Shown piece by piece: positions 1 to 64,000 of a stretch of 64,000 bases of DNA. Both the position numbers and the translations under genes were made by a program. This DNA comes from Candidatus Woesearchaeota archaeon B3_Woes. Its GTDB lineage: Archaea > Nanobdellota > Nanobdellia > Woesearchaeales > B3-WOES. How positions within the stretch are numbered: position 1 is the stretch's first letter; the number at the start of each line of letters is the position of its first letter. Location: positions 435,061 to 499,060 of the forward strand of contig NJBG01000001.1 in the NCBI GenBank assembly GCA_005222965.1. Reading direction: 5' to 3'. The notes under the pieces are model-generated. The model did not search any database. It saw nothing but the letters and a program-made list of their open reading frames with translations, and was not told the origin of the DNA.

Positions 1-68
1 TTTTTAACAAGTTCTTCTATGAGAAAACCACCCATAAAACCTGTTGCACCAGTAACAAATATTTTCAT
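1..68 (-). CDS. NAD-dependent epimerase/dehydratase (SDR family), N-terminal fragment; the gene continues beyond the window edge
   Basis: The reverse complement of 1-68 translates to MKIFVTGATGFMGGFLIEELVK, which carries a Rossmann GxxGxxG motif. The start codon is the reverse complement of 66-68 and overlaps the stop of the downstream GT4 gene (ATGA). Confidence 0.5.
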   Translation of the reverse strand, partial: MKIFVTGATGFMGGFLIEELVK

Positions 69-1204
69 TTTATATTTGATAACCCCCCTATAGTTTCAAC
101 CATTCTATTCCATGAAAATCTTTCTTTTTCTTTTTTTATATTTTGTTTAAATGGTTTTTCTTTTTCTTCCTTATAATATTTTACTATTTTATTTGCTAAT
201 TCAATTGAATTTTTTGGTGGAACTACAAATCCAGTCTTGTTGTTTTTTACTATTTCTGGTAATCCGCCCACGTTTGTTGTAATCACTGGTTTTCCAAAAC
301 CAAAAGCAATTTGAATTATACCACTATTTGTTGCAGAAAGATATGGTAAAACAACGAGATCTGACGCAGAATAATAATAACCAACCTCATTATCTGGAAT
401 ATATTTATCTACTACACGGATGTTCTTTTTTGCTCCTGTTTTTTTGATTCTTTCAATATATATTTTTTTATCTTTCCAAAACTCTCCCACAATCAGAAGT
501 GTCAAGTCTACTTCCTTCAAAATATGAGGCATTGCATCAATTAAGTACATCAAACCCTTGTAGTCTCTTACATAACCAAAGAAAAGTATTATTTTTCCAG
601 ATATCTTTATTTTTTTTTGAGCTTCTCTCTTACTTATCTCTTTAAATTTAAATTGAACGTCATACGAGGGATGTACTGTACTGATAATTGATTTTGAATT
701 TAAAGAGGGTAATAATTTTTGCAAATTTTGTTTTTCCTTATCTGCATGAACTACAAAAAAATTACCGTCTTTTAAAGCAAATTTTGATAAAATTTTATCA
801 ATTGTTGATTTTTCATGAGGAAGCACATTGTGACAAAGATAGATTATTTTAGAGTTTAGTTTCTTTTTAATATTCCATGTTAAGAATTTGTTTAAAAAAG
901 TGAAATAAGGTGTCCACCAATAAAATAAAATAAAATCAGGATTATATTCCTTTATTTTTTTAAAAGTAAAAAGCCAACTAAAAGGATTTAATGAATCTAA
1001 AAGTTCAATAATTTCAAAATTAGTTCTATTTTCAGCAGAAAGGTCTTTTTGGGATTTTCCTGGGTATATTAGTTTAGGATATAATCTTTTGAAAGATATG
1101 CATTTTAAATCGTGCTTTTTTGAAACAAAATTGCACAACCAGTTATTATAATGAGCAATTCCTCCTTTAAAAGGATATGCAGGACCTACTACACATATTT
1201 TCAT
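65..1204 (-). CDS. Glycosyltransferase family 4 (GT-B, group 1)
   Basis: 379 aa. N-terminus is MKICVVGPAYPFKGGIAHY. C-terminal GT4-like region has EFWKDKK, GYYYSASDLVVLPY and FGKPVITTNVGGLPEIV motifs. Confidence 0.75.
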   Translation of the reverse strand: MKICVVGPAYPFKGGIAHYNNWLCNFVSKKHDLKCISFKRLYPKLIYPGKSQKDLSAENRTNFEIIELLDSLNPFSWLFTFKKIKEYNPDFILFYWWTPYFTFLNKFLTWNIKKKLNSKIIYLCHNVLPHEKSTIDKILSKFALKDGNFFVVHADKEKQNLQKLLPSLNSKSIISTVHPSYDVQFKFKEISKREAQKKIKISGKIILFFGYVRDYKGLMYLIDAMPHILKEVDLTLLIVGEFWKDKKIYIERIKKTGAKKNIRVVDKYIPDNEVGYYYSASDLVVLPYLSATNSGIIQIAFGFGKPVITTNVGGLPEIVKNNKTGFVVPPKNSIELANKIVKYYKEEKEKPFKQNIKKEKERFSWNRMVETIGGLSNIK

Positions 1205-1343
1205 TTATTGTTTCCTCACGAAGTTTATTATAGTTATAACGAACATATCCTTTTTAAATATTTGTAATTGGGTTTTAAAGGTCATGTTCTTTATTCTCAT
1301 TTAAAGGAAGGATTTATAAATTATAATAGATACCATAATTAAA

Positions 1344-2477
1344 ATGATTTTTCAAGCAAAAACTATGTTTTCAGTATTAAAAGCATATTTTTTTAAAAAA
1401 GATAGCCCATGTATAGCAAATTGGATTATAACGAGTCAATGTAATTGTAAATGTCCTTTCTGTGAATTAGGGATAGAAAATAAATACAACCCTAAAGAAG
1501 AACTTTCTACCAAAAGATGTTTTGAAATAATTAAAGAAATGAAAAAAATGGGTATAAAAGTAGTAACTATAAGTGGGGGAGAATCATTTTTAAGAAAAGA
1601 TATATATTTAATATTAGAAGAACTTAATAAAAACGGTATAAAAATAGGAATAGTAACTAACGGCCTTTTATTAAATTCTCTTACGCAAGAAAAAATAAAT
1701 TTATTGAAAAAATATTTAGATACCTTGGTTATCTCACTAGATTCTCCTTTAGCTAAAGAACATAATAAGTTTAGAAGAACTCCTAGATTATTTGAACTAA
1801 TTATGAAAGGGATAGACAAATTACATGACAATGGTTTTTGGAACATAACTTTTGAATCAATAATAATGGGGGAGAACTATAAAAGAATCCCAGAGTTAAT
1901 AAAATTAACAAAAGAGAAAAAAATCAGGAGAATAATGTTCAGACCTATTAATATAATAAGTAATTTTCCTCAGTTATCTCCTCTAAATAATAAAAATGAA
2001 TTTGCAAACTATAATGTTGAAGATATTATAAAATACATTAATTTTGGGATTAAAGAAGCTAAAAAACTTAAAGTTAACACAGATCTTATGTTTAACAAAA
2101 AATGGATTATAGAATATTTTAAAAATTTAAAAGCAAAAAAAGGTTTTTTTCATGATAAGGTAATGTCAAATTATTTTTGCTTTATTCCTTTCTTATATGT
2201 AATCATTAATTACAATGGGGATCTTCTTCCTTGTCTATTATTAGAAGGGAAAGGCAATGTAAGAAACAAAAGTTTGATAGAGGAAAGAAAAAAAGCAAAT
2301 AATATTAGAAAACATTTAGCAAAAAGGAAATTCTATGGTGTTTGTAACTGTTGTTTTGATCAAGCCAACAACAACGTAAGATTTTCGAGTTTGTGTAGTC
2401 CAATAAGAAACTATAAAGCCTTGCCTGCTTTGATGTATGATATAAAATCGGTAGTTAAGAGGTATACTCTAAAATAA
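1344..2477 (+). CDS. Radical SAM protein with C-terminal SPASM/twitch-like Cys cluster
   Basis: CxxxCxxC motif in ITSQCNCKCPFCELG (C-x3-C-x2-C). GGE motif in ISGGESFLRKD. C-terminal GVCNCCFDQANNN...SLCSP matches an auxiliary cluster. Confidence 0.7.
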   Translation: MIFQAKTMFSVLKAYFFKKDSPCIANWIITSQCNCKCPFCELGIENKYNPKEELSTKRCFEIIKEMKKMGIKVVTISGGESFLRKDIYLILEELNKNGIKIGIVTNGLLLNSLTQEKINLLKKYLDTLVISLDSPLAKEHNKFRRTPRLFELIMKGIDKLHDNGFWNITFESIIMGENYKRIPELIKLTKEKKIRRIMFRPINIISNFPQLSPLNNKNEFANYNVEDIIKYINFGIKEAKKLKVNTDLMFNKKWIIEYFKNLKAKKGFFHDKVMSNYFCFIPFLYVIINYNGDLLPCLLLEGKGNVRNKSLIEERKKANNIRKHLAKRKFYGVCNCCFDQANNNVRFSSLCSPIRNYKALPALMYDIKSVVKRYTLK

Positions 2478-2525
2478 AAATCACATTTTATTAATATTTA
2501 TAAATAAACTTATATATCAAATAAA

Positions 2526-3548
2526 GTGGGTGGAGTTAGAATGAAGCCAAAGTTAAAAGATTATTTATCTGCTGGTATAGCTGCTTTAAAGGTTAAGTTT
2601 AATATAAAAGTTCCCTTAAGGGTTACTTACATCGTAACTAATAGTTGCAACCTTAGATGTAAGTATTGTTATGCTGATTCTTTTAGTAAAAAGAGTGATA
2701 TGAACACTTGTCAAGTTAAAAATATGATGAAAGAATTTAAAGATCTCGGTACCAAAATATGGAAATTTGGAGGGGGTGAACCACTTATTAGAAATGATAT
2801 AGAAGATCTTATTGAATATGGAAGAAAATTGGGTTTCATTATTAGCATAGATACTAATGGAACTTTAACTTCTAAAAAAATTCATATACTTAAAAAAGTA
2901 GATAATGTTCAGATAAGTATTGATGGTCCTAAGAAGATACATGACGCGATAAGAGGGGAGGGGGTTTTTAACAAATGTATTGAATCAATCAATATTCTAA
3001 ATAAGATTGGGATTAAACCTATGATAAATTGTGTGATATCTGACAAAAACATTGATTACATAGAAGAGATGGTGCTGTTGGCAAAAAAACATAACGCATA
3101 TATAAATTTTCAGACAGTAGTTCCTGTAACAAATAGGTCTAAAGAAATGATTTCTAAAAAACTTATAGAAAAAGACGTTTTTAATAAAATTATAGCTTTA
3201 AAGAAAAAATATGATTTTATTGCTGTTTCAGATGCAAGTTTGAAGAGATTTCGTGATTACTATTCCGGAAAAATTAAAAAATTTCAAAAGAAATGTCTTG
3301 CTGGGAAAATTTATTGTATTGTTTCTCCATCCGGAGAGGTTTCAAGATGTATAAGTGAATTAGGCACAAAGAAAATTTCAGGATTAGAAAAAGGATTTGG
3401 TAAGGCTTTTAAGAATTTAAGTAAAGATTATGGTTGTGATTGTACTTTTTGTAATTATTATGATTTATCTAATTTATATTCACTAAATCTTAAAAGAATT
3501 ATAAGGGCCTACAATAATTTAAGAAAGGGTAGGTGGATATACAACTAA
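2526..3548 (+). CDS. Radical SAM protein with C-terminal Cys cluster (SPASM/twitch-like)
   Basis: VTNSCNLRCKYCYA carries CxxxCxxC. GGGEPLIRND is the SAM-binding GGE motif. C-terminal CDCTFCNYY cluster. The true start may be the internal Met at 2541 (MKPKLKDY). Confidence 0.7.
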   Translation: MGGVRMKPKLKDYLSAGIAALKVKFNIKVPLRVTYIVTNSCNLRCKYCYADSFSKKSDMNTCQVKNMMKEFKDLGTKIWKFGGGEPLIRNDIEDLIEYGRKLGFIISIDTNGTLTSKKIHILKKVDNVQISIDGPKKIHDAIRGEGVFNKCIESINILNKIGIKPMINCVISDKNIDYIEEMVLLAKKHNAYINFQTVVPVTNRSKEMISKKLIEKDVFNKIIALKKKYDFIAVSDASLKRFRDYYSGKIKKFQKKCLAGKIYCIVSPSGEVSRCISELGTKKISGLEKGFGKAFKNLSKDYGCDCTFCNYYDLSNLYSLNLKRIIRAYNNLRKGRWIYN

Positions 3549-3551
3549 AAA

Positions 3552-4556
3552 ATGAATTATATTGTTTTTGGTGGAACCGGTTTCATTGGAAAGAATTTAG
3601 TTAAAGAACTATTGAAAGAAAAAGGGAAAATAACTTGTTTTGTAAGAAAGAGTAGTGATATTTCAGAATTAGAAAAGTTAAAAGTAAATTTGTTTTACGG
3701 AAATATAAATGATACTAATTCTATTAAAAAGTCTTTAAAAAATCAAGATGTAGTTTTTTATTTAATAGGTGCTGGTTCAATTTCTGCAACTTCAAAAAAA
3801 TCTTATAAAGTATATTATAAAACTAATGTTAAAGGCACGAAGAATTTTATTGAAGCATGCAAACGAGTTAAAAGTTTAAAAAGAATCATTTATTTTGGTA
3901 GTATTTCTTCTATGGGTGTATTTAAAGGAAAAATTTTAGATGAGAATTCAGAATGCAGACCACCTGCTCCTTATCAAAAAACAAAACTTATTGGAGAGAA
4001 TTTAATAAGAGAATTTGGAGAAAACAGTAAAATAATTGTTTCTGTTATTAGACCTTCTATGGTTTATGGTCCTGGTTCAATAGAAGGAGGAAATAAAGAT
4101 ATTTTTAGAATTGCTAAGTTTGCTAATAAATGCTTTTTTCCTTTGTTCAACAATGGTAAAAATTATGTACCCGCAATCCATGTAAAAGATGTTGTTAATG
4201 CTACAATTCTCGCTTCAAAGAAAGGGAAAAAAGGAGCCATATACCTAGTTAACAATGAAGAGAAAGTTACCATGAAAGACTTAGTAAAAATAGTTTCATC
4301 AGAACTCAAAAAGAAAGTTATTTTTCTAAGAATCCCCTTTGTAATAGTTATGATTATGGCTACTTTTTTTGAATTAATTTCTAAAATATTTAATTTTACA
4401 ATACCCTTAACAAGATATAGATTAAGATCTATGACAACCAGTAGATTATTTGACATAAGTAGTACAAAAAAAGATCTTGGATTTCGGCAAACCATCCCAC
4501 TTAAAACAGGAATTAAAGAAACAGTTAGATGGTACAAAGAACAAGGTTTTTTATAA
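3552..4556 (+). CDS. NAD-dependent nucleoside-diphosphate-sugar epimerase/dehydratase (extended SDR)
   Basis: N-terminus MNYIVFGGTGFIGKNLVKELL is a Rossmann fold. YxxxK-type catalytic region (PYQKTK). 334 aa, typical size for this family. Confidence 0.75.
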   Translation: MNYIVFGGTGFIGKNLVKELLKEKGKITCFVRKSSDISELEKLKVNLFYGNINDTNSIKKSLKNQDVVFYLIGAGSISATSKKSYKVYYKTNVKGTKNFIEACKRVKSLKRIIYFGSISSMGVFKGKILDENSECRPPAPYQKTKLIGENLIREFGENSKIIVSVIRPSMVYGPGSIEGGNKDIFRIAKFANKCFFPLFNNGKNYVPAIHVKDVVNATILASKKGKKGAIYLVNNEEKVTMKDLVKIVSSELKKKVIFLRIPFVIVMIMATFFELISKIFNFTIPLTRYRLRSMTTSRLFDISSTKKDLGFRQTIPLKTGIKETVRWYKEQGFL

Positions 4557-4560
4557 AGTA

Positions 4561-5745
4561 TTAATATTTTATGTAATAATAAAGAACTTTAATTAGTTCT
4601 ATTGGATTCATGATAGTATCTAAAAATGATTGACCTACCAAAGGACAATAACAATGTTTTTCTGAAACCCATTTTCTAATTTCTTTTGCGTTTTTTGAAT
4701 ACCACAATTTTTTAAAATTATAACCATAATCTCTAACGTTGCCCATGCTTTTCTTAAACGCTTGTACATTACATATCCATAAATCTCCCCAGGGGTTTAA
4801 ATGTGCATTAGATATTCCTGCATAGCATGTAGACATTCTTTTTCTGTTGATCATAGTTTTTGCTGCCCTTTTATAATAAACCAATCTCAAAGCTTGTGTA
4901 ATCTTACTTAATTTTCTCTTGTTTTTCATATCCTTGATTATTTCATTACAAATATTTTTTACGACTTTATCATACTCGCTACCAGATGGAGTAACTTTCA
5001 AATTATTTGTTACTTTTAAAAAACGTTTATCAGTCACGCTATCTTTCTTTTTTAAATCAACATTAAATAATTCCGCTCTTGTGTCTGCAATTTCATGTAA
5101 GAAATTATCTAATTTAAGATTTTTTTTAACGTAATCATTAATTTTAGGCAAGTCCTTTATATTATTCAAACTAATTGTTGTTCCTGCATCAAGATATAAA
5201 TTTTTATAATTATTTCTTAAGTCTACTAAATAATCATGTGTTTTTAGTAATTTCTTAAAATTGCCAAGTACCCCTCTTATTTCATCATGTTTACGTCCAA
5301 TTCCATCTAGAGATAGTTTAACTGTTAGATGAACTTGAGGTGGGATTTTTTTTAGAATCTCTTCTGTTATTTCTTTAATAGATCTTGGATCCAAACAATT
5401 TGTTGGAAAATGAATAACTTCTGGGTGAATGTATTTACATGCTAAATGACAGATATCAGGTAAATCTTTTCTTAATGTGGGTTCTCCTCCACAAATATTA
5501 AGAAGAAATATATCATCCATGTCTTGAAAAACTTTTTCTATTTCATTTAGTGTTAATTCTTCTTTTCTTTTTTTGGGATTTTTCTTATAAAGTTGCCAGA
5601 TATTACAAGTACTGCATCTAGATTGGCACATATTTGTAACACTAAAGTTAAGTAAGATAGGAAGAGGGGGTTTTACAAGACCATATGAAGCTAATTTATA
5701 CATTATTAATTTTGGAATAATTTTAGACCCATATTTAAGTATCAT
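4561..5745 (-). CDS. Radical SAM protein (third paralog-like rSAM in the cluster)
   Basis: VTNMCQSRCSTCNIW carries CxxxCxxC. ICGGEPTLRKD is the GGE motif. C-terminal Cys residues (CYAGISNAH...CNVQ...HCYCPLVGQ). Confidence 0.65.
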   Translation of the reverse strand: MILKYGSKIIPKLIMYKLASYGLVKPPLPILLNFSVTNMCQSRCSTCNIWQLYKKNPKKRKEELTLNEIEKVFQDMDDIFLLNICGGEPTLRKDLPDICHLACKYIHPEVIHFPTNCLDPRSIKEITEEILKKIPPQVHLTVKLSLDGIGRKHDEIRGVLGNFKKLLKTHDYLVDLRNNYKNLYLDAGTTISLNNIKDLPKINDYVKKNLKLDNFLHEIADTRAELFNVDLKKKDSVTDKRFLKVTNNLKVTPSGSEYDKVVKNICNEIIKDMKNKRKLSKITQALRLVYYKRAAKTMINRKRMSTCYAGISNAHLNPWGDLWICNVQAFKKSMGNVRDYGYNFKKLWYSKNAKEIRKWVSEKHCYCPLVGQSFLDTIMNPIELIKVLYYYIKY

Positions 5746-5749
5746 TGTT

Positions 5750-6913
5750 TCAAACCCTTATATTTTTCATTATTTCGTAATATTTTGATGTTACTTTATC
5801 CCAGCCAAAGGTTGAATTTTTCTTTATAGCATTTTTTGATAATTTATCTTGAAGATTTTTATCTTTTATTAATTTTATGATATTTTCACTTAACAATTTA
5901 ACATCACCTCCTTGAGAGAATATTGCTTCTTGTCCATCTTTTATAAATTCTCTAATTCCCCCAACAGGAGAAATAATAGTGGGTTTGCCAAATGCTAAAG
6001 CAACAAGCAATGGACCACTTATTGTTTGTTCAGTATTATGATAAGGTAAAACGCATATATCTGCAACATCAAAAAATTTGTAAACTTCTTGGTTTGGTAT
6101 GAATTTTGGGAAAAATTTAACAAAGTTTTCTAATCCATTTAGTTCTTTTTCATAAACTTCCATATTCTGCCATAGTTCCCCTGCTATTATCAACCTTATG
6201 TTTTTATCTTCCTTTATCACTTCGTGCATCGATTTTAGAAGATATTTTAAACCTTTGTATTCACGAATATAACCAAAAAACAAAATTATTTTTTCATTTT
6301 CGTTTAAATTAAATTCTTTCTTTAATTCTTTTTTATTTTTCTTTCTCCATTTTGTAAAAAAATCAAATGTTCCGTGAGGAACAACATGGATTTTGTTGGG
6401 GTTTTTTCTATATTCCTTTATCAATCTAAGTTTATTTTGCTCTGCATGAACAATAAAATGATCTACTAAGGAAAAAACTTTTTTTGTGAAAATTCTATCA
6501 AATATTGTTGACTCATGAGGTTCAATATTGTGGCAAGTTAGTATAACTTTTTTTTTTCTAAACACACTATTTAGTTTCAAAATTGTATATTGTAATGGGG
6601 CTAATAAAGGAGACACCCAATGCAAAAACATTATGTCTGCTTTTTTCATGATATTATATGTTTTTATCCATGTAAATGGATTGTACCATTTGATAAAATT
6701 GGTATATTTAGTTTCAAAATGTAACCCATTACCACTTTTAGAAGGTAGTTTTCCTTTATAAAGAAAGGGAGGATACAGTTTATCGAAACCAACAATATTC
6801 AAATTAACTTTATTTTTTAATTGGTTAGCTAACAATACACAGTATTGAACTATTCCTCCTTGAAAAGGGGGATTATGAGTTAACATACATACTTTTATTT
6901 TATTTTTGTCCAT
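5750..6913 (-). CDS. Glycosyltransferase family 4 (GT-B)
   Basis: 387 aa. MLTHNPPFQGGIVQY N-terminus. C-terminal region has GELWQNMEVYEKE, ICVLPYHNTEQTISGPLLVALAFGKPTIISPVGGIREFI (E-x7-E-like GT4 region). Confidence 0.75.
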   Translation of the reverse strand: MDKNKIKVCMLTHNPPFQGGIVQYCVLLANQLKNKVNLNIVGFDKLYPPFLYKGKLPSKSGNGLHFETKYTNFIKWYNPFTWIKTYNIMKKADIMFLHWVSPLLAPLQYTILKLNSVFRKKKVILTCHNIEPHESTIFDRIFTKKVFSLVDHFIVHAEQNKLRLIKEYRKNPNKIHVVPHGTFDFFTKWRKKNKKELKKEFNLNENEKIILFFGYIREYKGLKYLLKSMHEVIKEDKNIRLIIAGELWQNMEVYEKELNGLENFVKFFPKFIPNQEVYKFFDVADICVLPYHNTEQTISGPLLVALAFGKPTIISPVGGIREFIKDGQEAIFSQGGDVKLLSENIIKLIKDKNLQDKLSKNAIKKNSTFGWDKVTSKYYEIMKNIRV

Positions 6914-7145
6914 CTTCGTTATATTGCATATTAATAAATTTAAATAAATAAATTTAGCATTAATTTTAAGTAAAATAAAATTTTAGTTATATGAAATTCA
7001 ATAAAACTTCGCCCCACAACCTTTACTTTTATTAATTTTAAGTACTAAGTTTAAATATATAAAACTATCTTTTTGCAAAATATGCTTTCCTTTATTTGGT
7101 TTTTAAAAACACAAATTATTTAAAACTAAATAATATTCAAAAACA

Positions 7146-7895
7146 ATGGCTAAAATCGGTATTATTGGGGGGAGTGGGTTAGATAACCCAGACATTTTAG
7201 AAGATGCAAAAGATATTGAAGTAAATACGTCTTATGGTAAACCAAGTTCTAGTTTAAAGGTTGGTAAAATAAATGGGGTTGATATTGTATTATTGTCGAG
7301 ACATGGGAGAGAACACACCATCCCTCCGTCTCAAGTAAATTTTAGAGCAAATATTCAAGCATTAAAAGAACAAGGATGTACTCATATATTATCAACAACA
7401 GCCTGTGGTTCATTAAAAAAAGATATTGAAAGAGGAGATCTTATTATACTTGATCAGTTTATTGATTTCACAAAGCATAGATTCGCAACTTTCTACGAAA
7501 AATTTGAACAAAATAACCCCCAACATATACAAATGGCAGACCCTTTTTCATCGAAACTTAGAGAAAAACTTATTAAAACTTGCAAGGAATTGGGATTAAA
7601 ACATCATGAAAAAGGAACTGTAATAACTATTGAAGGTCCAAGATTTTCCACTAAAGCGGAGAGTAAGATGTTTCATATGTGGGGTGCAGATATAATAAAT
7701 ATGTCGATTGCACCAGAAGCGATTTTAGCAAAAGAGGCAGGCGTTCCTTATGCTTCTGTTGCTATGAGTACAGACTATGATTGCTTATTTGATGATGTTC
7801 CTTCTGTAACATGGGAAGAAGTATTAAAAGTTTTTAAGGAAAACGCACACAAAGTTACAAATTTACTTATTGCAACGATACCGAAGGTGAAATAA
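7146..7895 (+). CDS. mtnP: 5'-methylthioadenosine phosphorylase / purine nucleoside phosphorylase (PNP family 2)
   Basis: MAKIGIIGGSGLDNP N-terminus. PNP/MTAP motifs LSRHGREHTIPP, VITIEGPRFST and MSIAPEA. Confidence 0.8.
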   Translation: MAKIGIIGGSGLDNPDILEDAKDIEVNTSYGKPSSSLKVGKINGVDIVLLSRHGREHTIPPSQVNFRANIQALKEQGCTHILSTTACGSLKKDIERGDLIILDQFIDFTKHRFATFYEKFEQNNPQHIQMADPFSSKLREKLIKTCKELGLKHHEKGTVITIEGPRFSTKAESKMFHMWGADIINMSIAPEAILAKEAGVPYASVAMSTDYDCLFDDVPSVTWEEVLKVFKENAHKVTNLLIATIPKVK

Positions 7896-8429
7896 ATGCC
7901 ACATATCGTTAAATCAAAAATAAGAACAGTTCCACATTGGCCTAAAAAAGGGGTTATGTTTAGAGATATAACTACATTACTTAAAGATAGCGAAGGGTTT
8001 AATCGTATGGTTAATCTTCTTGTTGAAAGATATAAAGATATTGAAATTGAATCAGTTATAGGAATTGAATCAAGAGGATTTATTGTTGGTAGTGTTTTAG
8101 CTCATAAATTAAATGTAGGTTTTATTCCAATTAGAAAACCAAATAAATTGCCAGCAGAAACTATTTCAGAAGAATATGAATTAGAATATGGAAAAGATAA
8201 AATTGAGATTCATAAAGATGCAATTTCTCAAGGAAATAAAGTTTTACTTGTAGATGATTTGATTGCTACAGGAGGAACAGCATTAGCTGCATGTAACTTA
8301 ATTAAAAAACTTGGTGGAGAAATAGTTGAATGTTGTTTTATTATTGATTTACCAGATTTGGGTGGCAAGGAAAAATTAGAAAAAGATGGAAATAAGGTGT
8401 TTTCTTTAGTTGAATTTGAAGGCGAATAA
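7896..8429 (+). CDS. apt: Adenine phosphoribosyltransferase
   Basis: PRTase motif [42 protein letters not shown]. 177 aa. Start is adjacent to the mtnP stop (operon). Confidence 0.85.
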
Positions 8430-8439
8430 ATAACTTTTA

Positions 8440-9750
8440 TTATCTTCCTACACTTATATAGTTAAATCCCAGATCTGACATTTCTTTAGGATCGTAAATA
8501 TTCCTACCATCTATAATGTTGGGTTCTTTTAATGAATCCTTTATTTTTTCTTTATCAAGGGATCTAAACTCGTCCCATTCTGTTACTACAACTAAACAAG
8601 AACTGCCTTTTAATGCTTCATAAGGTGTTTTAAAATAATTTACTTTATTTAGAATTTTTTTTGTTTTTTCTTGAGCTTCTGGATCAAAAACGTTTATTAG
8701 AGCACCTTCTTTTTGTAATTGATCTATAACAACTAATGATGGTGCGCCTCTTATATCATCTGTTTTGGGTTTAAAGGATAAACCCCATATTGTTATTGTT
8801 TTGTCTTTTAAATTAGGTGTTAATTTTTTGATTTTTGATAACAATGATTTTTTTTGTTCGCAATTCACTTTGTCTACGGCTTCTAATATGCTAGTTTCAC
8901 ATTTATTTTGTTTTAATGTTTGTATTAAAGCTTGTACATCTTTAGGAAAACAACTACCTCCATATCCGACTCCTGCTTGTAAAAATCTAGGGCCAATTCT
9001 TGAATCTAAGCCCATACCCTGAGCAACTTTCTTAATATCTGCTCCAATTTTTTCTGATAAATGGGATAACTCATTCATAAAAGAGATTCTCGTTGCCAAC
9101 ATAGCATTTGAACCATATTTTATTAGTTCCGCACTTTTGATATCTGTATAGAATATGGGTTTTCCTGTTCTCGCCACAGGTTCATAGATTTTACCCATTA
9201 TACTTTTTGCTTTATCTGAATCAGAGCCTATTACAATTCGATCTGGAACCATAAAATCTTTTATTGAAGTTCCTTCTTTAAGAAATTCGGGATTAGATAC
9301 AACATCAAATTCAATTTGTTCTTTTTGATTTTTTTTTATAATATTCTTTACTAACTCTCCTGTTCCAACAGGAACTGTACTTTTATTAACTATAACTTTA
9401 TAATCATTCATATATTTTCCAATATCTTTAGCAACAGATGTAACAAAAATTAGATCAGCTTCATTATTTTTCCCAGTGGGGGTTCCAACAGCCACAAAAA
9501 TTACTTCAGAGGTTTTTATAGCATGTCGAGAGTCTGTTGTAAAAAAGATCCTCTTTTCATTAAGATTCCTATCAATAATTTCTTTTAAACCGGGTTCATA
9601 TATTGGAATTTTTCCTTTTTTAAGATTTTCAACTTTGTTTACATCTACATCTACGCAAATTACATCATTTCCTAGATCAGCTAAACAGGATCCAACAACT
9701 AACCCCACATATCCTGCCCCAAATACAGAGATTTTCATAATAAATAACAA
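8440..9750 (-). CDS. UDP-glucose/GDP-mannose 6-dehydrogenase family (nucleotide-sugar dehydrogenase)
   Basis: MKISVFGAGYVGLVVGSCLADLGNDVICVDVD is an NAD-binding Rossmann fold. GGSCFPKDV catalytic Cys motif. 436 aa. The true start is probably the internal Met (MKISVF) at about 9738. Confidence 0.8.
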   Translation of the reverse strand: MLFIMKISVFGAGYVGLVVGSCLADLGNDVICVDVDVNKVENLKKGKIPIYEPGLKEIIDRNLNEKRIFFTTDSRHAIKTSEVIFVAVGTPTGKNNEADLIFVTSVAKDIGKYMNDYKVIVNKSTVPVGTGELVKNIIKKNQKEQIEFDVVSNPEFLKEGTSIKDFMVPDRIVIGSDSDKAKSIMGKIYEPVARTGKPIFYTDIKSAELIKYGSNAMLATRISFMNELSHLSEKIGADIKKVAQGMGLDSRIGPRFLQAGVGYGGSCFPKDVQALIQTLKQNKCETSILEAVDKVNCEQKKSLLSKIKKLTPNLKDKTITIWGLSFKPKTDDIRGAPSLVVIDQLQKEGALINVFDPEAQEKTKKILNKVNYFKTPYEALKGSSCLVVVTEWDEFRSLDKEKIKDSLKEPNIIDGRNIYDPKEMSDLGFNYISVGR

Positions 9751-9800
9751 TAAAGAGCTATTTAAATAATTAATGAATTAAATAATCAAAATCATAACCT

Positions 9801-9808
9801 TTTTAAAC
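9801..9808 (+). promoter_or_regulatory. TATA-like box (ttttaaac) about 25 bp upstream of the 5S rRNA 5' end
   Basis: AT-rich hexamer at archaeal TATA spacing relative to the predicted 5S start at about 9829. Confidence 0.35.
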
Positions 9809-9828
9809 CGATTAATAATCATTCTGTT

Positions 9829-9938
9829 TGGACGGTCATAGCAGCCGGGTTCCACATGGTCTCATTTCGAACCCATAAGTTAAACCGGCTTACGTTCTTA
9901 GAAGTACTGCATTACGCGGGAACCTAAGAAAGCTGTCC
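9829..9938 (+). rRNA. rrf: 5S ribosomal RNA (stand-alone, not linked to 16S/23S in this window)
   Basis: GC-rich island in an AT-rich background. ggtctcatttcgaacccataagttaaaccggc matches the universal 5S loop B/C consensus (CCCATCCCGAACCCGGAAGTTAAGC). The 5' tggacgg pairs with the 3' ctgtcca to form the terminal helix I. Length is about 110 nt. Confidence 0.75.
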
Positions 9939-9942
9939 ATCT

Positions 9943-11055
9943 TTACTTTAATTCTAAAATAATCTTTTTGTCCTTAGAATTAACTTCTTTAATGATTTTA
10001 TGGTCTTTTAACTTTTCTTTAATTTCCTTCCAAGAGTGTTTTTTTGTTGCATTATTTATAGTTTCTAAAATTTCATTTATCAGTTTATGATTATTATATA
10101 TTTTTTCTGCTTTTTTCTCGTTTTCTTTTATGTTTTTTTCAACATCGTTTGTTTTTTCTTTTTGTTTTAATATAATCTTCTCTATTTTCCCTATCTTTTT
10201 CTCATAAATTTTTGTTTTTTCATCTTTAATTATAGAATTTAATGATTTGCTCATTACAAAATCAAGAGCAGAATTATAATTTTCAAATTTTTTACAATCA
10301 AGATTGTGATACAACTCCATAGGAAAAGGGATAATATCTAAAGGTTGTTTATTTTTATATATAATACAAGATTCTATTTTCTTTTCTATTAATTTTTTAA
10401 TTGATTTTATTATTAAATTTGTTTCTTTATCATCAGGTATCATTTTATTTTTATCAACACCAGATAACAAACAAACTTCTTCTGCATAAACTCCACCCAA
10501 CCCTATCTCGCTTGCTAATTTTTTAACCAATTGTTTTTTTATATTTAGTATTTCTTTTATTGTGCTTTTATCTAATTCAAAAAAATTAACTTTTTTTGGA
10601 GGTAAATTATATTTAACATTTGTCTTTAATTCTCTGTCTCTCCATTTGTGCCTCTTTAATAAACATAGGATCTTATTATCATTATCACACAAGATAATGT
10701 TTCCTTTATTAAACAATTCCACTATTAAATAATATTTTTCTTCTTTAGTTTCAAACAAAAACTTAATAATTCTCTCGGAATTAACCTGAGTAATTTGTTT
10801 TAATCTTGAATTTATCAAATATTTCCTTAGTGTCATACAAAAACCACTTGGTTTTATGGCAGATTTTTTTTCATTTGTTAAATAAATGAGATTAGGCAAA
10901 ATTCTCAATATCCTTTTTCCTTTTCCTTGAACAAAAAACCGCATTACTAACTCTTCTTTTTCTGGATTTGTAATAGAATCAACTTTAGAGTCAATTAAAC
11001 ATTGAAATTCCTTAATCAAATATCTTATTTCCAATGAACTTATTTCTTTCTTCAT
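9943..11055 (-). CDS. NFACT-N domain protein (Rqc2/Tae2/FbpA-like N-terminal module only; no NFACT-R/DUF814 part)
   Basis: N-terminus MKKEISSLEIRYLIKEF...KVDSI matches the conserved start of COG1293/NFACT proteins. HhH-like GLGGVYAEEVCLLSGV. The C-terminal half is K/E-rich coiled coil. Only 370 aa, versus more than 600 aa for full-length family members. Confidence 0.5.
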   Translation of the reverse strand: MKKEISSLEIRYLIKEFQCLIDSKVDSITNPEKEELVMRFFVQGKGKRILRILPNLIYLTNEKKSAIKPSGFCMTLRKYLINSRLKQITQVNSERIIKFLFETKEEKYYLIVELFNKGNIILCDNDNKILCLLKRHKWRDRELKTNVKYNLPPKKVNFFELDKSTIKEILNIKKQLVKKLASEIGLGGVYAEEVCLLSGVDKNKMIPDDKETNLIIKSIKKLIEKKIESCIIYKNKQPLDIIPFPMELYHNLDCKKFENYNSALDFVMSKSLNSIIKDEKTKIYEKKIGKIEKIILKQKEKTNDVEKNIKENEKKAEKIYNNHKLINEILETINNATKKHSWKEIKEKLKDHKIIKEVNSKDKKIILELK

Positions 11056-11519
11056 TTTATCCTAATATTTTTCACGTTAACTTTTTTACTAGTATCTACT
11101 TTAAGAACTTTATGTTTGTTCTCTTTTGCTTCATTTAAACAAATATCAAATATTTCACAATCCAAATTTTCTCTTATTTTAGATTTATTATATTTTCTCT
11201 TTTTTAATCTTTTTTCTAATGTTTTCAAATTACATTTGGTTATTATACATAAATCAACATATTTTTTAGGTAAATAATGGCTCAAATGACTATCTATCAC
11301 TAAATTTTTCTTAGTTTGAACCAATTTAATTAACAATTTGTTTAATTTTTTAACATCAACAACATAACATCTTTTCTTTCTGTCATATTTTTCGTCTAAT
11401 TTATTGTCTTTTATTAATTTATTGACATCAATATATTCATAAATGAACTGTTTTGACAATTTTTTAGCTAAAGTTGTCTTACCAGTACAAGGTGTTCCTG
11501 AAATGCAAATAACAGTCAT
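11052..11519 (-). CDS. Adenylate kinase-like NTPase (Fap7/AK6-like P-loop kinase)
   Basis: Walker A in ISGTPCTGKTTLAKKL. 155 aa, like archaeal Fap7 homologs. Overlaps the upstream gene by 4 nt. Confidence 0.55.
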   Translation of the reverse strand: MTVICISGTPCTGKTTLAKKLSKQFIYEYIDVNKLIKDNKLDEKYDRKKRCYVVDVKKLNKLLIKLVQTKKNLVIDSHLSHYLPKKYVDLCIITKCNLKTLEKRLKKRKYNKSKIRENLDCEIFDICLNEAKENKHKVLKVDTSKKVNVKNIRIK

Positions 11520-11592
11520 AGTTTTACACTTATTTGGAAATTATATAAAACTAACGAAAAAATTATATATCTCTTTTGATTAGTATAAATTT

Positions 11593-11991
11593 ATGCTACA
11601 AGAAATTTCTCTATCAACGTCAAAAAAACAAGAATTCGTTGACATAACATTAGATATAAATAATATTGTGAAAAAATCCAAGATTAAGGAGGGAATTTGT
11701 GTTGTTTACTGTCCACATACAACCACAGGAATAACAATCAATGAAAATGCAGACCCTTCTGTAAAAAAAGACATGATAAAAAAACTATCTCAACTTGTTC
11801 CAGAAAATGATGGTTATTCTCATACCGAAGGTAATTCAGATGCCCATATAAACTCTTCAATATTAGGTAATGAAAAATCAATAATTATTAAGAATAATGA
11901 ACTAATCCTAGGAACATGGCAAGGAATACTATTTTTTGAAGGAGATGGACCAAGAAAAAGAAGAGTATTAGTAAAAATAATTAAATCTTAA
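11593..11991 (+). CDS. YjbQ/UPF0047 family protein (secondary thiamine-phosphate synthase-like)
   Basis: CPHTTTGITINENADPSV...GNSDAHINSSILG...LGTWQGILFFEGDGPRKRRV matches the UPF0047 signature. Confidence 0.7.
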   Translation: MLQEISLSTSKKQEFVDITLDINNIVKKSKIKEGICVVYCPHTTTGITINENADPSVKKDMIKKLSQLVPENDGYSHTEGNSDAHINSSILGNEKSIIIKNNELILGTWQGILFFEGDGPRKRRVLVKIIKS

Positions 11992-11992
11992 A

Positions 11993-12448
11993 ATGGCTTT
12001 ATGCGATATGTGTGGAAAAGAAACAAGATTAAGAGCAGCACTAATCGAAGGAACTGAACTAAATGTTTGTGAAAAATGTGGTAAGTTTGGAAAAACAATA
12101 AGGAAAAATAATTATATTCATCAAACAAAAAAAACAAGAATAAAAGAGAAAGAAATCGAAGAGGAAGTCATAGAGAGAATTGTTAAAGATTATGGTAATT
12201 TGATTAAAGATGCTAGAGAAAAAATAAACCTAAAACAAGAGGATTTTGCTAAAAAAATAAACGAAAAGGTTTCATTAATACACAATATAGAATCAGGACA
12301 CCATGAACCAAATATTAAATTAGCACAAAAAATAGAGAAATTTCTAAAAATTAAATTAATTGAAGAGGGAAAATTAGAAAAAACAGAATTAAAAACAACC
12401 AAATCAGAAACATTAACAATTGGGGACTTGATTAAACTAAAAAAATAG
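11993..12448 (+). CDS. Archaeal multiprotein-bridging factor 1 (aMBF1): N-terminal Zn ribbon plus C-terminal XRE-type HTH
   Basis: CDMCGKE...CEKCGKFG is a C4 zinc ribbon. The HTH (LKQEDFAKKINEKVSLIHNIESG) is typical of aMBF1. Confidence 0.75.
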   Translation: MALCDMCGKETRLRAALIEGTELNVCEKCGKFGKTIRKNNYIHQTKKTRIKEKEIEEEVIERIVKDYGNLIKDAREKINLKQEDFAKKINEKVSLIHNIESGHHEPNIKLAQKIEKFLKIKLIEEGKLEKTELKTTKSETLTIGDLIKLKK

Positions 12449-12450
12449 AA

Positions 12451-13149
12451 TTATTTTACACACAGCTCTGGTTTTTCTTTATAATTTTTACATATTTCTT
12501 GAATTAAATCATCTTTGCCAATTAATTTGTCAAAAACAGAATCTTCTATAACTACAGAAGGTATTTTCGTAATATTATATGTTTGTTTTAATACCCCTAC
12601 CATGGGTTCGTTTCTGAAATCAGCATCTAAAGAAAATACCAAAAGCCTATCTTTTAATTTTTCTTTTAAATAGCTTAATACAGTTGATTGAGCACCACAC
12701 TCCACACATTCTTCATTCGAATAAAAATACAATACAGAGACATGTTCTGCTTGACAATTTTCCTTAATCTTTTGATTTAGTAACCAATACCTTATTTGAG
12801 CCAAAAGATATCCTCTTTTAAGCTCTGTATAGCTTTTTTTGCTTGTTTCTTGTATGTAAAAATCAACTTTTGATTGGGCCTTTCCTACATCATTTAAACT
12901 TGTTTCAAGAATTTTATTAAAAATATGGCAACTTACATTAGTTGCACTTAAATCTAAATAAAGTGATTGTAATTGTAAGCTTTCATAATCTATTTTTTGT
13001 TTATAAGATATTTCTTCTAAGTAGTCTGTTCTCTCTGCTGTTAAAGTGTATCCTACTAAGATGCCTATTAAAAAAATAAAAGAAGTTAATATTAAAGATA
13101 AAGCAAATCTCCTTTTGCTTATTACTCTCTCATAAGTCCCTTTTACCAT
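12451..13149 (-). CDS. Membrane-anchored thioredoxin-like (CxxC) protein, function unknown
   Basis: N-terminal TM (LSLILTSFIFLIGILVGYTL). C-terminal domain with a CVEC motif (SNEECVECGAQ) and alternating beta/alpha character. Last gene of the GT operon. Confidence 0.3.
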   Translation of the reverse strand: MVKGTYERVISKRRFALSLILTSFIFLIGILVGYTLTAERTDYLEEISYKQKIDYESLQLQSLYLDLSATNVSCHIFNKILETSLNDVGKAQSKVDFYIQETSKKSYTELKRGYLLAQIRYWLLNQKIKENCQAEHVSVLYFYSNEECVECGAQSTVLSYLKEKLKDRLLVFSLDADFRNEPMVGVLKQTYNITKIPSVVIEDSVFDKLIGKDDLIQEICKNYKEKPELCVK

Positions 13150-14384
13150 CTTTGTATTTTGCCTCTGATTAAATCAAATATAACTCCAATCCATATAACA
13201 CCAATCATAAAGGGGTAAAGGATAATATAAAAGAATATTGGTTTTTTATTGTGTCTTACTCTTTCGCCAGCTTTATGATGTGCTAAAACTAAAAATATTA
13301 AACCCAAGAATAAGATAACTAAACCATAAAACATGGGGGTAAAATTAAGATTAAGGATCGTATAATCTTTCACCCCTTTAGTAAACAAAGGGATAAAGTC
13401 GAAGTTTATATGGCTCAAATCATAAATTTTATCTATCAGGGGTTTTAGTAATTTCCAAAAAACCACTATTAAAAACAAAGTAACAGATATAAAAGCCGAT
13501 ATAAAAACCATAGGCATTTGTAAAACACCAAAATCTCCATAAGATCTGTTAAAAATCAATCTTCTATATTTAAAAATATTTATCAGACTTCCCTTGTACC
13601 ATCTATTTCTTTGTTTATAAAACTCTAAAAATGTACCGGGTGCTTTTGTAAGGATAGATGTTTCAAGGGTTTGAATAATTTCAAAATTTGCTTTTTGTAT
13701 CCTAATAGCGATTTCCAAATCCTCTACAAGGTTCTTTTCATCAAATCCCCCTAATCCAACAAGCACATCCTTTCTATAAACAGAAAAAGGTCCTGGTGTA
13801 ACATGTACACAATTTAAACGACTCATGACTCTTTTATAATAAAAATTAATTAAATATTCACAATGTTGTATTTGTCTCACAAGAGTTGATTTATGTTGTA
13901 CTTCAATAACAGGCAAAACAGCTGCAATATTTTTTTTATAAAAATGAGGGAGCAAAACCTGGAGCGCTTCTTTTTTAACAATAGAATCGGCATCTAAAGG
14001 CACAAAAAACTCTCCTTTAGCTCTTCTTAGAGCATTATTCATAGCAACGCCTTTTCCTTGATTTTTTTGGTTGATTAAAGTAATATTTCTATTTTTGTTT
14101 TCTTTAATTAGTTTTTCAACAACTTTTTTGGTGTTGTCCTTGCTTCCATCATTGACAACAATTATTTCTATTTTTTCTCTTGGATAATCCAAATCAATAA
14201 CAGATTGGATTGTTTCTTTTATATTTGATTCTTCATTATAAGCAGGCACACAAATAGTAACAAAAGGGAATTTCTTTAGTTTTCTTGGAGCCAACCTAAT
14301 TCCCTTTTCATATAATGTTAACAACCAAAAGATTACAAGATATAAAGAAATAAAATACGCTATAAGTATTATTGCTTTAATCAT
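13143..14384 (-). CDS. Processive family-2 glycosyltransferase (cellulose/chitin/hyaluronan synthase-like, membrane-integrated)
   Basis: N-terminal TM. GT-A motifs ICVPAYNEE, VVNDGSKDNT and DAD (PLDADSIV). Q(R)xRW motif in KQRNRWYKGS. C-terminal TM helices. Confidence 0.75.
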   Translation of the reverse strand: MIKAIILIAYFISLYLVIFWLLTLYEKGIRLAPRKLKKFPFVTICVPAYNEESNIKETIQSVIDLDYPREKIEIIVVNDGSKDNTKKVVEKLIKENKNRNITLINQKNQGKGVAMNNALRRAKGEFFVPLDADSIVKKEALQVLLPHFYKKNIAAVLPVIEVQHKSTLVRQIQHCEYLINFYYKRVMSRLNCVHVTPGPFSVYRKDVLVGLGGFDEKNLVEDLEIAIRIQKANFEIIQTLETSILTKAPGTFLEFYKQRNRWYKGSLINIFKYRRLIFNRSYGDFGVLQMPMVFISAFISVTLFLIVVFWKLLKPLIDKIYDLSHINFDFIPLFTKGVKDYTILNLNFTPMFYGLVILFLGLIFLVLAHHKAGERVRHNKKPIFFYIILYPFMIGVIWIGVIFDLIRGKIQRW

Positions 14385-14387
14385 TTT

Positions 14388-15842
14388 TTACCAAATGTTT
14401 TTCCATATTTCTACTTCGTTTTTGTAATACACACTTTTAAATGTTTGGTTATTTCTAAAAGCATACCATAATCCTTCTTTTTTGTCCCATATTTGACCCT
14501 TTTTCATCTTCTTATCAATAAATATGTATTTAACATTATATTTATTCATTAGTTTGCCTATTATTTCTGTATTTCTTGAATATAAGATGGTATTCGAATC
14601 TTCTAATTTTTGTTTCGCATTATTATAATTAAATAAACCATCTGTTATAACAGGCCTATCTGCCAAGTATTCAATCCAAAATCCTTTGCTATAATGTGAA
14701 AAAACAACATCCTCACTATCAGAATTATCATTTAACCATTCTAATGCTTTTTGTATATCTTCATCAGGTTCAGATACAGAAACTCTTCCAATATAAGAGA
14801 TAGATGAAAACAATAAACCATAGATTAAAAATAATAAAGTGAGTTTTTTTAAAGGTTTTATTTCCCATTTCCCTTTCACAATATATGCAAAAGCAATTCC
14901 TGCAAAAATAGAGAAAATAAAGTTAAGATAAATCATAGCATAATTAAAATGATAGCTAATAAATAATAAAAGCAACATTAAAATATAACTATTTTTCAAT
15001 TTCTGTTTATGCTTCCATGTAAAAGTTATTCCAACAATACCTAAAATTAATGTGAAAATACTTATCCCAACTTCTCCTCCTAAATCAGAAATAAAATCAG
15101 TTATTGTATTCCTTCCAACTAATTCTGTTTTAGAAGCAAAACCTCCATAAAAATAAAGAGGGGCATAATAAATCAATGCTAGAATTAATACAAAGGCCAA
15201 AATAATGTGGGCCTCTCTTTTTTTTGGAACTCCTATTTCTAGTAAAAATAAGAATAAAAATATGATTACAATAACATTAAGTAAATTAAAGATTGTTGCA
15301 ATTAAAAAAACTAACAAAGAATATATAAATAATTTATCAGATTTCAAAAAAAGGTATGTACCTAACAATAATAACATTATAGATATACAAAATTCATTTG
15401 AAGTACCAAATGTAAATATAAAAGCAGGAGATAGCAACAATACAACAAAAGTAAAAAATCTTTGATAAAGATTTATTTTCAATTTTTTAAGTATCAAATA
15501 AAAAAAGATTACTGAAAATAAACCAGTTATTAGTGATATAGCTATTAATGAATTTTCTGGTGTAAAAAAATAGAACAAAGAAGCCAGAACAATATGATAT
15601 GGTTTTGCAACATAATCTCTCCCATCAATTACTAGGTTATCTCTAAACTTTAATCCTTCTTCTAAAACTGTTTCAGATATTCTCATATCATAATATGATT
15701 TTTCTCCTAAAATAATGGGTCTTTCAGAAAGAACTCTTAGAACAGGAACAACAAGTGATGTCATTAATGTTAACAAAACAATGAATATCCACACATTTCT
15801 TGTTATAATATATTTTTTTATCATTTTTCTTCTATAACACAT
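14388..15842 (-). CDS. GT-C fold membrane glycosyltransferase (ArnT/PMT/STT3-like), paralog of the next gene
   Basis: About 11 predicted TM helices followed by a soluble C-terminal domain. The C-terminal domain resembles that of the 15821-17311 product (…LNDNSDSEDVVFS…YNVKYIFID versus …INENTGEKEVILS…YNIKYIYFS). Confidence 0.5.
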   Translation of the reverse strand: MCYRRKMIKKYIITRNVWIFIVLLTLMTSLVVPVLRVLSERPIILGEKSYYDMRISETVLEEGLKFRDNLVIDGRDYVAKPYHIVLASLFYFFTPENSLIAISLITGLFSVIFFYLILKKLKINLYQRFFTFVVLLLSPAFIFTFGTSNEFCISIMLLLLGTYLFLKSDKLFIYSLLVFLIATIFNLLNVIVIIFLFLFLLEIGVPKKREAHIILAFVLILALIYYAPLYFYGGFASKTELVGRNTITDFISDLGGEVGISIFTLILGIVGITFTWKHKQKLKNSYILMLLLLFISYHFNYAMIYLNFIFSIFAGIAFAYIVKGKWEIKPLKKLTLLFLIYGLLFSSISYIGRVSVSEPDEDIQKALEWLNDNSDSEDVVFSHYSKGFWIEYLADRPVITDGLFNYNNAKQKLEDSNTILYSRNTEIIGKLMNKYNVKYIFIDKKMKKGQIWDKKEGLWYAFRNNQTFKSVYYKNEVEIWKNIW

Positions 15843-17311
15843 AATGTTTTGTATATTTCCACATCTTTATTGATAAATACTCTTTCAAAACAATTTTCTT
15901 CTATATAAAATAATTTATCTATTTTATATTCTTCTTTTGCTCTCTTTGAAAAATAAATATACTTTATGTTATATTCGTTCAACAATCTTATTGCTTGTGT
16001 TTCGGAGGTTGTTCGATACATTTTATATACGTTTTCTACTCTTTGGTCTATGTCTTCTACAAACATAAAATTAGAATCAATAAAATTTCTTCTTTTTGCA
16101 ATTGTTGTTATCAAATGACCTTCACTTATAGTTGATAAGATCACCTCTTTCTCGCCTGTGTTCTCGTTTATCCAATTCAGCGCCTCTATCTCTTGATCAG
16201 AATATGATTGTTTTATTTTATTTGCAGCTAAAACCAAGGAAGGTATAACTGAGCTTATTAAGATTAATAAGAACAAAGATAGCGTAATTGTAAGTTTTAT
16301 TTTTTTGTTTCTTGTAAATTTGTACAAAGAAGGATATATTTTTGCAAATAAAAAAGACATCACAAAACCAACAAATATCAAAGCCAAATTTAATTCTATT
16401 AATCTTAACCACATCAAAAAGCTTACAACAATTGCAAAGCTTATTAACAGGTATATTTTTTTGTCTTTTTTTTCAAAGATATATTTATATATAGTATATA
16501 ATCCAAAAGCAAAAGGTAAAATCCCTATTAAATATATTGCTGTTAATATATTTACATCAATAAAATAGTTTTTTAATAATTCTTTTGGGATATTTTGCCA
16601 TAAAATAACAAAACCATGATTCAAAAATACATTCTTAAAAGATACAAATAAAGTCCATACTATTAAAAATGTTGAAAATAATATTGATTCTACTTCTATT
16701 TTAGAGCTTTTAATTTTTTCTAGGAAAAGGAATAGTAAATATATCAACAAAGCAAAAACAAGAAAAATTACAGAAGGTGTTGTGATTCTCAATATCAATA
16801 AAGAAGTTATAAAATAAGCAATATATCTTTTTTCTTTATTTATAATTCTAATCATACAATACAATGCAAAAAACAAAATAGGTAATACGAAAGAATAAAT
16901 GGATATGCTGTTTAATGTTTCAGCAAAAAATATTGGCATAAACCCCGCGATTAAAGCTGTAAAGAATTTGGTTGTTTTATCTTTTGTCAATTGCTCAGCA
17001 ATCAAATAAGCAAGAATAACCATCAAAGAAGCAAATAAATTAGGAAAAAATTTTCCTACAAAATCTATTGGAAATATAAAGTTTAGAGCAGCAAGAGTAT
17101 AATAAAATAAAGGAGGAAGATATAATGTTTTCCCACCATAACTTAAGTCATCTTTGGTCATTGGTAAAAAAGTTTCTTTTATATGTTCTACCTGTCTTAT
17201 GTTATAATACGCTTCATCAGAACTAAATGTTTGTGTTTGAAATGCAAAAAAAAGTCTTGTTCCTAGAACAATAAAAAAGATGATTCCTAAGATGATATAT
17301 TCTTTTTTCAT
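15821..17311 (-). CDS. GT-C fold membrane glycosyltransferase, ArnT/PMT_2-like (lipid-linked sugar to protein/lipid transferase)
   Basis: First extracytoplasmic loop has SDEAYYNIRQ, like the DE(G/A)RY(A)E motif of ArnT/PMT_2 family enzymes. More than 10 TM helices plus a C-terminal soluble domain. Confidence 0.55.
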   Translation of the reverse strand: MKKEYIILGIIFFIVLGTRLFFAFQTQTFSSDEAYYNIRQVEHIKETFLPMTKDDLSYGGKTLYLPPLFYYTLAALNFIFPIDFVGKFFPNLFASLMVILAYLIAEQLTKDKTTKFFTALIAGFMPIFFAETLNSISIYSFVLPILFFALYCMIRIINKEKRYIAYFITSLLILRITTPSVIFLVFALLIYLLFLFLEKIKSSKIEVESILFSTFLIVWTLFVSFKNVFLNHGFVILWQNIPKELLKNYFIDVNILTAIYLIGILPFAFGLYTIYKYIFEKKDKKIYLLISFAIVVSFLMWLRLIELNLALIFVGFVMSFLFAKIYPSLYKFTRNKKIKLTITLSLFLLILISSVIPSLVLAANKIKQSYSDQEIEALNWINENTGEKEVILSTISEGHLITTIAKRRNFIDSNFMFVEDIDQRVENVYKMYRTTSETQAIRLLNEYNIKYIYFSKRAKEEYKIDKLFYIEENCFERVFINKDVEIYKTLCVIEEK

Positions 17312-17392
17312 TAATAAAAGATTATGTTCAGAATTTAAATATTTACTTGTTTTTTAGCAACTTTTATTAAAATAAACATAATTCTCTCTTTT

Positions 17393-18091
17393 ATGAGGGT
17401 ACCAACTGGGTCTAAAATACTGGACAAGATGCTTGAAGGGGGGTATGAAAAAGATGTTATTACAACAATCTATGGACCAGCAGGTTCAGGAAAAACAGTT
17501 TTAGCTATGCTTTGTAGCATAAATATGGCCAGAACAGGCAAAAAAATAATATATATTGATACAGAAAACTCTTTTTCAATAGAAAGGTTGAAACAAATTG
17601 CTCCTGATTATAAAAAAATACTTGATAATATTGTTTTTTTAAAACCAATTTCTTTTGAAGAGCAAAAAAAAGATTTTGAAAAATTAAAAGATTTAGTAAA
17701 TGATAAGATTGGCTTAATTGTAGTAGATACAATAGCTATGTTATATAGACTAGAATTGGGCCAAAACGAGGAAGTCTATGACGTCAATAGAACATTAGGC
17801 AAACAAATCTCTTTTTTATCTGAAATTGCTCGTAAAAAAAACATTCCTATTTTGATTACTAACCAGGTTTATTCAAATTTTGAGGACAAAGGAAAGGTAA
17901 ATATTGTAGGAGGAGATATATTAAAATATGGAAGCAAATGCTTGATTGAGCTTCAAATAACTCCTCAAAACAATAGAAGAGTTATACTAAAAAAACACAG
18001 ATCACTTTCTCAAGAAAAGAGTATTTATCTAAAGATTGTTCAAACAGGGATAATAGGAACAAGAGAAGAAAGGGGATTTAAATTATTTTAA
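17393..18091 (+). CDS. radB: RadB (short archaeal RecA/Rad51 paralog)
   Basis: 232 aa, with no N-terminal HhH domain. Walker A YGPAGSGKTVLAM and Walker B IGLIVVDTIA. Confidence 0.75.
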   Translation: MRVPTGSKILDKMLEGGYEKDVITTIYGPAGSGKTVLAMLCSINMARTGKKIIYIDTENSFSIERLKQIAPDYKKILDNIVFLKPISFEEQKKDFEKLKDLVNDKIGLIVVDTIAMLYRLELGQNEEVYDVNRTLGKQISFLSEIARKKNIPILITNQVYSNFEDKGKVNIVGGDILKYGSKCLIELQITPQNNRRVILKKHRSLSQEKSIYLKIVQTGIIGTREERGFKLF

Positions 18092-18092
18092 T

Positions 18093-18695
18093 TTATTCCT
18101 CTGTAAAATCTTCAATCTTTTCTTTCATATCTTCTGGTTTTTTAATTAACCCTTTTTTAGTCAAATAGCCACTTGCTAATATCCAGAAAAACAAACCTAA
18201 AGATTTCTTTCCTTTATTATTACATGGAACAACTAAATCAATATTATTTGATTGATTGTTTGTATCACACAAAGCAATAATGGGGATTCCTATTTTTATT
18301 GAATCTTCTATTACATTTCTATCTGGCCAAGGGTCAGTTACTAAGACTACTTTTGGTTCAATAAAATTATCTAACATAGTATTAGTCAATACTCCAGGAG
18401 GATATCTTCCTGCAAAAAAATTACAACCAATTACTTTCCCAAAGGTTTTTACAGATTTCCATGCATTCTCCCTTCTACTAATAACCAAAATATCTTCTGG
18501 CTCAAACTGTGACAATAGATTTATTGCTGTTTTTATTCTCTCATCTATTTTTTGTAGATTTAAAACAGATAATCCATCGGGTCTTGTTTTATATATGAAT
18601 TTAGACATGTATTTTGTCTTAAATTTTGTACCAATATGTATACCTGCCTTTAGATAAGTATCTTGTGCAACTAAAAATTGTTGTTCTTTTGCCAT
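18093..18695 (-). CDS. rps2: 30S ribosomal protein S2 (uS2)
   Basis: LKAGIHIGTKFKT..., GLSVLNLQKIDERIKTA and LVTDPWPDRNVIEDSIKIGIPIIALCDTNN are canonical uS2 blocks. 200 aa. Confidence 0.8.
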   Translation of the reverse strand: MAKEQQFLVAQDTYLKAGIHIGTKFKTKYMSKFIYKTRPDGLSVLNLQKIDERIKTAINLLSQFEPEDILVISRRENAWKSVKTFGKVIGCNFFAGRYPPGVLTNTMLDNFIEPKVVLVTDPWPDRNVIEDSIKIGIPIIALCDTNNQSNNIDLVVPCNNKGKKSLGLFFWILASGYLTKKGLIKKPEDMKEKIEDFTEE

Positions 18696-18858
18696 TCTTA
18701 TTTAACCTCATTATTTTGTTTACCTTTTTTATAACCTCAGGTAACTATGTATATATCTTTTAGCCAAGATAAATACGTCGGTAATATTCAACATAAATTA
18801 AGTTCTATTTAAAAAGCTTTTGGTAAAAAGGTAATATAAAAAATAAAAGAAAAAGATA

Positions 18859-19950
18859 TTATTCAATATCTCTCAGTCCTTGTTCTTCAACAGCAAAATT
18901 GCATTCACCATCTGCTAGATTAGGGGCATCAACAAGCTTTGCTACTCTTGTTCCTTTTTTACCTTTTCTCAGATAAATTCTAAATGTAGATGCGTGTGCA
19001 ACTATATGGCCACCAATAGGTGCTGTAGGGTCACCAAAAAACTGATCAGGTTTAGACATAACTTGGTTTGTTACATAAACGCATAAGTTATTCATATCAG
19101 CTAATTTGCTAAGAACATGCATGTGTTTGTTTAATTTTTGTTGTCTCTCTGATAATGTCCCTCTTCCTATAAACTCTGCTCTAAAATGTGCAATTAATGA
19201 GTCTATAATAACGACCTTGACATTTAAGCCGTTTTTTTTAATCAAGTCTTCTACTTTTTCTGCCAACAACATTTGATGATCTGAATTATATGCTCTAGCA
19301 ACTTTGATGTTTTTTAAAACTTGTTCAGGATTAAGCCCTGCTCCTTTTGCTAATTGTATTATTCTTTCTGGTCTAAATGTATTTTCAGTATCAATATAAA
19401 CTGCTACTGCGCTTGGATCTTCTTTTTGACAATTTACAGCTAATAAGTGTCCTACTTGTGTTTTTCCAGATCCAAATTCGCCAAAACATTCTGTTATAGC
19501 TCCAGTTTCAAATCCTCCACCCACCAAAGTATCAAAGACTTTGCTTCCGGTGCTTATCCTTGTAACTGTATTTCTTTTTTCTAAGATATCTGCACCAGAT
19601 TCAAAGCCCATATCAAGATTTGATCTAGCAGATATAATCATTTTTTTAGCAGAAGCTTCTGAAACACCAGTTGCTTCGACTAATTGCCCTGGTGTTGCTA
19701 CTGCAATGCTCATTAAATCGTTGTAACCTACTGTTGATAATTTTTCAGCTGTAGCTGCACCTACTCCTGGTAAATCAGTTACAGTCATTTCTTTTGTTTT
19801 TTCCATTTTTGTTTCTTTTTTAGTTTTTTTGAGTTCTTTAGTTTCTTCTTGTGATAATTCATTATCTATAATTACTTCTTCTTTTGTGTCTGTCTGTGCA
19901 TCTATATTAGCATTTGGTTTTGATAATTTAAGTTTTTGCATTTTTATCAC
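18859..19950 (-). CDS. radA: DNA repair and recombination protein RadA, with an unusual ~55-aa Lys/Glu-rich N-terminal extension
   Basis: HhH domain (LPGVGAATAEKLSTVGY). Walker A GEFGSGKTQ. Subunit-interface Phe motif. Full RadA core of 363 aa. Confidence 0.9.
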   Translation of the reverse strand: MIKMQKLKLSKPNANIDAQTDTKEEVIIDNELSQEETKELKKTKKETKMEKTKEMTVTDLPGVGAATAEKLSTVGYNDLMSIAVATPGQLVEATGVSEASAKKMIISARSNLDMGFESGADILEKRNTVTRISTGSKVFDTLVGGGFETGAITECFGEFGSGKTQVGHLLAVNCQKEDPSAVAVYIDTENTFRPERIIQLAKGAGLNPEQVLKNIKVARAYNSDHQMLLAEKVEDLIKKNGLNVKVVIIDSLIAHFRAEFIGRGTLSERQQKLNKHMHVLSKLADMNNLCVYVTNQVMSKPDQFFGDPTAPIGGHIVAHASTFRIYLRKGKKGTRVAKLVDAPNLADGECNFAVEEQGLRDIE

Positions 19951-19954
19951 CTTT

Positions 19955-20269
19955 TTACATTACTATTTCTTCAACATCAATTTCCCCAGTAGGGGAAGCA
20001 TCTTGCTCTTTTATAACAAGATACTCATAAGCTTTGTTTAAGACTAAAGAAGCTTTAGGTAAGTCATTTAATCTTAAAGAATTAGTAGACTTCCAAGTGC
20101 CGTCTTTATCAGTATATCTCCTTTGTAGAGTTATGGTTCTAAACTCCACTTGGCTTCCATCCTTTTTGGATGTTCCACTATTTTTCCACACAGTTGCGCT
20201 TATAGCACCTGTGCTAAACTTTTTTTCTGGCTTATTGCCAGCCTTTTCTGTATTTTCCATACAAACCAC
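19955..20269 (-). CDS. Small protein, possibly a PC4/YdbC-like (DUF3276-like) ssDNA-binding protein, co-transcribed with radA
   Basis: 104 aa. KFSTGAISATVWKN...TITLQRRYTDKDGTWKSTNSLRLNDLPKA loosely resembles the PC4-fold pattern (…REY..K.G..KGISL…). Ends 5 nt before the radA start codon. Confidence 0.35.
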   Translation of the reverse strand: MVCMENTEKAGNKPEKKFSTGAISATVWKNSGTSKKDGSQVEFRTITLQRRYTDKDGTWKSTNSLRLNDLPKASLVLNKAYEYLVIKEQDASPTGEIDVEEIVM

Positions 20270-20428
20270 CTCTTGCTTTCGCGTTTTATTTCAAACTTCC
20301 CTTAATTATGAGCTAGTCAATGACTGCTCCAGGAAGCGAGGTCTGATGTTATTCAAAACATCTTAACTATAGTAAAGTATAGCTTATTTATATATGTTAG
20401 GTGTACATGGCAAATGGCAAGTGGTTTC

Positions 20429-20884
20429 TTATAAAGTTACTAAGAAATACACATCAGCAATTATCAACACAATAAATAGTATTGTTTCTGTTAAAGAACC
20501 AGTTTTAATGAATCCTTTTAATCTCTTTTTTAGAGGCCAAACCAACCGAACTCCTCTGACTGTAAAACAATCCAACAACAAATGGCTTAAATAACCAAAA
20601 GAAACAGATATTGCAACGTCTATATTTATCATAAATAACAAAAGATAAAGGATTATTGGTAAAAATATTGAATGCATTATTCCCCTATGACTAAAGAAAA
20701 ACTTGATTAACAATGCTAAAGGTTTTACTTTTTGTGAAACTTTACTTTTTAATTCATCAATATCTGGTGCAAGACCAAAAATCATAAACAATACAATAAA
20801 TAATATTTGATTTTGGATATCTAAATATTTGATAAGTAAAACTCCCATTAAGAAAGAAAATGCTAGATGTGTATAATATCTCAT
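20429..20884 (-). CDS. Membrane-bound metal-dependent hydrolase-like protein (YdjM/DUF457-like)
   Basis: Polytopic 151 aa. HRGIMHS and HLLLD His motifs in TM loops are typical of DUF457. Confidence 0.45.
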   Translation of the reverse strand: MRYYTHLAFSFLMGVLLIKYLDIQNQILFIVLFMIFGLAPDIDELKSKVSQKVKPLALLIKFFFSHRGIMHSIFLPIILYLLLFMINIDVAISVSFGYLSHLLLDCFTVRGVRLVWPLKKRLKGFIKTGSLTETILFIVLIIADVYFLVTL

Positions 20885-21879
20885 TCTACTTTTGCTAATC
20901 TTTCGATTTCTTCTTTTGGATCTGGATTTAAATCAACATCATTTGCTACAAATTCTAATCTATCGAACATTGTGTTTTTAGTTACCCTTCCGGTAATCTT
21001 TATTTGTTTTCCTAATAAATCGTTCTTCACAACTTCAAATTCCTGTGGGTTTGTTTTATAGTTTAGTAGTTGTTCTTTTGATTGACTAACTAATTTTTCA
21101 ACCTGGTCTCTAAAAAACACAGCCCTTATTGTTTCTGTTCCATCATCCAAAACAATATTCATTACATAAGAATAATCAGGATTCACATTTTTGTGTTCCT
21201 GACAAACAAAATTTCCTTCAAATGGTTTTGCTCTTTTTCCACAATCAGGACAAACCTCAAAAAATTTTGGTTCAAAACTTTGAACAACTGTTCCAAATAA
21301 AGTAACATTGCTGCTCTTTTCATCTAAATCAACTATATTTTTTCTTGATGGGTCTGGTCTAGCAGTCTCTACTATAGTTCCAATTGTTTCTCCTTCTGGA
21401 TTTACAGTAAGTGTACTTTTATCATTCATGTGAATTTCTTTTAAGTTATTGTTTTCTCTCGCATATCCTGATTTTACCCTTATAACGTCTCCATCTTCAA
21501 ATTGGGACATTTCATCAGCTTTAGAACCCCAACAAACTACCCTTATTGTTCCTGTTTCATCTCCAATGATAAAACTTCCAACCTTTCCTTCTCTTCCATT
21601 GGTATTAAACTCTCTTACATCAAATTTTCTTGTAACCTTTCCAACCGTTTCAATATCCCTCATACCAGAAAGGATGTTTTTGATTTGTAATTTTCCAGAA
21701 GTCTGTTCAAATAACTTAATTCCTAATTCATTTGCAACAATATAGGCTGCACCCTCTTTGCTCACTAAGCCAGATAATTGATCTAACTTAGTATCAATTT
21801 TACTTTTAATCTCTTCCTCAGAAAGGTTTGATTTTTCTTTTATTTTTGCAATTGCATCATCTAAAGGCATTGATATCAT
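20881..21879 (-). CDS. rpa: Replication protein A (RPA) with OB folds and an inserted C4 zinc ribbon
   Basis: OB-fold region (GKVTRKFDVREFNTNGREGKVGSFIIGDETGTIRVVCWG). Zn ribbon CPDCGKRAKPFEGNFVCQEH. Second OB (IRAVFFRDQVEKL). Confidence 0.75.
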   Translation of the reverse strand: MISMPLDDAIAKIKEKSNLSEEEIKSKIDTKLDQLSGLVSKEGAAYIVANELGIKLFEQTSGKLQIKNILSGMRDIETVGKVTRKFDVREFNTNGREGKVGSFIIGDETGTIRVVCWGSKADEMSQFEDGDVIRVKSGYARENNNLKEIHMNDKSTLTVNPEGETIGTIVETARPDPSRKNIVDLDEKSSNVTLFGTVVQSFEPKFFEVCPDCGKRAKPFEGNFVCQEHKNVNPDYSYVMNIVLDDGTETIRAVFFRDQVEKLVSQSKEQLLNYKTNPQEFEVVKNDLLGKQIKITGRVTKNTMFDRLEFVANDVDLNPDPKEEIERLAKVE

Positions 21880-21948
21880 TAATAACCACCAATAAAAGAA
21901 ATTGGGTTTTCATTTATATATATTTAGGTTTTGAAAAATAATAATAAA

Positions 21949-23451
21949 TTAAGTTAATGGTATTTCTCCCTTCTCAAAAACAGAACCAGTGTATAATCTG
22001 GCCTCTTCAGTATCCATAGTTGATTTTCCTTCTTCAGTTATATAACTCCACCCATCATGATACGCTCTTATTACTATTAAAACATTATCTGGTTTACCTG
22101 AATTTCTTAAATACTCTCTTGTTTTCTTAAAATAGAGGGCTCCTGCATAAATTTGCATATTTATATGTTCTCTTTCTTTGCTAGTAGATATTTCATTGTA
22201 AAAATAACTAGTATTATACTCATTAAAAGAAATTTTATATTCTTTTAAAGAAGGATATTTTTTTATTAAATCAGGATAGATATCTTTAACAGCTTCATGA
22301 AACATTTGCATTGCTCCATGTGCTCTTCCATCATATGCCTTATTCAAATATATTCCAAAATCAGATTCGGTTCCAAGAAGACCTAGTATAACTTTATAAT
22401 TAACATCTAGTTCTTTTGCTATATCATAAACATCTTTTAAATATATGTTTCCCTTTATTTCATTATCATTTGGTATTGGTGTTTCTCTTGAAAATCCAAA
22501 TTTAATTTTTTCAAATGCCTCTTCAGGAATATAATAAGTTGTAATGCTTATATCTTTCCAATCTTTTTCAATAGTATTGGGTAAATCTTCTTCATTTTTC
22601 AAGAAATAAGCAAAGTTAATATGTACTTTTCTTTTTAATAATCCTTGAAGAGTATAAATCCACACTTCTTTATTACTTGTAACATCAAATAAAGCAAAAT
22701 CATTTTCAAATTCTATAGACCATTTCCTAGATAACCCTTTAAAATATATTTGTGCTTCAATACATTCTCTAATGTTTTCTACATCTTTACACCAATTAAA
22801 TATAGATTTTGCTTCATTAACAGATTCTTGGAAATCATCAAAATTCGCATCTATTGCAAAAGAAGGGACGAACAAATAACTTCCAATTTTATCATTATTT
22901 TGGTTTATTATATCTAAAGATATATCTTTTATTGGCTCTCCAATAATCTTGTCCTCTTTTATTGTTAAAAAATAATTATCATCTGAGAAAATATTCTCTT
23001 CTGGATAATTTGTAAGATAGTTATTTAACTCTTTTTCAAACAATAATTTAAAGTTTAAGACAAGTTCTGGGTAACACTTTTTATCTTTTGTCTCCCAAAT
23101 TGAATGTATTTTATATCTTCCGCAACCGGTTTCTTGAAAAAATCCTCCTCGCTGACCAAATAAATAAAGAGACTGATCAACAGAATTTTTAGCTGATTGA
23201 TCTATGTAAAACAAAATGTTTTCTGATTCCTGGGCAGTTTCTAAAAGTTTTAACTGAGTTAAACCAATATTTTTATTTTCTCCTTTGATTTCATTTAATT
23301 GTGAAAACAAGAATAGTAAAGCTAGAGGAACAACAACTAATGCTAACAAAACAGCAAAATCTAATCCTTTTTTATTTGTTTTAAGCTTGTTTAAAATATT
23401 AAAAATTCTATATTTCTCTGAATTTTTATTTTTTATAAATTGATAGTTCAA
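21949..23451 (-). CDS. Membrane-anchored protein with a C-terminal lytic transglycosylase (SLT/GH23 lysozyme-like) domain
   Basis: N-terminal TM. C-terminal region has the three SLT signature blocks in order: GTESDF (catalytic E-S), GAMQM (GLMQ motif) and RAYHDGWS (AYNAG motif). Confidence 0.5.
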   Translation of the reverse strand: MNYQFIKNKNSEKYRIFNILNKLKTNKKGLDFAVLLALVVVPLALLFLFSQLNEIKGENKNIGLTQLKLLETAQESENILFYIDQSAKNSVDQSLYLFGQRGGFFQETGCGRYKIHSIWETKDKKCYPELVLNFKLLFEKELNNYLTNYPEENIFSDDNYFLTIKEDKIIGEPIKDISLDIINQNNDKIGSYLFVPSFAIDANFDDFQESVNEAKSIFNWCKDVENIRECIEAQIYFKGLSRKWSIEFENDFALFDVTSNKEVWIYTLQGLLKRKVHINFAYFLKNEEDLPNTIEKDWKDISITTYYIPEEAFEKIKFGFSRETPIPNDNEIKGNIYLKDVYDIAKELDVNYKVILGLLGTESDFGIYLNKAYDGRAHGAMQMFHEAVKDIYPDLIKKYPSLKEYKISFNEYNTSYFYNEISTSKEREHINMQIYAGALYFKKTREYLRNSGKPDNVLIVIRAYHDGWSYITEEGKSTMDTEEARLYTGSVFEKGEIPLT

Positions 23452-23878
23452 CTTCTATTGCCTCCTTGGTATACGATGGAATTAGAGTGGATGCTTCATA
23501 CTTCTTCTTTCCTTTCAATATTCCTTGAATAAAATTGTAATTTCCGGCTTTTTTGGTATTTTCAATAGAAAGATGCCAAATATAATTCTCTCCATAATAA
23601 GCCACTATAAAAATAGTTATATGTTTTTCCAAAGTGTAATATTCATCAGAAAGATAAGATTGTATAATCATATCTGATATTGCTCCGTCTGCTGTTTCTG
23701 TTCTTAATAAATTTAATAATAAAATATTATTATCTATGTTTTTTGGAATCTCTTTTACAGCAAAATTAATAGGTTTAAATACTTCACCATAAGCACTATA
23801 AAAAACAGTTATCTCTAATGTGATAATAGCTATAGACAATAACAATGTTAAAGCCTTTCCTATCCCTTTTTTATCCAT
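23426..23878 (-). CDS. Hypothetical protein with a class III (pilin-like) signal peptide
   Basis: MDKKG|IGKALTLLLSIAIITL N-terminus. Confidence 0.4.
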   Translation of the reverse strand: MDKKGIGKALTLLLSIAIITLEITVFYSAYGEVFKPINFAVKEIPKNIDNNILLLNLLRTETADGAISDMIIQSYLSDEYYTLEKHITIFIVAYYGENYIWHLSIENTKKAGNYNFIQGILKGKKKYEASTLIPSYTKEAIEVELSIYKK

Positions 23879-23880
23879 TT

Positions 23881-24390
23881 TTAATCAGGATACCTCTTTT
23901 TATGATATGCTAAATCAATTGTAAGTTTTGCTTGTTTAAATTCTTCTTCTGATTTTACTAAAACATAATATTCATTTACAACTCTATAAAATATTTTAGA
24001 AATATCATATCCTTCTTCATTATAATAAATGATTGCGTCTTGTTTTGTTTCATCAAAATAATCTAATTGTATTTTAATTCCAAATTCTTTTCCTATATAA
24101 TTTTCTCTGTCAAGAGCTGTTTGTAATGTTTGTTCATTAAATTTCAAAGGATCCATAATTCCAGTAAATAATCTTCCATGAATATCATCTCCATAAGATA
24201 AGGCATTAATAACTCTCTTTGAATAAGTATAATATTCAAGATTATGTGTAGAAGTTGTTTGGGATAATAGGGTATTTGCAGATGTGGCTATAATAATCAC
24301 TACAACAGCTGTCAAAGGTAAATAAAAAAACCAGTAAATCAAATCTTCTGATTTCCCTCTCTTATTTTTCAAAAGTTTATTCATTTTCAA
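23881..24390 (-). CDS. Hypothetical N-terminally anchored protein (island member)
   Basis: MKMNKLLKNKRGKSEDLIYWFFYLPLTAVVVIIIA. Overlaps neighbouring genes at both ends. Confidence 0.35.
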   Translation of the reverse strand: MKMNKLLKNKRGKSEDLIYWFFYLPLTAVVVIIIATSANTLLSQTTSTHNLEYYTYSKRVINALSYGDDIHGRLFTGIMDPLKFNEQTLQTALDRENYIGKEFGIKIQLDYFDETKQDAIIYYNEEGYDISKIFYRVVNEYYVLVKSEEEFKQAKLTIDLAYHKKRYPD

Positions 24391-25255
24391 AATATTCTAT
24401 TAAACCTTTATTTATTATATTTACAACGTTTTTTGGATAGTTTCTTGGTAAAATTATGGATAATGATGCTTCTTTTCCTTTAAACTGGAAATAAGATTTA
24501 TCTATAGGAATTGTATTCACAGATTTGATATTGGTTGCAAAAAGATTTGAAATAGAGCAAGACAATGTCTTACTGGATTTACTGAGAGTATGATAAAATA
24601 TTTTAAGTTCATCATCATTTTGTGAGGTTTTTAATTCAATTACAATATCAATATTATTTCTTATTTCATCAAAAGTATCAGCAGAAATATAAAAGGAATC
24701 ATGATTTGGATGCTGTGCTTCTAATGAATCTGTTATTTCCCTTAAAGATTCATCTGAAACCAAAAGGAAAGATGTAGATTCTAGACTTTTTGTTGGTTTC
24801 AAACTTGGACAAACAACAATATTTTCATTAAATTCTATATTATCTTTATAATCAACTTCGAATTTATTTCCTTGTTTCAAAAAAGCGATTGAAACAGGAA
24901 ATTCTCCTAATGTTTTTAATAATAAAGGAGAATTTTTATCATCTATAAAATAACTAGATAAAGGTAATTTGTCTTTTTCATAAACATTTACTACATTATC
25001 ATTAAATTGGAAGCTGAAATTTTTTGTGTCTTGTGCATATTTTAAAAAAACAGTTCCGGGCATGCTTTGTATAGTGTCAATAATCAAAGAAAGATCTGTT
25101 GATAAAAATTGTTTATCAAAATCTGTTTTGTCTTTCATTGTTGATATCATAGAAAAAAGCAGAAGACCCACAACCCCCAAAGCCAATACTGTATGAAAAA
25201 CAGGATCCATCATAATACTCACCAAATCCCCTTTTTTAGAACGATATAATTTCAT
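24377..25255 (-). CDS. Hypothetical N-terminally anchored protein (island member)
   Basis: MKLYRSKKGDLVSIMMDPVFHTVLALGVVGLLLF. 292 aa. Confidence 0.35.
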   Translation of the reverse strand: MKLYRSKKGDLVSIMMDPVFHTVLALGVVGLLLFSMISTMKDKTDFDKQFLSTDLSLIIDTIQSMPGTVFLKYAQDTKNFSFQFNDNVVNVYEKDKLPLSSYFIDDKNSPLLLKTLGEFPVSIAFLKQGNKFEVDYKDNIEFNENIVVCPSLKPTKSLESTSFLLVSDESLREITDSLEAQHPNHDSFYISADTFDEIRNNIDIVIELKTSQNDDELKIFYHTLSKSSKTLSCSISNLFATNIKSVNTIPIDKSYFQFKGKEASLSIILPRNYPKNVVNIINKGLIEYFENE

Positions 25256-25257
25256 TT

Positions 25258-25776
25258 TTATTTGTTATATTTAGGAGAGATAACTGCAATATTGTTATTT
25301 TTTTCTAAATTAACTACACTTACTTTTTCTTGATTCTCTATTTTTGGGTTTGTTGTTTGAAAACAAATGTTTCCCTCAACACATTTGCCTTCTTTTATTT
25401 TTCCACCATTTTTAAATTTTTCACACTTGTCTGGATTGGTTCCATAATTATATTCATTTTTTTCTCCATCTATTTTAAATAGGCATAAACAAGTTAAATC
25501 GCTGCAACTAATGTTGGATTGAAGAGATTCTTTTTCAAAAGCAACCAGATAATAAAACTGCCCTTTGATAGGCACACCTATAGATTCTTTATCGCTTAAA
25601 TCATTAATTTCAGCAATAATTCTTTCAAAATCAAAATCTCTCTGGTCTTTTGCTTCAGTAGTATAAGATCTGTAAAACATAGTAAGAATAACTATCATCG
25701 AAACGGCTAAAATTAAATGAGGTACAAGTTTAACAACCTCTTCTAATGTAATCTCTCCTCTTTTATCATTAAACAT
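25258..25776 (-). CDS. Hypothetical Cys-rich protein with a class III-like signal anchor
   Basis: MFNDKRG|EITLEEVVKLVPHLILAVSMIVIL. Mature part has 8 Cys. Confidence 0.35.
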   Translation of the reverse strand: MFNDKRGEITLEEVVKLVPHLILAVSMIVILTMFYRSYTTEAKDQRDFDFERIIAEINDLSDKESIGVPIKGQFYYLVAFEKESLQSNISCSDLTCLCLFKIDGEKNEYNYGTNPDKCEKFKNGGKIKEGKCVEGNICFQTTNPKIENQEKVSVVNLEKNNNIAVISPKYNK

Positions 25777-25815
25777 AAAAAGAAACGGAGTTTTGAGGTA
25801 TATATAGTTTTCTGT

Positions 25816-26112
25816 TTATTCTTTTTGTTCTTTACAACAAATTTTATCTTTATTAACACATTTTAAACTTGATTCTGTTGTCCAACTATCCCCCAACACA
25901 CTACAATCAGAACCAGAAATACATCTTGTATCGCTAAACAATGCGCCACATGTATCTCCTTTAACAGCTTTTTCAGATTCATCTGCGATATTAGTATATT
26001 TTTCCATAGTATTTCCTATTTGGGTTCTAAAAACAAATATAAGAATAACCAAAACAACTAAAGAAAGTATTGCCATAACTAATGTTTGCATTGCAATGCC
26101 TTTTTTATTCAT
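25816..26112 (-). CDS. Small 6-Cys pilin-like protein (class III signal peptide), paralog of the 32334-33121 trio
   Basis: Start re-assigned to the internal Met at 26112: MNKKG|IAMQTLVMAILSLVVLVIL. Mature domain Cys pattern C…C…C…C…CC ends KICCKEQKE. Confidence 0.5.
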   Translation of the reverse strand: MNKKGIAMQTLVMAILSLVVLVILIFVFRTQIGNTMEKYTNIADESEKAVKGDTCGALFSDTRCISGSDCSVLGDSWTTESSLKCVNKDKICCKEQKE

Positions 26113-26155
26113 ACAAAAATATAGATATTGTTCATATTTAAATATTTCTATATAA

Positions 26156-27424
26156 ATGAACAATTTTAAATATATCATTAATATTCTTTCTTACATTATG
26201 GGATTAGGACAATTAACAGAAAAAGTTTTTCAAGAATCAAGAATCGGAAGAAATCTAATGATATTAGGATTGGGTGGATTAAGTTTAATTGTTTCTCAAG
26301 CTTTAGCACGCAATACAAAAAAACAAGAAACACAAGATAAAGAAGTAATTGAATGGGTCTTACCTCAAGAAACATATAAAGTTGTTTTTCCTTTTAAAGA
26401 ACCAGAAACAAAATTTGAAAAAAGGATTTACAATCAATTGGGTGATGATGTCAAATATATGATGTGGAAAAGAAAATCAACTGATTTTAAAATGGCTTTG
26501 GCTTTATCAAATGTTATTAATAATCCAGGAATTAGTGCTTTTCAGAATGTAATAGATAAATTGATTGAACAGAGAAATCATACGGAATATGTTCCTCTAG
26601 AAGATATGGAAAAATATAACATAACTAAATCTAATTACCAAGGCACAATAGATCCTACTAGAACATTACCCCAGCCAGTTTTTTATCAACAAACCTGGTC
26701 TGGAGATATAATTCTTTTAGAAAAGGGAGATTTATTGCTACCTGAAACAAGCATTAGTGTTCCTCCAGGGATGGTTTATGTAAAAGGGGGCATTTTTGAT
26801 ATGGGGGATGTGATGGAAGATAATGAAATTTATGACGAAATACCTCTTCATAAAGAAGAAGTGGGAGATTTTTATATTGACATATATGAAGTGACTCAAG
26901 CCGAATTTACAAGAGTGATGGGATATATACCAGGCATAGGAAATAGTGAAGAATTACCAGCGGAAGGAATTCATTGGCCAGATGCAGATGAGTATTGTAG
27001 AAGAGTAGGCAAAAGATTACCAACAGAAGCAGAATGGGAATATGCTGCAAGAGAAAGAGGGGAAAAAGTTCGTTTTGGTAATGGTAAAAATATTATTGGT
27101 ATGGAAGACGCAAATTTTTGTTATGTTGGCCAATTTAGTAGGTTTTATCCTTATTATATCCCTAGTCGACATAGTGACCTGCGTTTTGGAGTAGTACCAG
27201 TTGGAAGTTATCCCCCAAATGCACTTGGTCTTTATGATATGACAGGTAATGTAGAGGAATGGGTATCGGATTGGTTTTATAATAGGTTCAATAAAAAAGT
27301 TTATGTATTAAAAGGCGGTTCTTATACTGGAAATCCTGCTGAAGTACGTGCAACATCTCATATGAGGGATACCGTAGTGGGAGTTAATTCTGAAGCAGGG
27401 TGCCGTTGTGTAAAAGACAGATAA
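26156..27424 (+). CDS. Secreted FGE-sulfatase (SUMF1/formylglycine-generating enzyme) domain protein
   Basis: Sec-type signal (RNLMILGLGGLSLIVSQALA|RN). FGE-domain blocks LPTEAEWEYAAR, GLYDMTGNVEEWVSDW, LKGGSY and terminal GCRCV. The true start may be an internal Met (26198). Confidence 0.7.
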   Translation: MNNFKYIINILSYIMGLGQLTEKVFQESRIGRNLMILGLGGLSLIVSQALARNTKKQETQDKEVIEWVLPQETYKVVFPFKEPETKFEKRIYNQLGDDVKYMMWKRKSTDFKMALALSNVINNPGISAFQNVIDKLIEQRNHTEYVPLEDMEKYNITKSNYQGTIDPTRTLPQPVFYQQTWSGDIILLEKGDLLLPETSISVPPGMVYVKGGIFDMGDVMEDNEIYDEIPLHKEEVGDFYIDIYEVTQAEFTRVMGYIPGIGNSEELPAEGIHWPDADEYCRRVGKRLPTEAEWEYAARERGEKVRFGNGKNIIGMEDANFCYVGQFSRFYPYYIPSRHSDLRFGVVPVGSYPPNALGLYDMTGNVEEWVSDWFYNRFNKKVYVLKGGSYTGNPAEVRATSHMRDTVVGVNSEAGCRCVKDR

Positions 27425-27472
27425 TAATATAAAACAATAAAATTTATATAACACTAAACTTCATAATCTTCT

Positions 27473-28126
27473 ATGGTTAATAAAAAAAGAGGTATTGTAT
27501 TAATTCTTGTTATTTTCGTAATTATAATTGTTGCATTATTAATAACATTACCTAAAAAAATAGTATATAGTAAAGATCCTCAAGATTGGATTGAGGAAGA
27601 AGGTATAACAAATATAATTGATGTTAAACATGCTACAGAAGGGAATGGCTATTTTAATACAAACAATCAGCAATATAAATATTTACAAGTTAATACTGCT
27701 TTTGGTTATGATGGTTTTTACAAAGGAGCATTCTTCAAAAACAAATATATTGATTCTTCTAATCAATTACATATAGAGATAACGCCTAACTTAAATCCTA
27801 ACGATGGTATTTTACAAGGAATTATTGTTGAAAAATTTGAAAACGGAAAACCAATATCTTATATATTCCTTGATGAAGATTGGAGAAAACAATTTAATGA
27901 TAATATAAATATTGTTTGGGGCCAAACCTATCAAAACTTTAAGAAATTTGAGTTTAATCAAATATCAACAGGAGTTTATATGGATAAAGTAGAAGATGAT
28001 TCTGATAGATTTTTTGAAGACTTTAACATACATGTTGGTGGTGTTTTGGTTGGAGATTTGAAAGTTTTTGGAGAAAACATATCTCAAATTGAAGAAGAAA
28101 ACGTTACACTAATCGCTATACACTAA
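27473..28126 (+). CDS. Hypothetical protein with an N-terminal class III-like signal anchor
   Basis: MVNKKRG|IVLILVIFVIIIVALLITL. 217 aa. Confidence 0.35.
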   Translation: MVNKKRGIVLILVIFVIIIVALLITLPKKIVYSKDPQDWIEEEGITNIIDVKHATEGNGYFNTNNQQYKYLQVNTAFGYDGFYKGAFFKNKYIDSSNQLHIEITPNLNPNDGILQGIIVEKFENGKPISYIFLDEDWRKQFNDNINIVWGQTYQNFKKFEFNQISTGVYMDKVEDDSDRFFEDFNIHVGGVLVGDLKVFGENISQIEEENVTLIAIH

Positions 28127-28135
28127 TCCACTAAA

Positions 28136-31063
28136 TTAGATAATCCTTCTCACAAACTTTTCACCAGGCACATCACTACCAGGCCATTTCTCTAACATTC
28201 CTATCATCACATCTACAGCAGCAAAAGCAGAACCAGAAGCCCATCTAACAGGAACTGTGCCTAGAAATCCAGTAAGAGTAGAAAGATAAATATCTGTAGC
28301 AACAAAAGTTGCTGAAATTGTTGTTCTAATATAGCCTGCTACTGGGAAATCATCATAACAATAACCTTCTTTTTTATCAATTTCTAGTTCTATACAATCA
28401 ATACTATAATGTATTTGATGGGGATCTTTAAATCTCCCTGAACTATCACATTTCTTAACAGCATTACTCTCGTCTATTATATTTTGATATTCATTAATAT
28501 ACTCTTTATTCAATTTGATTTGTTTTGAAAATGATTGGAATGATTTGCCTTGATTAACAATAATATAATTAAAAAGACCAACATCTCCATTTTTTCCATC
28601 CCCTACTTTATAATCAACATAACTATCTAGATTATCAAATCTTTCTTTTTCGTCTTCTGGAAGTCTTTGCCATCTTCTCTCATATTCTTCAACACGTTCT
28701 TCATAATCTTTTAAAGTAATAGTTCCTTTTTCTACATTCATTAAACCGCCACCAAAGTCAAAAATAGAAGCTTCCTTATCATTAGTACAATCACACTTTC
28801 TTTTTACAACTCTAAAATCAGTTTTACAAGGGCTCACTAAATACATTACATTAGATGGCCTTTCTTGATTTCTAATAAAGTATTTGGTTGCTTCTTCATT
28901 TAAGTTATAAGTAATCTTATCAGCTAATAATTTAGGTTGAGTTAAAGCAATATCATTTACACCAACAGGAGTCAATTTCTCATTTTTTGAATCCATAGAA
29001 TCTATTAAAACCGATAATAATACTGCAGTTGGAAGTGGGTGATTCTTAACCCATCTAGGAACACCAACAGTAACTGATTTAGCCATTGTTAAAGGGATAT
29101 ATCCTGGTCCTGTTACTGCTGCCCACTTTAATGAAGGGAAAGCTAAAGGTATTTGTTTTTTTCCAAGATCTAGAGCAGTAGCTAAAACAGTTCCTTTTTT
29201 CTCATAACCGATAGTTCCTTTTAACAAAATATTTCCTACATTTTGAGCTCCTTTGAGAAGAGATTTTTCAACTAACCTTTCGTCTACTTTTTGTAATGCA
29301 TTTAATTTTAGAAAAGCTGTTTCGCCAGCTTCTTTAAATAATACATCATCCACTTCAGTTGTTCCTTTTTTAAGTAATCCATTAAAAAATTGCCTATATG
29401 TTTGTTTTTTTAATAATGTTTCTTTTGCTTCTTTTGTTAATTCATTTTCAAAAATTTCTTTTACTCCTTTTATAGAACTCTTAATAAATACTCCTTCTTT
29501 AAGAGAGTCAATCCCTCCTCCCTTTACAATTTTTTCTGCTAATTCCCTTCTATATTCTTCTAAAGGCTTTTTCGCATCTATAAGATGTTGGGGTCTTCTA
29601 ATATTATTATTATTTAAAATTATATATATTTCACCAATTAGATCTTTTTCTAAGTTTTTGAATCTTTCAAATACTACTGATCCAGATCTTACTCCAAATT
29701 TTTTCGCAACAGCAGTTCCTATTTCTTTTGATGTTTCTCGACCAACACCATAAATCAATATTGTTTCTTCTTCTAATGCTAAACTTTTCATAATATTTTT
29801 TGTTGAAGCAAATTTAACTCTTTCAAAAAGATGTTTAGATCCTGATTTAATAGCAGTTTCTGCTGCTTCCTTGGCTAATTTTTCAGCTGCTTCTTCGCCT
29901 GCTTCTCCAGCTAATTTTTTAGATGCTTTTTCAGCTGCTTCTTTTGCGAGTTTGCCTTTACCCCCAGCAACATTTAAAGGGCCAGCAAGAGTAATATAAG
30001 AAATAGTAAAGAGATTAATCATATCAGACCATTCTTTATGCCAATAAGCTTCTGCTTCCTTAGGAAATTCTTCATAATAAACAAGATATTTTGGGTCTCC
30101 TAATGCTTGTAAAAATACTTTGTTGAAAATGGAATCACTAACATCTTGTGGAAGCTCAAAAGACTCCACAAAACAAGAGAACTCATCAACAGGATTATTT
30201 TTACTACATTCTTTTATATGAATCTTGTTTTGGAATATTGGTGTTTTATCATAATAAACACATCCTTGTCTATAAAAAGGTATTTCGTCTAATTCAACCT
30301 CTCCGAGATAGCGCTTAGCTTCTTTCCACTCCTGTTTCAACTCTATATCGTTTTCTTTATTTATTCTATTATCAAAGTATTTTTTAAGAGTATCTTTAGT
30401 AATTGGTGGATTAAACTTAGGTTTAAGAGGTTCCCACTTATTCGGACCCTTTAATTCACTAGCATCAAAACGAGCACAAAGTACATAATGGTCATTTAAT
30501 ACTGTTTTTTTTGATTTTACTAAACAATCTTTAACAGCATATCCTAATATTTCTATTACATTCTCTCTTTCTGTTGGTTCTTCTTCTGATTTATCCTTAA
30601 AACTCAAAAACTCAGAAGAAATACCACTGCAACTTACACTAGACTTTCCATATTCAATTGATTTTCTATCTCTCCTAGTAACAAGTTTTGAGAATAATGC
30701 AACAACTTTATTTTGTTCATCAGAAGGAACAGTATAACCAGATGGACAAACATCCCTGTTTTCATAATCAAACATACCAACAGCAACACTATTAAGTGAA
30801 CATTCCATAGCTTTCATAGAATTACTTACAATTCTTTCTTCTTCATTATAATGTTCCTCAGGAACATATGGTTCAAATTCCTCTTGTTCTTTCCATGGAA
30901 ACATCGATTCAGATGATTCTTCATCAAAAAACTTTTTCTTTGCAAAACCTACTCCTGGACCAATTACACCAATCACAACCGCACCAATCACAACCAAACC
31001 AAGAATTACAGAGATTAATGCAGACCAACCAATCATTCCTCTTTTTTGATTAAAAAATTTCAT
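28136..31063 (-). CDS. Large (975 aa) N-terminally anchored protein of unknown function
   Basis: MKFFNQKRG|MIGWSALISVILGLVVIGAVVIGVIG. Internal Ala/Glu/Lys-rich helical repeats (KLAKEAAEKASKKLAGEAGEEAAEKLAKEAAETAIK). No recognisable catalytic motif. Confidence 0.45.
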   Translation of the reverse strand: MKFFNQKRGMIGWSALISVILGLVVIGAVVIGVIGPGVGFAKKKFFDEESSESMFPWKEQEEFEPYVPEEHYNEEERIVSNSMKAMECSLNSVAVGMFDYENRDVCPSGYTVPSDEQNKVVALFSKLVTRRDRKSIEYGKSSVSCSGISSEFLSFKDKSEEEPTERENVIEILGYAVKDCLVKSKKTVLNDHYVLCARFDASELKGPNKWEPLKPKFNPPITKDTLKKYFDNRINKENDIELKQEWKEAKRYLGEVELDEIPFYRQGCVYYDKTPIFQNKIHIKECSKNNPVDEFSCFVESFELPQDVSDSIFNKVFLQALGDPKYLVYYEEFPKEAEAYWHKEWSDMINLFTISYITLAGPLNVAGGKGKLAKEAAEKASKKLAGEAGEEAAEKLAKEAAETAIKSGSKHLFERVKFASTKNIMKSLALEEETILIYGVGRETSKEIGTAVAKKFGVRSGSVVFERFKNLEKDLIGEIYIILNNNNIRRPQHLIDAKKPLEEYRRELAEKIVKGGGIDSLKEGVFIKSSIKGVKEIFENELTKEAKETLLKKQTYRQFFNGLLKKGTTEVDDVLFKEAGETAFLKLNALQKVDERLVEKSLLKGAQNVGNILLKGTIGYEKKGTVLATALDLGKKQIPLAFPSLKWAAVTGPGYIPLTMAKSVTVGVPRWVKNHPLPTAVLLSVLIDSMDSKNEKLTPVGVNDIALTQPKLLADKITYNLNEEATKYFIRNQERPSNVMYLVSPCKTDFRVVKRKCDCTNDKEASIFDFGGGLMNVEKGTITLKDYEERVEEYERRWQRLPEDEKERFDNLDSYVDYKVGDGKNGDVGLFNYIIVNQGKSFQSFSKQIKLNKEYINEYQNIIDESNAVKKCDSSGRFKDPHQIHYSIDCIELEIDKKEGYCYDDFPVAGYIRTTISATFVATDIYLSTLTGFLGTVPVRWASGSAFAAVDVMIGMLEKWPGSDVPGEKFVRRII

Positions 31064-31223
31064 TTTAAAAAATATTTCTTAAAAATTGAACTTTATCTAA
31101 TAAAAAATCTTTTGATTTAAAAGAAATGTAAATAAGTGCGAGTATAACGAATAAACCTATTATTAATCCAACTATAACAGACCAACCTGGTAATTCTCCT
31201 TTCTTAAAAAGATCTTTTCTCAT
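31056..31223 (-). CDS. Unannotated small ORF (~55 aa) with a pilin-like N-terminus
   Basis: Minus-strand translation gives MRKDLFKKG|ELPGWSVIVGLIIGLFVILALIYISFKSKDF… Its stop abuts the start of the 975-aa gene. Not in the ORF track (short). Confidence 0.25.
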
Positions 31224-32173
31224 CCTATTATATAAGTGCATTTTTCACTTACCTCGCTATAAGGCATTAAACTTAATACATTTACTGGTTTATGCACTTT
31301 GTCTTTGTTTATAATCCCTGTCCATTTCAAAAATGTTTCTCCATAGTTTACTAGCTTTAGAACATTAATACGTGCGTATACAATTGCTAATGGTTCATCA
31401 ACCTCATACAAATATTCTGGTGCGAATATTCCCTTATTAACATCATCTTTAGTATATTCATAAAAACTTCTTTGTTGTGGATCAATTATAACAGGATGTT
31501 TTTGCATCCATTCTGGTAAAGATGTTATTTCTCTTCCACTAAATTTTTCTTTTACTTTATCTTCAAATTTTATACGTGAACATAATAAACAAAAAGCAGG
31601 AGGTCCACTTGCTTCATAATTCCAAAATTGAAGACGGCTCAATACTTCTTTAGGAAGTGAACACTCTTTATTCTCAGGACAACCACATTTAAAATCTCCT
31701 TCCTTATTAGGTTCACACTCAATTAAACCCCACCACTCTTGAAAAACAGGCATTTGCCCCTTCCAAGCCACATCCCAACAACCCTTAATTTCATTTGCAA
31801 TAACCCTATTCATTTCAAATTCTAATAATTCTTCTTCACTATTTGAATGAAAACTAACATATTTTGAATCTTTATATTTTTCATTAAATTCATCAATCTC
31901 TTTTTGATTAGATTTCTTTTTATCTTCTAATTGTTCCAGAGTTATGTTTTTTCTTGTCATTTGACAATCTGGGGGTATTGTTTCTACACCTAAAACAGGA
32001 GACTTAGTAAGTGAACTCAATAAAAGGTTCCATTGACAATTTTTCTTTAGTGCTTCTTCTTCTAATACATTTCCCCATTCAATATAAACAAGAAGCAGCA
32101 CACCTAATGAAACCACAAGAACAATTAATGTTACGAGTATTGGTGAAAGATCTCCTTGTGCTTTTTTATTCAT
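31220..32173 (-). CDS. Cys-rich pilin-like protein (class III signal peptide)
   Basis: MNKKA|QGDLSPILVTLIVLVVSLGVLLLV. 317 aa, 12 Cys. Confidence 0.45.
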   Translation of the reverse strand: MNKKAQGDLSPILVTLIVLVVSLGVLLLVYIEWGNVLEEEALKKNCQWNLLLSSLTKSPVLGVETIPPDCQMTRKNITLEQLEDKKKSNQKEIDEFNEKYKDSKYVSFHSNSEEELLEFEMNRVIANEIKGCWDVAWKGQMPVFQEWWGLIECEPNKEGDFKCGCPENKECSLPKEVLSRLQFWNYEASGPPAFCLLCSRIKFEDKVKEKFSGREITSLPEWMQKHPVIIDPQQRSFYEYTKDDVNKGIFAPEYLYEVDEPLAIVYARINVLKLVNYGETFLKWTGIINKDKVHKPVNVLSLMPYSEVSEKCTYIIG

Positions 32174-32289
32174 GCAAACCCCTTCTCAACAACTTTTTTT
32201 AATATGTTCCAAAGCATGAGAAATACAACTAAAGCTATTATTAAAAAAATAAGGAAAACTAGTGCTTTTTTTGTACCTCCTTTTTTCAT
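32170..32289 (-). CDS. Unannotated tiny ORF (39 aa) with a pilin-like N-terminus
   Basis: MKKGG|TKKALVFLIFLIIALVVFLMLWNILKKVVEKGFA. Its stop overlaps the next start (ATGA). Confidence 0.25.
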   Translation of the reverse strand: MKKGGTKKALVFLIFLIIALVVFLMLWNILKKVVEKGFA

Positions 32290-32333
32290 AATAAATATAA
32301 TTTAAAGAACAAGATATATAAACTTTATGGTGG

Positions 32334-32570
32334 CTAGCTCCCCGCAGCCTTACCTATAGGAATACAGCAATCATCACATTCTTGTGTTTTTATAGTTGCT
32401 CCATAAGAACAAGGAGTTTTACACTCTCCTCCTTTTTCTGTACAACTGTCTAAACTAGTCTTAACGTCTCCAATTTTACCTGAAAACACAAAAAGAATAA
32501 CAGCCAGAACAATTAAAGCTAAAATTGATATAACAATCGTTTGTAAACTTAGTCCTTGTGCTTTTTTCAT
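32334..32570 (-). CDS. Small 6-Cys pilin-like protein (tandem paralog 1 of 3)
   Basis: MKKA|QGLSLQTIVISILALIVLAVILFVF. Mature about 50 aa with C…C…C…C…CC. Confidence 0.5.
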   Translation of the reverse strand: MKKAQGLSLQTIVISILALIVLAVILFVFSGKIGDVKTSLDSCTEKGGECKTPCSYGATIKTQECDDCCIPIGKAAGS

Positions 32571-32824
32571 TCTTGGTTCATACAGCAGTAGTTTCCACCA
32601 TCTGCTTTTCCATCTCCATCATCATCACAATTTATTATATATATGGGTGTTTCGTCTTTATTACAATCAGATGCACCACTAACACATTTACCATCACAAG
32701 AATCTATTCCTTTCTTAAAACTCCCCATTTTGCCGGATAAAAGAACAATTAGAATAACCAAAACAATAAGGACCAAGGCCGCTATTACTATTGTGTTCAA
32801 ACTTAGTCCTTGTGCTTTTTTCAT
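32567..32824 (-). CDS. Small 6-Cys pilin-like protein (tandem paralog 2 of 3)
   Basis: MKKA|QGLSLNTIVIAALVLIVLVIL. Has a DDDGDGKADGG loop and ends YCCMNQE. Confidence 0.5.
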   Translation of the reverse strand: MKKAQGLSLNTIVIAALVLIVLVILIVLLSGKMGSFKKGIDSCDGKCVSGASDCNKDETPIYIINCDDDGDGKADGGNYCCMNQE

Positions 32825-32839
32825 CTTAAAAAGAAAAAA

Positions 32840-33121
32840 TTATACAGAGATGCAACAAACCCCATCTACTGCTTGGCCTTCATTAACAGTTGAATCGCCA
32901 TCTAAATCGCAATCATAAGAAACTTCTCTTGTGTAATCTCCTTCACAACTGGTTCTTGAACAGAATCCACCCATTGTTTCACAATCTCCAGAACCCTCTC
33001 TGAATCCGCCCAACCTTCCCATAAATATAACTGCTAATATAACCATAACTAATAATGCTAATGCTGCTATTATTATAACATTAAGACTTAGTCCTTGTGC
33101 TTTTTTTCTCATAAGTTTCAC
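32840..33121 (-). CDS. Small 6-Cys pilin-like protein (tandem paralog 3 of 3)
   Basis: MKLMRKKA|QGLSLNVIIIAALALLVMVIL. Has a DCDLDGDSTVNEG loop and ends VCCISV. Confidence 0.5.
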   Translation of the reverse strand: MKLMRKKAQGLSLNVIIIAALALLVMVILAVIFMGRLGGFREGSGDCETMGGFCSRTSCEGDYTREVSYDCDLDGDSTVNEGQAVDGVCCISV

Positions 33122-33187
33122 CTCTTTGGATTAAACTGATACTATTAATTGTATTGATTTATGTTATATTTAAATCTTACTATTAAA

Positions 33188-33673
33188 TTATCCATAAATA
33201 TCCAATGTAATAGTCATAACACCAGCGTCTGTTTGTAAAAATTGGGTTTTTCTTTCTCTTTCTCTTACTGTCCTTTCTTTTCCTGCTTCAACAACAACCT
33301 TTCCAGGAACACTAGCTTTAAGATAATAATCTTTTACTAAACTTATGTTAAGAATAGTTTCTGTTAAATTATTTATTGTTTGAGTTGCATACCCTTGTGA
33401 ATCAGAAGGTGAACCAGGACAAGTTATGCTTGGATTATCCTTACTAGCATCACTTAATAATTCACCTATAGATATATCATTACATTCTGTATTAGTATTC
33501 AACAAAGTATTTAGCATATTTGCTGCTAATTGGGTTTCTGAATACTCTTTTCTATAAGTTTGTGGTGCTTTAAACAAGGTAAATCTTAATGCAAACATTA
33601 AACCAACCATCAATAATACAACTACAATTGCCAACCCCATTATTTCCATCTGCGCTTTTTTGTTTTTTCTCAT
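33188..33673 (-). CDS. Pilin-like protein (class III signal peptide)
   Basis: Start re-assigned to the internal Met at 33673: MRKNKKA|QMEIMGLAIVVVLLMVGLMF. Confidence 0.45.
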   Translation of the reverse strand: MRKNKKAQMEIMGLAIVVVLLMVGLMFALRFTLFKAPQTYRKEYSETQLAANMLNTLLNTNTECNDISIGELLSDASKDNPSITCPGSPSDSQGYATQTINNLTETILNISLVKDYYLKASVPGKVVVEAGKERTVRERERKTQFLQTDAGVMTITLDIYG

Positions 33674-33776
33674 TTTATCCGAATATTCTGTGAGGATATT
33701 TGAAAACACTTGAAAATCATTTGGATTTTCAGTGCACCAAAAATCTTTGATTTTTGTGTGTCTTTGATTTTCATTT

Positions 33777-34247
33777 TTAGCTTACTGTATAATATTTAAT
33801 CTCTAACATTCCAAATGAATTAGTTCTTGTTGTAGCATTATAAAGGAGGATAGGAATTGAGGTTTTATAAACAGATCCGCTCCTTGTTCTATTATAGATA
33901 TTCCATTCCTTGTTTGAAGGATATATCTCCTTAACAGTTATATCGCTATAATAAAAAAAAGGGTAATAGACATTATTTTTGTCTGGTAAAGTCATAAAAG
34001 CACTTAATTTATACATATCAAAACAGTTATCTTTTATTATGTTTTTAGATGAACACTGTAGTTCTGGCAAAAAAGAGATTGCTTGACTAACCTTTATTGA
34101 TTCAAGTTCTTGTATTTTTGCTATTTTCTGTCCCTGACTAAATCCACTTGTTCTTATATAAAAAGTAAAACCAATTACTATAATTACAAAAAAGATAAGC
34201 ATTATTGCAATTGTTTCCATCATTTGGATTTGTGATTTCTTTTTCAT
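33777..34247 (-). CDS. Pilin-like protein (class III signal peptide)
   Basis: Start re-assigned to Met at 34247: MKKKS|QIQMMETIAIMLIFFVIIVIGF. This removes the overlap with the upstream gene. Confidence 0.45.
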   Translation of the reverse strand: MKKKSQIQMMETIAIMLIFFVIIVIGFTFYIRTSGFSQGQKIAKIQELESIKVSQAISFLPELQCSSKNIIKDNCFDMYKLSAFMTLPDKNNVYYPFFYYSDITVKEIYPSNKEWNIYNRTRSGSVYKTSIPILLYNATTRTNSFGMLEIKYYTVS

Positions 34248-34249
34248 TT

Positions 34250-35296
34250 TTAATAAACAGCAGGGCACGAATTTGCCAAAGTAATACCATTATTTGTGCT
34301 TAAACTATCTGCCCATATTCTAACATTAGGGTAACTTTGTTCAGATGCAGCAGTTGCTATGTCTCCTATGTCATTTAAAGCATTGTCAAGACTATTATAA
34401 CAAACTCCACTAACATAACCATCTCTTAATGTTGTAGTTCTATCTTCATAAACTTTTGTAATGTTTTGTAATCTGTAAAATGCATTGTTCATCCCGCAAT
34501 CATAGATTTCTTTATTTTCAGAAAAAACAGCTGCTAAAAGAGATGCCTTACCAACATAATATGTAGATTCTGACACCCAACTTGCCTCATTATAATTAAA
34601 AAATTCTAAGCCTCCATTACAATCCATTCTTTCGTCTGCAGGATCACTCACACAACCGGGCGTTATATAAACTGCACTTATGTCTTCCTCTTTTGTGTCT
34701 CCAAAAGTGGAACCAGGGTTAAAAGTTACAGGATCACTAAAATATATTACTCTTACTTTATAATTATTTTTATCCCCGCTAACTGATCCTTTTTCTTTAC
34801 TGATAAAAAGTTTAGATTGGCCATCTTTAACAATATATTTTGGAGGCAATAAATCAAAAAGAGCATTTGCTAAATCAGTCACATCATCATCAATTATATA
34901 TCTGACTTCTGGGCTTGTTACATATAAAAAATTAGTAACTCTATAAGGTACACTCCAATCATGCGCATAAACAGAAACAGTATTTCTATCAGATTCTATT
35001 GAATCTGGAGCAAAAGCATATGGAAATCTTGCTGCAAATTGATTTCCTACTCTAAACCCTTCACAACCAAACTGAATCTTTTTGTTTGGAATCTCAACCA
35101 CAGAAGAGGTTCCAGTACTTACATATGAACTACTGAATATGGATTGTAAATCTGTTTGAATTGTGCTGGATATGCTGTCTTCAGAAAACTCTTTTTGTTT
35201 TTGGACAATTGAAATAAAAAACATCAAGATTATTCCGCCAATTATTAAAATCATTATCCAATTAAACTGAAATGAAATTTGAGATTTCTTAAACAT
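34250..35296 (-). CDS. Pilin-like protein (class III signal peptide), 348 aa
   Basis: MFKKS|QISFQFNWIMILIIGGIILMFF. Confidence 0.45.
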   Translation of the reverse strand: MFKKSQISFQFNWIMILIIGGIILMFFISIVQKQKEFSEDSISSTIQTDLQSIFSSSYVSTGTSSVVEIPNKKIQFGCEGFRVGNQFAARFPYAFAPDSIESDRNTVSVYAHDWSVPYRVTNFLYVTSPEVRYIIDDDVTDLANALFDLLPPKYIVKDGQSKLFISKEKGSVSGDKNNYKVRVIYFSDPVTFNPGSTFGDTKEEDISAVYITPGCVSDPADERMDCNGGLEFFNYNEASWVSESTYYVGKASLLAAVFSENKEIYDCGMNNAFYRLQNITKVYEDRTTTLRDGYVSGVCYNSLDNALNDIGDIATAASEQSYPNVRIWADSLSTNNGITLANSCPAVY

Positions 35297-35305
35297 CTTT
35301 TTATT

Positions 35306-35806
35306 TTACGACCATTCAGAAACCCAAACATGATTTCCCATGCTCTCTAATTTTAATGTCACTTTTCCATTTACTACTTCAACACATTCTTCCTGATCTG
35401 CTCCATCTTCAACCTTAATATCTCCAACATAGAAACTTACATCCCCTGGTGGAGCTAAAAACATATTTTTATCCTCTGCTCCGTTATTTATATGCCCATT
35501 TATCAATGGATATTGTGTTGAGATAGCAGCAGATGGAAAAGAAGGATATGATTCAACAAAACAAATATGATCATAATTTCCAGGAACCGTCAAAACCTTT
35601 TTTTTAATGGTTCCTTTTGAATCTGCCTCAATCTTTTCAACTTCGTTTTTTATATCACTTTCTATCTGTAAATAAGATATTTCCTCGCTTCTATCATTAA
35701 AATAGTTTATTGCTTTATATCCATACAACAAAGTCATAGAAAACACAACCATTGCAAGAACATACATAAATACCTGACCAGCCATCTGTGATTTTTTGTT
35801 TTTCAT
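35306..35806 (-). CDS. Pilin-like protein (class III signal peptide)
   Basis: MKNKKS|QMAGQVFMYVLAMVVFSM. Its start overlaps the stop of the giant gene (ATGA). Confidence 0.45.
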   Translation of the reverse strand: MKNKKSQMAGQVFMYVLAMVVFSMTLLYGYKAINYFNDRSEEISYLQIESDIKNEVEKIEADSKGTIKKKVLTVPGNYDHICFVESYPSFPSAAISTQYPLINGHINNGAEDKNMFLAPPGDVSFYVGDIKVEDGADQEECVEVVNGKVTLKLESMGNHVWVSEWS

Positions 35807-38800
35807 TTTTTGCCTTTTGGTTTTTTCTTAGTGCCTTCTTTAATCTCTTTTAATGTTTCAAAAACATCTCCACTTGATTTTTTACCTTTGGTTATTCCTT
35901 TTAATTGTGATAAAGCGTCTCCTTTTGTTTTTTTCTGAACTTTTGAAAGAGATACCCACTCTTTTGTTGGTTTAGAAGGTTTAACAATTCTTTTTGTCTC
36001 TCTTCCCCTTCTTTGTAATCCTCTTCGTCTTTCTTGTGGTTTAGATGTTCCAGTTTCAAAACTTGAAAAGACCCCTCTTCTCTTTTCTTCTCTTTTCTTC
36101 TTGCTTTTTGCAATTAAATTTTTCAATTGTTTATCTATTTTGATTGGTTTGATAATAGAAGGGTGTGGTTTTCTAACTGAAGTAATTGTGTGTGTCTGAG
36201 TGGGGGTTTTAGGAGGTTTTTTGCCTTGTTTTCTCATATAATCTACATACATTGGATATCCAAAATAAACTCCTACTGAAATCAAGATAATCAAAAATAC
36301 TATCCAGAAAAAAGTCCACCACACTGAACCAGGTTTTGAGTTAGCATCTAATGGGTCTGTCCCTTTTTCTATTTCTTTTTTATCAACAAAACCATCTCCA
36401 TCTGTATCTGAATTAAGTGGGCTTGTTCCTGCTCTGTCTTCTTCAAAATTACTTAGACCATCATTATCAGCATCTTCATCACCATCTAAAATACCATCTC
36501 CATCGCTATCAGGAGAATAAGGGTCTAAATTATACATTTGTTCAAATTCATTACTTAAACCATCTCCATCAATATCATCATCACAAGCATCACCTAATCC
36601 ATCACCGTCCATATCTAATTGATCTAAATTTGATTCATATGGGCAATTATCATCTTGGTTTAATATTCCATCTCCATCGCTATCTGATTTACAAATTCCC
36701 CCAATACATCTCAAATCACTCAAACAATCATCATCTATATCACAAAAATCCCCTTCTTCACATCCTTCACAAGAACCCCCGCAATCCACTCCTGTTTCTC
36801 CGCTATCTAAAATATTATTATGACATTTATCTGGTGGAGAACATTTACCTGTCACAACATTACAATAACCAGACTTACAATTGCTGTCTTTATTCTCACA
36901 TTCTTCTCCATTCTCGCACTTTGGACAATTGCCTCCACAATCTATGTCTGATTCAATACTATTTTCTACCTTATCATAACAGGTTGGGTCTGCACAATAT
37001 CCTTCAATACAAAAACCAGATACACAATCCATGTTTTCATTACATTGAGGTTGTTCAATCTGACACATACTAAGATCATATTCACAATCACTATCACAGT
37101 CTAACGAACCATTAATAAAATCACTATCATAATCATTACAATCATTAAAATCACCCAAATCCCAACCATCACATGCTTCTCCTGCATTAATTTCATCATT
37201 ACCACATTCTCCTTCAGTTCCCCCTTTACACTCGTTTTCATCAAAAGTGCAATCATTATTACATGCTAGCTCTCCTTCATAAAATCCCCTGCTAGAACAG
37301 GTAGCATTTCTCAAATCACCAATATCACATTCTTCAGTTGAATCTGCTGCACCATCTCCACATTCGCTTCCTTCTCCGCCAGTACATGAACTTGTATCAA
37401 ATATACAATCATTACAGGTTAATTCTCCTCCTGTAAACTCATCAAAACTAGAACACTCTTTATCTCCTATTTCGTCGCCTTCGCATTGTTCTCCTGTATT
37501 AATATCTATTACACCATCACCACAGTAACTTCCTTCTCCGCCTGTACATGAACTTGTATCAAATATACAATCATTATTACAACCTAAAATTCCTCCTGTG
37601 AAATCTGCTATATCAAAGCAAGTGGTGTCTCCTTTGTTCTCACCATCGCATTGTTCTCCTGTATTAATTTCTCCATCTCCACAATATCCAGAAGTTCCTC
37701 CTTCACATAATATTGTTTTTAATTCGCAGTTATCGCATATTAAAGTTCCTCCTGTGAAATCATCAAAATCTCTACAGTCGGTTTCTCCTTTGTTCTCGCC
37801 GTCGCATTGTTCTCCTGCGCTTGCATCTACTATCCCATCACCACAGTAACTTCCTTCTCCACCTGTACACAAACTTATATCAAACACACAATCGCTAGCG
37901 CAAGTTAAGATTCCACCTGTAAAATAAAAATCAGAGCATTCATTAAGGTCTTCTGCCCATTCTGCGTCTCCGTCGCATTGTTCTCCTGCATCAATAATAT
38001 TATTATTACAGTATCCTGAATCAGGACCACAAGGAGCACAACTTCCTCCGCAATCTACTCCTGTTTCGTCTTCATTTTTTATACTATCATCACAATGAGC
38101 AGGTTTAGCACTAATATCAATAGTTATACCATCACTTGACATAACATCTCCTTCTAAACCATATGCGTTTTCTGGCTTTACATCAAACTGATATTTTTGT
38201 TTATCTGCAAGATTTATATCATCTACAACTATCCACTCATCTTCTGTTGTTTCATCAAGCCAATCAAATACAAAACTATCTGTTGCTCCAAATTCTTTTA
38301 ATCTATAATAATACTGCGCAATTCTTGTATCAAGATCTTCTCCCAACCATTTAACTCTTAATCTAGTATGTTTCCATGTAATTTCTGGGTTTGGTTCATT
38401 GCTTGAATCATCAACATAATTCATTTTAGGAGGAGTTACGTCAACACTAAAACCTATTTCATAAGGGATAGATGGTAACCAACTAATTTGCCTGCTATCA
38501 TAACACTTTACATAATATCTATAATCTCCATTGCCCGGAACACTAATTGTTGCTTTGTGGTCTAAAGTGGTCTGTTTTGTAAAAGGCAGCCAAGTAGAAA
38601 TTGGAGAAGATTGATCTGTAGTATATTTACAATTAGTATCTAGGTTAACTTTCGCTCTTAAATCTATTTCATTAGTTGTAAAGTAAGGATTAGTCATACT
38701 AACGACAGATAAAGGAGCACTATCACTCACCTTAAAAGATATTGGCATTGTGCTTATGAGTTCTGCCATATTCATACATTCTACCATATAAGTTCTCATA

Positions 38801-41739
38801 ACATTTCCATAAGGCGGGTAAACCTCTTGGCTATGTGTTGTTTCAAATCTTTCACTATCATATCCAGGAAAGGATCCTTCATCTTCATGACCACTATAAG
38901 TACATATTGTTTTATCATCTGTAGTAATTTTTAAACTTGTAAAAGGAGGATCAGTAGCAACAAGCGCCGGATCTGCTCCTGTAAAAGGGACATATGTTGG
39001 AGGAGATGTATCAACAGATAAATCAAATTCTTTAGATGTGATTGAATTATAATAAACATCTTTACAATTCACATACAAAATATGTTGTATGCCTTCGTAT
39101 ATTCCTGAGATATGTTCGCTATGAACCACACTATTTGTCGTATCAAGTTGTAATGAATGGGCATAATCTGCTGCTTCATTATCTAAAGCATACTTACATA
39201 TTGCAGTGTTATCTGTTTTTAATTCCAATGTAAAGGATGAAGTTGGTGAAACTCCATATGAAGGTTTAACTAATGTTATATCTAAAGATGTTGAATCAGC
39301 ATTTACTTCAAAACTTCCATACTCAAGTATGTTATTTTTTGCATAATCACTAGCATCTACTTCTAAATTATATACTCCATCTATAAATTGCATAGAATCT
39401 ATTTGAAATACTTTGTTGTCTGTTGTTTTAAAATTGGATGTTATGTCTATGCCATCCATCAAAACCTGGTTTAACAAAGAGGGTTCATCAAATACTAAAA
39501 TTACAGTAGGGGTAGAAGAGTTAACTGTTTCATCATTTGGTTGAATACTAAGACTAGGAGATTTTGTGTCTACAACAAAAGTAAACTGTTTGTTAGAGCT
39601 CATCTTCCTTCCAAATCTGTTTTCAGCATTAAATTCATATTTATAGGTGTCATCTGGAAGATAAGACATATCAGTCAGAATATCTCCTATCTTTATTTCA
39701 TGATTTTGCTGGGAAGATGTCATTAAAGTCAACAAAATTGGATTAGTTGCTCTGTCTTCTAACCGATGATATGAGAGCCTTGCATTATTAGAAAAATTAA
39801 TTTGTATTATTGGTAATGGATTGTTTGTATAATATACACTATTTATGTAGTTTGAATCTTTAATATAATAAGCATAAGCATTGGGTCTAATGTCTGTTGA
39901 TGCTGCAAAAGACATATCCTTAACCAAACCTATGTTTTTTGAGGGATCTTCTGAATAATATTTAAGAATAGTATTTCCAGGTATTAAAGTGAGTGAATCT
40001 GATTCACAAGAACCTGCACAAAGTTTTAATGTTCCTTCATACTCTCCAACAGCTAAATTTCTATAAGTTGTTATTTTAAAATCTCCTGTCCTAGGCATAC
40101 AGGCACTTGAAGTATCTACACAATAATATGTTTTATAATCTACTGATCCTTTTGGTACAGCAGATTCTTCTATTTTAATTTTATCAATAATCTCTATGTT
40201 AAAGCCGTTTACAACCCCATCATTATCTTTTATTGTAGTAATTGTTGTTTCTGGTCTAAAATAATCTTTTTCACAATCTGGGTCTAAACTTCCTTCACAA
40301 TCTGGTAATGCAATCCCGTCTGCATCTTTTACACAATTTCCTTCTGTCCATCTACAAACATTGATTCCACAAGAATCTCCGCTAACATCGACAAATTCAT
40401 TAAGATTGTTTAATGATGCTGGAGAAGAAATAACACTACAATCTAATTGTGTGGTATATACCGGACAGCCCACGCTTCCACAGCTATTGCATGTTCCTCC
40501 TGCCTCAAAACAAGGATATTTATCAGTTGATAATGCCATTAACCTTTCTTCTGTAAAAATATCAAAAACAGAATTATATGCGCCATAATTAATATTCTCC
40601 ATACCATCAGATCCTTCTTGGTAACAGAATTGACAATTATCTGACTCATCATCAACACATACACCAATACCTAGTTCATCATAAATTGGTTCCCACCTGC
40701 AGGATGTTGCTGGATCCTGGACAGCCCCAACCATGCAATTGTCTTTTTCGCATGTTTCTTGAGATTTATAATCATAACAACCCATTGCGTCTCCCCCGCA
40801 ATTATAACAAGCATCGACATTTGTTGAAGACCTATCTAAAAAACAGTATTTATAATTAGATTCTGTTCCTTCACAAAGTTCTCGAGTTAAATAATACATT
40901 CCAAATGGATTTCCAAGGTCTTCATTGCAATCTGTCTCTTCAATACAAGTTCCACTTACGCATATATAATTTTCCTGACAAGCTGTTTCGCTATTAAGAG
41001 AATTGTGAATACTGCAAGAATATGGTTCATTACCAACACAAAATGTTGAAGGGGTAGTCAATCCTTCGCATTCAGAATCTCCAGAATAAATATTTACAGC
41101 TCCACTATCTTTTGAACTTTGGTATTGATAATTTCCTTGAATAACATACCTATATGTTGTTTCCCAGCTTATAGATATATCTGTATATGTTTTCTGGGTT
41201 GTTTCGCCTATTATTGAAAATTCAGTACAATCAGATCCGCTACATCTCATTATTGCATAATTAACTGCTGGACAATTATAATTATCCTCCCATGTAAGAG
41301 TTATTTGTCTAAATCCTCTATCCTCTCCTCTTATGATGTTGGTTGGTTTTATATTAAGATCAGGATCACTGCATCCCTCCCCTCCTGCCGCTAGAGAGCA
41401 AGATCCAACACAACATTGTTGACTTGAAGAGCATGCCCCCCCTTCTGGATTTGAAGAACAAGCTTCATAATCAGAACATGAACCAGGTCTACAAGTATTA
41501 CAAAGAGATAATCCACATGTTGTTGCGCATTCTTCATCACTACCTGCCGCCCCTTCAACTATTGTTCCACTACTCCACGCACATAGTTGAGCAATCTCTC
41601 CATTAGGGATCTGATAAGCTGTTTTTGGTAAACAACAACATGAAGGATAAGAAGCACCTTTAACAAAAAATACACTAAAGAGAAGAGTAGTTAAAAAAAT
41701 TAATCCTATTATTATTGTTATTTTTAATTTTTTGTTCAT
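35803..41739 (-). CDS. Giant (1978 aa) Cys-rich surface protein: signal peptide, Cys-rich/FN3-like and beta-sandwich modules, tandem CGDG…EQCD repeats, thrombospondin type-3 Ca-binding repeats, C-terminal TM anchor and polybasic cytoplasmic tail
   Basis: N-terminal signal MNKKLKITIIIGLIFLTTLLFSVFFVKG. At least five tandem modules of the form CGDG(x5-6)GEQCDGENKG(x)T(x)C(x)DF(x)DFTGG(x)L(x)C(x3)C(x)FDTS(x)CTGGEGS. TSP3-like DSDGDGILNQDDNCP…DMDGDGLGDACDDDIDGDGLSNEFE…DSDGDGILDGDEDADNDGLSNFEED…DTDGDGFVDKKE. TM VWWTFFWIVFLIILISVGVYFGY. About 150-aa K/R-rich tail. Confidence 0.7.
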   Translation of the reverse strand: MNKKLKITIIIGLIFLTTLLFSVFFVKGASYPSCCCLPKTAYQIPNGEIAQLCAWSSGTIVEGAAGSDEECATTCGLSLCNTCRPGSCSDYEACSSNPEGGACSSSQQCCVGSCSLAAGGEGCSDPDLNIKPTNIIRGEDRGFRQITLTWEDNYNCPAVNYAIMRCSGSDCTEFSIIGETTQKTYTDISISWETTYRYVIQGNYQYQSSKDSGAVNIYSGDSECEGLTTPSTFCVGNEPYSCSIHNSLNSETACQENYICVSGTCIEETDCNEDLGNPFGMYYLTRELCEGTESNYKYCFLDRSSTNVDACYNCGGDAMGCYDYKSQETCEKDNCMVGAVQDPATSCRWEPIYDELGIGVCVDDESDNCQFCYQEGSDGMENINYGAYNSVFDIFTEERLMALSTDKYPCFEAGGTCNSCGSVGCPVYTTQLDCSVISSPASLNNLNEFVDVSGDSCGINVCRWTEGNCVKDADGIALPDCEGSLDPDCEKDYFRPETTITTIKDNDGVVNGFNIEIIDKIKIEESAVPKGSVDYKTYYCVDTSSACMPRTGDFKITTYRNLAVGEYEGTLKLCAGSCESDSLTLIPGNTILKYYSEDPSKNIGLVKDMSFAASTDIRPNAYAYYIKDSNYINSVYYTNNPLPIIQINFSNNARLSYHRLEDRATNPILLTLMTSSQQNHEIKIGDILTDMSYLPDDTYKYEFNAENRFGRKMSSNKQFTFVVDTKSPSLSIQPNDETVNSSTPTVILVFDEPSLLNQVLMDGIDITSNFKTTDNKVFQIDSMQFIDGVYNLEVDASDYAKNNILEYGSFEVNADSTSLDITLVKPSYGVSPTSSFTLELKTDNTAICKYALDNEAADYAHSLQLDTTNSVVHSEHISGIYEGIQHILYVNCKDVYYNSITSKEFDLSVDTSPPTYVPFTGADPALVATDPPFTSLKITTDDKTICTYSGHEDEGSFPGYDSERFETTHSQEVYPPYGNVMRTYMVECMNMAELISTMPISFKVSDSAPLSVVSMTNPYFTTNEIDLRAKVNLDTNCKYTTDQSSPISTWLPFTKQTTLDHKATISVPGNGDYRYYVKCYDSRQISWLPSIPYEIGFSVDVTPPKMNYVDDSSNEPNPEITWKHTRLRVKWLGEDLDTRIAQYYYRLKEFGATDSFVFDWLDETTEDEWIVVDDINLADKQKYQFDVKPENAYGLEGDVMSSDGITIDISAKPAHCDDSIKNEDETGVDCGGSCAPCGPDSGYCNNNIIDAGEQCDGDAEWAEDLNECSDFYFTGGILTCASDCVFDISLCTGGEGSYCGDGIVDASAGEQCDGENKGETDCRDFDDFTGGTLICDNCELKTILCEGGTSGYCGDGEINTGEQCDGENKGDTTCFDIADFTGGILGCNNDCIFDTSSCTGGEGSYCGDGVIDINTGEQCEGDEIGDKECSSFDEFTGGELTCNDCIFDTSSCTGGEGSECGDGAADSTEECDIGDLRNATCSSRGFYEGELACNNDCTFDENECKGGTEGECGNDEINAGEACDGWDLGDFNDCNDYDSDFINGSLDCDSDCEYDLSMCQIEQPQCNENMDCVSGFCIEGYCADPTCYDKVENSIESDIDCGGNCPKCENGEECENKDSNCKSGYCNVVTGKCSPPDKCHNNILDSGETGVDCGGSCEGCEEGDFCDIDDDCLSDLRCIGGICKSDSDGDGILNQDDNCPYESNLDQLDMDGDGLGDACDDDIDGDGLSNEFEQMYNLDPYSPDSDGDGILDGDEDADNDGLSNFEEDRAGTSPLNSDTDGDGFVDKKEIEKGTDPLDANSKPGSVWWTFFWIVFLIILISVGVYFGYPMYVDYMRKQGKKPPKTPTQTHTITSVRKPHPSIIKPIKIDKQLKNLIAKSKKKREEKRRGVFSSFETGTSKPQERRRGLQRRGRETKRIVKPSKPTKEWVSLSKVQKKTKGDALSQLKGITKGKKSSGDVFETLKEIKEGTKKKPKGKK
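37190..38040. repeat. Imperfect tandem DNA repeats (~165 bp period, ~5 copies) encoding the CGDG…EQCD Cys-rich modules of the giant surface protein
   Basis: Near-identical strings recur at about 37355, 37520 and 37850 (…caccacagtaacttccttctcc[ga]cctgtaca[tc][ga]aactt[ga]tatcaaa[tc]a[tc]acaatc…). Confidence 0.7.
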
Positions 41740-41740
41740 T

Positions 41741-43105
41741 CTAACATCCTGTACCTGTTATAGTAAAATCAATATATTGCCAATCCCTTGATTTGTCAAA
41801 TCCAGGAACACACGAATATGGTGAATAATGATTATCTGAAACACAAATTTCTACTGTAAACGACCCACCAATCCCATTTCCTACAGGCGGATAAGATTCG
41901 CAATATTGGCTTATAATAGTTTTACTAAAAGAAGTGTTTCTTGCTAAACCTAAATCTAAAGAGGTGTAGTATACAGTTATGCTCTTTTCATCAGGGTCAG
42001 TAACATTAACCATATCACTAAAATAAGTTTCATTTAAAACTTCTCCAACCCCTATTGTTTTAGGAGAAGTTATATTTTCTAAAACAGGGTATCTGTTTTG
42101 TCTTGCAAATTGAAAGATAAAAGGGGTGTTTGAAAAATTATCTTCTATTTTGATGATATTATCCTCAAAAGGGGATATCTCATTACCGCCTTGTCCATGT
42201 CTCAAAATAGTAAGAATCATATTGCCATCAATTAATCCCAATGAATCTATTGTAACGTCATAACTTTCATTATTTTTATCAAAATCAAGCAAAGTATTTG
42301 CTATTTCATGTAATTTTTTTAATCTAACTTTTGTGTCATAATAAAATTCATCCACTCTTATCTGCTTTTTTGTTGTCGGATCAACAATATTCAAAGGGTA
42401 GTTTATTATTGTAATTATTGTTTCTTCGGTTGTATTAACACTAACACTTAAAGTTCCATTTAATTCTATCTTAAACCCTTCATCTTCAAAAATTGATAAG
42501 TCAATGCAATTTTCAAACGTGTTGTTGATATAAACCTTTAATTGATTATACATGCTTCCTCCTCCATCTAATTCTGGTAAATAAGTCATATCCCCAAAAC
42601 ACCCTTTTTTTAGTGTACAATTCCTTTCACTAGGCTTTGGAAAACCCATCCAAGGATACTCTCCTCCTTTAAAATTTCCTACTAAAACTTCAGAAATATT
42701 GTTTTTGCAAGTTATACCAGATCCACCTAAACAATTATAACTTTCGCTTGATGACCTTTTCAAACCATAACTTACATTAAGTTTTGTATCTCCTTGTACA
42801 AGAGTAAGAGAAAAATTAGCAGGTCTAGGAATATCAATGCCTCCTTGATAATCATATATTACTCCCCCTTGGTTTCCTAATAATTTCATTCCGTCTTTTG
42901 CAACCTTTCCCAAACACGCTGTTACATAAGATCTTATGCTGGCTATGTCAAAAGTTGTTTCTTGATGTACTAATGCTTCTTTTCTTGTTTTGTGTCCTGT
43001 TGTTTGCTTTCCAGCATAAAAAACAAGCCCCATAACAATCAAAAAAACAAAACCAATTAACATAAAGAAGGTTAATTGTCCTTTTTTTGAAAATTTTTCT
43101 TTCAT
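41741..43105 (-). CDS. Class III signal peptide protein with a large extracellular domain unusually dense in N-glycosylation sequons
   Basis: MKEKFSKKG|QLTFFMLIGFVFLIVMGLVF. At least 12 N-x-S/T sequons (NVS, NIS, NCT, NNT, NGT, NTT, NES, NFS, NIT, NET, NVT, NTS). Overlaps the upstream gene by 4 nt. Confidence 0.5.
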   Translation of the reverse strand: MKEKFSKKGQLTFFMLIGFVFLIVMGLVFYAGKQTTGHKTRKEALVHQETTFDIASIRSYVTACLGKVAKDGMKLLGNQGGVIYDYQGGIDIPRPANFSLTLVQGDTKLNVSYGLKRSSSESYNCLGGSGITCKNNISEVLVGNFKGGEYPWMGFPKPSERNCTLKKGCFGDMTYLPELDGGGSMYNQLKVYINNTFENCIDLSIFEDEGFKIELNGTLSVSVNTTEETIITIINYPLNIVDPTTKKQIRVDEFYYDTKVRLKKLHEIANTLLDFDKNNESYDVTIDSLGLIDGNMILTILRHGQGGNEISPFEDNIIKIEDNFSNTPFIFQFARQNRYPVLENITSPKTIGVGEVLNETYFSDMVNVTDPDEKSITVYYTSLDLGLARNTSFSKTIISQYCESYPPVGNGIGGSFTVEICVSDNHYSPYSCVPGFDKSRDWQYIDFTITGTGC

Positions 43106-46100
43106 TTTATTCTTAATTTGGGTCCTAAATCGTTTAATAGCTCATAATAACCTTGGGTTAAACCGCCAGTAAAAACATAATTAACATTTCCTTGTTTTAC
43201 ACAATCAAAAGGCACTAAAACAGGATTAGCAACTTTATAATTTTCAATCATAACACATAGATTTGTATTAAAATTAGTATATGTTGCAGACATGTATTTT
43301 TTATTCTTTATTTCTTCTGTTATGATATAAATTGATTTTTCTCCTTTTTTGTGTAAATATATCTTATTAAAATTACTAGTTTCATTAACAAATCCATAAT
43401 CATATGAAAGGCGTATATTTTGTAAATAATAAAGTGTTGGCTCAAATAAATTTCTTATATAAGCTGCTTCTCCTCCTGTCAGAACATCACTTATAGATGG
43501 CTCGTTTCTAGTATAAATTACTGATTTGATTTTATTATTATAATATACTCCACCACCACAAACTTCAAAAGTACTTGAATCCAATACGCTGCTGCAATCC
43601 CTGTTAGTTCCGCCTATTGCTTCTAATATAGAGTAAGAAGATGCGTCTACGTCATGGTTAATAGAAGCTCCAATTATGACTTTATTTTCATCATATTTCA
43701 AAACACATAAATTATTAATACAAGGGACTATGTTTCCTTTTCCAATATTACATGTATATCCTCCTGTTTGGAAATAATTTACAGTAGGATACCATTCATT
43801 TATAGAATACCCATAAAAGTTTAATACTTTATCATAGCTATCACAAAATAAGCTATATTCGTTTGAACTACTTCCAATATCCATTAATTGTCTTATTAAT
43901 AAAGCGGTTCTTGATGTCCATTCTCCATTTCTGCAATAATGGTCTCCGATAAATTCTCCATCATTTATGCATCTGACTTCATTAAGAGGGTAATGAGTAA
44001 CGCTTGTTGCGTCCTCAACAGTTTTATCAAAACTTAGTTCATCTGGGTTTACAAGACATTGGGTATCATCTAAACAATAACCACTATCTGTTTTATCCCA
44101 TGTATATGCTTCTTTTAAACTTCCTACACATTTCCCTCCTATAACCTTCATCTTCGGTTTACTGCAACAAGCATAAGAAGCATATGCTCCTTTTGTAAAA
44201 TATTCTTCTGGGTCATCTCCGCAACAAGCTCCATCTCCTGCATCACCTGTTAAACCCCAAGGTGGATGTCCTAAGGCCTCTTCTTCTGAAATATTTACTA
44301 TCGCCTTACAAACACCAAGATCAGTATCAGATCCATACCATTGCCCCATAGCACACAGGTGAACATCTGGAAATTCTCCATGCAAATCACCACTTGCAAC
44401 ACATTCACCATCTATAACACAATAAAGTTCGTCTGGACAACACGCTCTATTAAAAGGTGGAGTTGTTTGATCAAAAGTTGGATTTGTTTGATATTCGTCT
44501 GTACAATCACTCTCTCCGTCATCATTAACTCCGCAGGTTCTATTCCTAATTGGAGATAGATACCCTTCAGGAGAACAATCTAAATCAGAACAATCAATAG
44601 TACCATCACAATCATTATCATATCCATCAAAACAAAAATCTTCTTCTATTGGTATTCGGATGTTTATTGGACCTTCATCAATTCCACTTATAACACCATC
44701 AAGCCAATCTAATTTAGGAGTATTTGGATCACAATCACAAAAAGGACTTGATGATAAACCTGGATTTATATAATAAGGGTTGAAATTCATAGTGGAATCG
44801 ATGCTTTCAGATGTGCCATTATCCATACAATCCAAATATGTAGAACCTAGATGACAAGATTCAGCATGATAAAGATTAGAAGGTTGAATACCATATCCAT
44901 CTTCATCATCATCAATACAAGAAGTAACACATCTTCCTTCTCCATCACAATGTTTTCCATCTCCTTTTTCTTCATTAGGAGTAAACTCATTACAATCCCA
45001 TATTGCTGTATAATACGGATATTCCTCTCCAGCCACAAGATAAGAATAATCTTCTGCCTCTTCTTCTGAAAAGATCTTGGGATCATCTACAGAATATTCT
45101 CCAGCAGGCAAATTTTGAGCGAGACATCCTCCTCTACAAGTATAATGTTGACAAACAGGATCAGGGTCGCAACTTGCTACGTCTTTTTGCCTGGTGGCTT
45201 TTTCAACGTCTTCTGGTTCTAATTCTTTTGTTTCATTAATAAAATCTCCATCACAATACATGTCGCCAGCCCACGGGTCTAATGGTTGACAACGTTTTTC
45301 TCCTTCTCTATTATATTGAACACAATGTCCTTTGCCATCTCCTTCTGCGTCCCATGCAAAACATTCTTCATCTTCGCTACATTCATCATTAATTGCTAAT
45401 CCTCCTTTAACAGAGCAACAAACTTCATACTTATAATCAGAATCATCAAAACAACTTGCAAAATGAGCATTATTTACATATTCTCCATCAATCTCTCCTG
45501 CTAAAGAAAACATACAAAAATATGAATTCTCCCCGTTTGAATCTTCTAAAGCGTCACATTCCTGGTCTGTATTTGTAACCTGACAATCCAAGTCAACATC
45601 TAAATCTGTTGTTAAACAAACTTCATAAGAATAATCCCCTCTCCAATAAGTAGACCCATGTGCATTATCCCTATCTGATAAAGAAATTATATGTCCATCA
45701 AGACCACAAGCAGTATAGTCCTCATTCCTGCTTATAGATTCAAAACCAGAAATATTACAACATATATTATTTTTATTGCTCCCAAAATAAGAATCACTAC
45801 CAGATGCATGAGCATTATAAGGCGGATCTGATAAACTAATAATAAAATGTTCACCAGTTTCACAATTATCTCTTACAACACATCTGCCAGCGGCTTTTGA
45901 ACCATCTTTAGTATACTCACAACCTTTTCCATTTATCTTATCCACCTCCCCATCACAATCATTATCATATCCATCACAGCTCTTTTCTGACTCTTGATAC
46001 TTGTCATTGTGTTGATAATAAGTTGAAGAATCACATCCTGGCCACACACCATTAGTACATGTTTCCTGTGCTCCAACACAAACGCCGTTTAAAGCTTTCG

Positions 46101-46458
46101 AATCAGTCTTACTACAAAGTCTTTGATCTCCAGAAGAACAAACAGAAAGTTTACAGTAAGGCGCTTTTTCGGGACAGACCGCATCAGTTAATTCGTTACA
46201 GTATTTTATTTGTATACAGTAAGTAGAGGCTACCTCTTCGCCGAGTGTTGTCTTACAAACCTCAGTATCACTTGACCCACAAAAAAAGGAGGGAGCTGAA
46301 GGAGCACAACCATCAGGACAACCACCAGGCTCCATTGTATGATAGGAACAGTAGAGTGGGTAGTCACCTACACAATCTCCAACAACACCCTCACCAACAA
46401 CCACAAAACTAACCAAAACAACAAAAATCAAAAAGATTGGTTTTAATTTGGGTTTCAT
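43102..46458 (-). CDS. Giant (1118 aa) secreted Cys-rich protein with MopE-type (CDGxDNDCDG) putative metal-binding motifs
   Basis: Sec signal MKPKLKPIFLIFVVLVSFVVVGEG. CDGYDNDCDGEVDK and CFDGYDNDCDGTIDC match the PF11617-type Cu-binding motif. More than 90 Cys. No C-terminal TM. Confidence 0.65.
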   Translation of the reverse strand: MKPKLKPIFLIFVVLVSFVVVGEGVVGDCVGDYPLYCSYHTMEPGGCPDGCAPSAPSFFCGSSDTEVCKTTLGEEVASTYCIQIKYCNELTDAVCPEKAPYCKLSVCSSGDQRLCSKTDSKALNGVCVGAQETCTNGVWPGCDSSTYYQHNDKYQESEKSCDGYDNDCDGEVDKINGKGCEYTKDGSKAAGRCVVRDNCETGEHFIISLSDPPYNAHASGSDSYFGSNKNNICCNISGFESISRNEDYTACGLDGHIISLSDRDNAHGSTYWRGDYSYEVCLTTDLDVDLDCQVTNTDQECDALEDSNGENSYFCMFSLAGEIDGEYVNNAHFASCFDDSDYKYEVCCSVKGGLAINDECSEDEECFAWDAEGDGKGHCVQYNREGEKRCQPLDPWAGDMYCDGDFINETKELEPEDVEKATRQKDVASCDPDPVCQHYTCRGGCLAQNLPAGEYSVDDPKIFSEEEAEDYSYLVAGEEYPYYTAIWDCNEFTPNEEKGDGKHCDGEGRCVTSCIDDDEDGYGIQPSNLYHAESCHLGSTYLDCMDNGTSESIDSTMNFNPYYINPGLSSSPFCDCDPNTPKLDWLDGVISGIDEGPINIRIPIEEDFCFDGYDNDCDGTIDCSDLDCSPEGYLSPIRNRTCGVNDDGESDCTDEYQTNPTFDQTTPPFNRACCPDELYCVIDGECVASGDLHGEFPDVHLCAMGQWYGSDTDLGVCKAIVNISEEEALGHPPWGLTGDAGDGACCGDDPEEYFTKGAYASYACCSKPKMKVIGGKCVGSLKEAYTWDKTDSGYCLDDTQCLVNPDELSFDKTVEDATSVTHYPLNEVRCINDGEFIGDHYCRNGEWTSRTALLIRQLMDIGSSSNEYSLFCDSYDKVLNFYGYSINEWYPTVNYFQTGGYTCNIGKGNIVPCINNLCVLKYDENKVIIGASINHDVDASSYSILEAIGGTNRDCSSVLDSSTFEVCGGGVYYNNKIKSVIYTRNEPSISDVLTGGEAAYIRNLFEPTLYYLQNIRLSYDYGFVNETSNFNKIYLHKKGEKSIYIITEEIKNKKYMSATYTNFNTNLCVMIENYKVANPVLVPFDCVKQGNVNYVFTGGLTQGYYELLNDLGPKLRIK

Positions 46459-46514
46459 TTTTTATTGATTGCTTGTTTTTTGTTTATTGTTCCTTTCTCA
46501 TTTCCTATAAAAGA

Positions 46515-47057
46515 TTAATCAACACAAGTCGCACCACATTTTATAGCTCCGTCGTAGCCTCCATCATTTTGGGCAAGAGTTTTAAGAGTCCATTCTCCAT
46601 TAAACTCACCATCAACCTGGCATGAATATTCCTCATTGTTCATATTCTCTACTTCGTCGAGTCCAACATACGATAAAAAACAAAACTTATGAGTTCCTAA
46701 TTCGTCTGTTGTCTCCTTTGTCACATCTACGGCGAAATCTCCTTTGTATGCAGTTACCCATTCTCCAGTTGTGGATTTTACTGCTCCTCCGAAATCAAGA
46801 GTCCCTTCAACATCTAAATCCCCTGCAATATTTAAATTACCCACCAAACCCCCAGTAATCTCTAAATCATCATCTATTTTTACAGAATTTGCATCTGTTC
46901 TACTTGTTATTGTGTTTGTATATACTGGATCATGATAAGCACCGCCTGTTGGAAAACCATCAGCTATTACTAACCCAATCAATAATAAACAAACCAAGCC
47001 AGTTAAATAATACAAATGCTTTTTCTTAATGTTAATTTCAATTTTCATTTTATACAC
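46515..47057 (-). CDS. Secreted or anchored protein with short repetitive G-rich beta-strand motifs, first gene of the island operon
   Basis: N-terminal anchor YLTGLVCLLLIGLVIADG. Repeats ITGGLVGNLNIAGDLDVEGTLDFGG. 180 aa. Confidence 0.4.
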   Translation of the reverse strand: MYKMKIEINIKKKHLYYLTGLVCLLLIGLVIADGFPTGGAYHDPVYTNTITSRTDANSVKIDDDLEITGGLVGNLNIAGDLDVEGTLDFGGAVKSTTGEWVTAYKGDFAVDVTKETTDELGTHKFCFLSYVGLDEVENMNNEEYSCQVDGEFNGEWTLKTLAQNDGGYDGAIKCGATCVD

Positions 47058-47062
47058 CTCAT

Positions 47063-47200
47063 TTATTTTCTATTATCTTTTTTGATTTTTTCACCTAAAG
47101 CCTCATTAATATATTTGATTAAAGTTTTATTTTGCAGAAGAGCGTTTAATTTGGCTTTTTTATGCAACTCGTTCTCAATTTCAATATTAATTCGAGTCAT
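47063..47200 (-). CDS. Unannotated small ribbon-helix-helix (CopG/Arc-like) putative transcription regulator
   Basis: 45 aa: MTRINIEIENELHKKAKLNALLQNKTLIKYINEALGEKIKKDNRK. Predicted beta-strand (RINIEIE) followed by two helices. Lies directly upstream of the island operon. Not in the ORF track. Confidence 0.35.
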   Translation of the reverse strand: MTRINIEIENELHKKAKLNALLQNKTLIKYINEALGEKIKKDNRK

Positions 47201-47330
47201 TTATACCATTACTGATTTTTTACTATTTAAATCATTAGTTAACTAAGTTCATTTAATTATATTAACTAACTAATATAACTTACTTCTAGAATTAATAATA
47301 TATAAAAGTTGCTATTTCTTAAGAAAAAAA

Positions 47331-47909
47331 CTAAAAATTATCTATTTCAGAAGAAGTTAATTTAAGTGTTGAAAACAAAGCCAACAAATCATTAAAAGCC
47401 CTCATTTCATAAGGTTTTGAAGCAAAAGAACCAACAACAACTTTAGTTTTGTACTTTCTGCATAACTTAATATTAGATTCAATTCTGCCTAGCAAAACAT
47501 TCCTTTGTCTATCATCAGCATTTAACAAAGAACTAAAAGAAAAAGCAATTTTAATGTTGTTTTTGGCTGCTAAAGTACACATAATATGATTTAAACCAGA
47601 TCTTCTCTGATGAATAAAATCTTTCTTATTATCTAATTCAAAACCAAAGACAATCAAATCTTTGTTTTTCTCTATAACATTTCTGGTATTTTCTCTGCAT
47701 TTAACCAAAACAAAATCAGATAATTTGTTCTTAGGAACTTTCTTCTCATCAACCAAAACACCATATTTTATATCAAAACCAGAATATTTCTTTTTCTTTG
47801 AATTAAAATCTTTTAGAGAATAAACAAAACATAAAGAATTATAACCTAATTTACCAGCCATTTCAATAAATTCTTTTTCGTTCCCATCAGGAAAAACAAA
47901 ATCTATCAT
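47331..47909 (-). CDS. rnp3: RNase P protein component 3 (Rpp30/Rnp3)
   Basis: C-terminal half (NHIMCTLAAKNNIKIAFSFSSLLNADDRQRNVLLGRIESNIKLCRKYKTKVVVGSFASKPYEMRAFNDLLAL) aligns block-for-block with archaeal Rpp30 (…[69 protein letters not shown]). Confidence 0.65.
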   Translation of the reverse strand: MIDFVFPDGNEKEFIEMAGKLGYNSLCFVYSLKDFNSKKKKYSGFDIKYGVLVDEKKVPKNKLSDFVLVKCRENTRNVIEKNKDLIVFGFELDNKKDFIHQRRSGLNHIMCTLAAKNNIKIAFSFSSLLNADDRQRNVLLGRIESNIKLCRKYKTKVVVGSFASKPYEMRAFNDLLALFSTLKLTSSEIDNF

Positions 47910-47950
47910 AAGACTAACATAAATTAAGAATTATTTAAATATATTGAAAA

Positions 47951-48526
47951 TTAAACTATTTTTACTTTAATTGTATCAGAACTAATCTTCCCAGAAGGAT
48001 TCATCACTTCAAAATTTATAGTTTCCTGTAAAGAGCAGCCAGGCAAAAATACACTACGCAAAATTATTTTATCTTTATTTTCTCTAACGTTTATACAAAT
48101 CTGACCACTATGCTTCCATCTCATCTCACTATAGTCATATTTGCTGTCTCTAAAATATTTGTTCAGATCAATAATTGAATGCCCGTTCTTCTCTATTTTC
48201 AAAGGAGAAACCTTAGATAAGCTTAATTTTATATCTCCACTTGTTTTTGGAGAAAAAAACTCTTTATCGCCATCTTTAAAAAAACTAAAATATGCTAAAG
48301 AACCAAATACCAATAATAAAACAACACCAATTGTAACATCCTTAAGAATTATCTTTTCTATGCCCTTTGCTTCTTTTTTAGATTTAAAAACACCCGCTTT
48401 CTCAATTAACTCGTCTATAATCTCTTGTTGATAACCTGCTTCTGATAAAACCTTCTTTATTCTGCCAGCATCTGCGCCTTTAGAGGCTTGTTTTTTGATA
48501 TATTTGATTGTTTCTGAATAACCCAT
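47951..48526 (-). CDS. Hypothetical single-pass membrane protein
   Basis: TM IGVVLLLVFGSLAYFSFF. 191 aa. No recognised motif. Confidence 0.35.
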   Translation of the reverse strand: MGYSETIKYIKKQASKGADAGRIKKVLSEAGYQQEIIDELIEKAGVFKSKKEAKGIEKIILKDVTIGVVLLLVFGSLAYFSFFKDGDKEFFSPKTSGDIKLSLSKVSPLKIEKNGHSIIDLNKYFRDSKYDYSEMRWKHSGQICINVRENKDKIILRSVFLPGCSLQETINFEVMNPSGKISSDTIKVKIV

Positions 48527-48602
48527 ATTAGAATACTAATTAAACCCTTATTTTAATCTTTCTATTATTTAGTATCAGGCACAGATACCAAAGTTAAAAA
48601 AA

Positions 48603-49445
48603 CTAGTTTAGTTTTTTTATTATATGACATGAACCACACACACCAGAACTAGAGGGTTCTCCACACACTGTACAACTTAACAAACCAGTGTTTATATTGT
48701 GTTGTTTTTTTAGTTTGGGTGAAATTTCTAAAAAATTATCAACAATATTCTCTTTAACATCTCGACTATTAGGTAAACCATTTAATAAATCCCTGACTTT
48801 ATTACGATATGAATTAACAATACAAGGACACCTATCATACAAAACTTCAAACTTAAGAATCTGAGAATATTTTTTAATATCTTCTTCAAAACAAAAATAA
48901 AGTGGTTTAACACGGGGAGTAAATTTTTTATCTTTAACATTACCAGACACAGGACCTAAGCGAGATTGTAAAGACATTGTATTACGAAAGAAGTTCATTA
49001 AGATGGCTTGTGCTTCATCATCTAAATTGTGTCCTGTAACAATCTTATCAAATCCCAATTCTCGTGATTTTTTATTCAACATAGATCTTCTCAAAACACC
49101 GCAAATTGAACAAGAATTAACTTTAGGATCTTTTAACCTCAATATATGTTCAATATTACATTTGTTATAACCAAAATCTTCTCTAAAACTGGTCTCATGA
49201 AGTTTTATATTATGAACAGAACAAAATTTTCTTATATTTTCTAAATTTATTTTACTATAGTTGCCAATCTCCAAATCAACAATTAAACCTTCGACATTAT
49301 AACCAAACTTATTAAGCAAGTATAATGCGACTGTAGAGTCCTTACCACCAGAACACGCCACTAAAATTCTGTCTTTTTTACTGAATAATTTATTATCTTT
49401 AATTGTCTTTTTTACTCTATTCTCAAATTCAACAATAAATTTCAT
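48603..49445 (-). CDS. tRNA 2-thiolation PP-loop ATPase (TtuA/NcsA/Ctu1 family)
   Basis: PP-loop SGGKDS. CxxC pairs (CSICGVLRR; CPC; C-terminal CTVCGEPSSSGVCGSCH zinc/Fe-S ligands). Confidence 0.7.
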   Translation of the reverse strand: MKFIVEFENRVKKTIKDNKLFSKKDRILVACSGGKDSTVALYLLNKFGYNVEGLIVDLEIGNYSKINLENIRKFCSVHNIKLHETSFREDFGYNKCNIEHILRLKDPKVNSCSICGVLRRSMLNKKSRELGFDKIVTGHNLDDEAQAILMNFFRNTMSLQSRLGPVSGNVKDKKFTPRVKPLYFCFEEDIKKYSQILKFEVLYDRCPCIVNSYRNKVRDLLNGLPNSRDVKENIVDNFLEISPKLKKQHNINTGLLSCTVCGEPSSSGVCGSCHIIKKLN

Positions 49446-49466
49446 TATAAAAAGAACATTATTAAT

Positions 49467-49982
49467 TTATTTAAAATCTTCTAAAACTCTGTCTAAAATT
49501 GCTTTATCATTATCCCATGTTAATTTAGATCTAACAGAATCACCATCCGCCCACAAATAAGTGCTGTGTTCTTTATCATCTCCTTGTGGCATGTGTATAG
49601 GGATATTCATGTTTGATTCCACCAGGTAAATAGAATGAATATTTAATTTGTCTCCGACCCCCACAAACTCTTTTTTAAGGTTATCTAGTTTTTTTATAAT
49701 TTTGAATTTTTGCAGGCCTGTTTCTTCTATTATCTCTCTTTTAACAGCATCTTCTTCTGTCTCCCCTTTATTTATCCCTCCTTTAACAAACTCCCACCCT
49801 TCCCAATTTTTACTTCTTTTCAGGATTAAAAAATAAGGTGTATGCATCTTATCATAAACAACAGCTGTAACCGCTTTTCTTATTTCCCTATTGTCTTGAG
49901 TAGTTTCTTCCATCTTCAATATCCTTAAACTTATTTTTTTAAGGTCTTTTATAAAGCTTTCTTTTAGGAATAACATAACCAA
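49467..49982 (-). CDS. Nudix hydrolase
   Basis: Nudix box GGINKGETEEDAVKREIIEETGL (G-x5-E-x7-REuxEExGu). The real start may be an internal Met. Confidence 0.7.
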   Translation of the reverse strand: MVMLFLKESFIKDLKKISLRILKMEETTQDNREIRKAVTAVVYDKMHTPYFLILKRSKNWEGWEFVKGGINKGETEEDAVKREIIEETGLQKFKIIKKLDNLKKEFVGVGDKLNIHSIYLVESNMNIPIHMPQGDDKEHSTYLWADGDSVRSKLTWDNDKAILDRVLEDFK

Positions 49983-50130
49983 ATGAAAGTATTTAAATAC
50001 TTTTCGTCATTTATAAACTTTATAAATAAAAAGACTTATAAAAAACCAAATAACTCTTAAAACAACACACAAATCATATTTATTGACTAAACTTAAAATA
50101 TTAATTAAATAAACGGGGGTTAATAATAAA

Positions 50131-50757
50131 ATGGTAAAGAAAAAAACAACTAAATCTGTGAAGAAAACTAAAAAAGCACCAAATAAACAAAAAAAAGATA
50201 ATAAAGACGTAAAAAAAGAAATAGAGATTGTTAATATCGTTGTAAGTACTTCTCTAGAACATGATATCCCTTTAGAAAAGATGGCGGCAACCCTGCCAAA
50301 TACAGAATATAATCCAGAGCAGTTTCCCGGGTTAGTTATAAGAATAAAAGATCCAAAAACCTCTGCATTAATATTTAGCTCTGGAAAGGTTGTTTGTACA
50401 GGGGCAAGAACAATACCAGATGTGCATGCTTCCTTAAAGAAAATTGTAAAAGCCTTAGAAAAGATTAAAATAAAGATTAAAATAACACCAGAAATAACAA
50501 TACAAAATATTGTTGCGTCTGGTTCAATAGGAATGGTATTAAATCTAAATGTATTGGCTATGAGGCTTAATAATGTGGAATATGAACCAGAACAATTTCC
50601 TGGGTTAGTTTACAAATTAATGAGCCAAGAAATAAAAGCAACTTTCTTGTTATTTAGCAACGGAAAGATTGTTTGTACAGGAACCAAATCAGAAGAAGAA
50701 GTTCATAAGGCTTTAGATAAATTAATTGTAAATCTGAAAAAAGTAAAAACCAGATAA
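50131..50757 (+). CDS. tbp: TATA-box binding protein with a Lys-rich N-terminal extension
   Basis: Two TBP repeats (IVNIVVSTSLEHDIPLEKMA…EQFPGLVIRIKDPKTSALIFSSGKVVCTGA and IQNIVASGSIGMVLNLNVLA…EQFPGLVYKLMSQEIKATFLLFSNGKIVCTG). N-terminus MVKKKTTKSVKKTKKAPNKQKKDNKDVKK. Confidence 0.9.
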   Translation: MVKKKTTKSVKKTKKAPNKQKKDNKDVKKEIEIVNIVVSTSLEHDIPLEKMAATLPNTEYNPEQFPGLVIRIKDPKTSALIFSSGKVVCTGARTIPDVHASLKKIVKALEKIKIKIKITPEITIQNIVASGSIGMVLNLNVLAMRLNNVEYEPEQFPGLVYKLMSQEIKATFLLFSNGKIVCTGTKSEEEVHKALDKLIVNLKKVKTR

Positions 50758-50774
50758 ATTAAATTTATTAAGTA

Positions 50775-52811
50775 GTGTGGGGGCAATTGATGAATGTAGA
50801 AGAACAAGTTAAAAGATTTCAGAATTTTCTAGAAAAGAATTATAAAGCCCAGTTAGCTGAGAAAACAAGAAAAGGCGAAAGATATCTAGAAATTGATTTT
50901 TCTCTTCTGACAAAATTTGATCCTGAAATAGCAGAATTAATTTTAGAAGACCCAGAAGATCTAATAAAAGCCTTTGAACTCGGTGTTGAACAATTTGACA
51001 TCAACAAAGAAGCAAAGAGTATAAAAATCAGATTAACAAACATCCCAGAATCACAAAGAATCAATATTAATGAAATAAGGAGTAAACATTTAAACAAACT
51101 TTTCTTAATTGAAGGAGTAGTACGGCAAAAATCAGATGTACGCCCGCAAGTAACTTCAGCAAAATTCGAATGCCCCCAATGCGGAAACATAATTTCTGTT
51201 TTGCAATTAGACAGTGTATTTAAAGAGCCCACAAAATGTGGTTGTGGTAGAAAAGGGAAATTCAGATTGATTAGTAAAGAATTAGTAGATGCACAAGGCC
51301 TAACACTAGAAGAACCCCCAGAAAGCCTAGAAGGCCAAGGACAACCAAAAAGAATGAATGTTCTTCTTAAAAATGATTTAGTAAGTCCAATATCTGAAAG
51401 AAAAAGTGCTCCTGGTTCAAAAGTTAGGGTTATTGGTTCTATTAAAGAGGTGCCAATTACATCAAAAAGCGGAGGGAAATTAACAAGATTTGATTTATTG
51501 ATAGAAGCGAATAATGTTGAAGCATCTGAAGAAAGTTTCTATGATTTTCAGATATCAAAAGAAGACGAAGAAGAAATAAAAGAGCTTTCTAAAGACCCCG
51601 AACTTTATAAAAAATTAGTTGATTCGATAGCCCCTTCTATATTTGGTTATGATACAATAAAAGAATCATTACTATTGCAGTTAATGGGTGGGGTTAGAAA
51701 AGTTCGAAAAGATAAAATTGTTAGTAGAGGGGATGTACATATACTTTTAGTAGGAGACCCGGGAGCTGGAAAATCTGCTCTTGTAAGAAGAATACACGAC
51801 GTCTCTCCTAAAGGAATCTATGTTGCAGGCAGAGGGGCGAGCGCAGCAGGACTAACAGCATCTGTTGTTAAAGATGAGTTTTTAAGAGGTTTTGCAGTAG
51901 AAGCAGGAGCAATGGTGTTGAGTTCTGGAGGAATTTGTTGTATAGATGAAATGGATAAAATTTCAGAGGACGATAGAGCAGCAATGCATGAAGCAATGGA
52001 AAATCAAACAGTTAGTATTTCAAAAGCAAATATTCAAGCCACTTTAATAGCCAGAACAACCGTCTTGGCGGCTGCTAATCCTAAATTTGGAAGATTTGAC
52101 CCTTATGAAATTGTGGCCAAACAAATAGATATGCCCCCCACATTAATAAACAGGTTTGATCTAATATTCCCAATCAAAGATTTACCAGAAGAAATAAAAG
52201 ACAATAAACTAGCAACACACATGCTCAGATTACATCAAGACCCCCAGGCAATAGAAGAAAAAATTCCTACTCCTATGCTTAAAAAATATATTGCTTATGC
52301 ACGACAGAAAGTAAGCCCGAAATTAACAGATTCTGCTTTAAATGAAATCAGAGAGTATTATGTAAAGATGAGGATGATGGGTTCTTCGGACGAATCTTCA
52401 ATAAAAGCTGTTCCAATTTCACCAAGACAATTAGAAGCATTAGTAAGAATGGCAGAAGCAGCGGCAAGAGCGAGACTAGCTGATAAAGTGGTCAAAAAAG
52501 ATGCAATAAGGGCCATAAGTTTATTGGAATACTGCTTAAATCAGGTTGGGTTTGATAAAGAAACCGGAAAGATTGATATTGATAGAATAACAACAGGAGT
52601 AAGTGCTTCTCAAAGAAGCCACATATCCATAGTAAAAGAAATAATTAATGATTTAGAAAACAAAATTGGAAAAACCATTCCAATAGAAGATATAACAGAA
52701 GAAGCTGGTAACAAGGGTGTTGATTCTGATAAAGTTGATGAAATAATTGAAAGGTTAAAAAGAGCAGGAGATATTTTCGAACCAAGACATGGTTTTATAA
52801 GTAGAATTTGA
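50775..52811 (+). CDS. mcm: MCM replicative helicase
   Basis: C4 Zn finger CPQCGN…CGCG. Walker A GDPGAGKS. Walker B CCIDEMDK. Arginine finger and winged-helix C-terminus. 678 aa. Confidence 0.9.
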   Translation: MWGQLMNVEEQVKRFQNFLEKNYKAQLAEKTRKGERYLEIDFSLLTKFDPEIAELILEDPEDLIKAFELGVEQFDINKEAKSIKIRLTNIPESQRININEIRSKHLNKLFLIEGVVRQKSDVRPQVTSAKFECPQCGNIISVLQLDSVFKEPTKCGCGRKGKFRLISKELVDAQGLTLEEPPESLEGQGQPKRMNVLLKNDLVSPISERKSAPGSKVRVIGSIKEVPITSKSGGKLTRFDLLIEANNVEASEESFYDFQISKEDEEEIKELSKDPELYKKLVDSIAPSIFGYDTIKESLLLQLMGGVRKVRKDKIVSRGDVHILLVGDPGAGKSALVRRIHDVSPKGIYVAGRGASAAGLTASVVKDEFLRGFAVEAGAMVLSSGGICCIDEMDKISEDDRAAMHEAMENQTVSISKANIQATLIARTTVLAAANPKFGRFDPYEIVAKQIDMPPTLINRFDLIFPIKDLPEEIKDNKLATHMLRLHQDPQAIEEKIPTPMLKKYIAYARQKVSPKLTDSALNEIREYYVKMRMMGSSDESSIKAVPISPRQLEALVRMAEAAARARLADKVVKKDAIRAISLLEYCLNQVGFDKETGKIDIDRITTGVSASQRSHISIVKEIINDLENKIGKTIPIEDITEEAGNKGVDSDKVDEIIERLKRAGDIFEPRHGFISRI

Positions 52812-53479
52812 GAGAAAAAAGTACCATGAATGGGAATACTCAATCACAAAAAAGAAATGTAGCATATAAAGTAATGGTTAAAGATATTCTTAAAAGCAAC
52901 TATGTTAAAGTAGAAGGATGGACCCCGAATTACCTTGTCTTGGGGGATGGAAAACAAATTTCAAGAGTTAATCTCATTGGAACAATAATTGACAAGCCTT
53001 TAACAGAAAACCCAGGATACCAAAACATAGTTATTGATGATGGTTCTGGGAACATTGGTATTAGAACTTTCGAAGAAAAAGGCATTCTTAATAATTTTAA
53101 TATTGGCGATTCTATTTTAATAATTGGGCGGCCGCGTGAATTTGGAAAAGAAAAGTATGTTATCCCAGAAATAATTAAGAAAATAGAAAACAAAAGATGG
53201 ATAGAATTAAGAAAATTAGAAATGGGAGTGTCTTTTTCTAAAGAACAAAAAAAGGAACAACCCTCAAAAGTCGATGTTTATGATTTGGAAGAAGATATAG
53301 TTGTAGAAGACAGCAATCTTTTTGCATTAATAAAAAAACTAGACAAAGGGGAAGGGGCAGATTTTAATGAAATTGTAGAAAAATCCAATAACCAAGAAGC
53401 AGAAAAAATAATTAACAATATGATAAAACAAGGAGAGTTATTTGAGATCAACCCAGGAAAAATTAAAATTTTAGAATAA
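52808..53479 (+). CDS. RPA32/Stn1-like OB-fold protein with C-terminal winged helix (putative ssDNA-binding subunit)
   Basis: ISRVNLIGTIIDK…IVIDDGSGNIGIRTFEE resembles the RPA32 OB core (DDxTG). C-terminal wH-like LFALIKKLDKGEGADFNEIVEK. Start overlaps the MCM stop by 4 nt. Confidence 0.4.
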   Translation: MREKSTMNGNTQSQKRNVAYKVMVKDILKSNYVKVEGWTPNYLVLGDGKQISRVNLIGTIIDKPLTENPGYQNIVIDDGSGNIGIRTFEEKGILNNFNIGDSILIIGRPREFGKEKYVIPEIIKKIENKRWIELRKLEMGVSFSKEQKKEQPSKVDVYDLEEDIVVEDSNLFALIKKLDKGEGADFNEIVEKSNNQEAEKIINNMIKQGELFEINPGKIKILE

Positions 53480-54295
53480 AATTGGTGTAATAAATACTTC
53501 TACAAGTGCCGCAACAAACAACAACAGTATTGCTATTAAAATCATATCAAACGAATTTACCAGAACTTTTCTAAATTGTTTTGTTCCTCCTTCGTGTTTG
53601 ATTACAGCAATAGAAATTATTCCTCCTGCCAAACCAGCAGCAAAATAAGCGCTTATTTCAAACACACCGTGTGTCATATACCTCAAAACAGCCAAGGGGA
53701 AGACGGAAAAATAATTAGTTATTTTTGCTATATTTGTTTTTATTAAGTTTCCTATCGCAACCCCAATCACAGAAGCATTCCATGTTAAGATAAAGATGGC
53801 TCCTGCTCCATAAAAAAAAGCAAACAGCAAACAAAACATGAGAACTTTCATGTTATTTGAAAAAATCCTTAAAAACAAATTAAAAGACCCTATTGCTTTC
53901 CCAGTCAGGGGATTATTTATTTTCTCAATAGTATCTGTTTGGATATTAAACAAAGTTTGATGTATTGAAGAAGGAAATACAACATACCAAACAGCAACCG
54001 ACAACATTATTCCTAAAAATAAAAAGATTAAAAAGATTAAAACTTTAGAATGTTCCTTCATAAGGACAAATTCTTTTTTTATTTTGAGGTCTATCTCTTC
54101 TTCTATTTTAATTGTTTTATAGATAAAAGGCACACAGGCCATAACAGTCAAGAAAACCATAACAAGACTTGCGTATTCTTCAAATACCCATAAAGAAAGA
54201 AATATTGCAATTGAATTATACAAAAAACCTACAAAAAACATTTCCCAAGGGTGTTTTTTAGCAGTAAAAGGGTTTATTAGGCTCTCTAATACCAT
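53471..54295 (-). CDS. Polytopic membrane protein (SpoIIM/DUF95-like)
   Basis: About 6 TM helices with a pattern like archaeal 'stage II sporulation protein M' homologs. No catalytic motif. Confidence 0.3.
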   Translation of the reverse strand: MVLESLINPFTAKKHPWEMFFVGFLYNSIAIFLSLWVFEEYASLVMVFLTVMACVPFIYKTIKIEEEIDLKIKKEFVLMKEHSKVLIFLIFLFLGIMLSVAVWYVVFPSSIHQTLFNIQTDTIEKINNPLTGKAIGSFNLFLRIFSNNMKVLMFCLLFAFFYGAGAIFILTWNASVIGVAIGNLIKTNIAKITNYFSVFPLAVLRYMTHGVFEISAYFAAGLAGGIISIAVIKHEGGTKQFRKVLVNSFDMILIAILLLFVAALVEVFITPILF

Positions 54296-54383
54296 ATTAT
54301 ATTTCTACTAATTGTAGTTTATATAATTTTTGTTTCGAGATTTAGAAATATTTATAAAACCATTTATATTAATTTCTATCCTT

Positions 54384-54794
54384 ATGGATTATCAAAAACT
54401 ATTGGAAAAGGCAAAAAAAGAAATGCCGGAATCTGTTCATGAAAAAGAGAGGTTTGAAATACCTCCTGTAAAAGGACACATCCAAGGCACAAAAACAATA
54501 ATTGTTAATCTGCAACAAATATCTCAACACTTGCATAGACCAATAGAACACGTCTTAAAATATTTATTAAAGGAATTGGCTACTCCTGGCGAAATTAAAA
54601 AAAATGATTCTGTAATCTTTGGGAGAAAGATATCTTCCTCTGATTTTAATAATAAAATAAAACAATATGCTGATGATTTTGTTTTTTGTAAAGAATGTGG
54701 AAAACCAGACACTGAATTTTTAAAAGAAAACAACTTAATGTTTGTAAAATGTATGGTTTGTGGAGCAAAGAACCCTATAAAATTTAAAATTTAA
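54384..54794 (+). CDS. eif2b: Translation initiation factor 2 subunit beta (aIF2-beta)
   Basis: Start re-assigned to the internal Met (MDYQKLLEKAKKEMPE). eIF2beta/eIF5 core (IQGTKTIIVNLQQISQHLHRPIEHVLKYLLKELAT). C4 zinc ribbon CKECGKPDTEF…CMVCGAKNPI. Confidence 0.75.
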   Translation: MDYQKLLEKAKKEMPESVHEKERFEIPPVKGHIQGTKTIIVNLQQISQHLHRPIEHVLKYLLKELATPGEIKKNDSVIFGRKISSSDFNNKIKQYADDFVFCKECGKPDTEFLKENNLMFVKCMVCGAKNPIKFKI

Positions 54795-54795
54795 A

Positions 54796-55095
54796 ATGAT
54801 AGTAAAAACCCACCAAACAGAAGACAAAAGAATTCTTCTAGTGGTTTGTGATAATGAAATTCTTGGAAAGAAATTTGAAGAGGGGAACAAGCAACTAGAT
54901 CTTACATCTGATTTTTATAAAGGCATAGAAAAAACAGAGTTGGAAGTTTGTGATTTGATGAGAAATTGTGATATGATTAATTTAGTTGGAGAAAAGGTAA
55001 TAAATCTTGCTATAAAAGAAGGAGTTATTGATTCAGAACATGTAAAAAAAATCTCAGATATCCCTTATGCTCAGGTCGTTATACAAGGACTCTAA
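54796..55095 (+). CDS. Small conserved archaeal protein (DUF424-like?)
   Basis: 99 aa, immediately after aIF2-beta with a 1-nt gap. No motif. Assigned by context and size only. Confidence 0.25.
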   Translation: MIVKTHQTEDKRILLVVCDNEILGKKFEEGNKQLDLTSDFYKGIEKTELEVCDLMRNCDMINLVGEKVINLAIKEGVIDSEHVKKISDIPYAQVVIQGL

Positions 55096-58000
55096 CCAAA
55101 CCATTTGCCTAATCCTTCTTGTTTCTCTTTTTCCTTACCAAACATACCTTCTATCCTTCTTTGTAATAAAGTTAAACTCTGTTTTAAATAAACAGGAACA
55201 TTATATTTTTCAGCTAAACTAATAGAGGGTTCTAAATATTTTATAACGCTTCCTTTTGATATTGTAAAAATAATTTTTCCCCCGCATTTTGAACATTTTC
55301 CAATCAAAGGGGGCCTCCTAAACTTTTCATTGCATTTAACACATCTAAATTTCTGCATTGAAAACTTCCTCAAATTTCCTTTAGTATCTTTAATAAAATG
55401 CTTTTCGATTACTAGTCTTGCTTCATCAGATTCATCTACTGCAATTATCTTTTCGCCTAAATCCATTTGGCCTTTCAATTTATCTTCCATTGAGGGGATT
55501 GTTTTGTAAGCAGAACAAACTACCCCATCATTTATATTTGAAGTATCGTGAGTAAATCCAACATCACCATAACTTATATCATTTTGTATGTTTTTTATAA
55601 GTTGTTTGACTTCAACATCCCATGGTTGTTTATATTCTAAACATGCTTCATAAAAATCAAGAGGATACGTCCATGCGATATCTAAATCAAAAACCATATC
55701 ATCAACTTCTGTTGGAATTAATTTAGACGTTAAAACCAAAGGGGCGTCTTGTGATGATCCCCGATGTGAAGGTAAGTAAGATCTTGAAAAATTAATTAAA
55801 GCATCCATTAATAAAATTATACTTGCCTCATCCCCATCACAATCTCTCCGTGTTGCTGCATGTATCAAAGGATGGGCAAAAAAACCTTGCGTCTTTGAAA
55901 ATCCAATTATCCTTGTGAGTATGGCAGCAGAAGTGTGTGGTGCCAATGCCAAAGCAAGATGCCCAATTAAATTTTTTTTTTTATTAAAATTATAAAAAGA
56001 TTTTAAACCATACATTCTCTCGAGAGCATCATCAATAAAATTTGCTACATTAAACAAAATTTCATCTGCTCCTTTGTCTGGTGATTCAGGGCAAGCAGGT
56101 AAAATAATATCTTGGGGTTTTAGCTCTATTGTTTGTTCATCGTTGGTTAATTCGCTGCCTTTAGTGTCTTTTGTATAACTTAATTCTTTTAGTTTTTCAA
56201 TGCTTGTTCCAATCTCTTTTGGTTTAAAATGAGTTATGGGCATCTGGGTCATATCATATCTTGTTGTTCCGTCTTTATTAACATAAATATTATGTTTTGC
56301 TCTTAAAATTCCTTTCATTAAATTTTCAGGAGTATGATCTTTATTAGAAGTTCCTCTAACGCCTTTTATCAAATCAGGATAGTTTTTCATTTTTAATTTC
56401 TTTAAAGATTTGTTAAAGTAATCTTTTATATCAAAATCTTTAGTTACAAAAGGCATGTTTTTTCCGTGTTGGCATTCTTCTTTAGAAGTAACTCCGCATA
56501 TTTTACAATGATACATTTGTTTTGTTGGTTTTCCACAATCTAAACAAACCTTAGATATTGTTTCTTTATTGCATTTAGAACAAACAAATATAGGAAAATC
56601 TGCACGAATGGTCCCTACATCCAAAGCAGACTGAAAACACCGAAGACGCCCGCCTTCTTCTCCTACCGGAAACAAAACTTGAGGGCTCCCTGTTAATTCT
56701 CTTATCTTTGCTTTTTCTGGGCGCCCCATTCTCGCCCCAATAAACAAACCAGATTTGTCCCTTATTTTGACTTTTGAAATAATATTAATAATCTCTAAGA
56801 TTGGTTTGTCTTTGTTTTGATTTATCTTTTGTTTAATCTCTTTGATATCTTCTTTTGAAATTATACCTAAACTAATCATAAATGGTTTAGCGTGGTTTTT
56901 CTCAATAACAATAAATTCTTTATTGATAAATAAATGAGGCAACCCTATTTTTTCTAATGTCTCTTTTCCTTTTTCGTCTGATTTTAATATTATTTTCTCT
57001 ATGTTATTCCCATCTGCCACAATATCTGAAGACTCTATCAAATCCAACAAATATAATAAATCCTCAGCAGATATAGAATCAAAATGGAGTGTAAAAAAAG
57101 GGTGTAAAGGAATCTGCAGTTTTTCTGATATAGATATTGCAGCACCAGGTGATATTTTTGTTGTTAGGGGGTTTTTTAATAAAACAGAAAGAGCGTCTTT
57201 AGGTATATTGATTAACTCAGATAATTTATCTAAATTAAGACTCCCGAACATATTAACTGTCGCTTTTTCAAGTTCTTGAACCCACCACTCTTCACAATAG
57301 CCAGGGGGAGCTAAAACATGGGCCCTATTAAAAAAATCCCCATAACTAATTAGAATGTCTCCTAAAAACAAGATCTTCTTTATTTTGTCTTTAACTTCTT
57401 TTAATTGTTGTTTGTTCTCTATTCTCAAAACGCTTCCGTCTTCTACCTTTACAATTGGCCCTTCTATAGTATCACAAGGAGAAACAGTACATCCCTTGCC
57501 TGGCCTTTCTACTTTTAATTGGGTTCCCGTAGCAATATAGTCATTCATTACGCCCATTGTGAGGGGATTTATATTACATGCAGAATAACCAGATGTTCTT
57601 GATCTCCCATACCTCATCCTCAGGCCCCCTTTCCTCATAGGGTATGTTAAGATAGGTCTTCCTGCTGGAAGGTCTTTTATAAAAGTGAAGTCTGGGTTTA
57701 TTTTGGTTTCTTCTTTTGTTTCTCCTTTTGATTTTATTCTTTTTTGTAATTTAACAAAATCATTTAGAAAATTCCATTGTTCTAAATCAAACTCTTTTCC
57801 CCATTTAGAAAGTTGTTTCCATAGTTTTGGTGCCTTTTGTGCTATCCCTTCTCCTATTACCAAACACACCCCGTTTCTTATTCGATTTGTTTCAACTCTA
57901 TTCAAATCTTTATAATTTGATACTTCTATTTTTTCAGAAGGGTCTCCTGCAATCTGAACAGGAATATGTTGTGTTAAAAATTTTATCTCCTCTTCAGAAG

Positions 58001-58607
58001 GAAGATATTGGAGGTTTGTAATACGTTCATGGTAATCATATAATTCAGTTATATATCTTTTAATTTCTTGTTCGGTTGGATCATAAACCTCAAAACCCAT
58101 CTTTTTTCTTATATAATCTGCTATCAAAACAGAAACAGATGCTCCTGTTCCTCCTGCGCTCCTTATTGGTCCAGAAAAATATAATTTAAAATAATCTTTT
58201 CCATCCTTCCTTTTTTCTATTTGTAATTTAGTAAACCCCTCTAAAGGGCTTGCAACCGTTCCAAGAGTATGATAAGCAAAACCAACCCTTATTCCCACTT
58301 CCATTGCTTCTGTTTTGTCTTTAAACTTGCAAAATTTCTCTTTTGCTACTTCCTCTGCAATAAGAAGAGAAACTCTCCAATCAAGAACACCATATTTTTT
58401 TTCTAATTCTCTTAATCTCTTAGCAACGCCTTTATCAACAATTTGGGGTGCAACAGTGGAAATAATTCCTTCTACCCTCTCTGCCATGTCTTTAGCTACA
58501 GGAATCTCTACTTTCGGCTGGGGGTCGTGTCCTTTTTTTCTAGCTTCTGTTGCTGCTTTATACGCTTGTTTTAATTTTTTGTCTATTTCTTCAAAATATT
58601 CTTTCAT
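55092..58607 (-). CDS. DNA polymerase II (PolD) large subunit DP2
   Basis: 1171 aa. Central and C-terminal Zn fingers ([42 protein letters not shown]). Conserved DP2 catalytic-core blocks. No intein. Confidence 0.9.
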   Translation of the reverse strand: [1171 protein letters not shown]

Positions 58608-58611
58608 AAAA

Positions 58612-60180
58612 CTAAAACCTCATTATTTTCATATCTCTCGTCTTTAGATTTACAATAGGAACTCTGCAAGGTTCTGGATGATGTCCTACTTTCTCTTGAA
58701 AAGGCGTTTTAGACTGCCAACAGCTTCCACAAATTAAAGTAATGTTTTTGTAACTTGAAACAGAAGATTTATGGATATGTCCTGTAACAAAAAAATCAGG
58801 AATTTTATCTATAACTAAATTATCTTGGTTGGCGTCTGGAACATATAAAGTGGAAGTGTGGGTTGGCGCAAGATGTCTTCTTTTCAATAAAAATTTCATA
58901 ATAAGGTCTGCTCTATCATACCCTCCATTCATTCTTATTCCATCTACATTTGCAACATAATAATCAAAACTAAATCCATGATATAACAAAACATCAAAAC
59001 CAGAAAAATTATCAGAAGAGTGTATATTAACCATTGATGGGTTGCTTACCATATGTATATTTGGTAATTCCCATAACGATTTTGCAAAATCTTGGTATAA
59101 TTGGGGTTGTGGTTCTGCAATCCTCATTGCATCATGATTGCCGGGACAAACAATTAAATTTATGTTTGAAGGTATTTCTTTTAAGTATTTGGCGCATTCA
59201 TCATATTGTTTATAAATATCGTTTATAACAAGTTCCTCTTCTTGACCAGGGTATATCCCACATCCGTCAACAAGGTCTCCAACAATAAAAATATATTTTG
59301 TTTTTTTAGCAATTTCTTTTTGTTTTTCAGAACCAACCTCTCCTTTAATCCATTTGAGGAATTTCTGCATGTTTTCTTCTAAAAAATTGTCTGAGCCGAC
59401 ATGTAAATCTGACAAAAACAAAGCAAAAACCTCTTCATCTGCATTTTTTATCTCCTTATTTGAAGGTATTTCTGGCCATACAACATTATTTGCAAACACA
59501 ATATTCTCTCCGTTTACTCCCACAACCCCTATTATTTCATCTGCAACAATGTCTCTTGCTAATTTGAAAAGATCTGGTTTATTTTTATTAATTAAAACAT
59601 TTATAGAATCTGTCCGATCTTCCACAGTCAGGATTATATTGCCATTCTTAGTAATTTTTTTATCTCCAACAATGGCTATCAAAGATAGATTGTCTTTGTC
59701 TTGTTTTTGTTTTATTCTTTTAATAGATAATAAGTTTTGTAATTCCACCCTATTCTTTAATATTTTTTCAATACTATCGAATCTTTTATTAAACAAATAT
59801 ACAAAATCTTGGACTTCTCTTTTTTTAGATTCTTCATCATAAGAAAATATTATTTTAACATCTTTGTTCCCAATTGGTTTTTCTTCTTCGTTTCCATTCA
59901 TATATTCTGTGAATTTATCATATAGTTTGTCGTTCCCTTTTTTTGCTAAGACTACCGACTTATCATATTCCTTCCAATTGATGTCTTTTCTCGTTGATAC
60001 TAAAAATTCTTCTAGGTGTTGATCTAATATTAGAAAAGAATCAGAATCAATTTTATTTTTTATATTCTCATAAAATTGGTTTAAATCGACATCATTTTCA
60101 GCTAATTTCTCTATAATCTGTTTGCTAATTAGAATACTCTTATCTAAAAAAAACTTTATTATTTCTTTTTTGTCTTTCAT
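58612..60180 (-). CDS. DNA polymerase II (PolD) small subunit DP1 (calcineurin-like phosphoesterase, proofreading exonuclease)
   Basis: Metallophosphatase motifs FLSDLHVGS, IFIVGDLVD, PGNHD and HGF…GHIH. N-terminal OB domain. 522 aa. Confidence 0.85.
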   Translation of the reverse strand: MKDKKEIIKFFLDKSILISKQIIEKLAENDVDLNQFYENIKNKIDSDSFLILDQHLEEFLVSTRKDINWKEYDKSVVLAKKGNDKLYDKFTEYMNGNEEEKPIGNKDVKIIFSYDEESKKREVQDFVYLFNKRFDSIEKILKNRVELQNLLSIKRIKQKQDKDNLSLIAIVGDKKITKNGNIILTVEDRTDSINVLINKNKPDLFKLARDIVADEIIGVVGVNGENIVFANNVVWPEIPSNKEIKNADEEVFALFLSDLHVGSDNFLEENMQKFLKWIKGEVGSEKQKEIAKKTKYIFIVGDLVDGCGIYPGQEEELVINDIYKQYDECAKYLKEIPSNINLIVCPGNHDAMRIAEPQPQLYQDFAKSLWELPNIHMVSNPSMVNIHSSDNFSGFDVLLYHGFSFDYYVANVDGIRMNGGYDRADLIMKFLLKRRHLAPTHTSTLYVPDANQDNLVIDKIPDFFVTGHIHKSSVSSYKNITLICGSCWQSKTPFQEKVGHHPEPCRVPIVNLKTRDMKIMRF

Positions 60181-60205
60181 TTTTAGGTAAGAAGGTTTGA
60201 TTAAC

Positions 60206-61417
60206 TTAAGAGATATCCAAACCTTCCTCTAATATTTGTTTTATTTTTTTATTTGTGGTTTCAGGAGTAGATAAAGTGATTTCTCTTGTTCTTCCATATC
60301 TTCCTTTACTAATAACCCTTGCATTAATAATACCCATCATATCCATTTCAGCAATCAGATCCCCTATTCGTCTTTGGGTAAGTGGTTTAAGATTTATTTG
60401 ACTACATAAATTTTTATACGTATCATATATCTGTCCTGTTAAAATAACCTCATTATTTTTTGAATTTATAAGCAACATAGAGTATAAGGTTGCTTGTGAT
60501 TGTTTTGGTTGTGTTGTGATTATATCAAATACTCTGTCTTTCTCTATCTTTTCTTCTGCCTCATCAATGTGTTTGATATTAACGCTTTTAGATCCTTCTC
60601 TTTCTGCAACCTCTCCTGCTACTCTTAATAAATCTAAAGCTCTTCTTGCATCTCCATGTTCCTTTGCAGAATATGCAGCACATTTTTCAACAACCCCTTG
60701 TTTTAAAACGTTTTTCTTAAATGCTTTGTTTGATCTTTTTCTTAATATGTCCTGCAATTGAAGAGCGTTATAAGGTGGAAACAATATATCTTCCTCGGAT
60801 AATCTGCTTTTTACTCTGGGATCAATATTATCAATAAAACGGGAGTTATTAGATATTCCTACAATGGAAATTTGTGAATTTTTAAGTTCTTCATTTATAC
60901 TTATAAGATTATAAAGAATATCGTCCCCTGTTTTATTAACTAATTGGTCTATTTCATCTAAAACTATCAATAAAAACTTCTCTTTTTTATCAACAGCATC
61001 AACAAATATTCTATACACCCCATCTGTGGGGAGGCCAGTATCTGGTATTTTCTTGCCCATCTCCCTACCAAGCTGCGCAATAATTCTATATTCTGTATCT
61101 GCAACCCTTTTTAATTTACAATTCACATATATTACTGTTATGGGTTTATCTGCTTTTTCTGCTGCTTCTTTTAATTGATTTGTGATATGTTTTATAGAAA
61201 CAGTTTTTCCTGTTCCGGTCTTGCCATATATAAAAAGATTAGACGGCCTTTCTAACTTCATTACAGGGGCCAATATGTTTTGTATTTTCTCGATTTGTTC
61301 TCCTCTATGTTCAATAGTATCAGGCAAATAAGATATTTGTAATATTTTTTTATTGGTAAATATTTCCTCTTTTTTTAAGAAATTTTCAAAGAAATTTGAT
61401 GAATTTTGTTTTTTCAT
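60206..61417 (-). CDS. cdc6: Orc1/Cdc6 origin-recognition and initiator protein
   Basis: AAA+ Walker A YGKTGTGKTV. Walker B LIVLDEID. Sensor motifs. C-terminal winged helix. Confidence 0.9.
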   Translation of the reverse strand: MKKQNSSNFFENFLKKEEIFTNKKILQISYLPDTIEHRGEQIEKIQNILAPVMKLERPSNLFIYGKTGTGKTVSIKHITNQLKEAAEKADKPITVIYVNCKLKRVADTEYRIIAQLGREMGKKIPDTGLPTDGVYRIFVDAVDKKEKFLLIVLDEIDQLVNKTGDDILYNLISINEELKNSQISIVGISNNSRFIDNIDPRVKSRLSEEDILFPPYNALQLQDILRKRSNKAFKKNVLKQGVVEKCAAYSAKEHGDARRALDLLRVAGEVAEREGSKSVNIKHIDEAEEKIEKDRVFDIITTQPKQSQATLYSMLLINSKNNEVILTGQIYDTYKNLCSQINLKPLTQRRIGDLIAEMDMMGIINARVISKGRYGRTREITLSTPETTNKKIKQILEEGLDIS

Positions 61418-61471
61418 AGAATATTGTTGTTTTTATTTCCTATATAAGGATTATTGAACTATAAAATACAT

Positions 61472-61499
61472 ACCCCTTTACTTCTATTGGAGATAGTGG
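61472..61499 (-). promoter_or_regulatory. ORB-like element (inverted orientation)
   Basis: accccttta-cttctattggaga is a reverse-complement match to the archaeal ORB consensus TTCCAGTGGAAAcgAAAGGGGT (GGGGT tract plus TCCA-n-TGGA core). Confidence 0.45.
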
Positions 61500-61797
61500 T
61501 TCAAAAAATGGGTGTTTTGCTTAAATAATCTATTTATTTTATTCATTGTTTTTCTATGTATTTAAACATATATTATAAAAAACATATTTTTTTAAATAAC
61601 TATTTTAAAATATAAAACGAATAATATATATTTATTCTCTCTTATTATTATTTTCAATATTGAAAACAATATTATATTATAATATACATATAAGATTATA
61701 ATTATTCAAAATATACTTAATAAAATACATATCAAAAAACCAATAATAGAAAAGATATATACAAAAAACACCAAAAAACCAATTTTTTGATAAAAAA

Positions 61798-61820
61798 TCT
61801 TCCACACGCAACAAAGGGGT
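61798..61820 (+). promoter_or_regulatory. ORB-like element (forward orientation)
   Basis: cTTCCACACGCAACAAAGGGGT against consensus TTCCAGTGGAAACGAAAGGGGT. Confidence 0.5.
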
Positions 61821-61905
61821 AACAATCATAGAAAAACCCTTTTTATCACTTTAGAATAACAACAAAATAGAAAGATTTAAATACTGTATACCCATCTTCT
61901 TTCTT

Positions 61906-61915
61906 GAAAAGGGGT
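61906..61915 (+). promoter_or_regulatory. Mini-ORB-like G-string (GAAAAGGGGT)
   Basis: Third copy of the AAAGGGGT tract, 90 bp downstream of the forward ORB. It lacks the TTCCA half-site. Confidence 0.3.
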
Positions 61916-61949
61916 TCTGATAATTTAAACAACGTTTGGGGGAATAAAG

Positions 61950-62762
61950 ATGATCGCACAAAAGAATTTTTTATCAAAATTAAGAGATTTTGGCCTAAAT
62001 ACTTATGAAAGTAAGCTTTGGACTGCTTTGTTGTCTAGAGGGGTTTCAACAGCAGGAGAACTATCAAATATAGCAAACGTACCAAGATCTAGAACCTATG
62101 ATGTACTAGAAAGTTTAGAAAAAAAAGGTTTTATTATATTAAATGTAGGAAAACCAATAAAATATCTTGCAGTTCCTCCTGAAGAGGTTGTCGAAAGAGT
62201 AAAAAAGAAAGTAAAAGAAGAATCAGATACAAAAACAATTTTACTCGAAGAACTTAAAAATTCCACAATTCTTGAAGAACTTAATATTATTCACAAACAA
62301 GGTTCCTCTGAAATTGAACCATCAGACCTGGTGGGATATTTTAAAGGGAAAAAAACCATTTACAACAATATCGAATTAATGATAAGAGAAGCAAAAACTT
62401 CTGTTCTCCTTATGACAAATGAAGAAGGAATTAAAACACAAAAACACATATTATTAGATGTTTTATCAAAAAATAAAGATAAAAAAATTGATGTAAAAAT
62501 AGCTGCACCAATAACCAAAGAAAACATAAAAGAAGCAAAAGAACTTTCAAGATTCGCAGAAATAAGAAACACAAAAAATAAATCAAGGTTTTGTATTATA
62601 GATGGCGAAAAAATTATATTTATGCTTTTAGATGATACAAATCTAGATCCAAACTATGACTGTGCAGTATGGGCAGAATCTAAACCATTCTTAACATCAT
62701 TAAGAGATTTGTTTGAATCAAACTGGCCAAACCTAGAACCTTTAAACAAAATAAAAATTTAA
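61950..62762 (+). CDS. TrmB-family transcriptional regulator
   Basis: N-terminal wHTH LGLNTYESKLWTALLSRGVSTAGELSNIANVPRSRTYDVLESLEKKGFI. 270 aa with a C-terminal effector-like domain. Confidence 0.75.
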   Translation: MIAQKNFLSKLRDFGLNTYESKLWTALLSRGVSTAGELSNIANVPRSRTYDVLESLEKKGFIILNVGKPIKYLAVPPEEVVERVKKKVKEESDTKTILLEELKNSTILEELNIIHKQGSSEIEPSDLVGYFKGKKTIYNNIELMIREAKTSVLLMTNEEGIKTQKHILLDVLSKNKDKKIDVKIAAPITKENIKEAKELSRFAEIRNTKNKSRFCIIDGEKIIFMLLDDTNLDPNYDCAVWAESKPFLTSLRDLFESNWPNLEPLNKIKI

Positions 62763-62875
62763 TTTTGATTTATAAACTAATTTTTATTCTTTTTTAATAA
62801 TCAAAAGAAAACCTTTAAATAATAGTTATTCTATATTAGAGACAACACAATCCAATTATCAAAAAGAGGTGAAAA

Positions 62876-63109
62876 ATGGCATTAAATTTAGAAGGAGTAA
62901 TTCTTAGTATCATAATCGGTACTTTAGCAGCTATAGTATACAGTTTAAGGGTTCTTGTATTAATGGAGAGAAGAGTATCAAGAATTGAAGGCCATATAGA
63001 AACAATTGCTGCAAAAATATTAAGAGAAGAACTTAGAATAGAAAAAGCCCTTAAAATTAGGAAAACAACAACAAAAAAAGCAGCCAAAAGGAAGAAAAAG
63101 AAAAAATAA
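62876..63109 (+). CDS. Small membrane protein with a basic C-terminal tail
   Basis: 77 aa. TM ILSIIIGTLAAIVYSL, then a helical and K-rich tail (KKAAKRKKKKK). Confidence 0.3.
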   Translation: MALNLEGVILSIIIGTLAAIVYSLRVLVLMERRVSRIEGHIETIAAKILREELRIEKALKIRKTTTKKAAKRKKKKK

Positions 63110-63139
63110 TTCTTCTTAATTTTTCATAAATTATATAAT

Positions 63140-64000
63140 ATGAAATTTGATAAAATAGTTAGGGATATAAAAGATTTAAAGATTCAATCAGCAGAGAACA
63201 TAGCAAAACACGCTGTCTTGGCTTTAAAAGATTATTCTAATAACATAGATACAATCACCAAAACAAAATTCATAGATGAATTAGAAAAAGCCAAAACGAT
63301 ATTGTTTCAAACAAGACCTACAGAACCTTGTATGAGAAATGCTTTAAATTTTGTTACTCATGATTTAGATGCTTCTTCTTTGAATAAACTCCAAAAAAAA
63401 CTCAATTTAAGGATAAAACAAGCACTATTTCATTTAGAATCTACTGAAAACACTATTGCAAAAATTGGTGCCAGGAAAATAAAAAACAAACAAATAATAT
63501 TTACACATTGCCATTCCTCAACTATTATGGCCATACTAAAAAAAGCAAAAAAACAAAACAAAACTTTTGAAGTACACAACACAGAAACAAGACCAAAATT
63601 TCAGGGAAGGATAACAGCTTTAGAATTAAATAAAGAAAAAATACCTATAACACACTATATAGACTCTGCAGCAAGACTAGCAATAAAAAAAGCAGATATA
63701 ATGATTATAGGATGCGATGCAATAGATTCAGAAGGAAAATGTTACAATAAAATGGGGTCTGAAATGTTTGCCGAAATAGCAGATAAATTTGATGTCCCTC
63801 TTTATATTGCCACAGATTCTTGGAAATTTGATCCCAAAACTATTTTTGGATTTAATGAAGAAATAGAAAAAAGAAGCAGAGATGAAGTATGGGTTAATGC
63901 CCCTAAAAAAATAAAAATAGAGAATTACGCTTTTGAAAAAATTAAACCAACTTTAATCTCAGGAATTATATCAGAAATAGGTATTTTCAAACCACAATTA
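63140..64000 (+). CDS. eIF-2B alpha/beta/delta family protein (translation initiation factor eIF2B subunit / ribose-1,5-bisphosphate isomerase-like), 3'-truncated by the window end
   Basis: ATG at 63140. Translation MKFDKIVRDIKDLKIQSAENIAKHAVLAL…IFTHCHSSTIMAIL…IGCDAIDSEGKCYNKMGSEMFAEIADKFDVPLYIATDSWKF matches conserved eIF2B-family blocks. No stop before 64000. Confidence 0.65.
   Translation, partial: MKFDKIVRDIKDLKIQSAENIAKHAVLALKDYSNNIDTITKTKFIDELEKAKTILFQTRPTEPCMRNALNFVTHDLDASSLNKLQKKLNLRIKQALFHLESTENTIAKIGARKIKNKQIIFTHCHSSTIMAILKKAKKQNKTFEVHNTETRPKFQGRITALELNKEKIPITHYIDSAARLAIKKADIMIIGCDAIDSEGKCYNKMGSEMFAEIADKFDVPLYIATDSWKFDPKTIFGFNEEIEKRSRDEVWVNAPKKIKIENYAFEKIKPTLISGIISEIGIFKPQL

What the first reader, a model, noticed from the sequence alone, without database searches (positions are those of the whole stretch)
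43102..46458. 1118-aa secreted Cys-rich protein with two MopE-type CDGxDNDCDG putative copper-binding motifs, in the same locus as an FGE (copper oxidase) domain protein
CDGYDNDCDGEVDK and CFDGYDNDCDGTIDC match the conserved core of the MopE/Cu-binding motif family (PF11617-like), which is mostly known from Myxococcales and methanotroph surface proteins. The protein has a Sec signal, more than 90 Cys and no TM, so it is probably secreted or attached to the S-layer. About 17 kb away the island encodes a secreted FGE-sulfatase-domain protein, and that fold is a copper-dependent oxidase in canonical FGE. Shared metal usage is speculative. The co-occurrence is still notable for an AT-rich, presumably anaerobic archaeon.
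Basis: partly seen in the sequence, partly recalled or inferred. Interest (0 to 1): 0.55.

Follow-up and report, generated by a model that had tools for sequence, protein, structure and literature searches.

The report
Calcium-binding surface protein in pilin operon
This is a secreted, cysteine-rich surface protein of a tiny DPANN archaeon: its "copper" motifs are almost certainly calcium-binding loops, and its real hallmark is an undescribed tail domain that ties it to a conserved pilus-like gene cluster probably used for attachment.

Summary
The ORF (43102-46458, minus strand, 1118 aa) and both CDGYDNDCDG motifs are real and far beyond chance. The protein has 76 Cys, not more than 90. The Pfam MopE hit is sub-threshold (23.3 vs 27 bits), although motif 1 lies in a true PF11617-type repeat unit.

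The copper reading fails. MopE binds Cu(I) through two His and a kynurenine, not through this motif. The nearest solved relative of motif 2, the teneurin-4 C-rich domain, binds three Ca2+, and all nine ligand side chains are conserved here. The FGE-domain neighbour lacks both Cu-ligand cysteines and lies on the opposite strand.

The defining feature is instead the C-terminal 344 aa. This unannotated domain occurs in about 1000 protein clusters. Named members are mostly Woesearchaeota or Aenigmarchaeota. It has no Pfam match and no solved-fold match. N-terminal heads vary between members.

In 8 of 10 loci the gene heads a conserved operon: a class III-signal (pilin-like) ~450-aa protein, a giant membrane-anchored TSP3 protein, then four minor-pilin-like genes. 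The first junction is often a 4-nt overlap.

Best reading: a Ca2+-stabilised adhesin-like component of an Epd-like pilus or surface apparatus. The tip-adhesin role is inferred, not shown.

The parts
43102..46458 (-). Target gene, 1118 aa (CEE44_02545 of Ca. Woesearchaeota archaeon B3_Woes): secreted Cys-rich protein with a variable N-terminal head and a conserved C-terminal domain
46375..46458 (-). aa 1-28: Sec-type signal peptide (MKPKLKP + hydrophobic core + GEGVVG). It has no [KR][GAS] class III motif
   Evidence: Hydropathy, pattern test. 75-81% identical in homologues. The cleavage site was not predicted with a dedicated tool
46099..46374 (-). aa 29-120: hypervariable Cys-rich N-terminal region (27-45% identity, 32-63 gapped positions against homologues)
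45925..46098 (-). aa 121-178: single copy of the ~64-aa PF11617-type repeat unit (GVCxGxQxxCxxGxWxxC...Y...E..CDGxDNDCDGxxD)
   Evidence: Matches each of 21 repeats of P0012 (domain E 1e-8 to 1e-13 among those printed). Pfam PF11617 best stretch aa 158-173
45931..45987 (-). aa 158-176: motif 1, EKSCDGYDNDCDGEVDKIN, with a DxDxDGxxD loop. Predicted TSP3-like Ca2+ site(s). Degenerate in P0003
45394..45876 (-). aa 195-355: three internal repeats [IF]SLSD..NAH......Y.YEVCC of unknown fold, found only in the three closest homologues
44887..44919 (-). aa 514-524: CIDDDEDGYGI, third DxDxDG-type loop, invariant in the three homologues
44575..44643 (-). aa 606-628: motif 2, EDFCFDGYDNDCDGTIDCSDLDC. An acidic double-disulfide module carrying all nine Ca2+-ligand side chains of the teneurin-4 C-rich domain. 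The region is 67-77% identical in homologues
44137..44538 (-). aa 641-774: CC-containing Cys modules (ACCPDE..., ACCGDDPEEY..., ACCSKP...). CCGDD-type modules recur in the N-terminal parts of many family members
43105..44136 (-). aa 775-1118: conserved C-terminal domain (CTD), the family-defining module. It ends in the conserved tail W.DLTxKLR[ILV]x (here LNDLGPKLRIK). It has no Pfam and no solved-fold relative
41741..43105 (-). Downstream partner, 454 aa, with a class III-like N-terminus (KKG|QLTFFMLIGF). Its start overlaps the target stop by 4 nt. Conserved next to CTD genes in 8 loci
35803..41739 (-). Giant 1978-aa Cys-rich protein: Sec signal, Big-like region, 4 CGDG..GEQCDG repeats, 7 DxDxDG/TSP3 Ca2+ loops, a C-terminal TM (~aa 1803-1832) and a 142-aa basic tail. 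Conserved third gene of the operon
33188..35806 (-). Four minor-pilin-like genes (166, 348, 163 and 173 aa), all with KK[AS]|Q + hydrophobic N-termini, co-linear with L004, L010, L012 and L001
32334..33121 (-). Three tandem small (78, 85, 93 aa) genes with MKKA|QGLSL class III-like signals and 6 Cys each. Candidate major pilins
   Evidence: Size and +1 Gln match Methanococcus Epd pilins (PMC3875500)
46515..47057 (-). Upstream 180-aa membrane-anchored protein, conserved (L001) and triplicated (L003) upstream of target homologues
47063..47200 (-). 45-aa ribbon-helix-helix-like ORF (HicB/ParD-like) at the head of the gene run. Near-identical gene at the same place in L003. Possible regulator

Best explanation
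The gene encodes a Sec-secreted, disulfide-rich extracellular protein of a DPANN (Woesearchaeota) archaeon, built from two functionally different halves.

The N-terminal ~750 aa form a fast-evolving 'head' of small Cys-knotted modules. This head includes three DxDxDG-type acidic loops: motif 1, DDDEDG and motif 2. These loops bind Ca2+, not copper, and rigidify the head in the way TSP type 3 repeats and the teneurin C-rich domain are rigidified.

The C-terminal 344 aa (CTD) are a conserved, previously undescribed alpha/beta domain that defines a large DPANN family. I infer that the CTD is the docking module. It would couple the protein to the products of the operon it heads: a class III-signal ~450-aa pilin-like protein (translationally coupled), a giant membrane-anchored Ca2+-binding TSP3 protein, four minor-pilin-like proteins and three small candidate major pilins.

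The most likely role is as the non-pilin adhesin or cap component of an Epd-like type IV pilus or surface apparatus used for attachment to a surface or host cell. The variable head would give binding specificity.

Shown: the gene, the motifs, motif homology, Ca2+-ligand identity to 7PLP, the size of the CTD family, the lack of known relatives, conserved synteny, and start/stop overlaps.
Inferred: actual Ca2+ binding, processing of the neighbours by a prepilin peptidase, a physical CTD-partner interaction, and the adhesin or tip role.
For: Ca2+ rather than Cu:
- 7PLP is the only PDB sequence match.
- 7PLP binds three Ca2+ through nine side chains (PMC9058538), all identical in motif 2.
- Both motifs fit DxDxDGxxD, and there are 3 DxDxDG loops against 0.09 expected, 0/20000 shuffles.
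- The MopE Cu site is His/His/kynurenine.
- CorA and MopE have a separate Ca2+ site.

Extracellular:
- N-terminal signal and no TM.
- 76 Cys, with Cys columns invariant across the family.

CTD as the core:
- The exhaustive profile search gives 999 hits at E<=1e-3 and 561 at E<=1e-10, nearly all to profile positions ~760-1095.
- Single-sequence phmmer with the target CTD hits about 140 of 150.
- 25 of 28 complete copies end at the protein's last residue with W.DLTxKLR[ILV]x.
- Standalone signal+CTD proteins exist.
- Heads vary: CBM_4_9, Laminin_G_3, PKD, PPC, dockerin; MopE in only 3 of 41.
- Within close homologues, identity rises from 27-45% at the N-terminus to 78-84% in the CTD.

Operon link:
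- Gene-by-gene co-linearity at 23-59% CTD identity in the window, L001, L004, L008, L009, L010, L012 and L013.
- The CTD gene and the next gene overlap by 4 nt in the window, L004 and L012, and lie within 2 nt in L009, L010 and L013.

Pilin-like neighbours:
- 15 of 20 island genes have a [KR][GAS]+hydrophobic N-terminus against 1 of 37 outside, Fisher p=1e-8.
- +1 Gln and 78-93-aa genes match Methanococcus EppA pilins (PMC3875500).
- DPANN dark-matter islands of this kind were already proposed to be divergent pilins (PMC6393860).
- Archaeal TFF loci often carry large adhesin-like proteins (preprint 10.64898/2026.04.22.720090).
Against: - No metal binding was measured. The 7PLP sequence match is weak on its own (E=0.78). 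The disulfide pattern differs: there is an extra Cys617, and Ser replaces C858.
- The first ligand (E606) is Gln in both close homologues, and P0003 has a 5-residue insertion in motif 2.
- No Pfam pilin or class III signal model hits any neighbour, so the pilin reading rests on my own N-terminal pattern and on analogy.
- No TFF ATPase, platform protein or prepilin peptidase is in the window or in the ±10 kb retrieved around homologous loci.
- Two of ten CTD loci are not next to the operon (L006, L011).
- The CTD model is only of moderate confidence (pLDDT 73.7).
- No interaction was modelled.
Confidence: 0.5

Rival explanations
1. One reading: a secreted copper-binding (MopE-like) protein, possibly sharing copper usage with the nearby FGE-fold oxidase.
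For: Pfam PF11617 'Cu-binding_MopE' hit at E=7.6e-5. An FGE-sulfatase domain protein lies in the same island.
Against: - The hit is below the gathering score.
- The motif is not MopE's copper site, which is His132/His203/Kyn130.
- PF11617 is reported as non-specific.
- There is no Trp or Met, and only one His, around the motifs.
- All nine ligand residues are identical to a solved Ca2+ site.
- The FGE-domain protein lacks both Cu-ligand Cys. It aligns end-to-end only with SUMF2, which I recall as the catalytically inactive paralogue.
- The FGE gene is on the opposite strand, and none is called in the homologous loci within the flanks retrieved.
Confidence: 0.03
2. A cell-envelope or S-layer-associated structural protein. 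The CTD would anchor variable Ca2+-stabilised ectodomains to the cell surface, for example to the giant membrane-anchored TSP3 protein. The class III-signal neighbours would be surface-tethered proteins of a bindosome-like layer rather than a filament.
For: - The target has no anchor of its own, whereas the giant neighbour has a C-terminal TM and basic tail.
- The CTD always sits at the extreme C-terminus.
- No TFF motor genes are nearby.
- Standalone CTD proteins and CTD genes outside the operon exist.
- The TFF preprint notes that some adhesin-like TFF proteins resemble S-layer proteins.
Against: - Three tandem 78-93-aa +1-Gln genes look like major pilins.
- Five further pilin-like genes in a fixed order resemble a minor-pilin set.
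- Pilin loci are typically separate from the ATPase locus in Methanococcus.
Confidence: 0.25
3. A secreted cargo or effector. The pilin-like genes would form a type II-secretion-like pseudopilus that exports the target, and other CTD proteins, with the CTD serving as export or recognition signal.
For: - A conserved C-terminal domain with a strictly conserved terminal motif on otherwise variable proteins.
- Several CTD proteins are encoded away from the operon.
- The target has a Sec signal rather than a class III signal.
Against: - Archaea have a single membrane, so a Sec-exported protein needs no second export step.
- No enzymatic or toxin domain was detected in the target.
- The tight 1:1 genomic coupling with the ~450-aa pilin-like gene suggests a complex rather than a cargo.
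Confidence: 0.1
4. The motifs and Cys richness are low-complexity noise in a fast-evolving ORF without specific function.
For: The N-terminus is hypervariable and motif 1 is degenerate in P0003.
Against: - 0/20000 shuffles reproduce the motifs.
- The protein is conserved end-to-end in two relatives (54 and 60% by BLASTP).
- The CTD is conserved in about 1000 clusters.
- Synteny is conserved.
Confidence: 0.01

Closest known systems
Teneurin C-rich domain (human teneurin-4, PDB 7PLP) and thrombospondin type 3 repeats
   Same: Motif 2 aligns without gaps to [24 protein letters not shown]. All nine Ca2+-ligand side chains (E, D, D, N, D, D, D, D, D) and three of the four aligned Cys are identical. 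Both motifs carry the DxDxDGxxD loop that forms Ca sites I and II as in TSP3 repeats. The setting is extracellular and disulfide-stabilised.
   Different: The module has four Cys (C609, C617, C623, C628) rather than six. There is an extra Cys at the teneurin G846 position, and Ser replaces C858. The conotoxin-like tail is absent, so the disulfide topology must differ. Sequence significance is weak (E=0.78). The organism is an archaeon and the surrounding architecture is unrelated. Ca2+ binding was not measured here.
PF11617 'Cu-binding_MopE' / NCBIfam NF033662 acidic double-disulfide repeat proteins (tandem repeats in Myxococcales and other bacterial surface proteins)
   Same: Target aa 121-178 is one full ~64-aa unit of this repeat class, with domain E 1e-8 to 1e-13 among the printed repeats of P0012. 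P0004 and P0005 carry PF11617 and match the target.
   Different: The target has only one or two isolated units instead of 10-26 tandem copies. Pfam and NCBIfam scores are below their cut-offs. The motif occurs in only 3 of 41 CTD-family members sampled, so it is an accessory module here.
MopE / CorA copper proteins of methanotrophs
   Same: Secreted or surface-associated proteins that share the short acidic Cys motif from which Pfam named PF11617. Ca2+ stabilises MopE.
   Different: The MopE/CorA Cu(I) site is His-His-kynurenine in a beta-sandwich domain. The target has no detectable similarity to that domain: MopE* never appears in PDB sequence searches with the target or with motif 1. It also has no His/Trp constellation near the motifs.
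PilY1/PilC-type non-pilin tip adhesins of bacterial type IV pili (functional analogy, recalled from general knowledge; archaeal PilY-like adhesins are noted in preprint 10.64898/2026.04.22.720090)
   Same: A large (~1100 aa) Sec-secreted non-pilin protein encoded with minor-pilin genes, with a variable N-terminal part, a conserved C-terminal domain and Ca2+-binding loops.
Methanococcus maripaludis Epd pilus / archaeal TFF 'system 1' pilin loci
   Same: Neighbours have short class III-like signals with +1 Gln. There are small 78-93-aa candidate pilins and several larger pilin-like proteins in one operon. The locus is separate from any ATPase, and adhesin-like proteins are associated.
   Different: No DUF361 or other pilin Pfam hit. 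The signal ends in Ala or Ser as well as Gly. The small candidate pilins lack a +5 Glu. The pilin heads are Cys-rich. The CTD protein and the giant TSP3 protein have no described counterpart in the Epd cluster.

Membership tests
PF11617 (Cu-binding_MopE putative metal-binding motif) | Pfam HMM score at or above the gathering threshold (27 bits) | tested here: not met
   23.3 bits, E=7.6e-5, two stretches, best at aa 158-173
PF11617 (Cu-binding_MopE putative metal-binding motif) | Sequence homology to bona fide PF11617-bearing repeat units (C.DG.DN.CDG..D core within a ~64-aa Cys unit) | tested here: met
   Target aa 111-178 match 21 repeats of P0012 (domain E 1e-8 to 1e-13 among those printed). 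PF11617-annotated P0004 and P0005 hit the target at E=1.5e-13 and 3.4e-8
MopE/CorA copper-binding proteins | MopE*/CorA beta-sandwich domain with the His-His-Trp(kynurenine) Cu(I) site | tested here: not met
   No PDB sequence match to MopE* or CorA. No Trp or Met and at most 1 His within about 25 aa of the motifs. Site definition from PMC3423442 and PMC3912023
Teneurin C-rich / TSP3-like Ca2+-binding module | Conserved acidic/Asn ligand set for Ca2+ (E, D, D, N, D, D, D, D, D spacing of 7PLP) | tested here: met
   9 of 9 identical in motif 2. Motif 1 keeps the DxDxDGxxD core only. In P0002 and P0003 the first ligand is Gln
Teneurin C-rich / TSP3-like Ca2+-binding module | Six-Cys 1-3, 2-5, 4-6 disulfide pattern of the teneurin C-rich domain | tested here: not met
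   The module has four Cys. C858 is Ser, and there is an extra Cys at the G846 position. It resembles NCBIfam 'acidic double-disulfide repeat', but at 21 bits against a cut-off of 41
Teneurin C-rich / TSP3-like Ca2+-binding module | Actual Ca2+ occupancy or Ca2+-dependent stability | not testable with these tools
   Needs ITC, ICP-MS, thermal shift or a structure
DPANN CTD family (defined here; no public name) | ~340-aa C-terminal domain with invariant C21, C27, C56, C68, W73, T77, C98, C144, N160 (CTD numbering) and the terminal W.DLTxKLR[ILV]x | tested here: met
   Target aa 775-1118 is the first row of A2. HMM from A2 scores 380 bits on the target ORF. The tail is LNDLGPKLRIK
DPANN CTD family (defined here; no public name) | Position as the gene immediately upstream of the w454-type class III-signal protein and the giant w1978-type protein | tested here: met
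   Window plus 7 other loci. Exceptions are L006 and L011
PilY1/PilC tip adhesins | C-terminal PilY1/PilC beta-propeller domain | tested here: not met
PilY1/PilC tip adhesins | Physical association with a minor-pilin tip complex | not testable with these tools
   Only genomic coupling is shown.
Archaeal type IV pilins (class III signal peptide proteins), applied to the neighbours | N-terminal [KR][GA]-cleavage motif followed by a hydrophobic helix | tested here: met
   15 of 20 island genes against 1 of 37 outside. This was my own pattern, not FlaFind
Archaeal type IV pilins (class III signal peptide proteins), applied to the neighbours | Match to a curated pilin or class III signal family model | tested here: not met
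   No Pfam or NCBIfam pilin hit at E<=10. The only exception is a weak Flp1_like hit (E=2e-4, 21 bits against 33.5) on 25816-26178
Archaeal type IV pilins (class III signal peptide proteins), applied to the neighbours | Cognate prepilin peptidase, ATPase and platform protein in the genome | not testable with these tools
   Not in the 64-kb window. The rest of the 1.0-Mb contig is not available, and the genome-contig scan did not recover the genome
Canonical copper-dependent FGE (neighbour at 26156-27424) | Two active-site cysteines that bind Cu(I) (human C336/C341) | tested here: not met
   The sequence GGSYTGNPAEVRAT has no Cys. The only Cys are at 281, 322, 416 and 418. Ligand definition from PMC6676471 and PMC4505483. 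The exact canonical motif spacing is recalled from memory

The most novel reading that the evidence does not exclude
The ~340-aa C-terminal domain is a new fold that defines a DPANN-wide, so far undescribed attachment apparatus. CTD proteins would cap or dock onto an Epd-like pilus built from the co-operonic pilin-like proteins and anchored by the giant Ca2+-binding TSP3 protein. Interchangeable heads (Cys/Ca2+ modules, CBMs, LamG, PKD) would set host or substrate specificity. On this reading the family would be a genomic marker for how Woesearchaeota-type DPANN cells recognise and hold their hosts.
Probability: 0.3. Interest if true: 0.7.

Novelty: new variant of a known kind. Interest (0 to 1): 0.45.

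Why it matters
How uncultivated DPANN archaea such as Woesearchaeota attach to hosts or surfaces is largely unknown. Their genomes are full of unannotated secreted proteins.

This analysis removes a misleading 'copper' label that comes from a Pfam family name. It replaces that label with a structurally grounded Ca2+ prediction.

It also identifies a large protein family, about 1000 clusters at 50% identity, defined by a conserved C-terminal domain. That domain has no Pfam entry and no solved structural relative. The family heads a conserved operon of pilin-like proteins and a giant Ca2+-binding membrane protein.

If the domain is the docking module of an attachment apparatus, the variable heads become a readable record of binding specificity. 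The operon then becomes a concrete target for cryo-ET, proteomics and heterologous reconstitution.

If it is merely an envelope protein family, the result is still a useful annotation but is not surprising.

Tried and rejected
- Full-length AlphaFold2 with the 3-sequence alignment gave pLDDT 25 and pTM 0.20. It is unusable, so no statement about motif geometry is made from it.
- The genome-contig scan with the full-length alignment found no relative and not even the source genome.
- The afdb50 fold library was unavailable, so AFDB relatives of the CTD remain unchecked.
- PHROGs and PADLOC scans of the target and neighbours were empty, so phage-structural and defence-system readings were dropped.
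- A PDB sequence search with the motif-1 region gave only chance-level hits.
- A permissive Pfam scan (E<=10) of ten pilin-like neighbours gave no pilin family. The pilin reading is therefore explicitly pattern-based.
- The word-indexed homologue search with the CTD alignment returned only 16 proteins, against about 1000 by the exhaustive search. It was used for names and contexts only.
- The 'bacterial' labels (Desantisbacteria, Patescibacteria) for two CTD proteins were discounted because their contigs are under 2 kb.
- An enzymatic reading of the CTD was considered and set aside. The invariant columns are Cys, Trp, Thr and Asn, with no invariant His, Ser or Glu set. This is weak negative evidence only.

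Full report
OBSERVATION

Both quoted motifs are present, CDGYDNDCDGEVDK at aa 161-174 and CFDGYDNDCDGTIDC at aa 609-623, and they share the 9-mer DGYDNDCDG. The only hydrophobic segment is the N-terminus (aa 1-31), which fits a Sec-type signal and no membrane span.

The Cys count is 76 (6.8%), not more than 90.

The motifs are not a by-product of Asp/Cys-rich composition. In 20000 composition-preserving shuffles, none contains two strict motifs. None reaches the three DxDxDG loops observed, against a mean of 0.09.

Pfam PF11617 scores 23.3 bits (E=7.6e-5), below its gathering score of 27. NCBIfam's acidic double-disulfide repeat scores 21 bits against a cut-off of 41.

Homology of the motif-1 region is nevertheless solid. 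Target aa 111-178 match each of the 21 tandem ~64-aa repeats of a 2929-aa protein (P0012), with domain E-values of 1e-8 to 1e-13 among those printed. PF11617-annotated proteins hit the target directly. A related multi-repeat protein, P0093, is from Myxococcales.

The window is from an archaeon of about 30% GC that encodes TBP, MCM, PolD, Cdc6, RNase P p30 and RadA. The protein is identical to CEE44_02545 of Ca. Woesearchaeota archaeon B3_Woes.

IS IT A COPPER MOTIF?

No evidence supports this, and several lines argue against it.

- The Cu(I) site of MopE* is His132, His203 and kynurenine-130. Ca2+ separately stabilises the protein (PMC3423442). CorA has the same Cu site and a distinct octahedral Ca2+ site made of acidic side chains (PMC3912023).
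- The target has no Trp or Met, and at most one His, within about 25 residues of either motif.
- The only solved structure that matches the target by sequence is the teneurin-4 C-rich domain, 7PLP. The match is weak (E=0.78) but ungapped over aa 606-631.
- That 1.5-Å structure binds three Ca2+ through E835, D840, D843, N844, D845, D847, D851, D854 and D856. Sites I and II resemble thrombospondin type 3 repeats (PMC9058538).
- All nine side-chain ligands are identical in motif 2: E606, D611, D614, N615, D616, D618, D622, D625 and D627.
- The link between the teneurin motif and PF11617 was already noted in the literature (PMC3278476).

There are differences. The archaeal module has four rather than six Cys. 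E606 is Gln in the two close homologues, and P0003 has a 5-residue insertion. Motif 1 keeps only the DxDxDGxxD core and is degenerate in P0003.

I therefore predict Ca2+-stabilised, disulfide-locked loops. This is an inference from ligand identity, not a measurement.

THE FGE NEIGHBOUR

A 422-aa protein at 26156..27424 carries an FGE-sulfatase domain (E=1.6e-44). It lies on the opposite strand.

Canonical FGE holds Cu(I) between two active-site cysteines (PMC6676471 and PMC4505483). As I recall, these sit in the motif GGSY-x-C-xxxx-C. Here that stretch reads GGSYTGNPAEVRAT, and the protein's only Cys are at 281, 322, 416 and 418.

Alignments to solved FGEs stop before the active site. SUMF2, which I recall as the catalytically inactive paralogue, aligns to the end.

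The protein is therefore an FGE-fold protein without the copper site. No FGE-domain gene is called in the homologous loci within the flanks retrieved, though those flanks mostly do not reach the equivalent distance.

The metal theme shared across this locus is calcium. The giant neighbour has TSP3 repeats and seven DxDxDG loops.

WHAT THE PROTEIN REALLY IS

The word-indexed search found only two full-length relatives, at 60% and 54% identity. The exhaustive profile search over 1.84 billion representatives found 999 proteins at E<=1e-3, 561 at E<=1e-10 and 92 at E<=1e-30. Nearly all of them match only profile positions ~760-1095, that is target aa ~775-1118.

Evidence on this C-terminal domain (CTD):

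- With the target's CTD alone, phmmer hits about 140 of the 150 listed proteins.
- The domain normally sits at the extreme C-terminus. It ends in a conserved W.DLTxKLR[ILV]x tail in 25 of 28 complete copies; the target has LNDLGPKLRIK.
- Some members are just signal peptide plus CTD, about 360 aa.
- A 24-sequence alignment at about 30% identity has invariant Cys, Trp, Thr and Asn columns.
- No member has a Pfam domain covering the CTD.
- The N-terminal parts of 41 sampled members are a mix of extracellular modules: CBM_4_9, Laminin_G_3, PKD, PPC, dockerin and NosD. PF11617 occurs in only 3 of the 41.
- Named members are Woesearchaeota (four) and Aenigmarchaeota (one). Two bacterial labels sit on contigs under 2 kb.
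- Within the three close homologues, identity climbs from 27-45% with many indels at aa 29-120 to 78-84% in the CTD. The motif-2 region is at 67-77% and the motif-1 unit at 28-49%.

GENOMIC CONTEXT

The target is the second gene of a tight minus-strand run. In order, with the distance to the previous gene:

1. w180.
2. Target (56 nt).
3. w454 (4-nt overlap).
4. w1978 (1 nt).
5. w166 (4-nt overlap).
6. w348 (9 nt).
7. w163.
8. w173.
9. Three small genes of 93, 85 and 78 aa.
10. w317.
11. w975.

Every gene from w454 to w317 except the giant w1978 begins with KK[AGS]-Q followed by a hydrophobic helix.

Across the 21.9-43.2 kb island, 15 of 20 genes have a [KR][GAS]+hydrophobic N-terminus, against 1 of 37 elsewhere in the window (Fisher p=1e-8). 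This is the pattern of archaeal class III (prepilin) signals.

A +1 Gln and 67-76-aa pilins are hallmarks of the EppA-processed Epd pilins of Methanococcus. Those pilin genes also lie away from the ATPase locus (PMC3875500).

No curated pilin model hits these proteins. No TFF ATPase, platform protein or peptidase is in the window. Makarova et al. proposed that such DPANN dark-matter islands are divergent pilins (PMC6393860). A recent survey notes that large adhesin-like proteins are common in archaeal TFF loci.

CONSERVED OPERON

The order CTD protein, then w454-type, then w1978-type, then w166, w348, w163 and w173 types recurs with gene-by-gene BLAST support, although several loci are cut short by contig ends. 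CTD identity to the target in each locus:

| Locus | CTD identity to target |
|---|---|
| L001 | 59% |
| L010 | 47% |
| L004 | 33% |
| L008 | 29% |
| L009 | 23% |

In L004 the CTD protein is a standalone 398-aa gene. By gene sizes, the same order is seen in L012 and in the Aenigmarchaeota contig L013.

The junction between the CTD gene and the w454-type gene is a 4-nt overlap in the window, L004 and L012. It is within 2 nt in L009, L010 and L013. This suggests translational coupling.

Two loci do not fit the pattern: L006, which sits among HepT/MNT genes, and L011, which is only a weak partial hit.

MECHANISM

Best-supported model (overall confidence about 0.5): the protein is exported by Sec. 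Its head folds into disulfide-locked modules rigidified by Ca2+ at three DxDxDG-type sites. The CTD docks it onto the products of its operon.

The likeliest partner is the translationally coupled w454 pilin-like protein, within a minor-pilin-like complex. The giant Ca2+-binding, membrane-anchored w1978 protein would belong to the same apparatus. The variable head would provide binding specificity, that is an adhesin or cap role.

This is functionally analogous to PilY1/PilC in bacterial type IV pili. It is not homologous to them, because the fold test was not met.

My confidence in the sub-claims:

| Sub-claim | Confidence |
|---|---|
| Not a copper protein | ~0.9 |
| Extracellular, Ca2+-binding, disulfide-rich | ~0.8 |
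| Functionally coupled to the pilin-like operon | ~0.8 |
| Filament-tip adhesin specifically | ~0.35 |

The main rival (0.25) is an envelope-anchoring role without a filament. Cargo of a pseudopilus (0.1), a copper protein (0.03) and noise (0.01) are less likely.

NOVELTY AND SCORE

The finding as written, a MopE-type copper motif linked to FGE, is not supported.

What is there is a new variant of a known kind: a large adhesin-like protein in an archaeal pilin locus. It carries a conserved C-terminal domain that has no family entry and no solved-fold relative, yet is found in about 1000 protein clusters and anchors a conserved DPANN operon.

That is moderately interesting for DPANN cell biology. 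It is not a categorical surprise. Interest is 0.45.

Noticed in passing
window 47063..47200 (-): A 45-aa ORF in the apparent 273-bp gap between RNase P p30 and the operon. It hits HicB (21.9 bits, gathering score 21) and ParD, so it is ribbon-helix-helix-like. A near-identical 45-aa gene sits at the same position in L003 (7521-7658). It may be a transcriptional regulator of the operon, or an orphan antitoxin.
   Followed up: partly
window 21949..43105: There are two classes of class III-like N-termini. All ten such genes at 31220-43105 have +1 Gln (KK[AGS]|Q). Those at 21949-31063 have [KR]G followed by I, L, K, E or M. This hints at two separate pilin-like systems or two peptidase specificities, as with EppA and FlaK in Methanococcus.
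   Followed up: partly
window 32334..33121 (-): Three tandem small genes (78, 85 and 93 aa) start MKKAQGLSL + hydrophobic helix and end in a head with exactly 6 Cys each. They are candidate disulfide-knotted major pilins. Two of them overlap by 4 nt.
   Followed up: no
window 35803..41739 (-): The giant 1978-aa protein has a conserved CCC motif just after its signal peptide and four CGDG..GEQCDG repeats (aa 1299-1525). It also has seven DxDxDG/TSP3 loops (aa 1686-1783), a C-terminal TM (~aa 1803-1832) and a 142-aa tail with 46 Lys/Arg. It is conserved in all syntenic loci (1687 to more than 3500 aa).
   Followed up: partly
window 26156..27424 (+): The FGE-sulfatase-fold protein lacks both Cu-ligand cysteines (GGSYTGNPAEVRAT). 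It sits between the two pilin-like clusters on the opposite strand. In this respect it resembles non-catalytic FGE-fold proteins; PorK/GldK and PvdO are among its PDB matches.
   Followed up: partly
window 45394..45876 (-), target aa 195-355: There are three internal repeats of the form [IF]SLSD..NAH......Y.YEVCC. They have no relatives beyond the three closest homologues and no family hit. Fold and function are unknown.
   Followed up: partly
L003 7676..9989; window 46515..47057: The 180-aa membrane-anchored protein upstream of the target is triplicated in L003 (192, 195 and 200 aa, 30-33% identity). Each copy is preceded by a 35-46-aa ORF. This points to local tandem expansion of this operon-leading gene.
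   Followed up: partly
L004 8044..11197: In a distant Woesearchaeota MAG the CTD protein is a standalone 398-aa gene preceded by a separate 639-aa Sec-signal protein. The head and the CTD may be split into two genes there. In L008 the upstream partial ORF carries CCGDD modules and the CTD ORF lacks a signal, which suggests a frameshift or a real split.
   Followed up: no
L006 10001..11605: A 534-aa CTD paralogue (35% identity over the CTD) lies outside any pilin operon. It sits among HepT/MNT toxin-antitoxin pairs and a PT-HINT/AXH protein. CTD proteins are therefore not exclusively operon-bound.
   Followed up: no
   Followed up: no
window 9828..9941 (+): There is a stand-alone 5S rRNA gene (74 bits) with no 16S or 23S in the window, and no tRNA gene in 64 kb.
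   Followed up: no
window 36417..37073 (+): A 218-aa His/Leu/Tyr-rich ORF lies antisense inside the giant gene. It looks like a mechanical by-product of the Asp/Cys/Gly-rich coding strand, not a gene.
   Followed up: no

Follow-up and report, generated by a model that had tools for sequence, protein, structure and literature searches.

In Sulfolobus, the replication origin oriC1 adjoins the initiator gene orc1-1 and has two inverted ORBs placed around an AT-rich duplex unwinding element (DUE) (PMC12141716). Each ORB consists of a dyad and a G-rich end, has a defined polarity, and is bound by one Orc1-1 monomer (PMC12141716). About midway in the DUE lies one short conserved motif, ucm, which is non-palindromic (ATTATACAAA; sequence taken from the supplement of PMC12141716) and was recently found to be essential. 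This asymmetric motif is bound by a UBP monomer, and UBP contacts MCM; ubp occurs only in Desulfurococcales and Sulfolobales, so that the protein is restricted to a few crenarchaeal orders (PMC12141716).

In Pyrococcus abyssi and P. furiosus, the genes cdc6-dp1-dp2 form a cluster with the origin upstream of it, and this origin contains two long ORBs arranged as an inverted repeat, accompanied by many 13-bp mini-ORBs and by a second ORB cluster inside dp1. The TTCC..GAA core of the Pyrococcus ORB is invariant and is required for Cdc6 binding (Matsunaga et al., PMC1904270). In oriC1 of Haloarcula hispanica, the G-strings at the ORB ends are essential and are contacted by the initiator's AAA+ domain, and an additional inverted-repeat element is found between the ORBs (PMC3936714). 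This extra haloarchaeal element is G-rich, with its halves directly inside each ORB, and acts as a non-essential enhancer. Possession of such a locus does not always mean dependence on it: Thermococcus kodakarensis carries an intact oriC and cdc6, yet is independent of them (PMC5663688).

The locus described here belongs to the woesearchaeal (DPANN) archaeon B3_Woes and was analysed within a stretch of 64,000 nucleotides (64 kb; hereafter, the window), to which all positions refer. It is a spacer of 532 bp with 20.9% GC (61418-61949), which begins at the start codon of orc1/cdc6 and ends at a TrmB-like gene, and which the original prediction had put forward as a candidate oriC (Table 1). Its protein shows 100% identity to the Cdc6 of Candidatus Woesearchaeota archaeon B3_Woes. 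The closest solved relatives of the Cdc6 protein are Orc1-1 of S. solfataricus (2qby_A, E 3e-106) and ORC1 of A. pernix (2v1u_A, E 3e-92), with a weaker match to Orc1-3 (E 2e-43), and the initiator is thus assigned to the ORB-binding Orc1-1 type. The gene order cdc6-DP1-DP2 is kept in all close relatives, as is the TrmB-family neighbour; among 45 scanned loci (window included), the gene closest to the origin on its upstream side is of the TrmB family in 24. Genes for MCM, TBP (50131-50757), and an RPA32-like protein are found no more than 12 kb away. The gene calls made earlier for the region were correct, those of Orc1/Cdc6, PolD DP1/DP2, MCM, TBP, and TrmB by Pfam and that of the RPA32-like OB-fold protein by its match to Pyrococcus RPA32 (E = 1e-14). 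No Rfam family was matched in the spacer, and no tRNA was found in the 64-kb window.

Table 1. Genes and sequence elements at the candidate origin of B3_Woes (window coordinates)
Feature	Position	Strand	Description
PolD operon	55092..60180	-	DP1 58612-60180, DP2 55092-58607 (Pfam); directly downstream of cdc6
orc1/cdc6 initiator gene	60206..61417	-	403 aa; Orc1-1 type; Pfam Cdc6_C, Cdc6_lid, AAA
Predicted cdc6 TATA box	61441..61447	-	TTATATA (minus strand); centre ~27 nt upstream of the ATG
ORB-L (cdc6-proximal ORB)	61471..61493	-	TCTCCAATAGAAGTAAAGGGGTA; 27.0 bits; G-string toward cdc6, outward from the DUE
DUE	61494..61798		305 bp between the ORBs; 14.1% GC, lowest in the window
Palindrome	61648..61669		Perfect 16-mer TTTTCAATATTGAAAA at 61651-61666; family consensus ATTATTTTC-WATATW-GAAAATAAT
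ORB-R (distal ORB)	61799..61821	+	CTTCCACACGCAACAAAGGGGTA; 29.5 bits; G-string toward trmB, outward from the DUE
Conserved block with predicted trmB promoter	61853..61884	+	BRE-like TAGAAAG, then TATA ATTTAAATA at 61875-61883; invariant fraction 0.75
Third G-string	61906..61915	+	GAAAAGGGGT; at the predicted trmB transcription start / 5' leader
TrmB-like winged-helix regulator gene	61950..62762	+	Divergent from cdc6; Pfam TrmB E 6e-21, Regulator_TrmB E 2e-5

ORB elements were scored with a matrix built solely from other genomes, without the window itself. A search for further ORB copies, suggested along with the original prediction, returned ORB-L and ORB-R only: across both strands (128 kb scanned) the runner-up scores 14.8 bits and no additional site reaches 15 bits, with three sites of at least 14 bits against 0.22 expected and a chance expectation below one even at 10 bits. 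Both elements carry a TTCC-N4-GAA dyad core with a G-string at one end. The forward string that had been predicted, TTCCACACGCAACAAAGGGGT, is present at 61800-61820 (+), and the reverse string, ACCCCTTTACTTCTATTGGAGA, occupies 61472-61493, its predicted end at 61499 being 6 nt too far. The window has seven AAAGGGGT octamers, and three of them sit inside 444 bp (simulated P ~0.005). No mini-ORBs were recovered by a dyad-only matrix run over 61381-61990, which returned just the two full ORBs, and no match of 8 bits or more exists inside dp1 (58612-60180), where a loose ORB-pattern match at 59525-59546 has two mismatches at invariant positions.

The same pair recurs across the family. The motif tTTCCAyAnGAAAynAAGGGGT emerged, without preselection, from the flanks of AAGGGG matches in 80 related loci, and the top signals of an unbiased 8-mer enrichment were the ORB dyad and a palindrome located between the ORBs. 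The rest of the window is free of ORB-like strings, and over these 80 loci the 1 kb upstream of cdc6 holds 2.0 ORBs per kb compared with 0.012 per kb in ~810 kb of flanking sequence (~160-fold). Of the related Woesearchaeota loci, 59 have 800 nt or more of upstream sequence, and 49 of these contain an inverted ORB pair; in most relatives the proximal ORB is found ~75-125 nt upstream of the ATG of cdc6, and its inverted distal counterpart 200-700 nt upstream. Several relatives have an additional weak ORB-like site over the cdc6 start. Downstream of cdc6, ORB matches are absent from the relatives with the exception of one locus (L008), which holds a compact ORB-palindrome-ORB unit beyond dp2, 7 kb from cdc6 and with no initiator gene adjoining. 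Thus, ORB, palindrome, and ORB travel together.

Alignment of relatives whose Cdc6 is 75-91% identical (four lineages) serves as a form of footprinting, in which the only conserved islands of an otherwise diverged spacer are the ORBs, the palindrome, and two predicted promoters. The invariant fraction is 0.87 in ORB-L, 0.74 in ORB-R, 0.70 in the palindrome, and 0.66 in the block from ORB-L to the cdc6 TATA box. This TATA box, recognised by sequence and position, would serve as the cdc6 promoter and, being so close to the ATG, would give a leaderless or short-leader cdc6 mRNA; ORB-L lies 21-26 nt upstream of it. The conserved block on the other side is presumably the trmB promoter, judged by the general archaeal BRE/TATA consensus. 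Sigma-70 promoters are irrelevant to archaea, and a scan for them showed no enrichment. The two inverted ORBs and all of the predicted strings are real, but the third G-string does not hold up as an ORB: the ORB matrix gives it less than 3 bits, and it lacks the TTCC..GAA dyad and has an invariant fraction of 0.17, its GGGG being replaced by GAGG or AGGT in three of four aligned relatives (L081, L087, and L088).

The extreme AT-richness that had been noted for the spacer, and the inversion of the ORBs some 300 bp apart around its most AT-rich core, are both borne out. The DUE contains the minimum-GC stretches of the window at 100, 200, and 300 bp; at 200 bp, the minimum is 10% GC versus 16.5% for the next lowest in the 64 kb. 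The inter-ORB spacer of relatives has a median length of 226 bp (range 104-992 bp) and a median GC of 15%. Outside the palindrome, the DUE is poorly conserved (invariant fraction 0.28), and distant relatives share, next to the ORBs, a general A+C-rich composition alone. One quarter of the related contigs terminate within the DUE, which matters for metagenomics. A 19-nt inverted repeat placed immediately inward of each ORB (61501-61519/61772-61790, 89% complementary) was considered as a counterpart of the haloarchaeal enhancer and rejected, being unconserved even at 75-91% Cdc6 identity.

In its design, the locus resembles Sulfolobus oriC1 in adjoining an Orc1-1-type gene, in its two inverted ORBs with their dyads and G-rich ends, and in the short conserved element midway in the DUE. 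In Sulfolobus, however, there is an additional, third ORB and the ORB3-DUE-ORB2 unit measures 130 bp, whereas two ORBs 305 bp apart are found here. With Pyrococcus it shares the position upstream of cdc6-dp1-dp2 and the inverted pair of ORBs, which have in common the TTCC...GAA core and the terminal G-run (Pyrococcus TTCCAGTGGAAATGAAACTCTGGGGGG; TTCCAyAnGAAAynAAGGGGT here; PMC1904270), although the spacing from dyad to G-string is ~5-6 nt shorter here. In the earlier description of the arrangement as of the Pyrococcus/Sulfolobus type, 'Pyrococcus-type' is loose, as there are neither mini-ORBs nor an ORB cluster in dp1.

The palindrome did not feature in the original prediction and surfaced through comparison with ~60 related genomes. 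Scored with a matrix from other genomes, it reaches 25.0 bits, against 6.4 for the next site in the window and a maximum of 20.7 among 100 shuffles. A single palindrome stands between the ORBs in 41 of 50 pairs (49 related loci plus the window), at a median relative position of 0.46. A strict 10-mer version occurs at 2.4 per kb in DUEs versus 0.017 per kb outside them. Its best-conserved positions are a single C and a single G, at 3.4 bits each, and the commonest form is an asymmetric one, TCAATATAGA or its reverse complement TCTATATTGA, which accounts for 20 of the 33 strict copies and shows no bias in its orientation to cdc6 (8 versus 12 copies).

Its likeness to ucm is one of position only: each is a single-copy conserved element inside a DUE, roughly midway between inverted ORBs. 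The palindrome, of 16-22 bp, has no sequence similarity to the asymmetric ucm; ucm itself is absent from the spacer, where the best matches have one or two mismatches, lie in pure A/T context, and fall away from the palindrome. The distances from palindrome to ORB would accommodate one MCM hexamer per side, as in the MCM-UBP-MCM model (PMC12141716). It differs from the haloarchaeal element too: in place of G-rich halves abutting the ORBs, there is one compact A/T-rich palindrome, which in this family is always at least ~41 bp from either ORB. A literature search with the palindrome strings returned unrelated primers only, and the literature searched held nothing about DPANN origins or B3_Woes.

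The skew and ORB scans of this genome cover the 64 kb of the window, in which 2 kb follow the spacer on its right; the cumulative GC-skew minimum of the window falls at 61-62 kb, tracking gene strand. When gene strand was separated from origin side (~550 ORFs, 80 loci), neither GC nor GC3 switched, and AT3 did so weakly on one side (P 0.03). Of 53 ORFs to the left of the spacer, 38 point away from it (P 0.002), and in the relatives the share of coding sequence oriented away is 67% on one side and 93% on the other.

Taken as a whole, the sequence evidence makes it very probable that the spacer is the chromosomal replication origin of B3_Woes, of the oriC1 type and of ordinary archaeal design. 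This reading draws on the adjoining Orc1-1-type gene, the PolD operon, the nearby genes for MCM, TBP, and the RPA32-like protein, the strength, form, and conservation of the ORBs, the DUE, the footprinting, the portability of the unit seen in L008, and gene orientation. The central proposal of the original prediction—an oriC with inverted ORBs around a DUE, beside orc1/cdc6 and the PolD operon—has the support of uniqueness, conservation, k-mer enrichment, and an Orc1-1 initiator.

By analogy with the studied origins of Sulfolobus, Aeropyrum, Pyrococcus, and Haloarcula, one Orc1/Cdc6 monomer would bind each inverted ORB, with its winged helix on the TTCC-N4-GAA dyad and its AAA+ domain on the G-string. 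Once bound, the pair of initiators would load MCM on the 305 bp of AT-rich DNA between them, and the origin would fire to give bidirectional replication. As ORB-L is placed just upstream of the cdc6 TATA box, binding there probably regulates the initiator gene too. The palindrome is most likely bound by a further, dimeric protein acting at the origin, and is possibly a new accessory element. It can be proposed, tentatively and with rather less than even confidence, that woesearchaeal (DPANN) origins have a lineage-specific third element, the A/T-rich palindrome with its invariant C and G (TTTTC-WATATW-GAAAA), and that this palindrome is bound by a dimeric accessory protein that, like UBP, sits between two loaded MCM hexamers and is needed for origin activation.

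Two other accounts of the ORB pair deserve consideration. That the ORB-like strings are chance matches in AT-rich intergenic DNA is refuted by the score gap between the two sites (27-29.5 bits) and the runner-up over 128 kb of scanned strand (14.8 bits) and by the recurrence of the same pair, at the same place, in 49 related genomes, and its probability is negligible; short G-strings do occur elsewhere in the window, but one example, the inverted AAAGGGGT pair of 13209 and 13372, falls within a 413-aa ORF, has no dyad, and is itself put down to chance. The pair could otherwise be an operator for autoregulation of Orc1/Cdc6 (and perhaps for trmB), with the AT-rich spacer a divergent promoter and initiation taking place elsewhere or depending on recombination. 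The closeness of ORB-L to the predicted cdc6 TATA box fits such an operator, as do the extra weak sites over the cdc6 start of several relatives, the failure of the skew tests to give an origin position here, and the replication of T. kodakarensis without cdc6 and its presumed origin (PMC5663688). Autoregulation, however, needs no inverted second ORB 200-700 bp off across the most AT-rich DNA, and yet this is kept in 49 loci; nor does it account for the L008 unit, which has no initiator gene beside it. Moreover, in all archaea studied such an architecture is an origin, with regulation coexisting (PMC4010727, PMC12141716). An operator in place of an origin is improbable.

For the palindrome, two alternatives to a dimeric-protein site were weighed. 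It might represent back-to-back archaeal promoters for TBP/TFB, each a BRE-like AGAAAA with the A/T core, from which divergent and possibly non-coding transcription could help to open the DUE. The WATATW core is indeed TATA-box-like, the AGAAAA half-site corresponds to the BRE-like TAGAAAG in the trmB promoter predicted at 61868-61883, and the asymmetric copies lack an orientation bias; but in a canonical promoter the BRE-like half would be on the other side of the central TATATA, each flanking gene has a conserved TATA box of its own near its start codon, the distance from palindrome to gene varies from ~130 to 690 nt, and there is neither conservation downstream of the palindrome nor an Rfam match. 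Promoter function is thus unlikely, though it deserves more credence than selection for DNA structure alone (a cruciform, a hairpin, or an easiest-melting point that nucleates unwinding), which we regard as distinctly improbable. A perfect 16-bp palindrome with TpA steps at its centre, set in the region's least stable DNA, would suit a structural role, and its single strand folds slightly better than shuffled sequence (z -2.05). The hairpin is nevertheless weak (-5.1 kcal/mol, equalled or bettered by 8 of 200 shuffles), the two W positions do not covary, the commonest asymmetric forms (TCAATATAGA/TCTATATTGA) introduce a mismatch into it, and the highly conserved C and G are not required for melting. 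A TrmB-like protein encoded next door was also considered as the binder of the palindrome and set aside, as adjacency of trmB and presence of the palindrome are unassociated (Fisher P 0.76), with the proviso that trmB could be elsewhere in those genomes.

The origin itself is of the expected archaeal design, and its main use is practical: its assignment would fix the replication start of a complete 1-Mb DPANN genome, and the ORB matrix finds it in the majority of related Woesearchaeota loci that were examined. The palindrome is the more useful product, as it provides a defined DNA bait with which to find the DPANN factor. If the proposal of a dimeric accessory protein is right, these archaea would have arrived at an independent answer to the problem met by ucm and UBP, in a distant archaeal lineage. 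That DPANN archaea have a different motif in an equally good position suggests that some factor between the two helicases may be needed generally, with different proteins filling this role.

The sequence supports assigning the 61418-61949 spacer, between orc1/cdc6 and the TrmB-like gene, to the oriC1 class of origins: two unique, conserved and inverted ORBs flank AT-rich DNA with a central palindrome, and an Orc1-1-type gene lies alongside. The original prediction of an oriC is thus supported, with corrections concerning a third G-string and the Pyrococcus label.

The genes that prediction listed are all recovered by Pfam (see table). The window Orc1/Cdc6 is nearest to the ORB-binding S. solfataricus Orc1-1 (2qby_A, E 3e-106) and to A. 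pernix ORC1 (2v1u_A, E 3e-92), with Orc1-3 much more distant (E 2e-43). A TrmB-family winged-helix gene is the nearest gene across the origin from cdc6 in 24/45 scanned loci (window counted) and is present in all close relatives; the proteins at the relatives' origins share 40-55% identity with the window TrmB. In L081, a 91% relative, the side of the origin beyond trmB (1-9461) carries more replication, repair, and information-processing genes—FEN1/XPG, Hjc resolvase, TFE-alpha, an eIF-2B-family protein, and tRNA-splicing endonuclease—with 8 of 11 genes directed away from the origin; the window stops short of the matching region. Elsewhere in the window, tandem small minus-strand genes (78, 85, and 93 aa) and flanking genes of 317 and 173 aa (31220-33709) encode proteins with a common MKKAQGLSL-type N terminus, then a hydrophobic helix, and Cys-rich C-terminal parts, which by sequence look like type IV pilins (class III signal peptide). 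Rfam detects just one family in the window, a 5S rRNA gene (9828-9941, plus strand, 74 bits), and no 16S or 23S rRNA gene; a tRNA search of the 64 kb was likewise negative.

Features of the candidate origin and its gene neighbourhood (window coordinates)
Feature	Coordinates	Strand	Basis or remark
TBP	50131-50757	+	Pfam
MCM	50775-52811	+	Pfam
OB-fold protein	52808-53479	+	Pfam; Pyrococcus RPA32 match E = 1e-14
PolD DP2	55092-58607	-	Pfam
PolD DP1	58612-60180	-	Pfam
Orc1/Cdc6	60206-61417	-	Pfam
Proximal ORB	61471-61493	-	ORB matrix, 27.0 bits
Palindrome TTTTCAATATTGAAAA, perfect	61651-61666		Conserved island in otherwise diverged DUE (alignments with relatives)
Distal ORB	61799-61821	+	ORB matrix, 29.5 bits
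TrmB-family regulator	61950-62762	+	Pfam

All three strings named in the prediction occur in the sequence, and of the seven AAAGGGGT copies in the window, three cluster within 444 bp at the spacer (P about 0.005 by simulation). Another inverted AAAGGGGT pair (13209-13216, plus; 13372-13379, minus; 160 bp apart) sits inside a 413-aa minus-strand ORF (13143-14384) and was judged a chance occurrence, having no ORB dyad and scoring below 8 bits. The comparison set comprised 80 loci with Orc1/Cdc6 relatives of 56-64% identity, nearly all from Woesearchaeota or Nanoarchaeota MAGs. Selection was solely for the hexamer AAGGGG within 1 kb upstream of cdc6, and the unselected flanks of the hits revealed a common motif, tTTCCAyAnGAAAynAAGGGGT. 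With a position matrix derived from 40 such sites, all of them outside the window, the runner-up to the two tabulated ORBs on either strand of the 64 kb reaches just 14.8 bits; in the related loci, the 1 kb preceding cdc6 holds 2.0 sites per kb, compared with 0.012 per kb over 810 kb of flanks. An assumption-free 8-mer enrichment likewise returned pieces of the ORB dyad as its top signal.

An inverted ORB pair is present in 49 of the 59 related loci having at least 800 nt of upstream sequence (50 pairs with the window), which, together with the matrix scores, bears out the predicted pair. In most of these pairs, some 75-125 nt separate the proximal ORB from the cdc6 ATG, its G-string facing the gene, and the inverted distal ORB 200-700 nt upstream of cdc6, with a median of 226 bp and 15% GC between them. 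The motif has the TTCC and GAA cores that do not vary among Pyrococcus ORBs and mini-ORBs and that matter for Cdc6 binding (Matsunaga et al., PMC1904270), as well as the terminal G-string that is essential in Haloarcula oriC1, where it is contacted by the AAA+ domain (PMC3936714).

The extreme AT-richness claimed for the spacer is confirmed: GC content is 20.9% against 30% for the whole window, falling to 14.1% in the 305 bp between the ORBs, which hold the GC minima of the window at lengths of 100, 200, and 300 bp. Cumulative GC skew in the window has its minimum at 61-62 kb, in a profile that merely tracks gene strand. Comparison of sense-strand GC, GC3, and AT3 skew between plus- and minus-strand genes on either side of the origin in related loci revealed no switch in GC or GC3, and in AT3 only a weak one-sided effect (P 0.03). 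Gene orientation diverges from the spacer, with 38/53 ORFs to its left on the minus strand (P 0.002); in relatives, 67% of coding sequence on one side and 93% on the other is directed away from the origin, the latter figure being dominated by the conserved cdc6-PolD operon. On both sides of the DUE, the strand running in the direction of the ORB looks A-rich, interspersed with C in AAAACA-like runs, as compared for window 61494-61560, 61700-61798, and the inner ORB flanks of relatives; hence, the plus strand appears to change from T-rich to A-rich close to the palindrome.

Among the 80 related contigs, 21 stop no more than 700 nt upstream of cdc6, far above random-break expectation and mostly 30-170 nt past the proximal ORB, inside the DUE (L001, L002, L009, L011, L015, L017, L022, L024, L029, L030, L035, L042, L045, L054, L061, L067, L079, and others). 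Such breaks probably reflect assembly or coverage failure in DNA of 5-15% GC, and thus the origins of these MAGs would often be split across contig ends.

The third G-string (61906-61915), which the prediction had listed after the two ORB-like elements, is not an ORB: it scores below 3 bits, has no dyad, and is poorly conserved. Of four lineages aligned (Cdc6 identity 75-91%), three have other bases in place of its GGGG, and its invariant fraction is 0.17, whereas the two ORBs reach 0.74 and 0.87. Its position, some 26 nt downstream of a 32-nt block (61853-61884) around the predicted trmB BRE/TATA, among the best-conserved parts of the spacer, places it where the trmB leader is predicted to begin. 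No mini-ORBs were found in the spacer with a dyad-only matrix and no cluster in dp1 with the ORB matrix, making this a minimal two-ORB origin, closer to the minimal Haloarcula oriC1 or the Sulfolobus ORB2/ORB3 core than to Pyrococcus, whose origin has many mini-ORBs. The Pyrococcus half of the proposed Pyrococcus/Sulfolobus-type label applies only loosely.

Near the middle of the inter-ORB DNA, the palindrome has an invariant fraction of 0.70 against 0.28 for the remaining DUE. Its pieces are by far the most enriched words in unbiased 9-mer counts of inter-ORB spacers; TCAATATAG occurs in 21/50 spacers (0.1 expected), and the strict 10-mer TC[AT]ATAT[AT]GA at 2.4 per kb between ORBs versus 0.017 per kb outside, the latter about the rate predicted from base composition. 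With a matrix trained without the window, the window copy scores 25.0 bits, compared with 6.4 for the runner-up in the window and a maximum of 20.7 over 100 shuffles. Exactly one palindrome lies between the ORBs in 41/50 pairs, at a median relative position of 0.46; at least 41 bp always separate its centre from the ORB edges, and in 15 of these 41 pairs the distance to the nearer ORB is 41-55 bp. The related locus L008 carries a compact ORB-palindrome-ORB unit (12990-13135, about 92 bp between ORBs) 7 kb downstream of the cdc6 start, beyond PolD DP2, and thus the three elements behave as one unit, independent of flanking promoters. Upstream of its cdc6, just one ORB and a palindrome are left (4800-4930), separated from the gene by an extra 308-aa ORF (4931-5857), which suggests that the origin was disrupted and relocated or duplicated.

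An additional strong ORB (19-33 bits) occurs in some relatives at the margin of the fetched DNA, 5-6 kb upstream of cdc6 (L020 about -5145, L031 about -5889, L032 about -5706, L078 about -5919); other extra sites lie at -1815 and -3228 (L040), -4726 (L070), -1184 (L004), and -3208 (L023). A few relatives also carry extra high-scoring palindromes without ORBs. These extra ORBs and ORB-less palindromes may represent second origins or titration sites, or may match by chance in genomes of very high AT content. Overlapping the start codon or leader of cdc6, on the opposite strand, is a weak ORB-like element (16-19 bits), located at about -26 from the ATG in L005, L010, L037, L046, and L080 and about -23 in L038 and L063 (both TTCCAAACGAAAAGGGGG); it may be an extra operator for autoregulation and is absent from the window.

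As to what the palindrome is, it is not an ORB, having no G-string and a TTC-to-GAA spacing of 6 rather than 5 nt. In Sulfolobus oriC1, the ucm element (ATTATACAAA; supplement of PMC12141716) lies midway between inverted ORB2 and ORB3, is essential for firing, and serves as the binding site of UBP, a protein in contact with the MCM N-terminal domains (PMC12141716). The palindrome occupies the corresponding position, and the analogy is one of position only. The ucm sequence is absent here, and ubp is confined to Desulfurococcales and Sulfolobales according to the same authors, who ask whether analogous factors exist in other lineages. A cruciform is unlikely, given that the two W positions show no covariation, the most frequent form lacks symmetry, conservation peaks at the lone C and G, and the hairpin has little stability (-5.1 kcal/mol, z -2.05). 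Such features favour a site for a sequence-specific, probably dimeric, protein; the half-sites are about one helical turn apart. TBP/TFB is one candidate, on account of the TATA-like core and the BRE-like half-site AGAAAA. The TrmB-like protein encoded beside the origin is another, with no association between palindrome presence and trmB adjacency (P 0.76).

By analogy with studied origins (PMC12141716, PMC3936714, PMC1904270, PMC4010727), one Orc1/Cdc6 monomer would sit on each ORB with opposite polarity, and MCM would be recruited to the inter-ORB DNA, followed by bidirectional replication. Occupancy of the proximal ORB, which precedes the predicted cdc6 TATA box by 21-26 nt, would probably also regulate cdc6, and a further protein on the palindrome could act between the two helicases or in DNA opening. 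T. kodakarensis retains oriC and cdc6 without needing either (PMC5663688). As a member of the well-known oriC1 class, this origin is of modest interest alone; it is the conserved mid-DUE palindrome that is worth following up.
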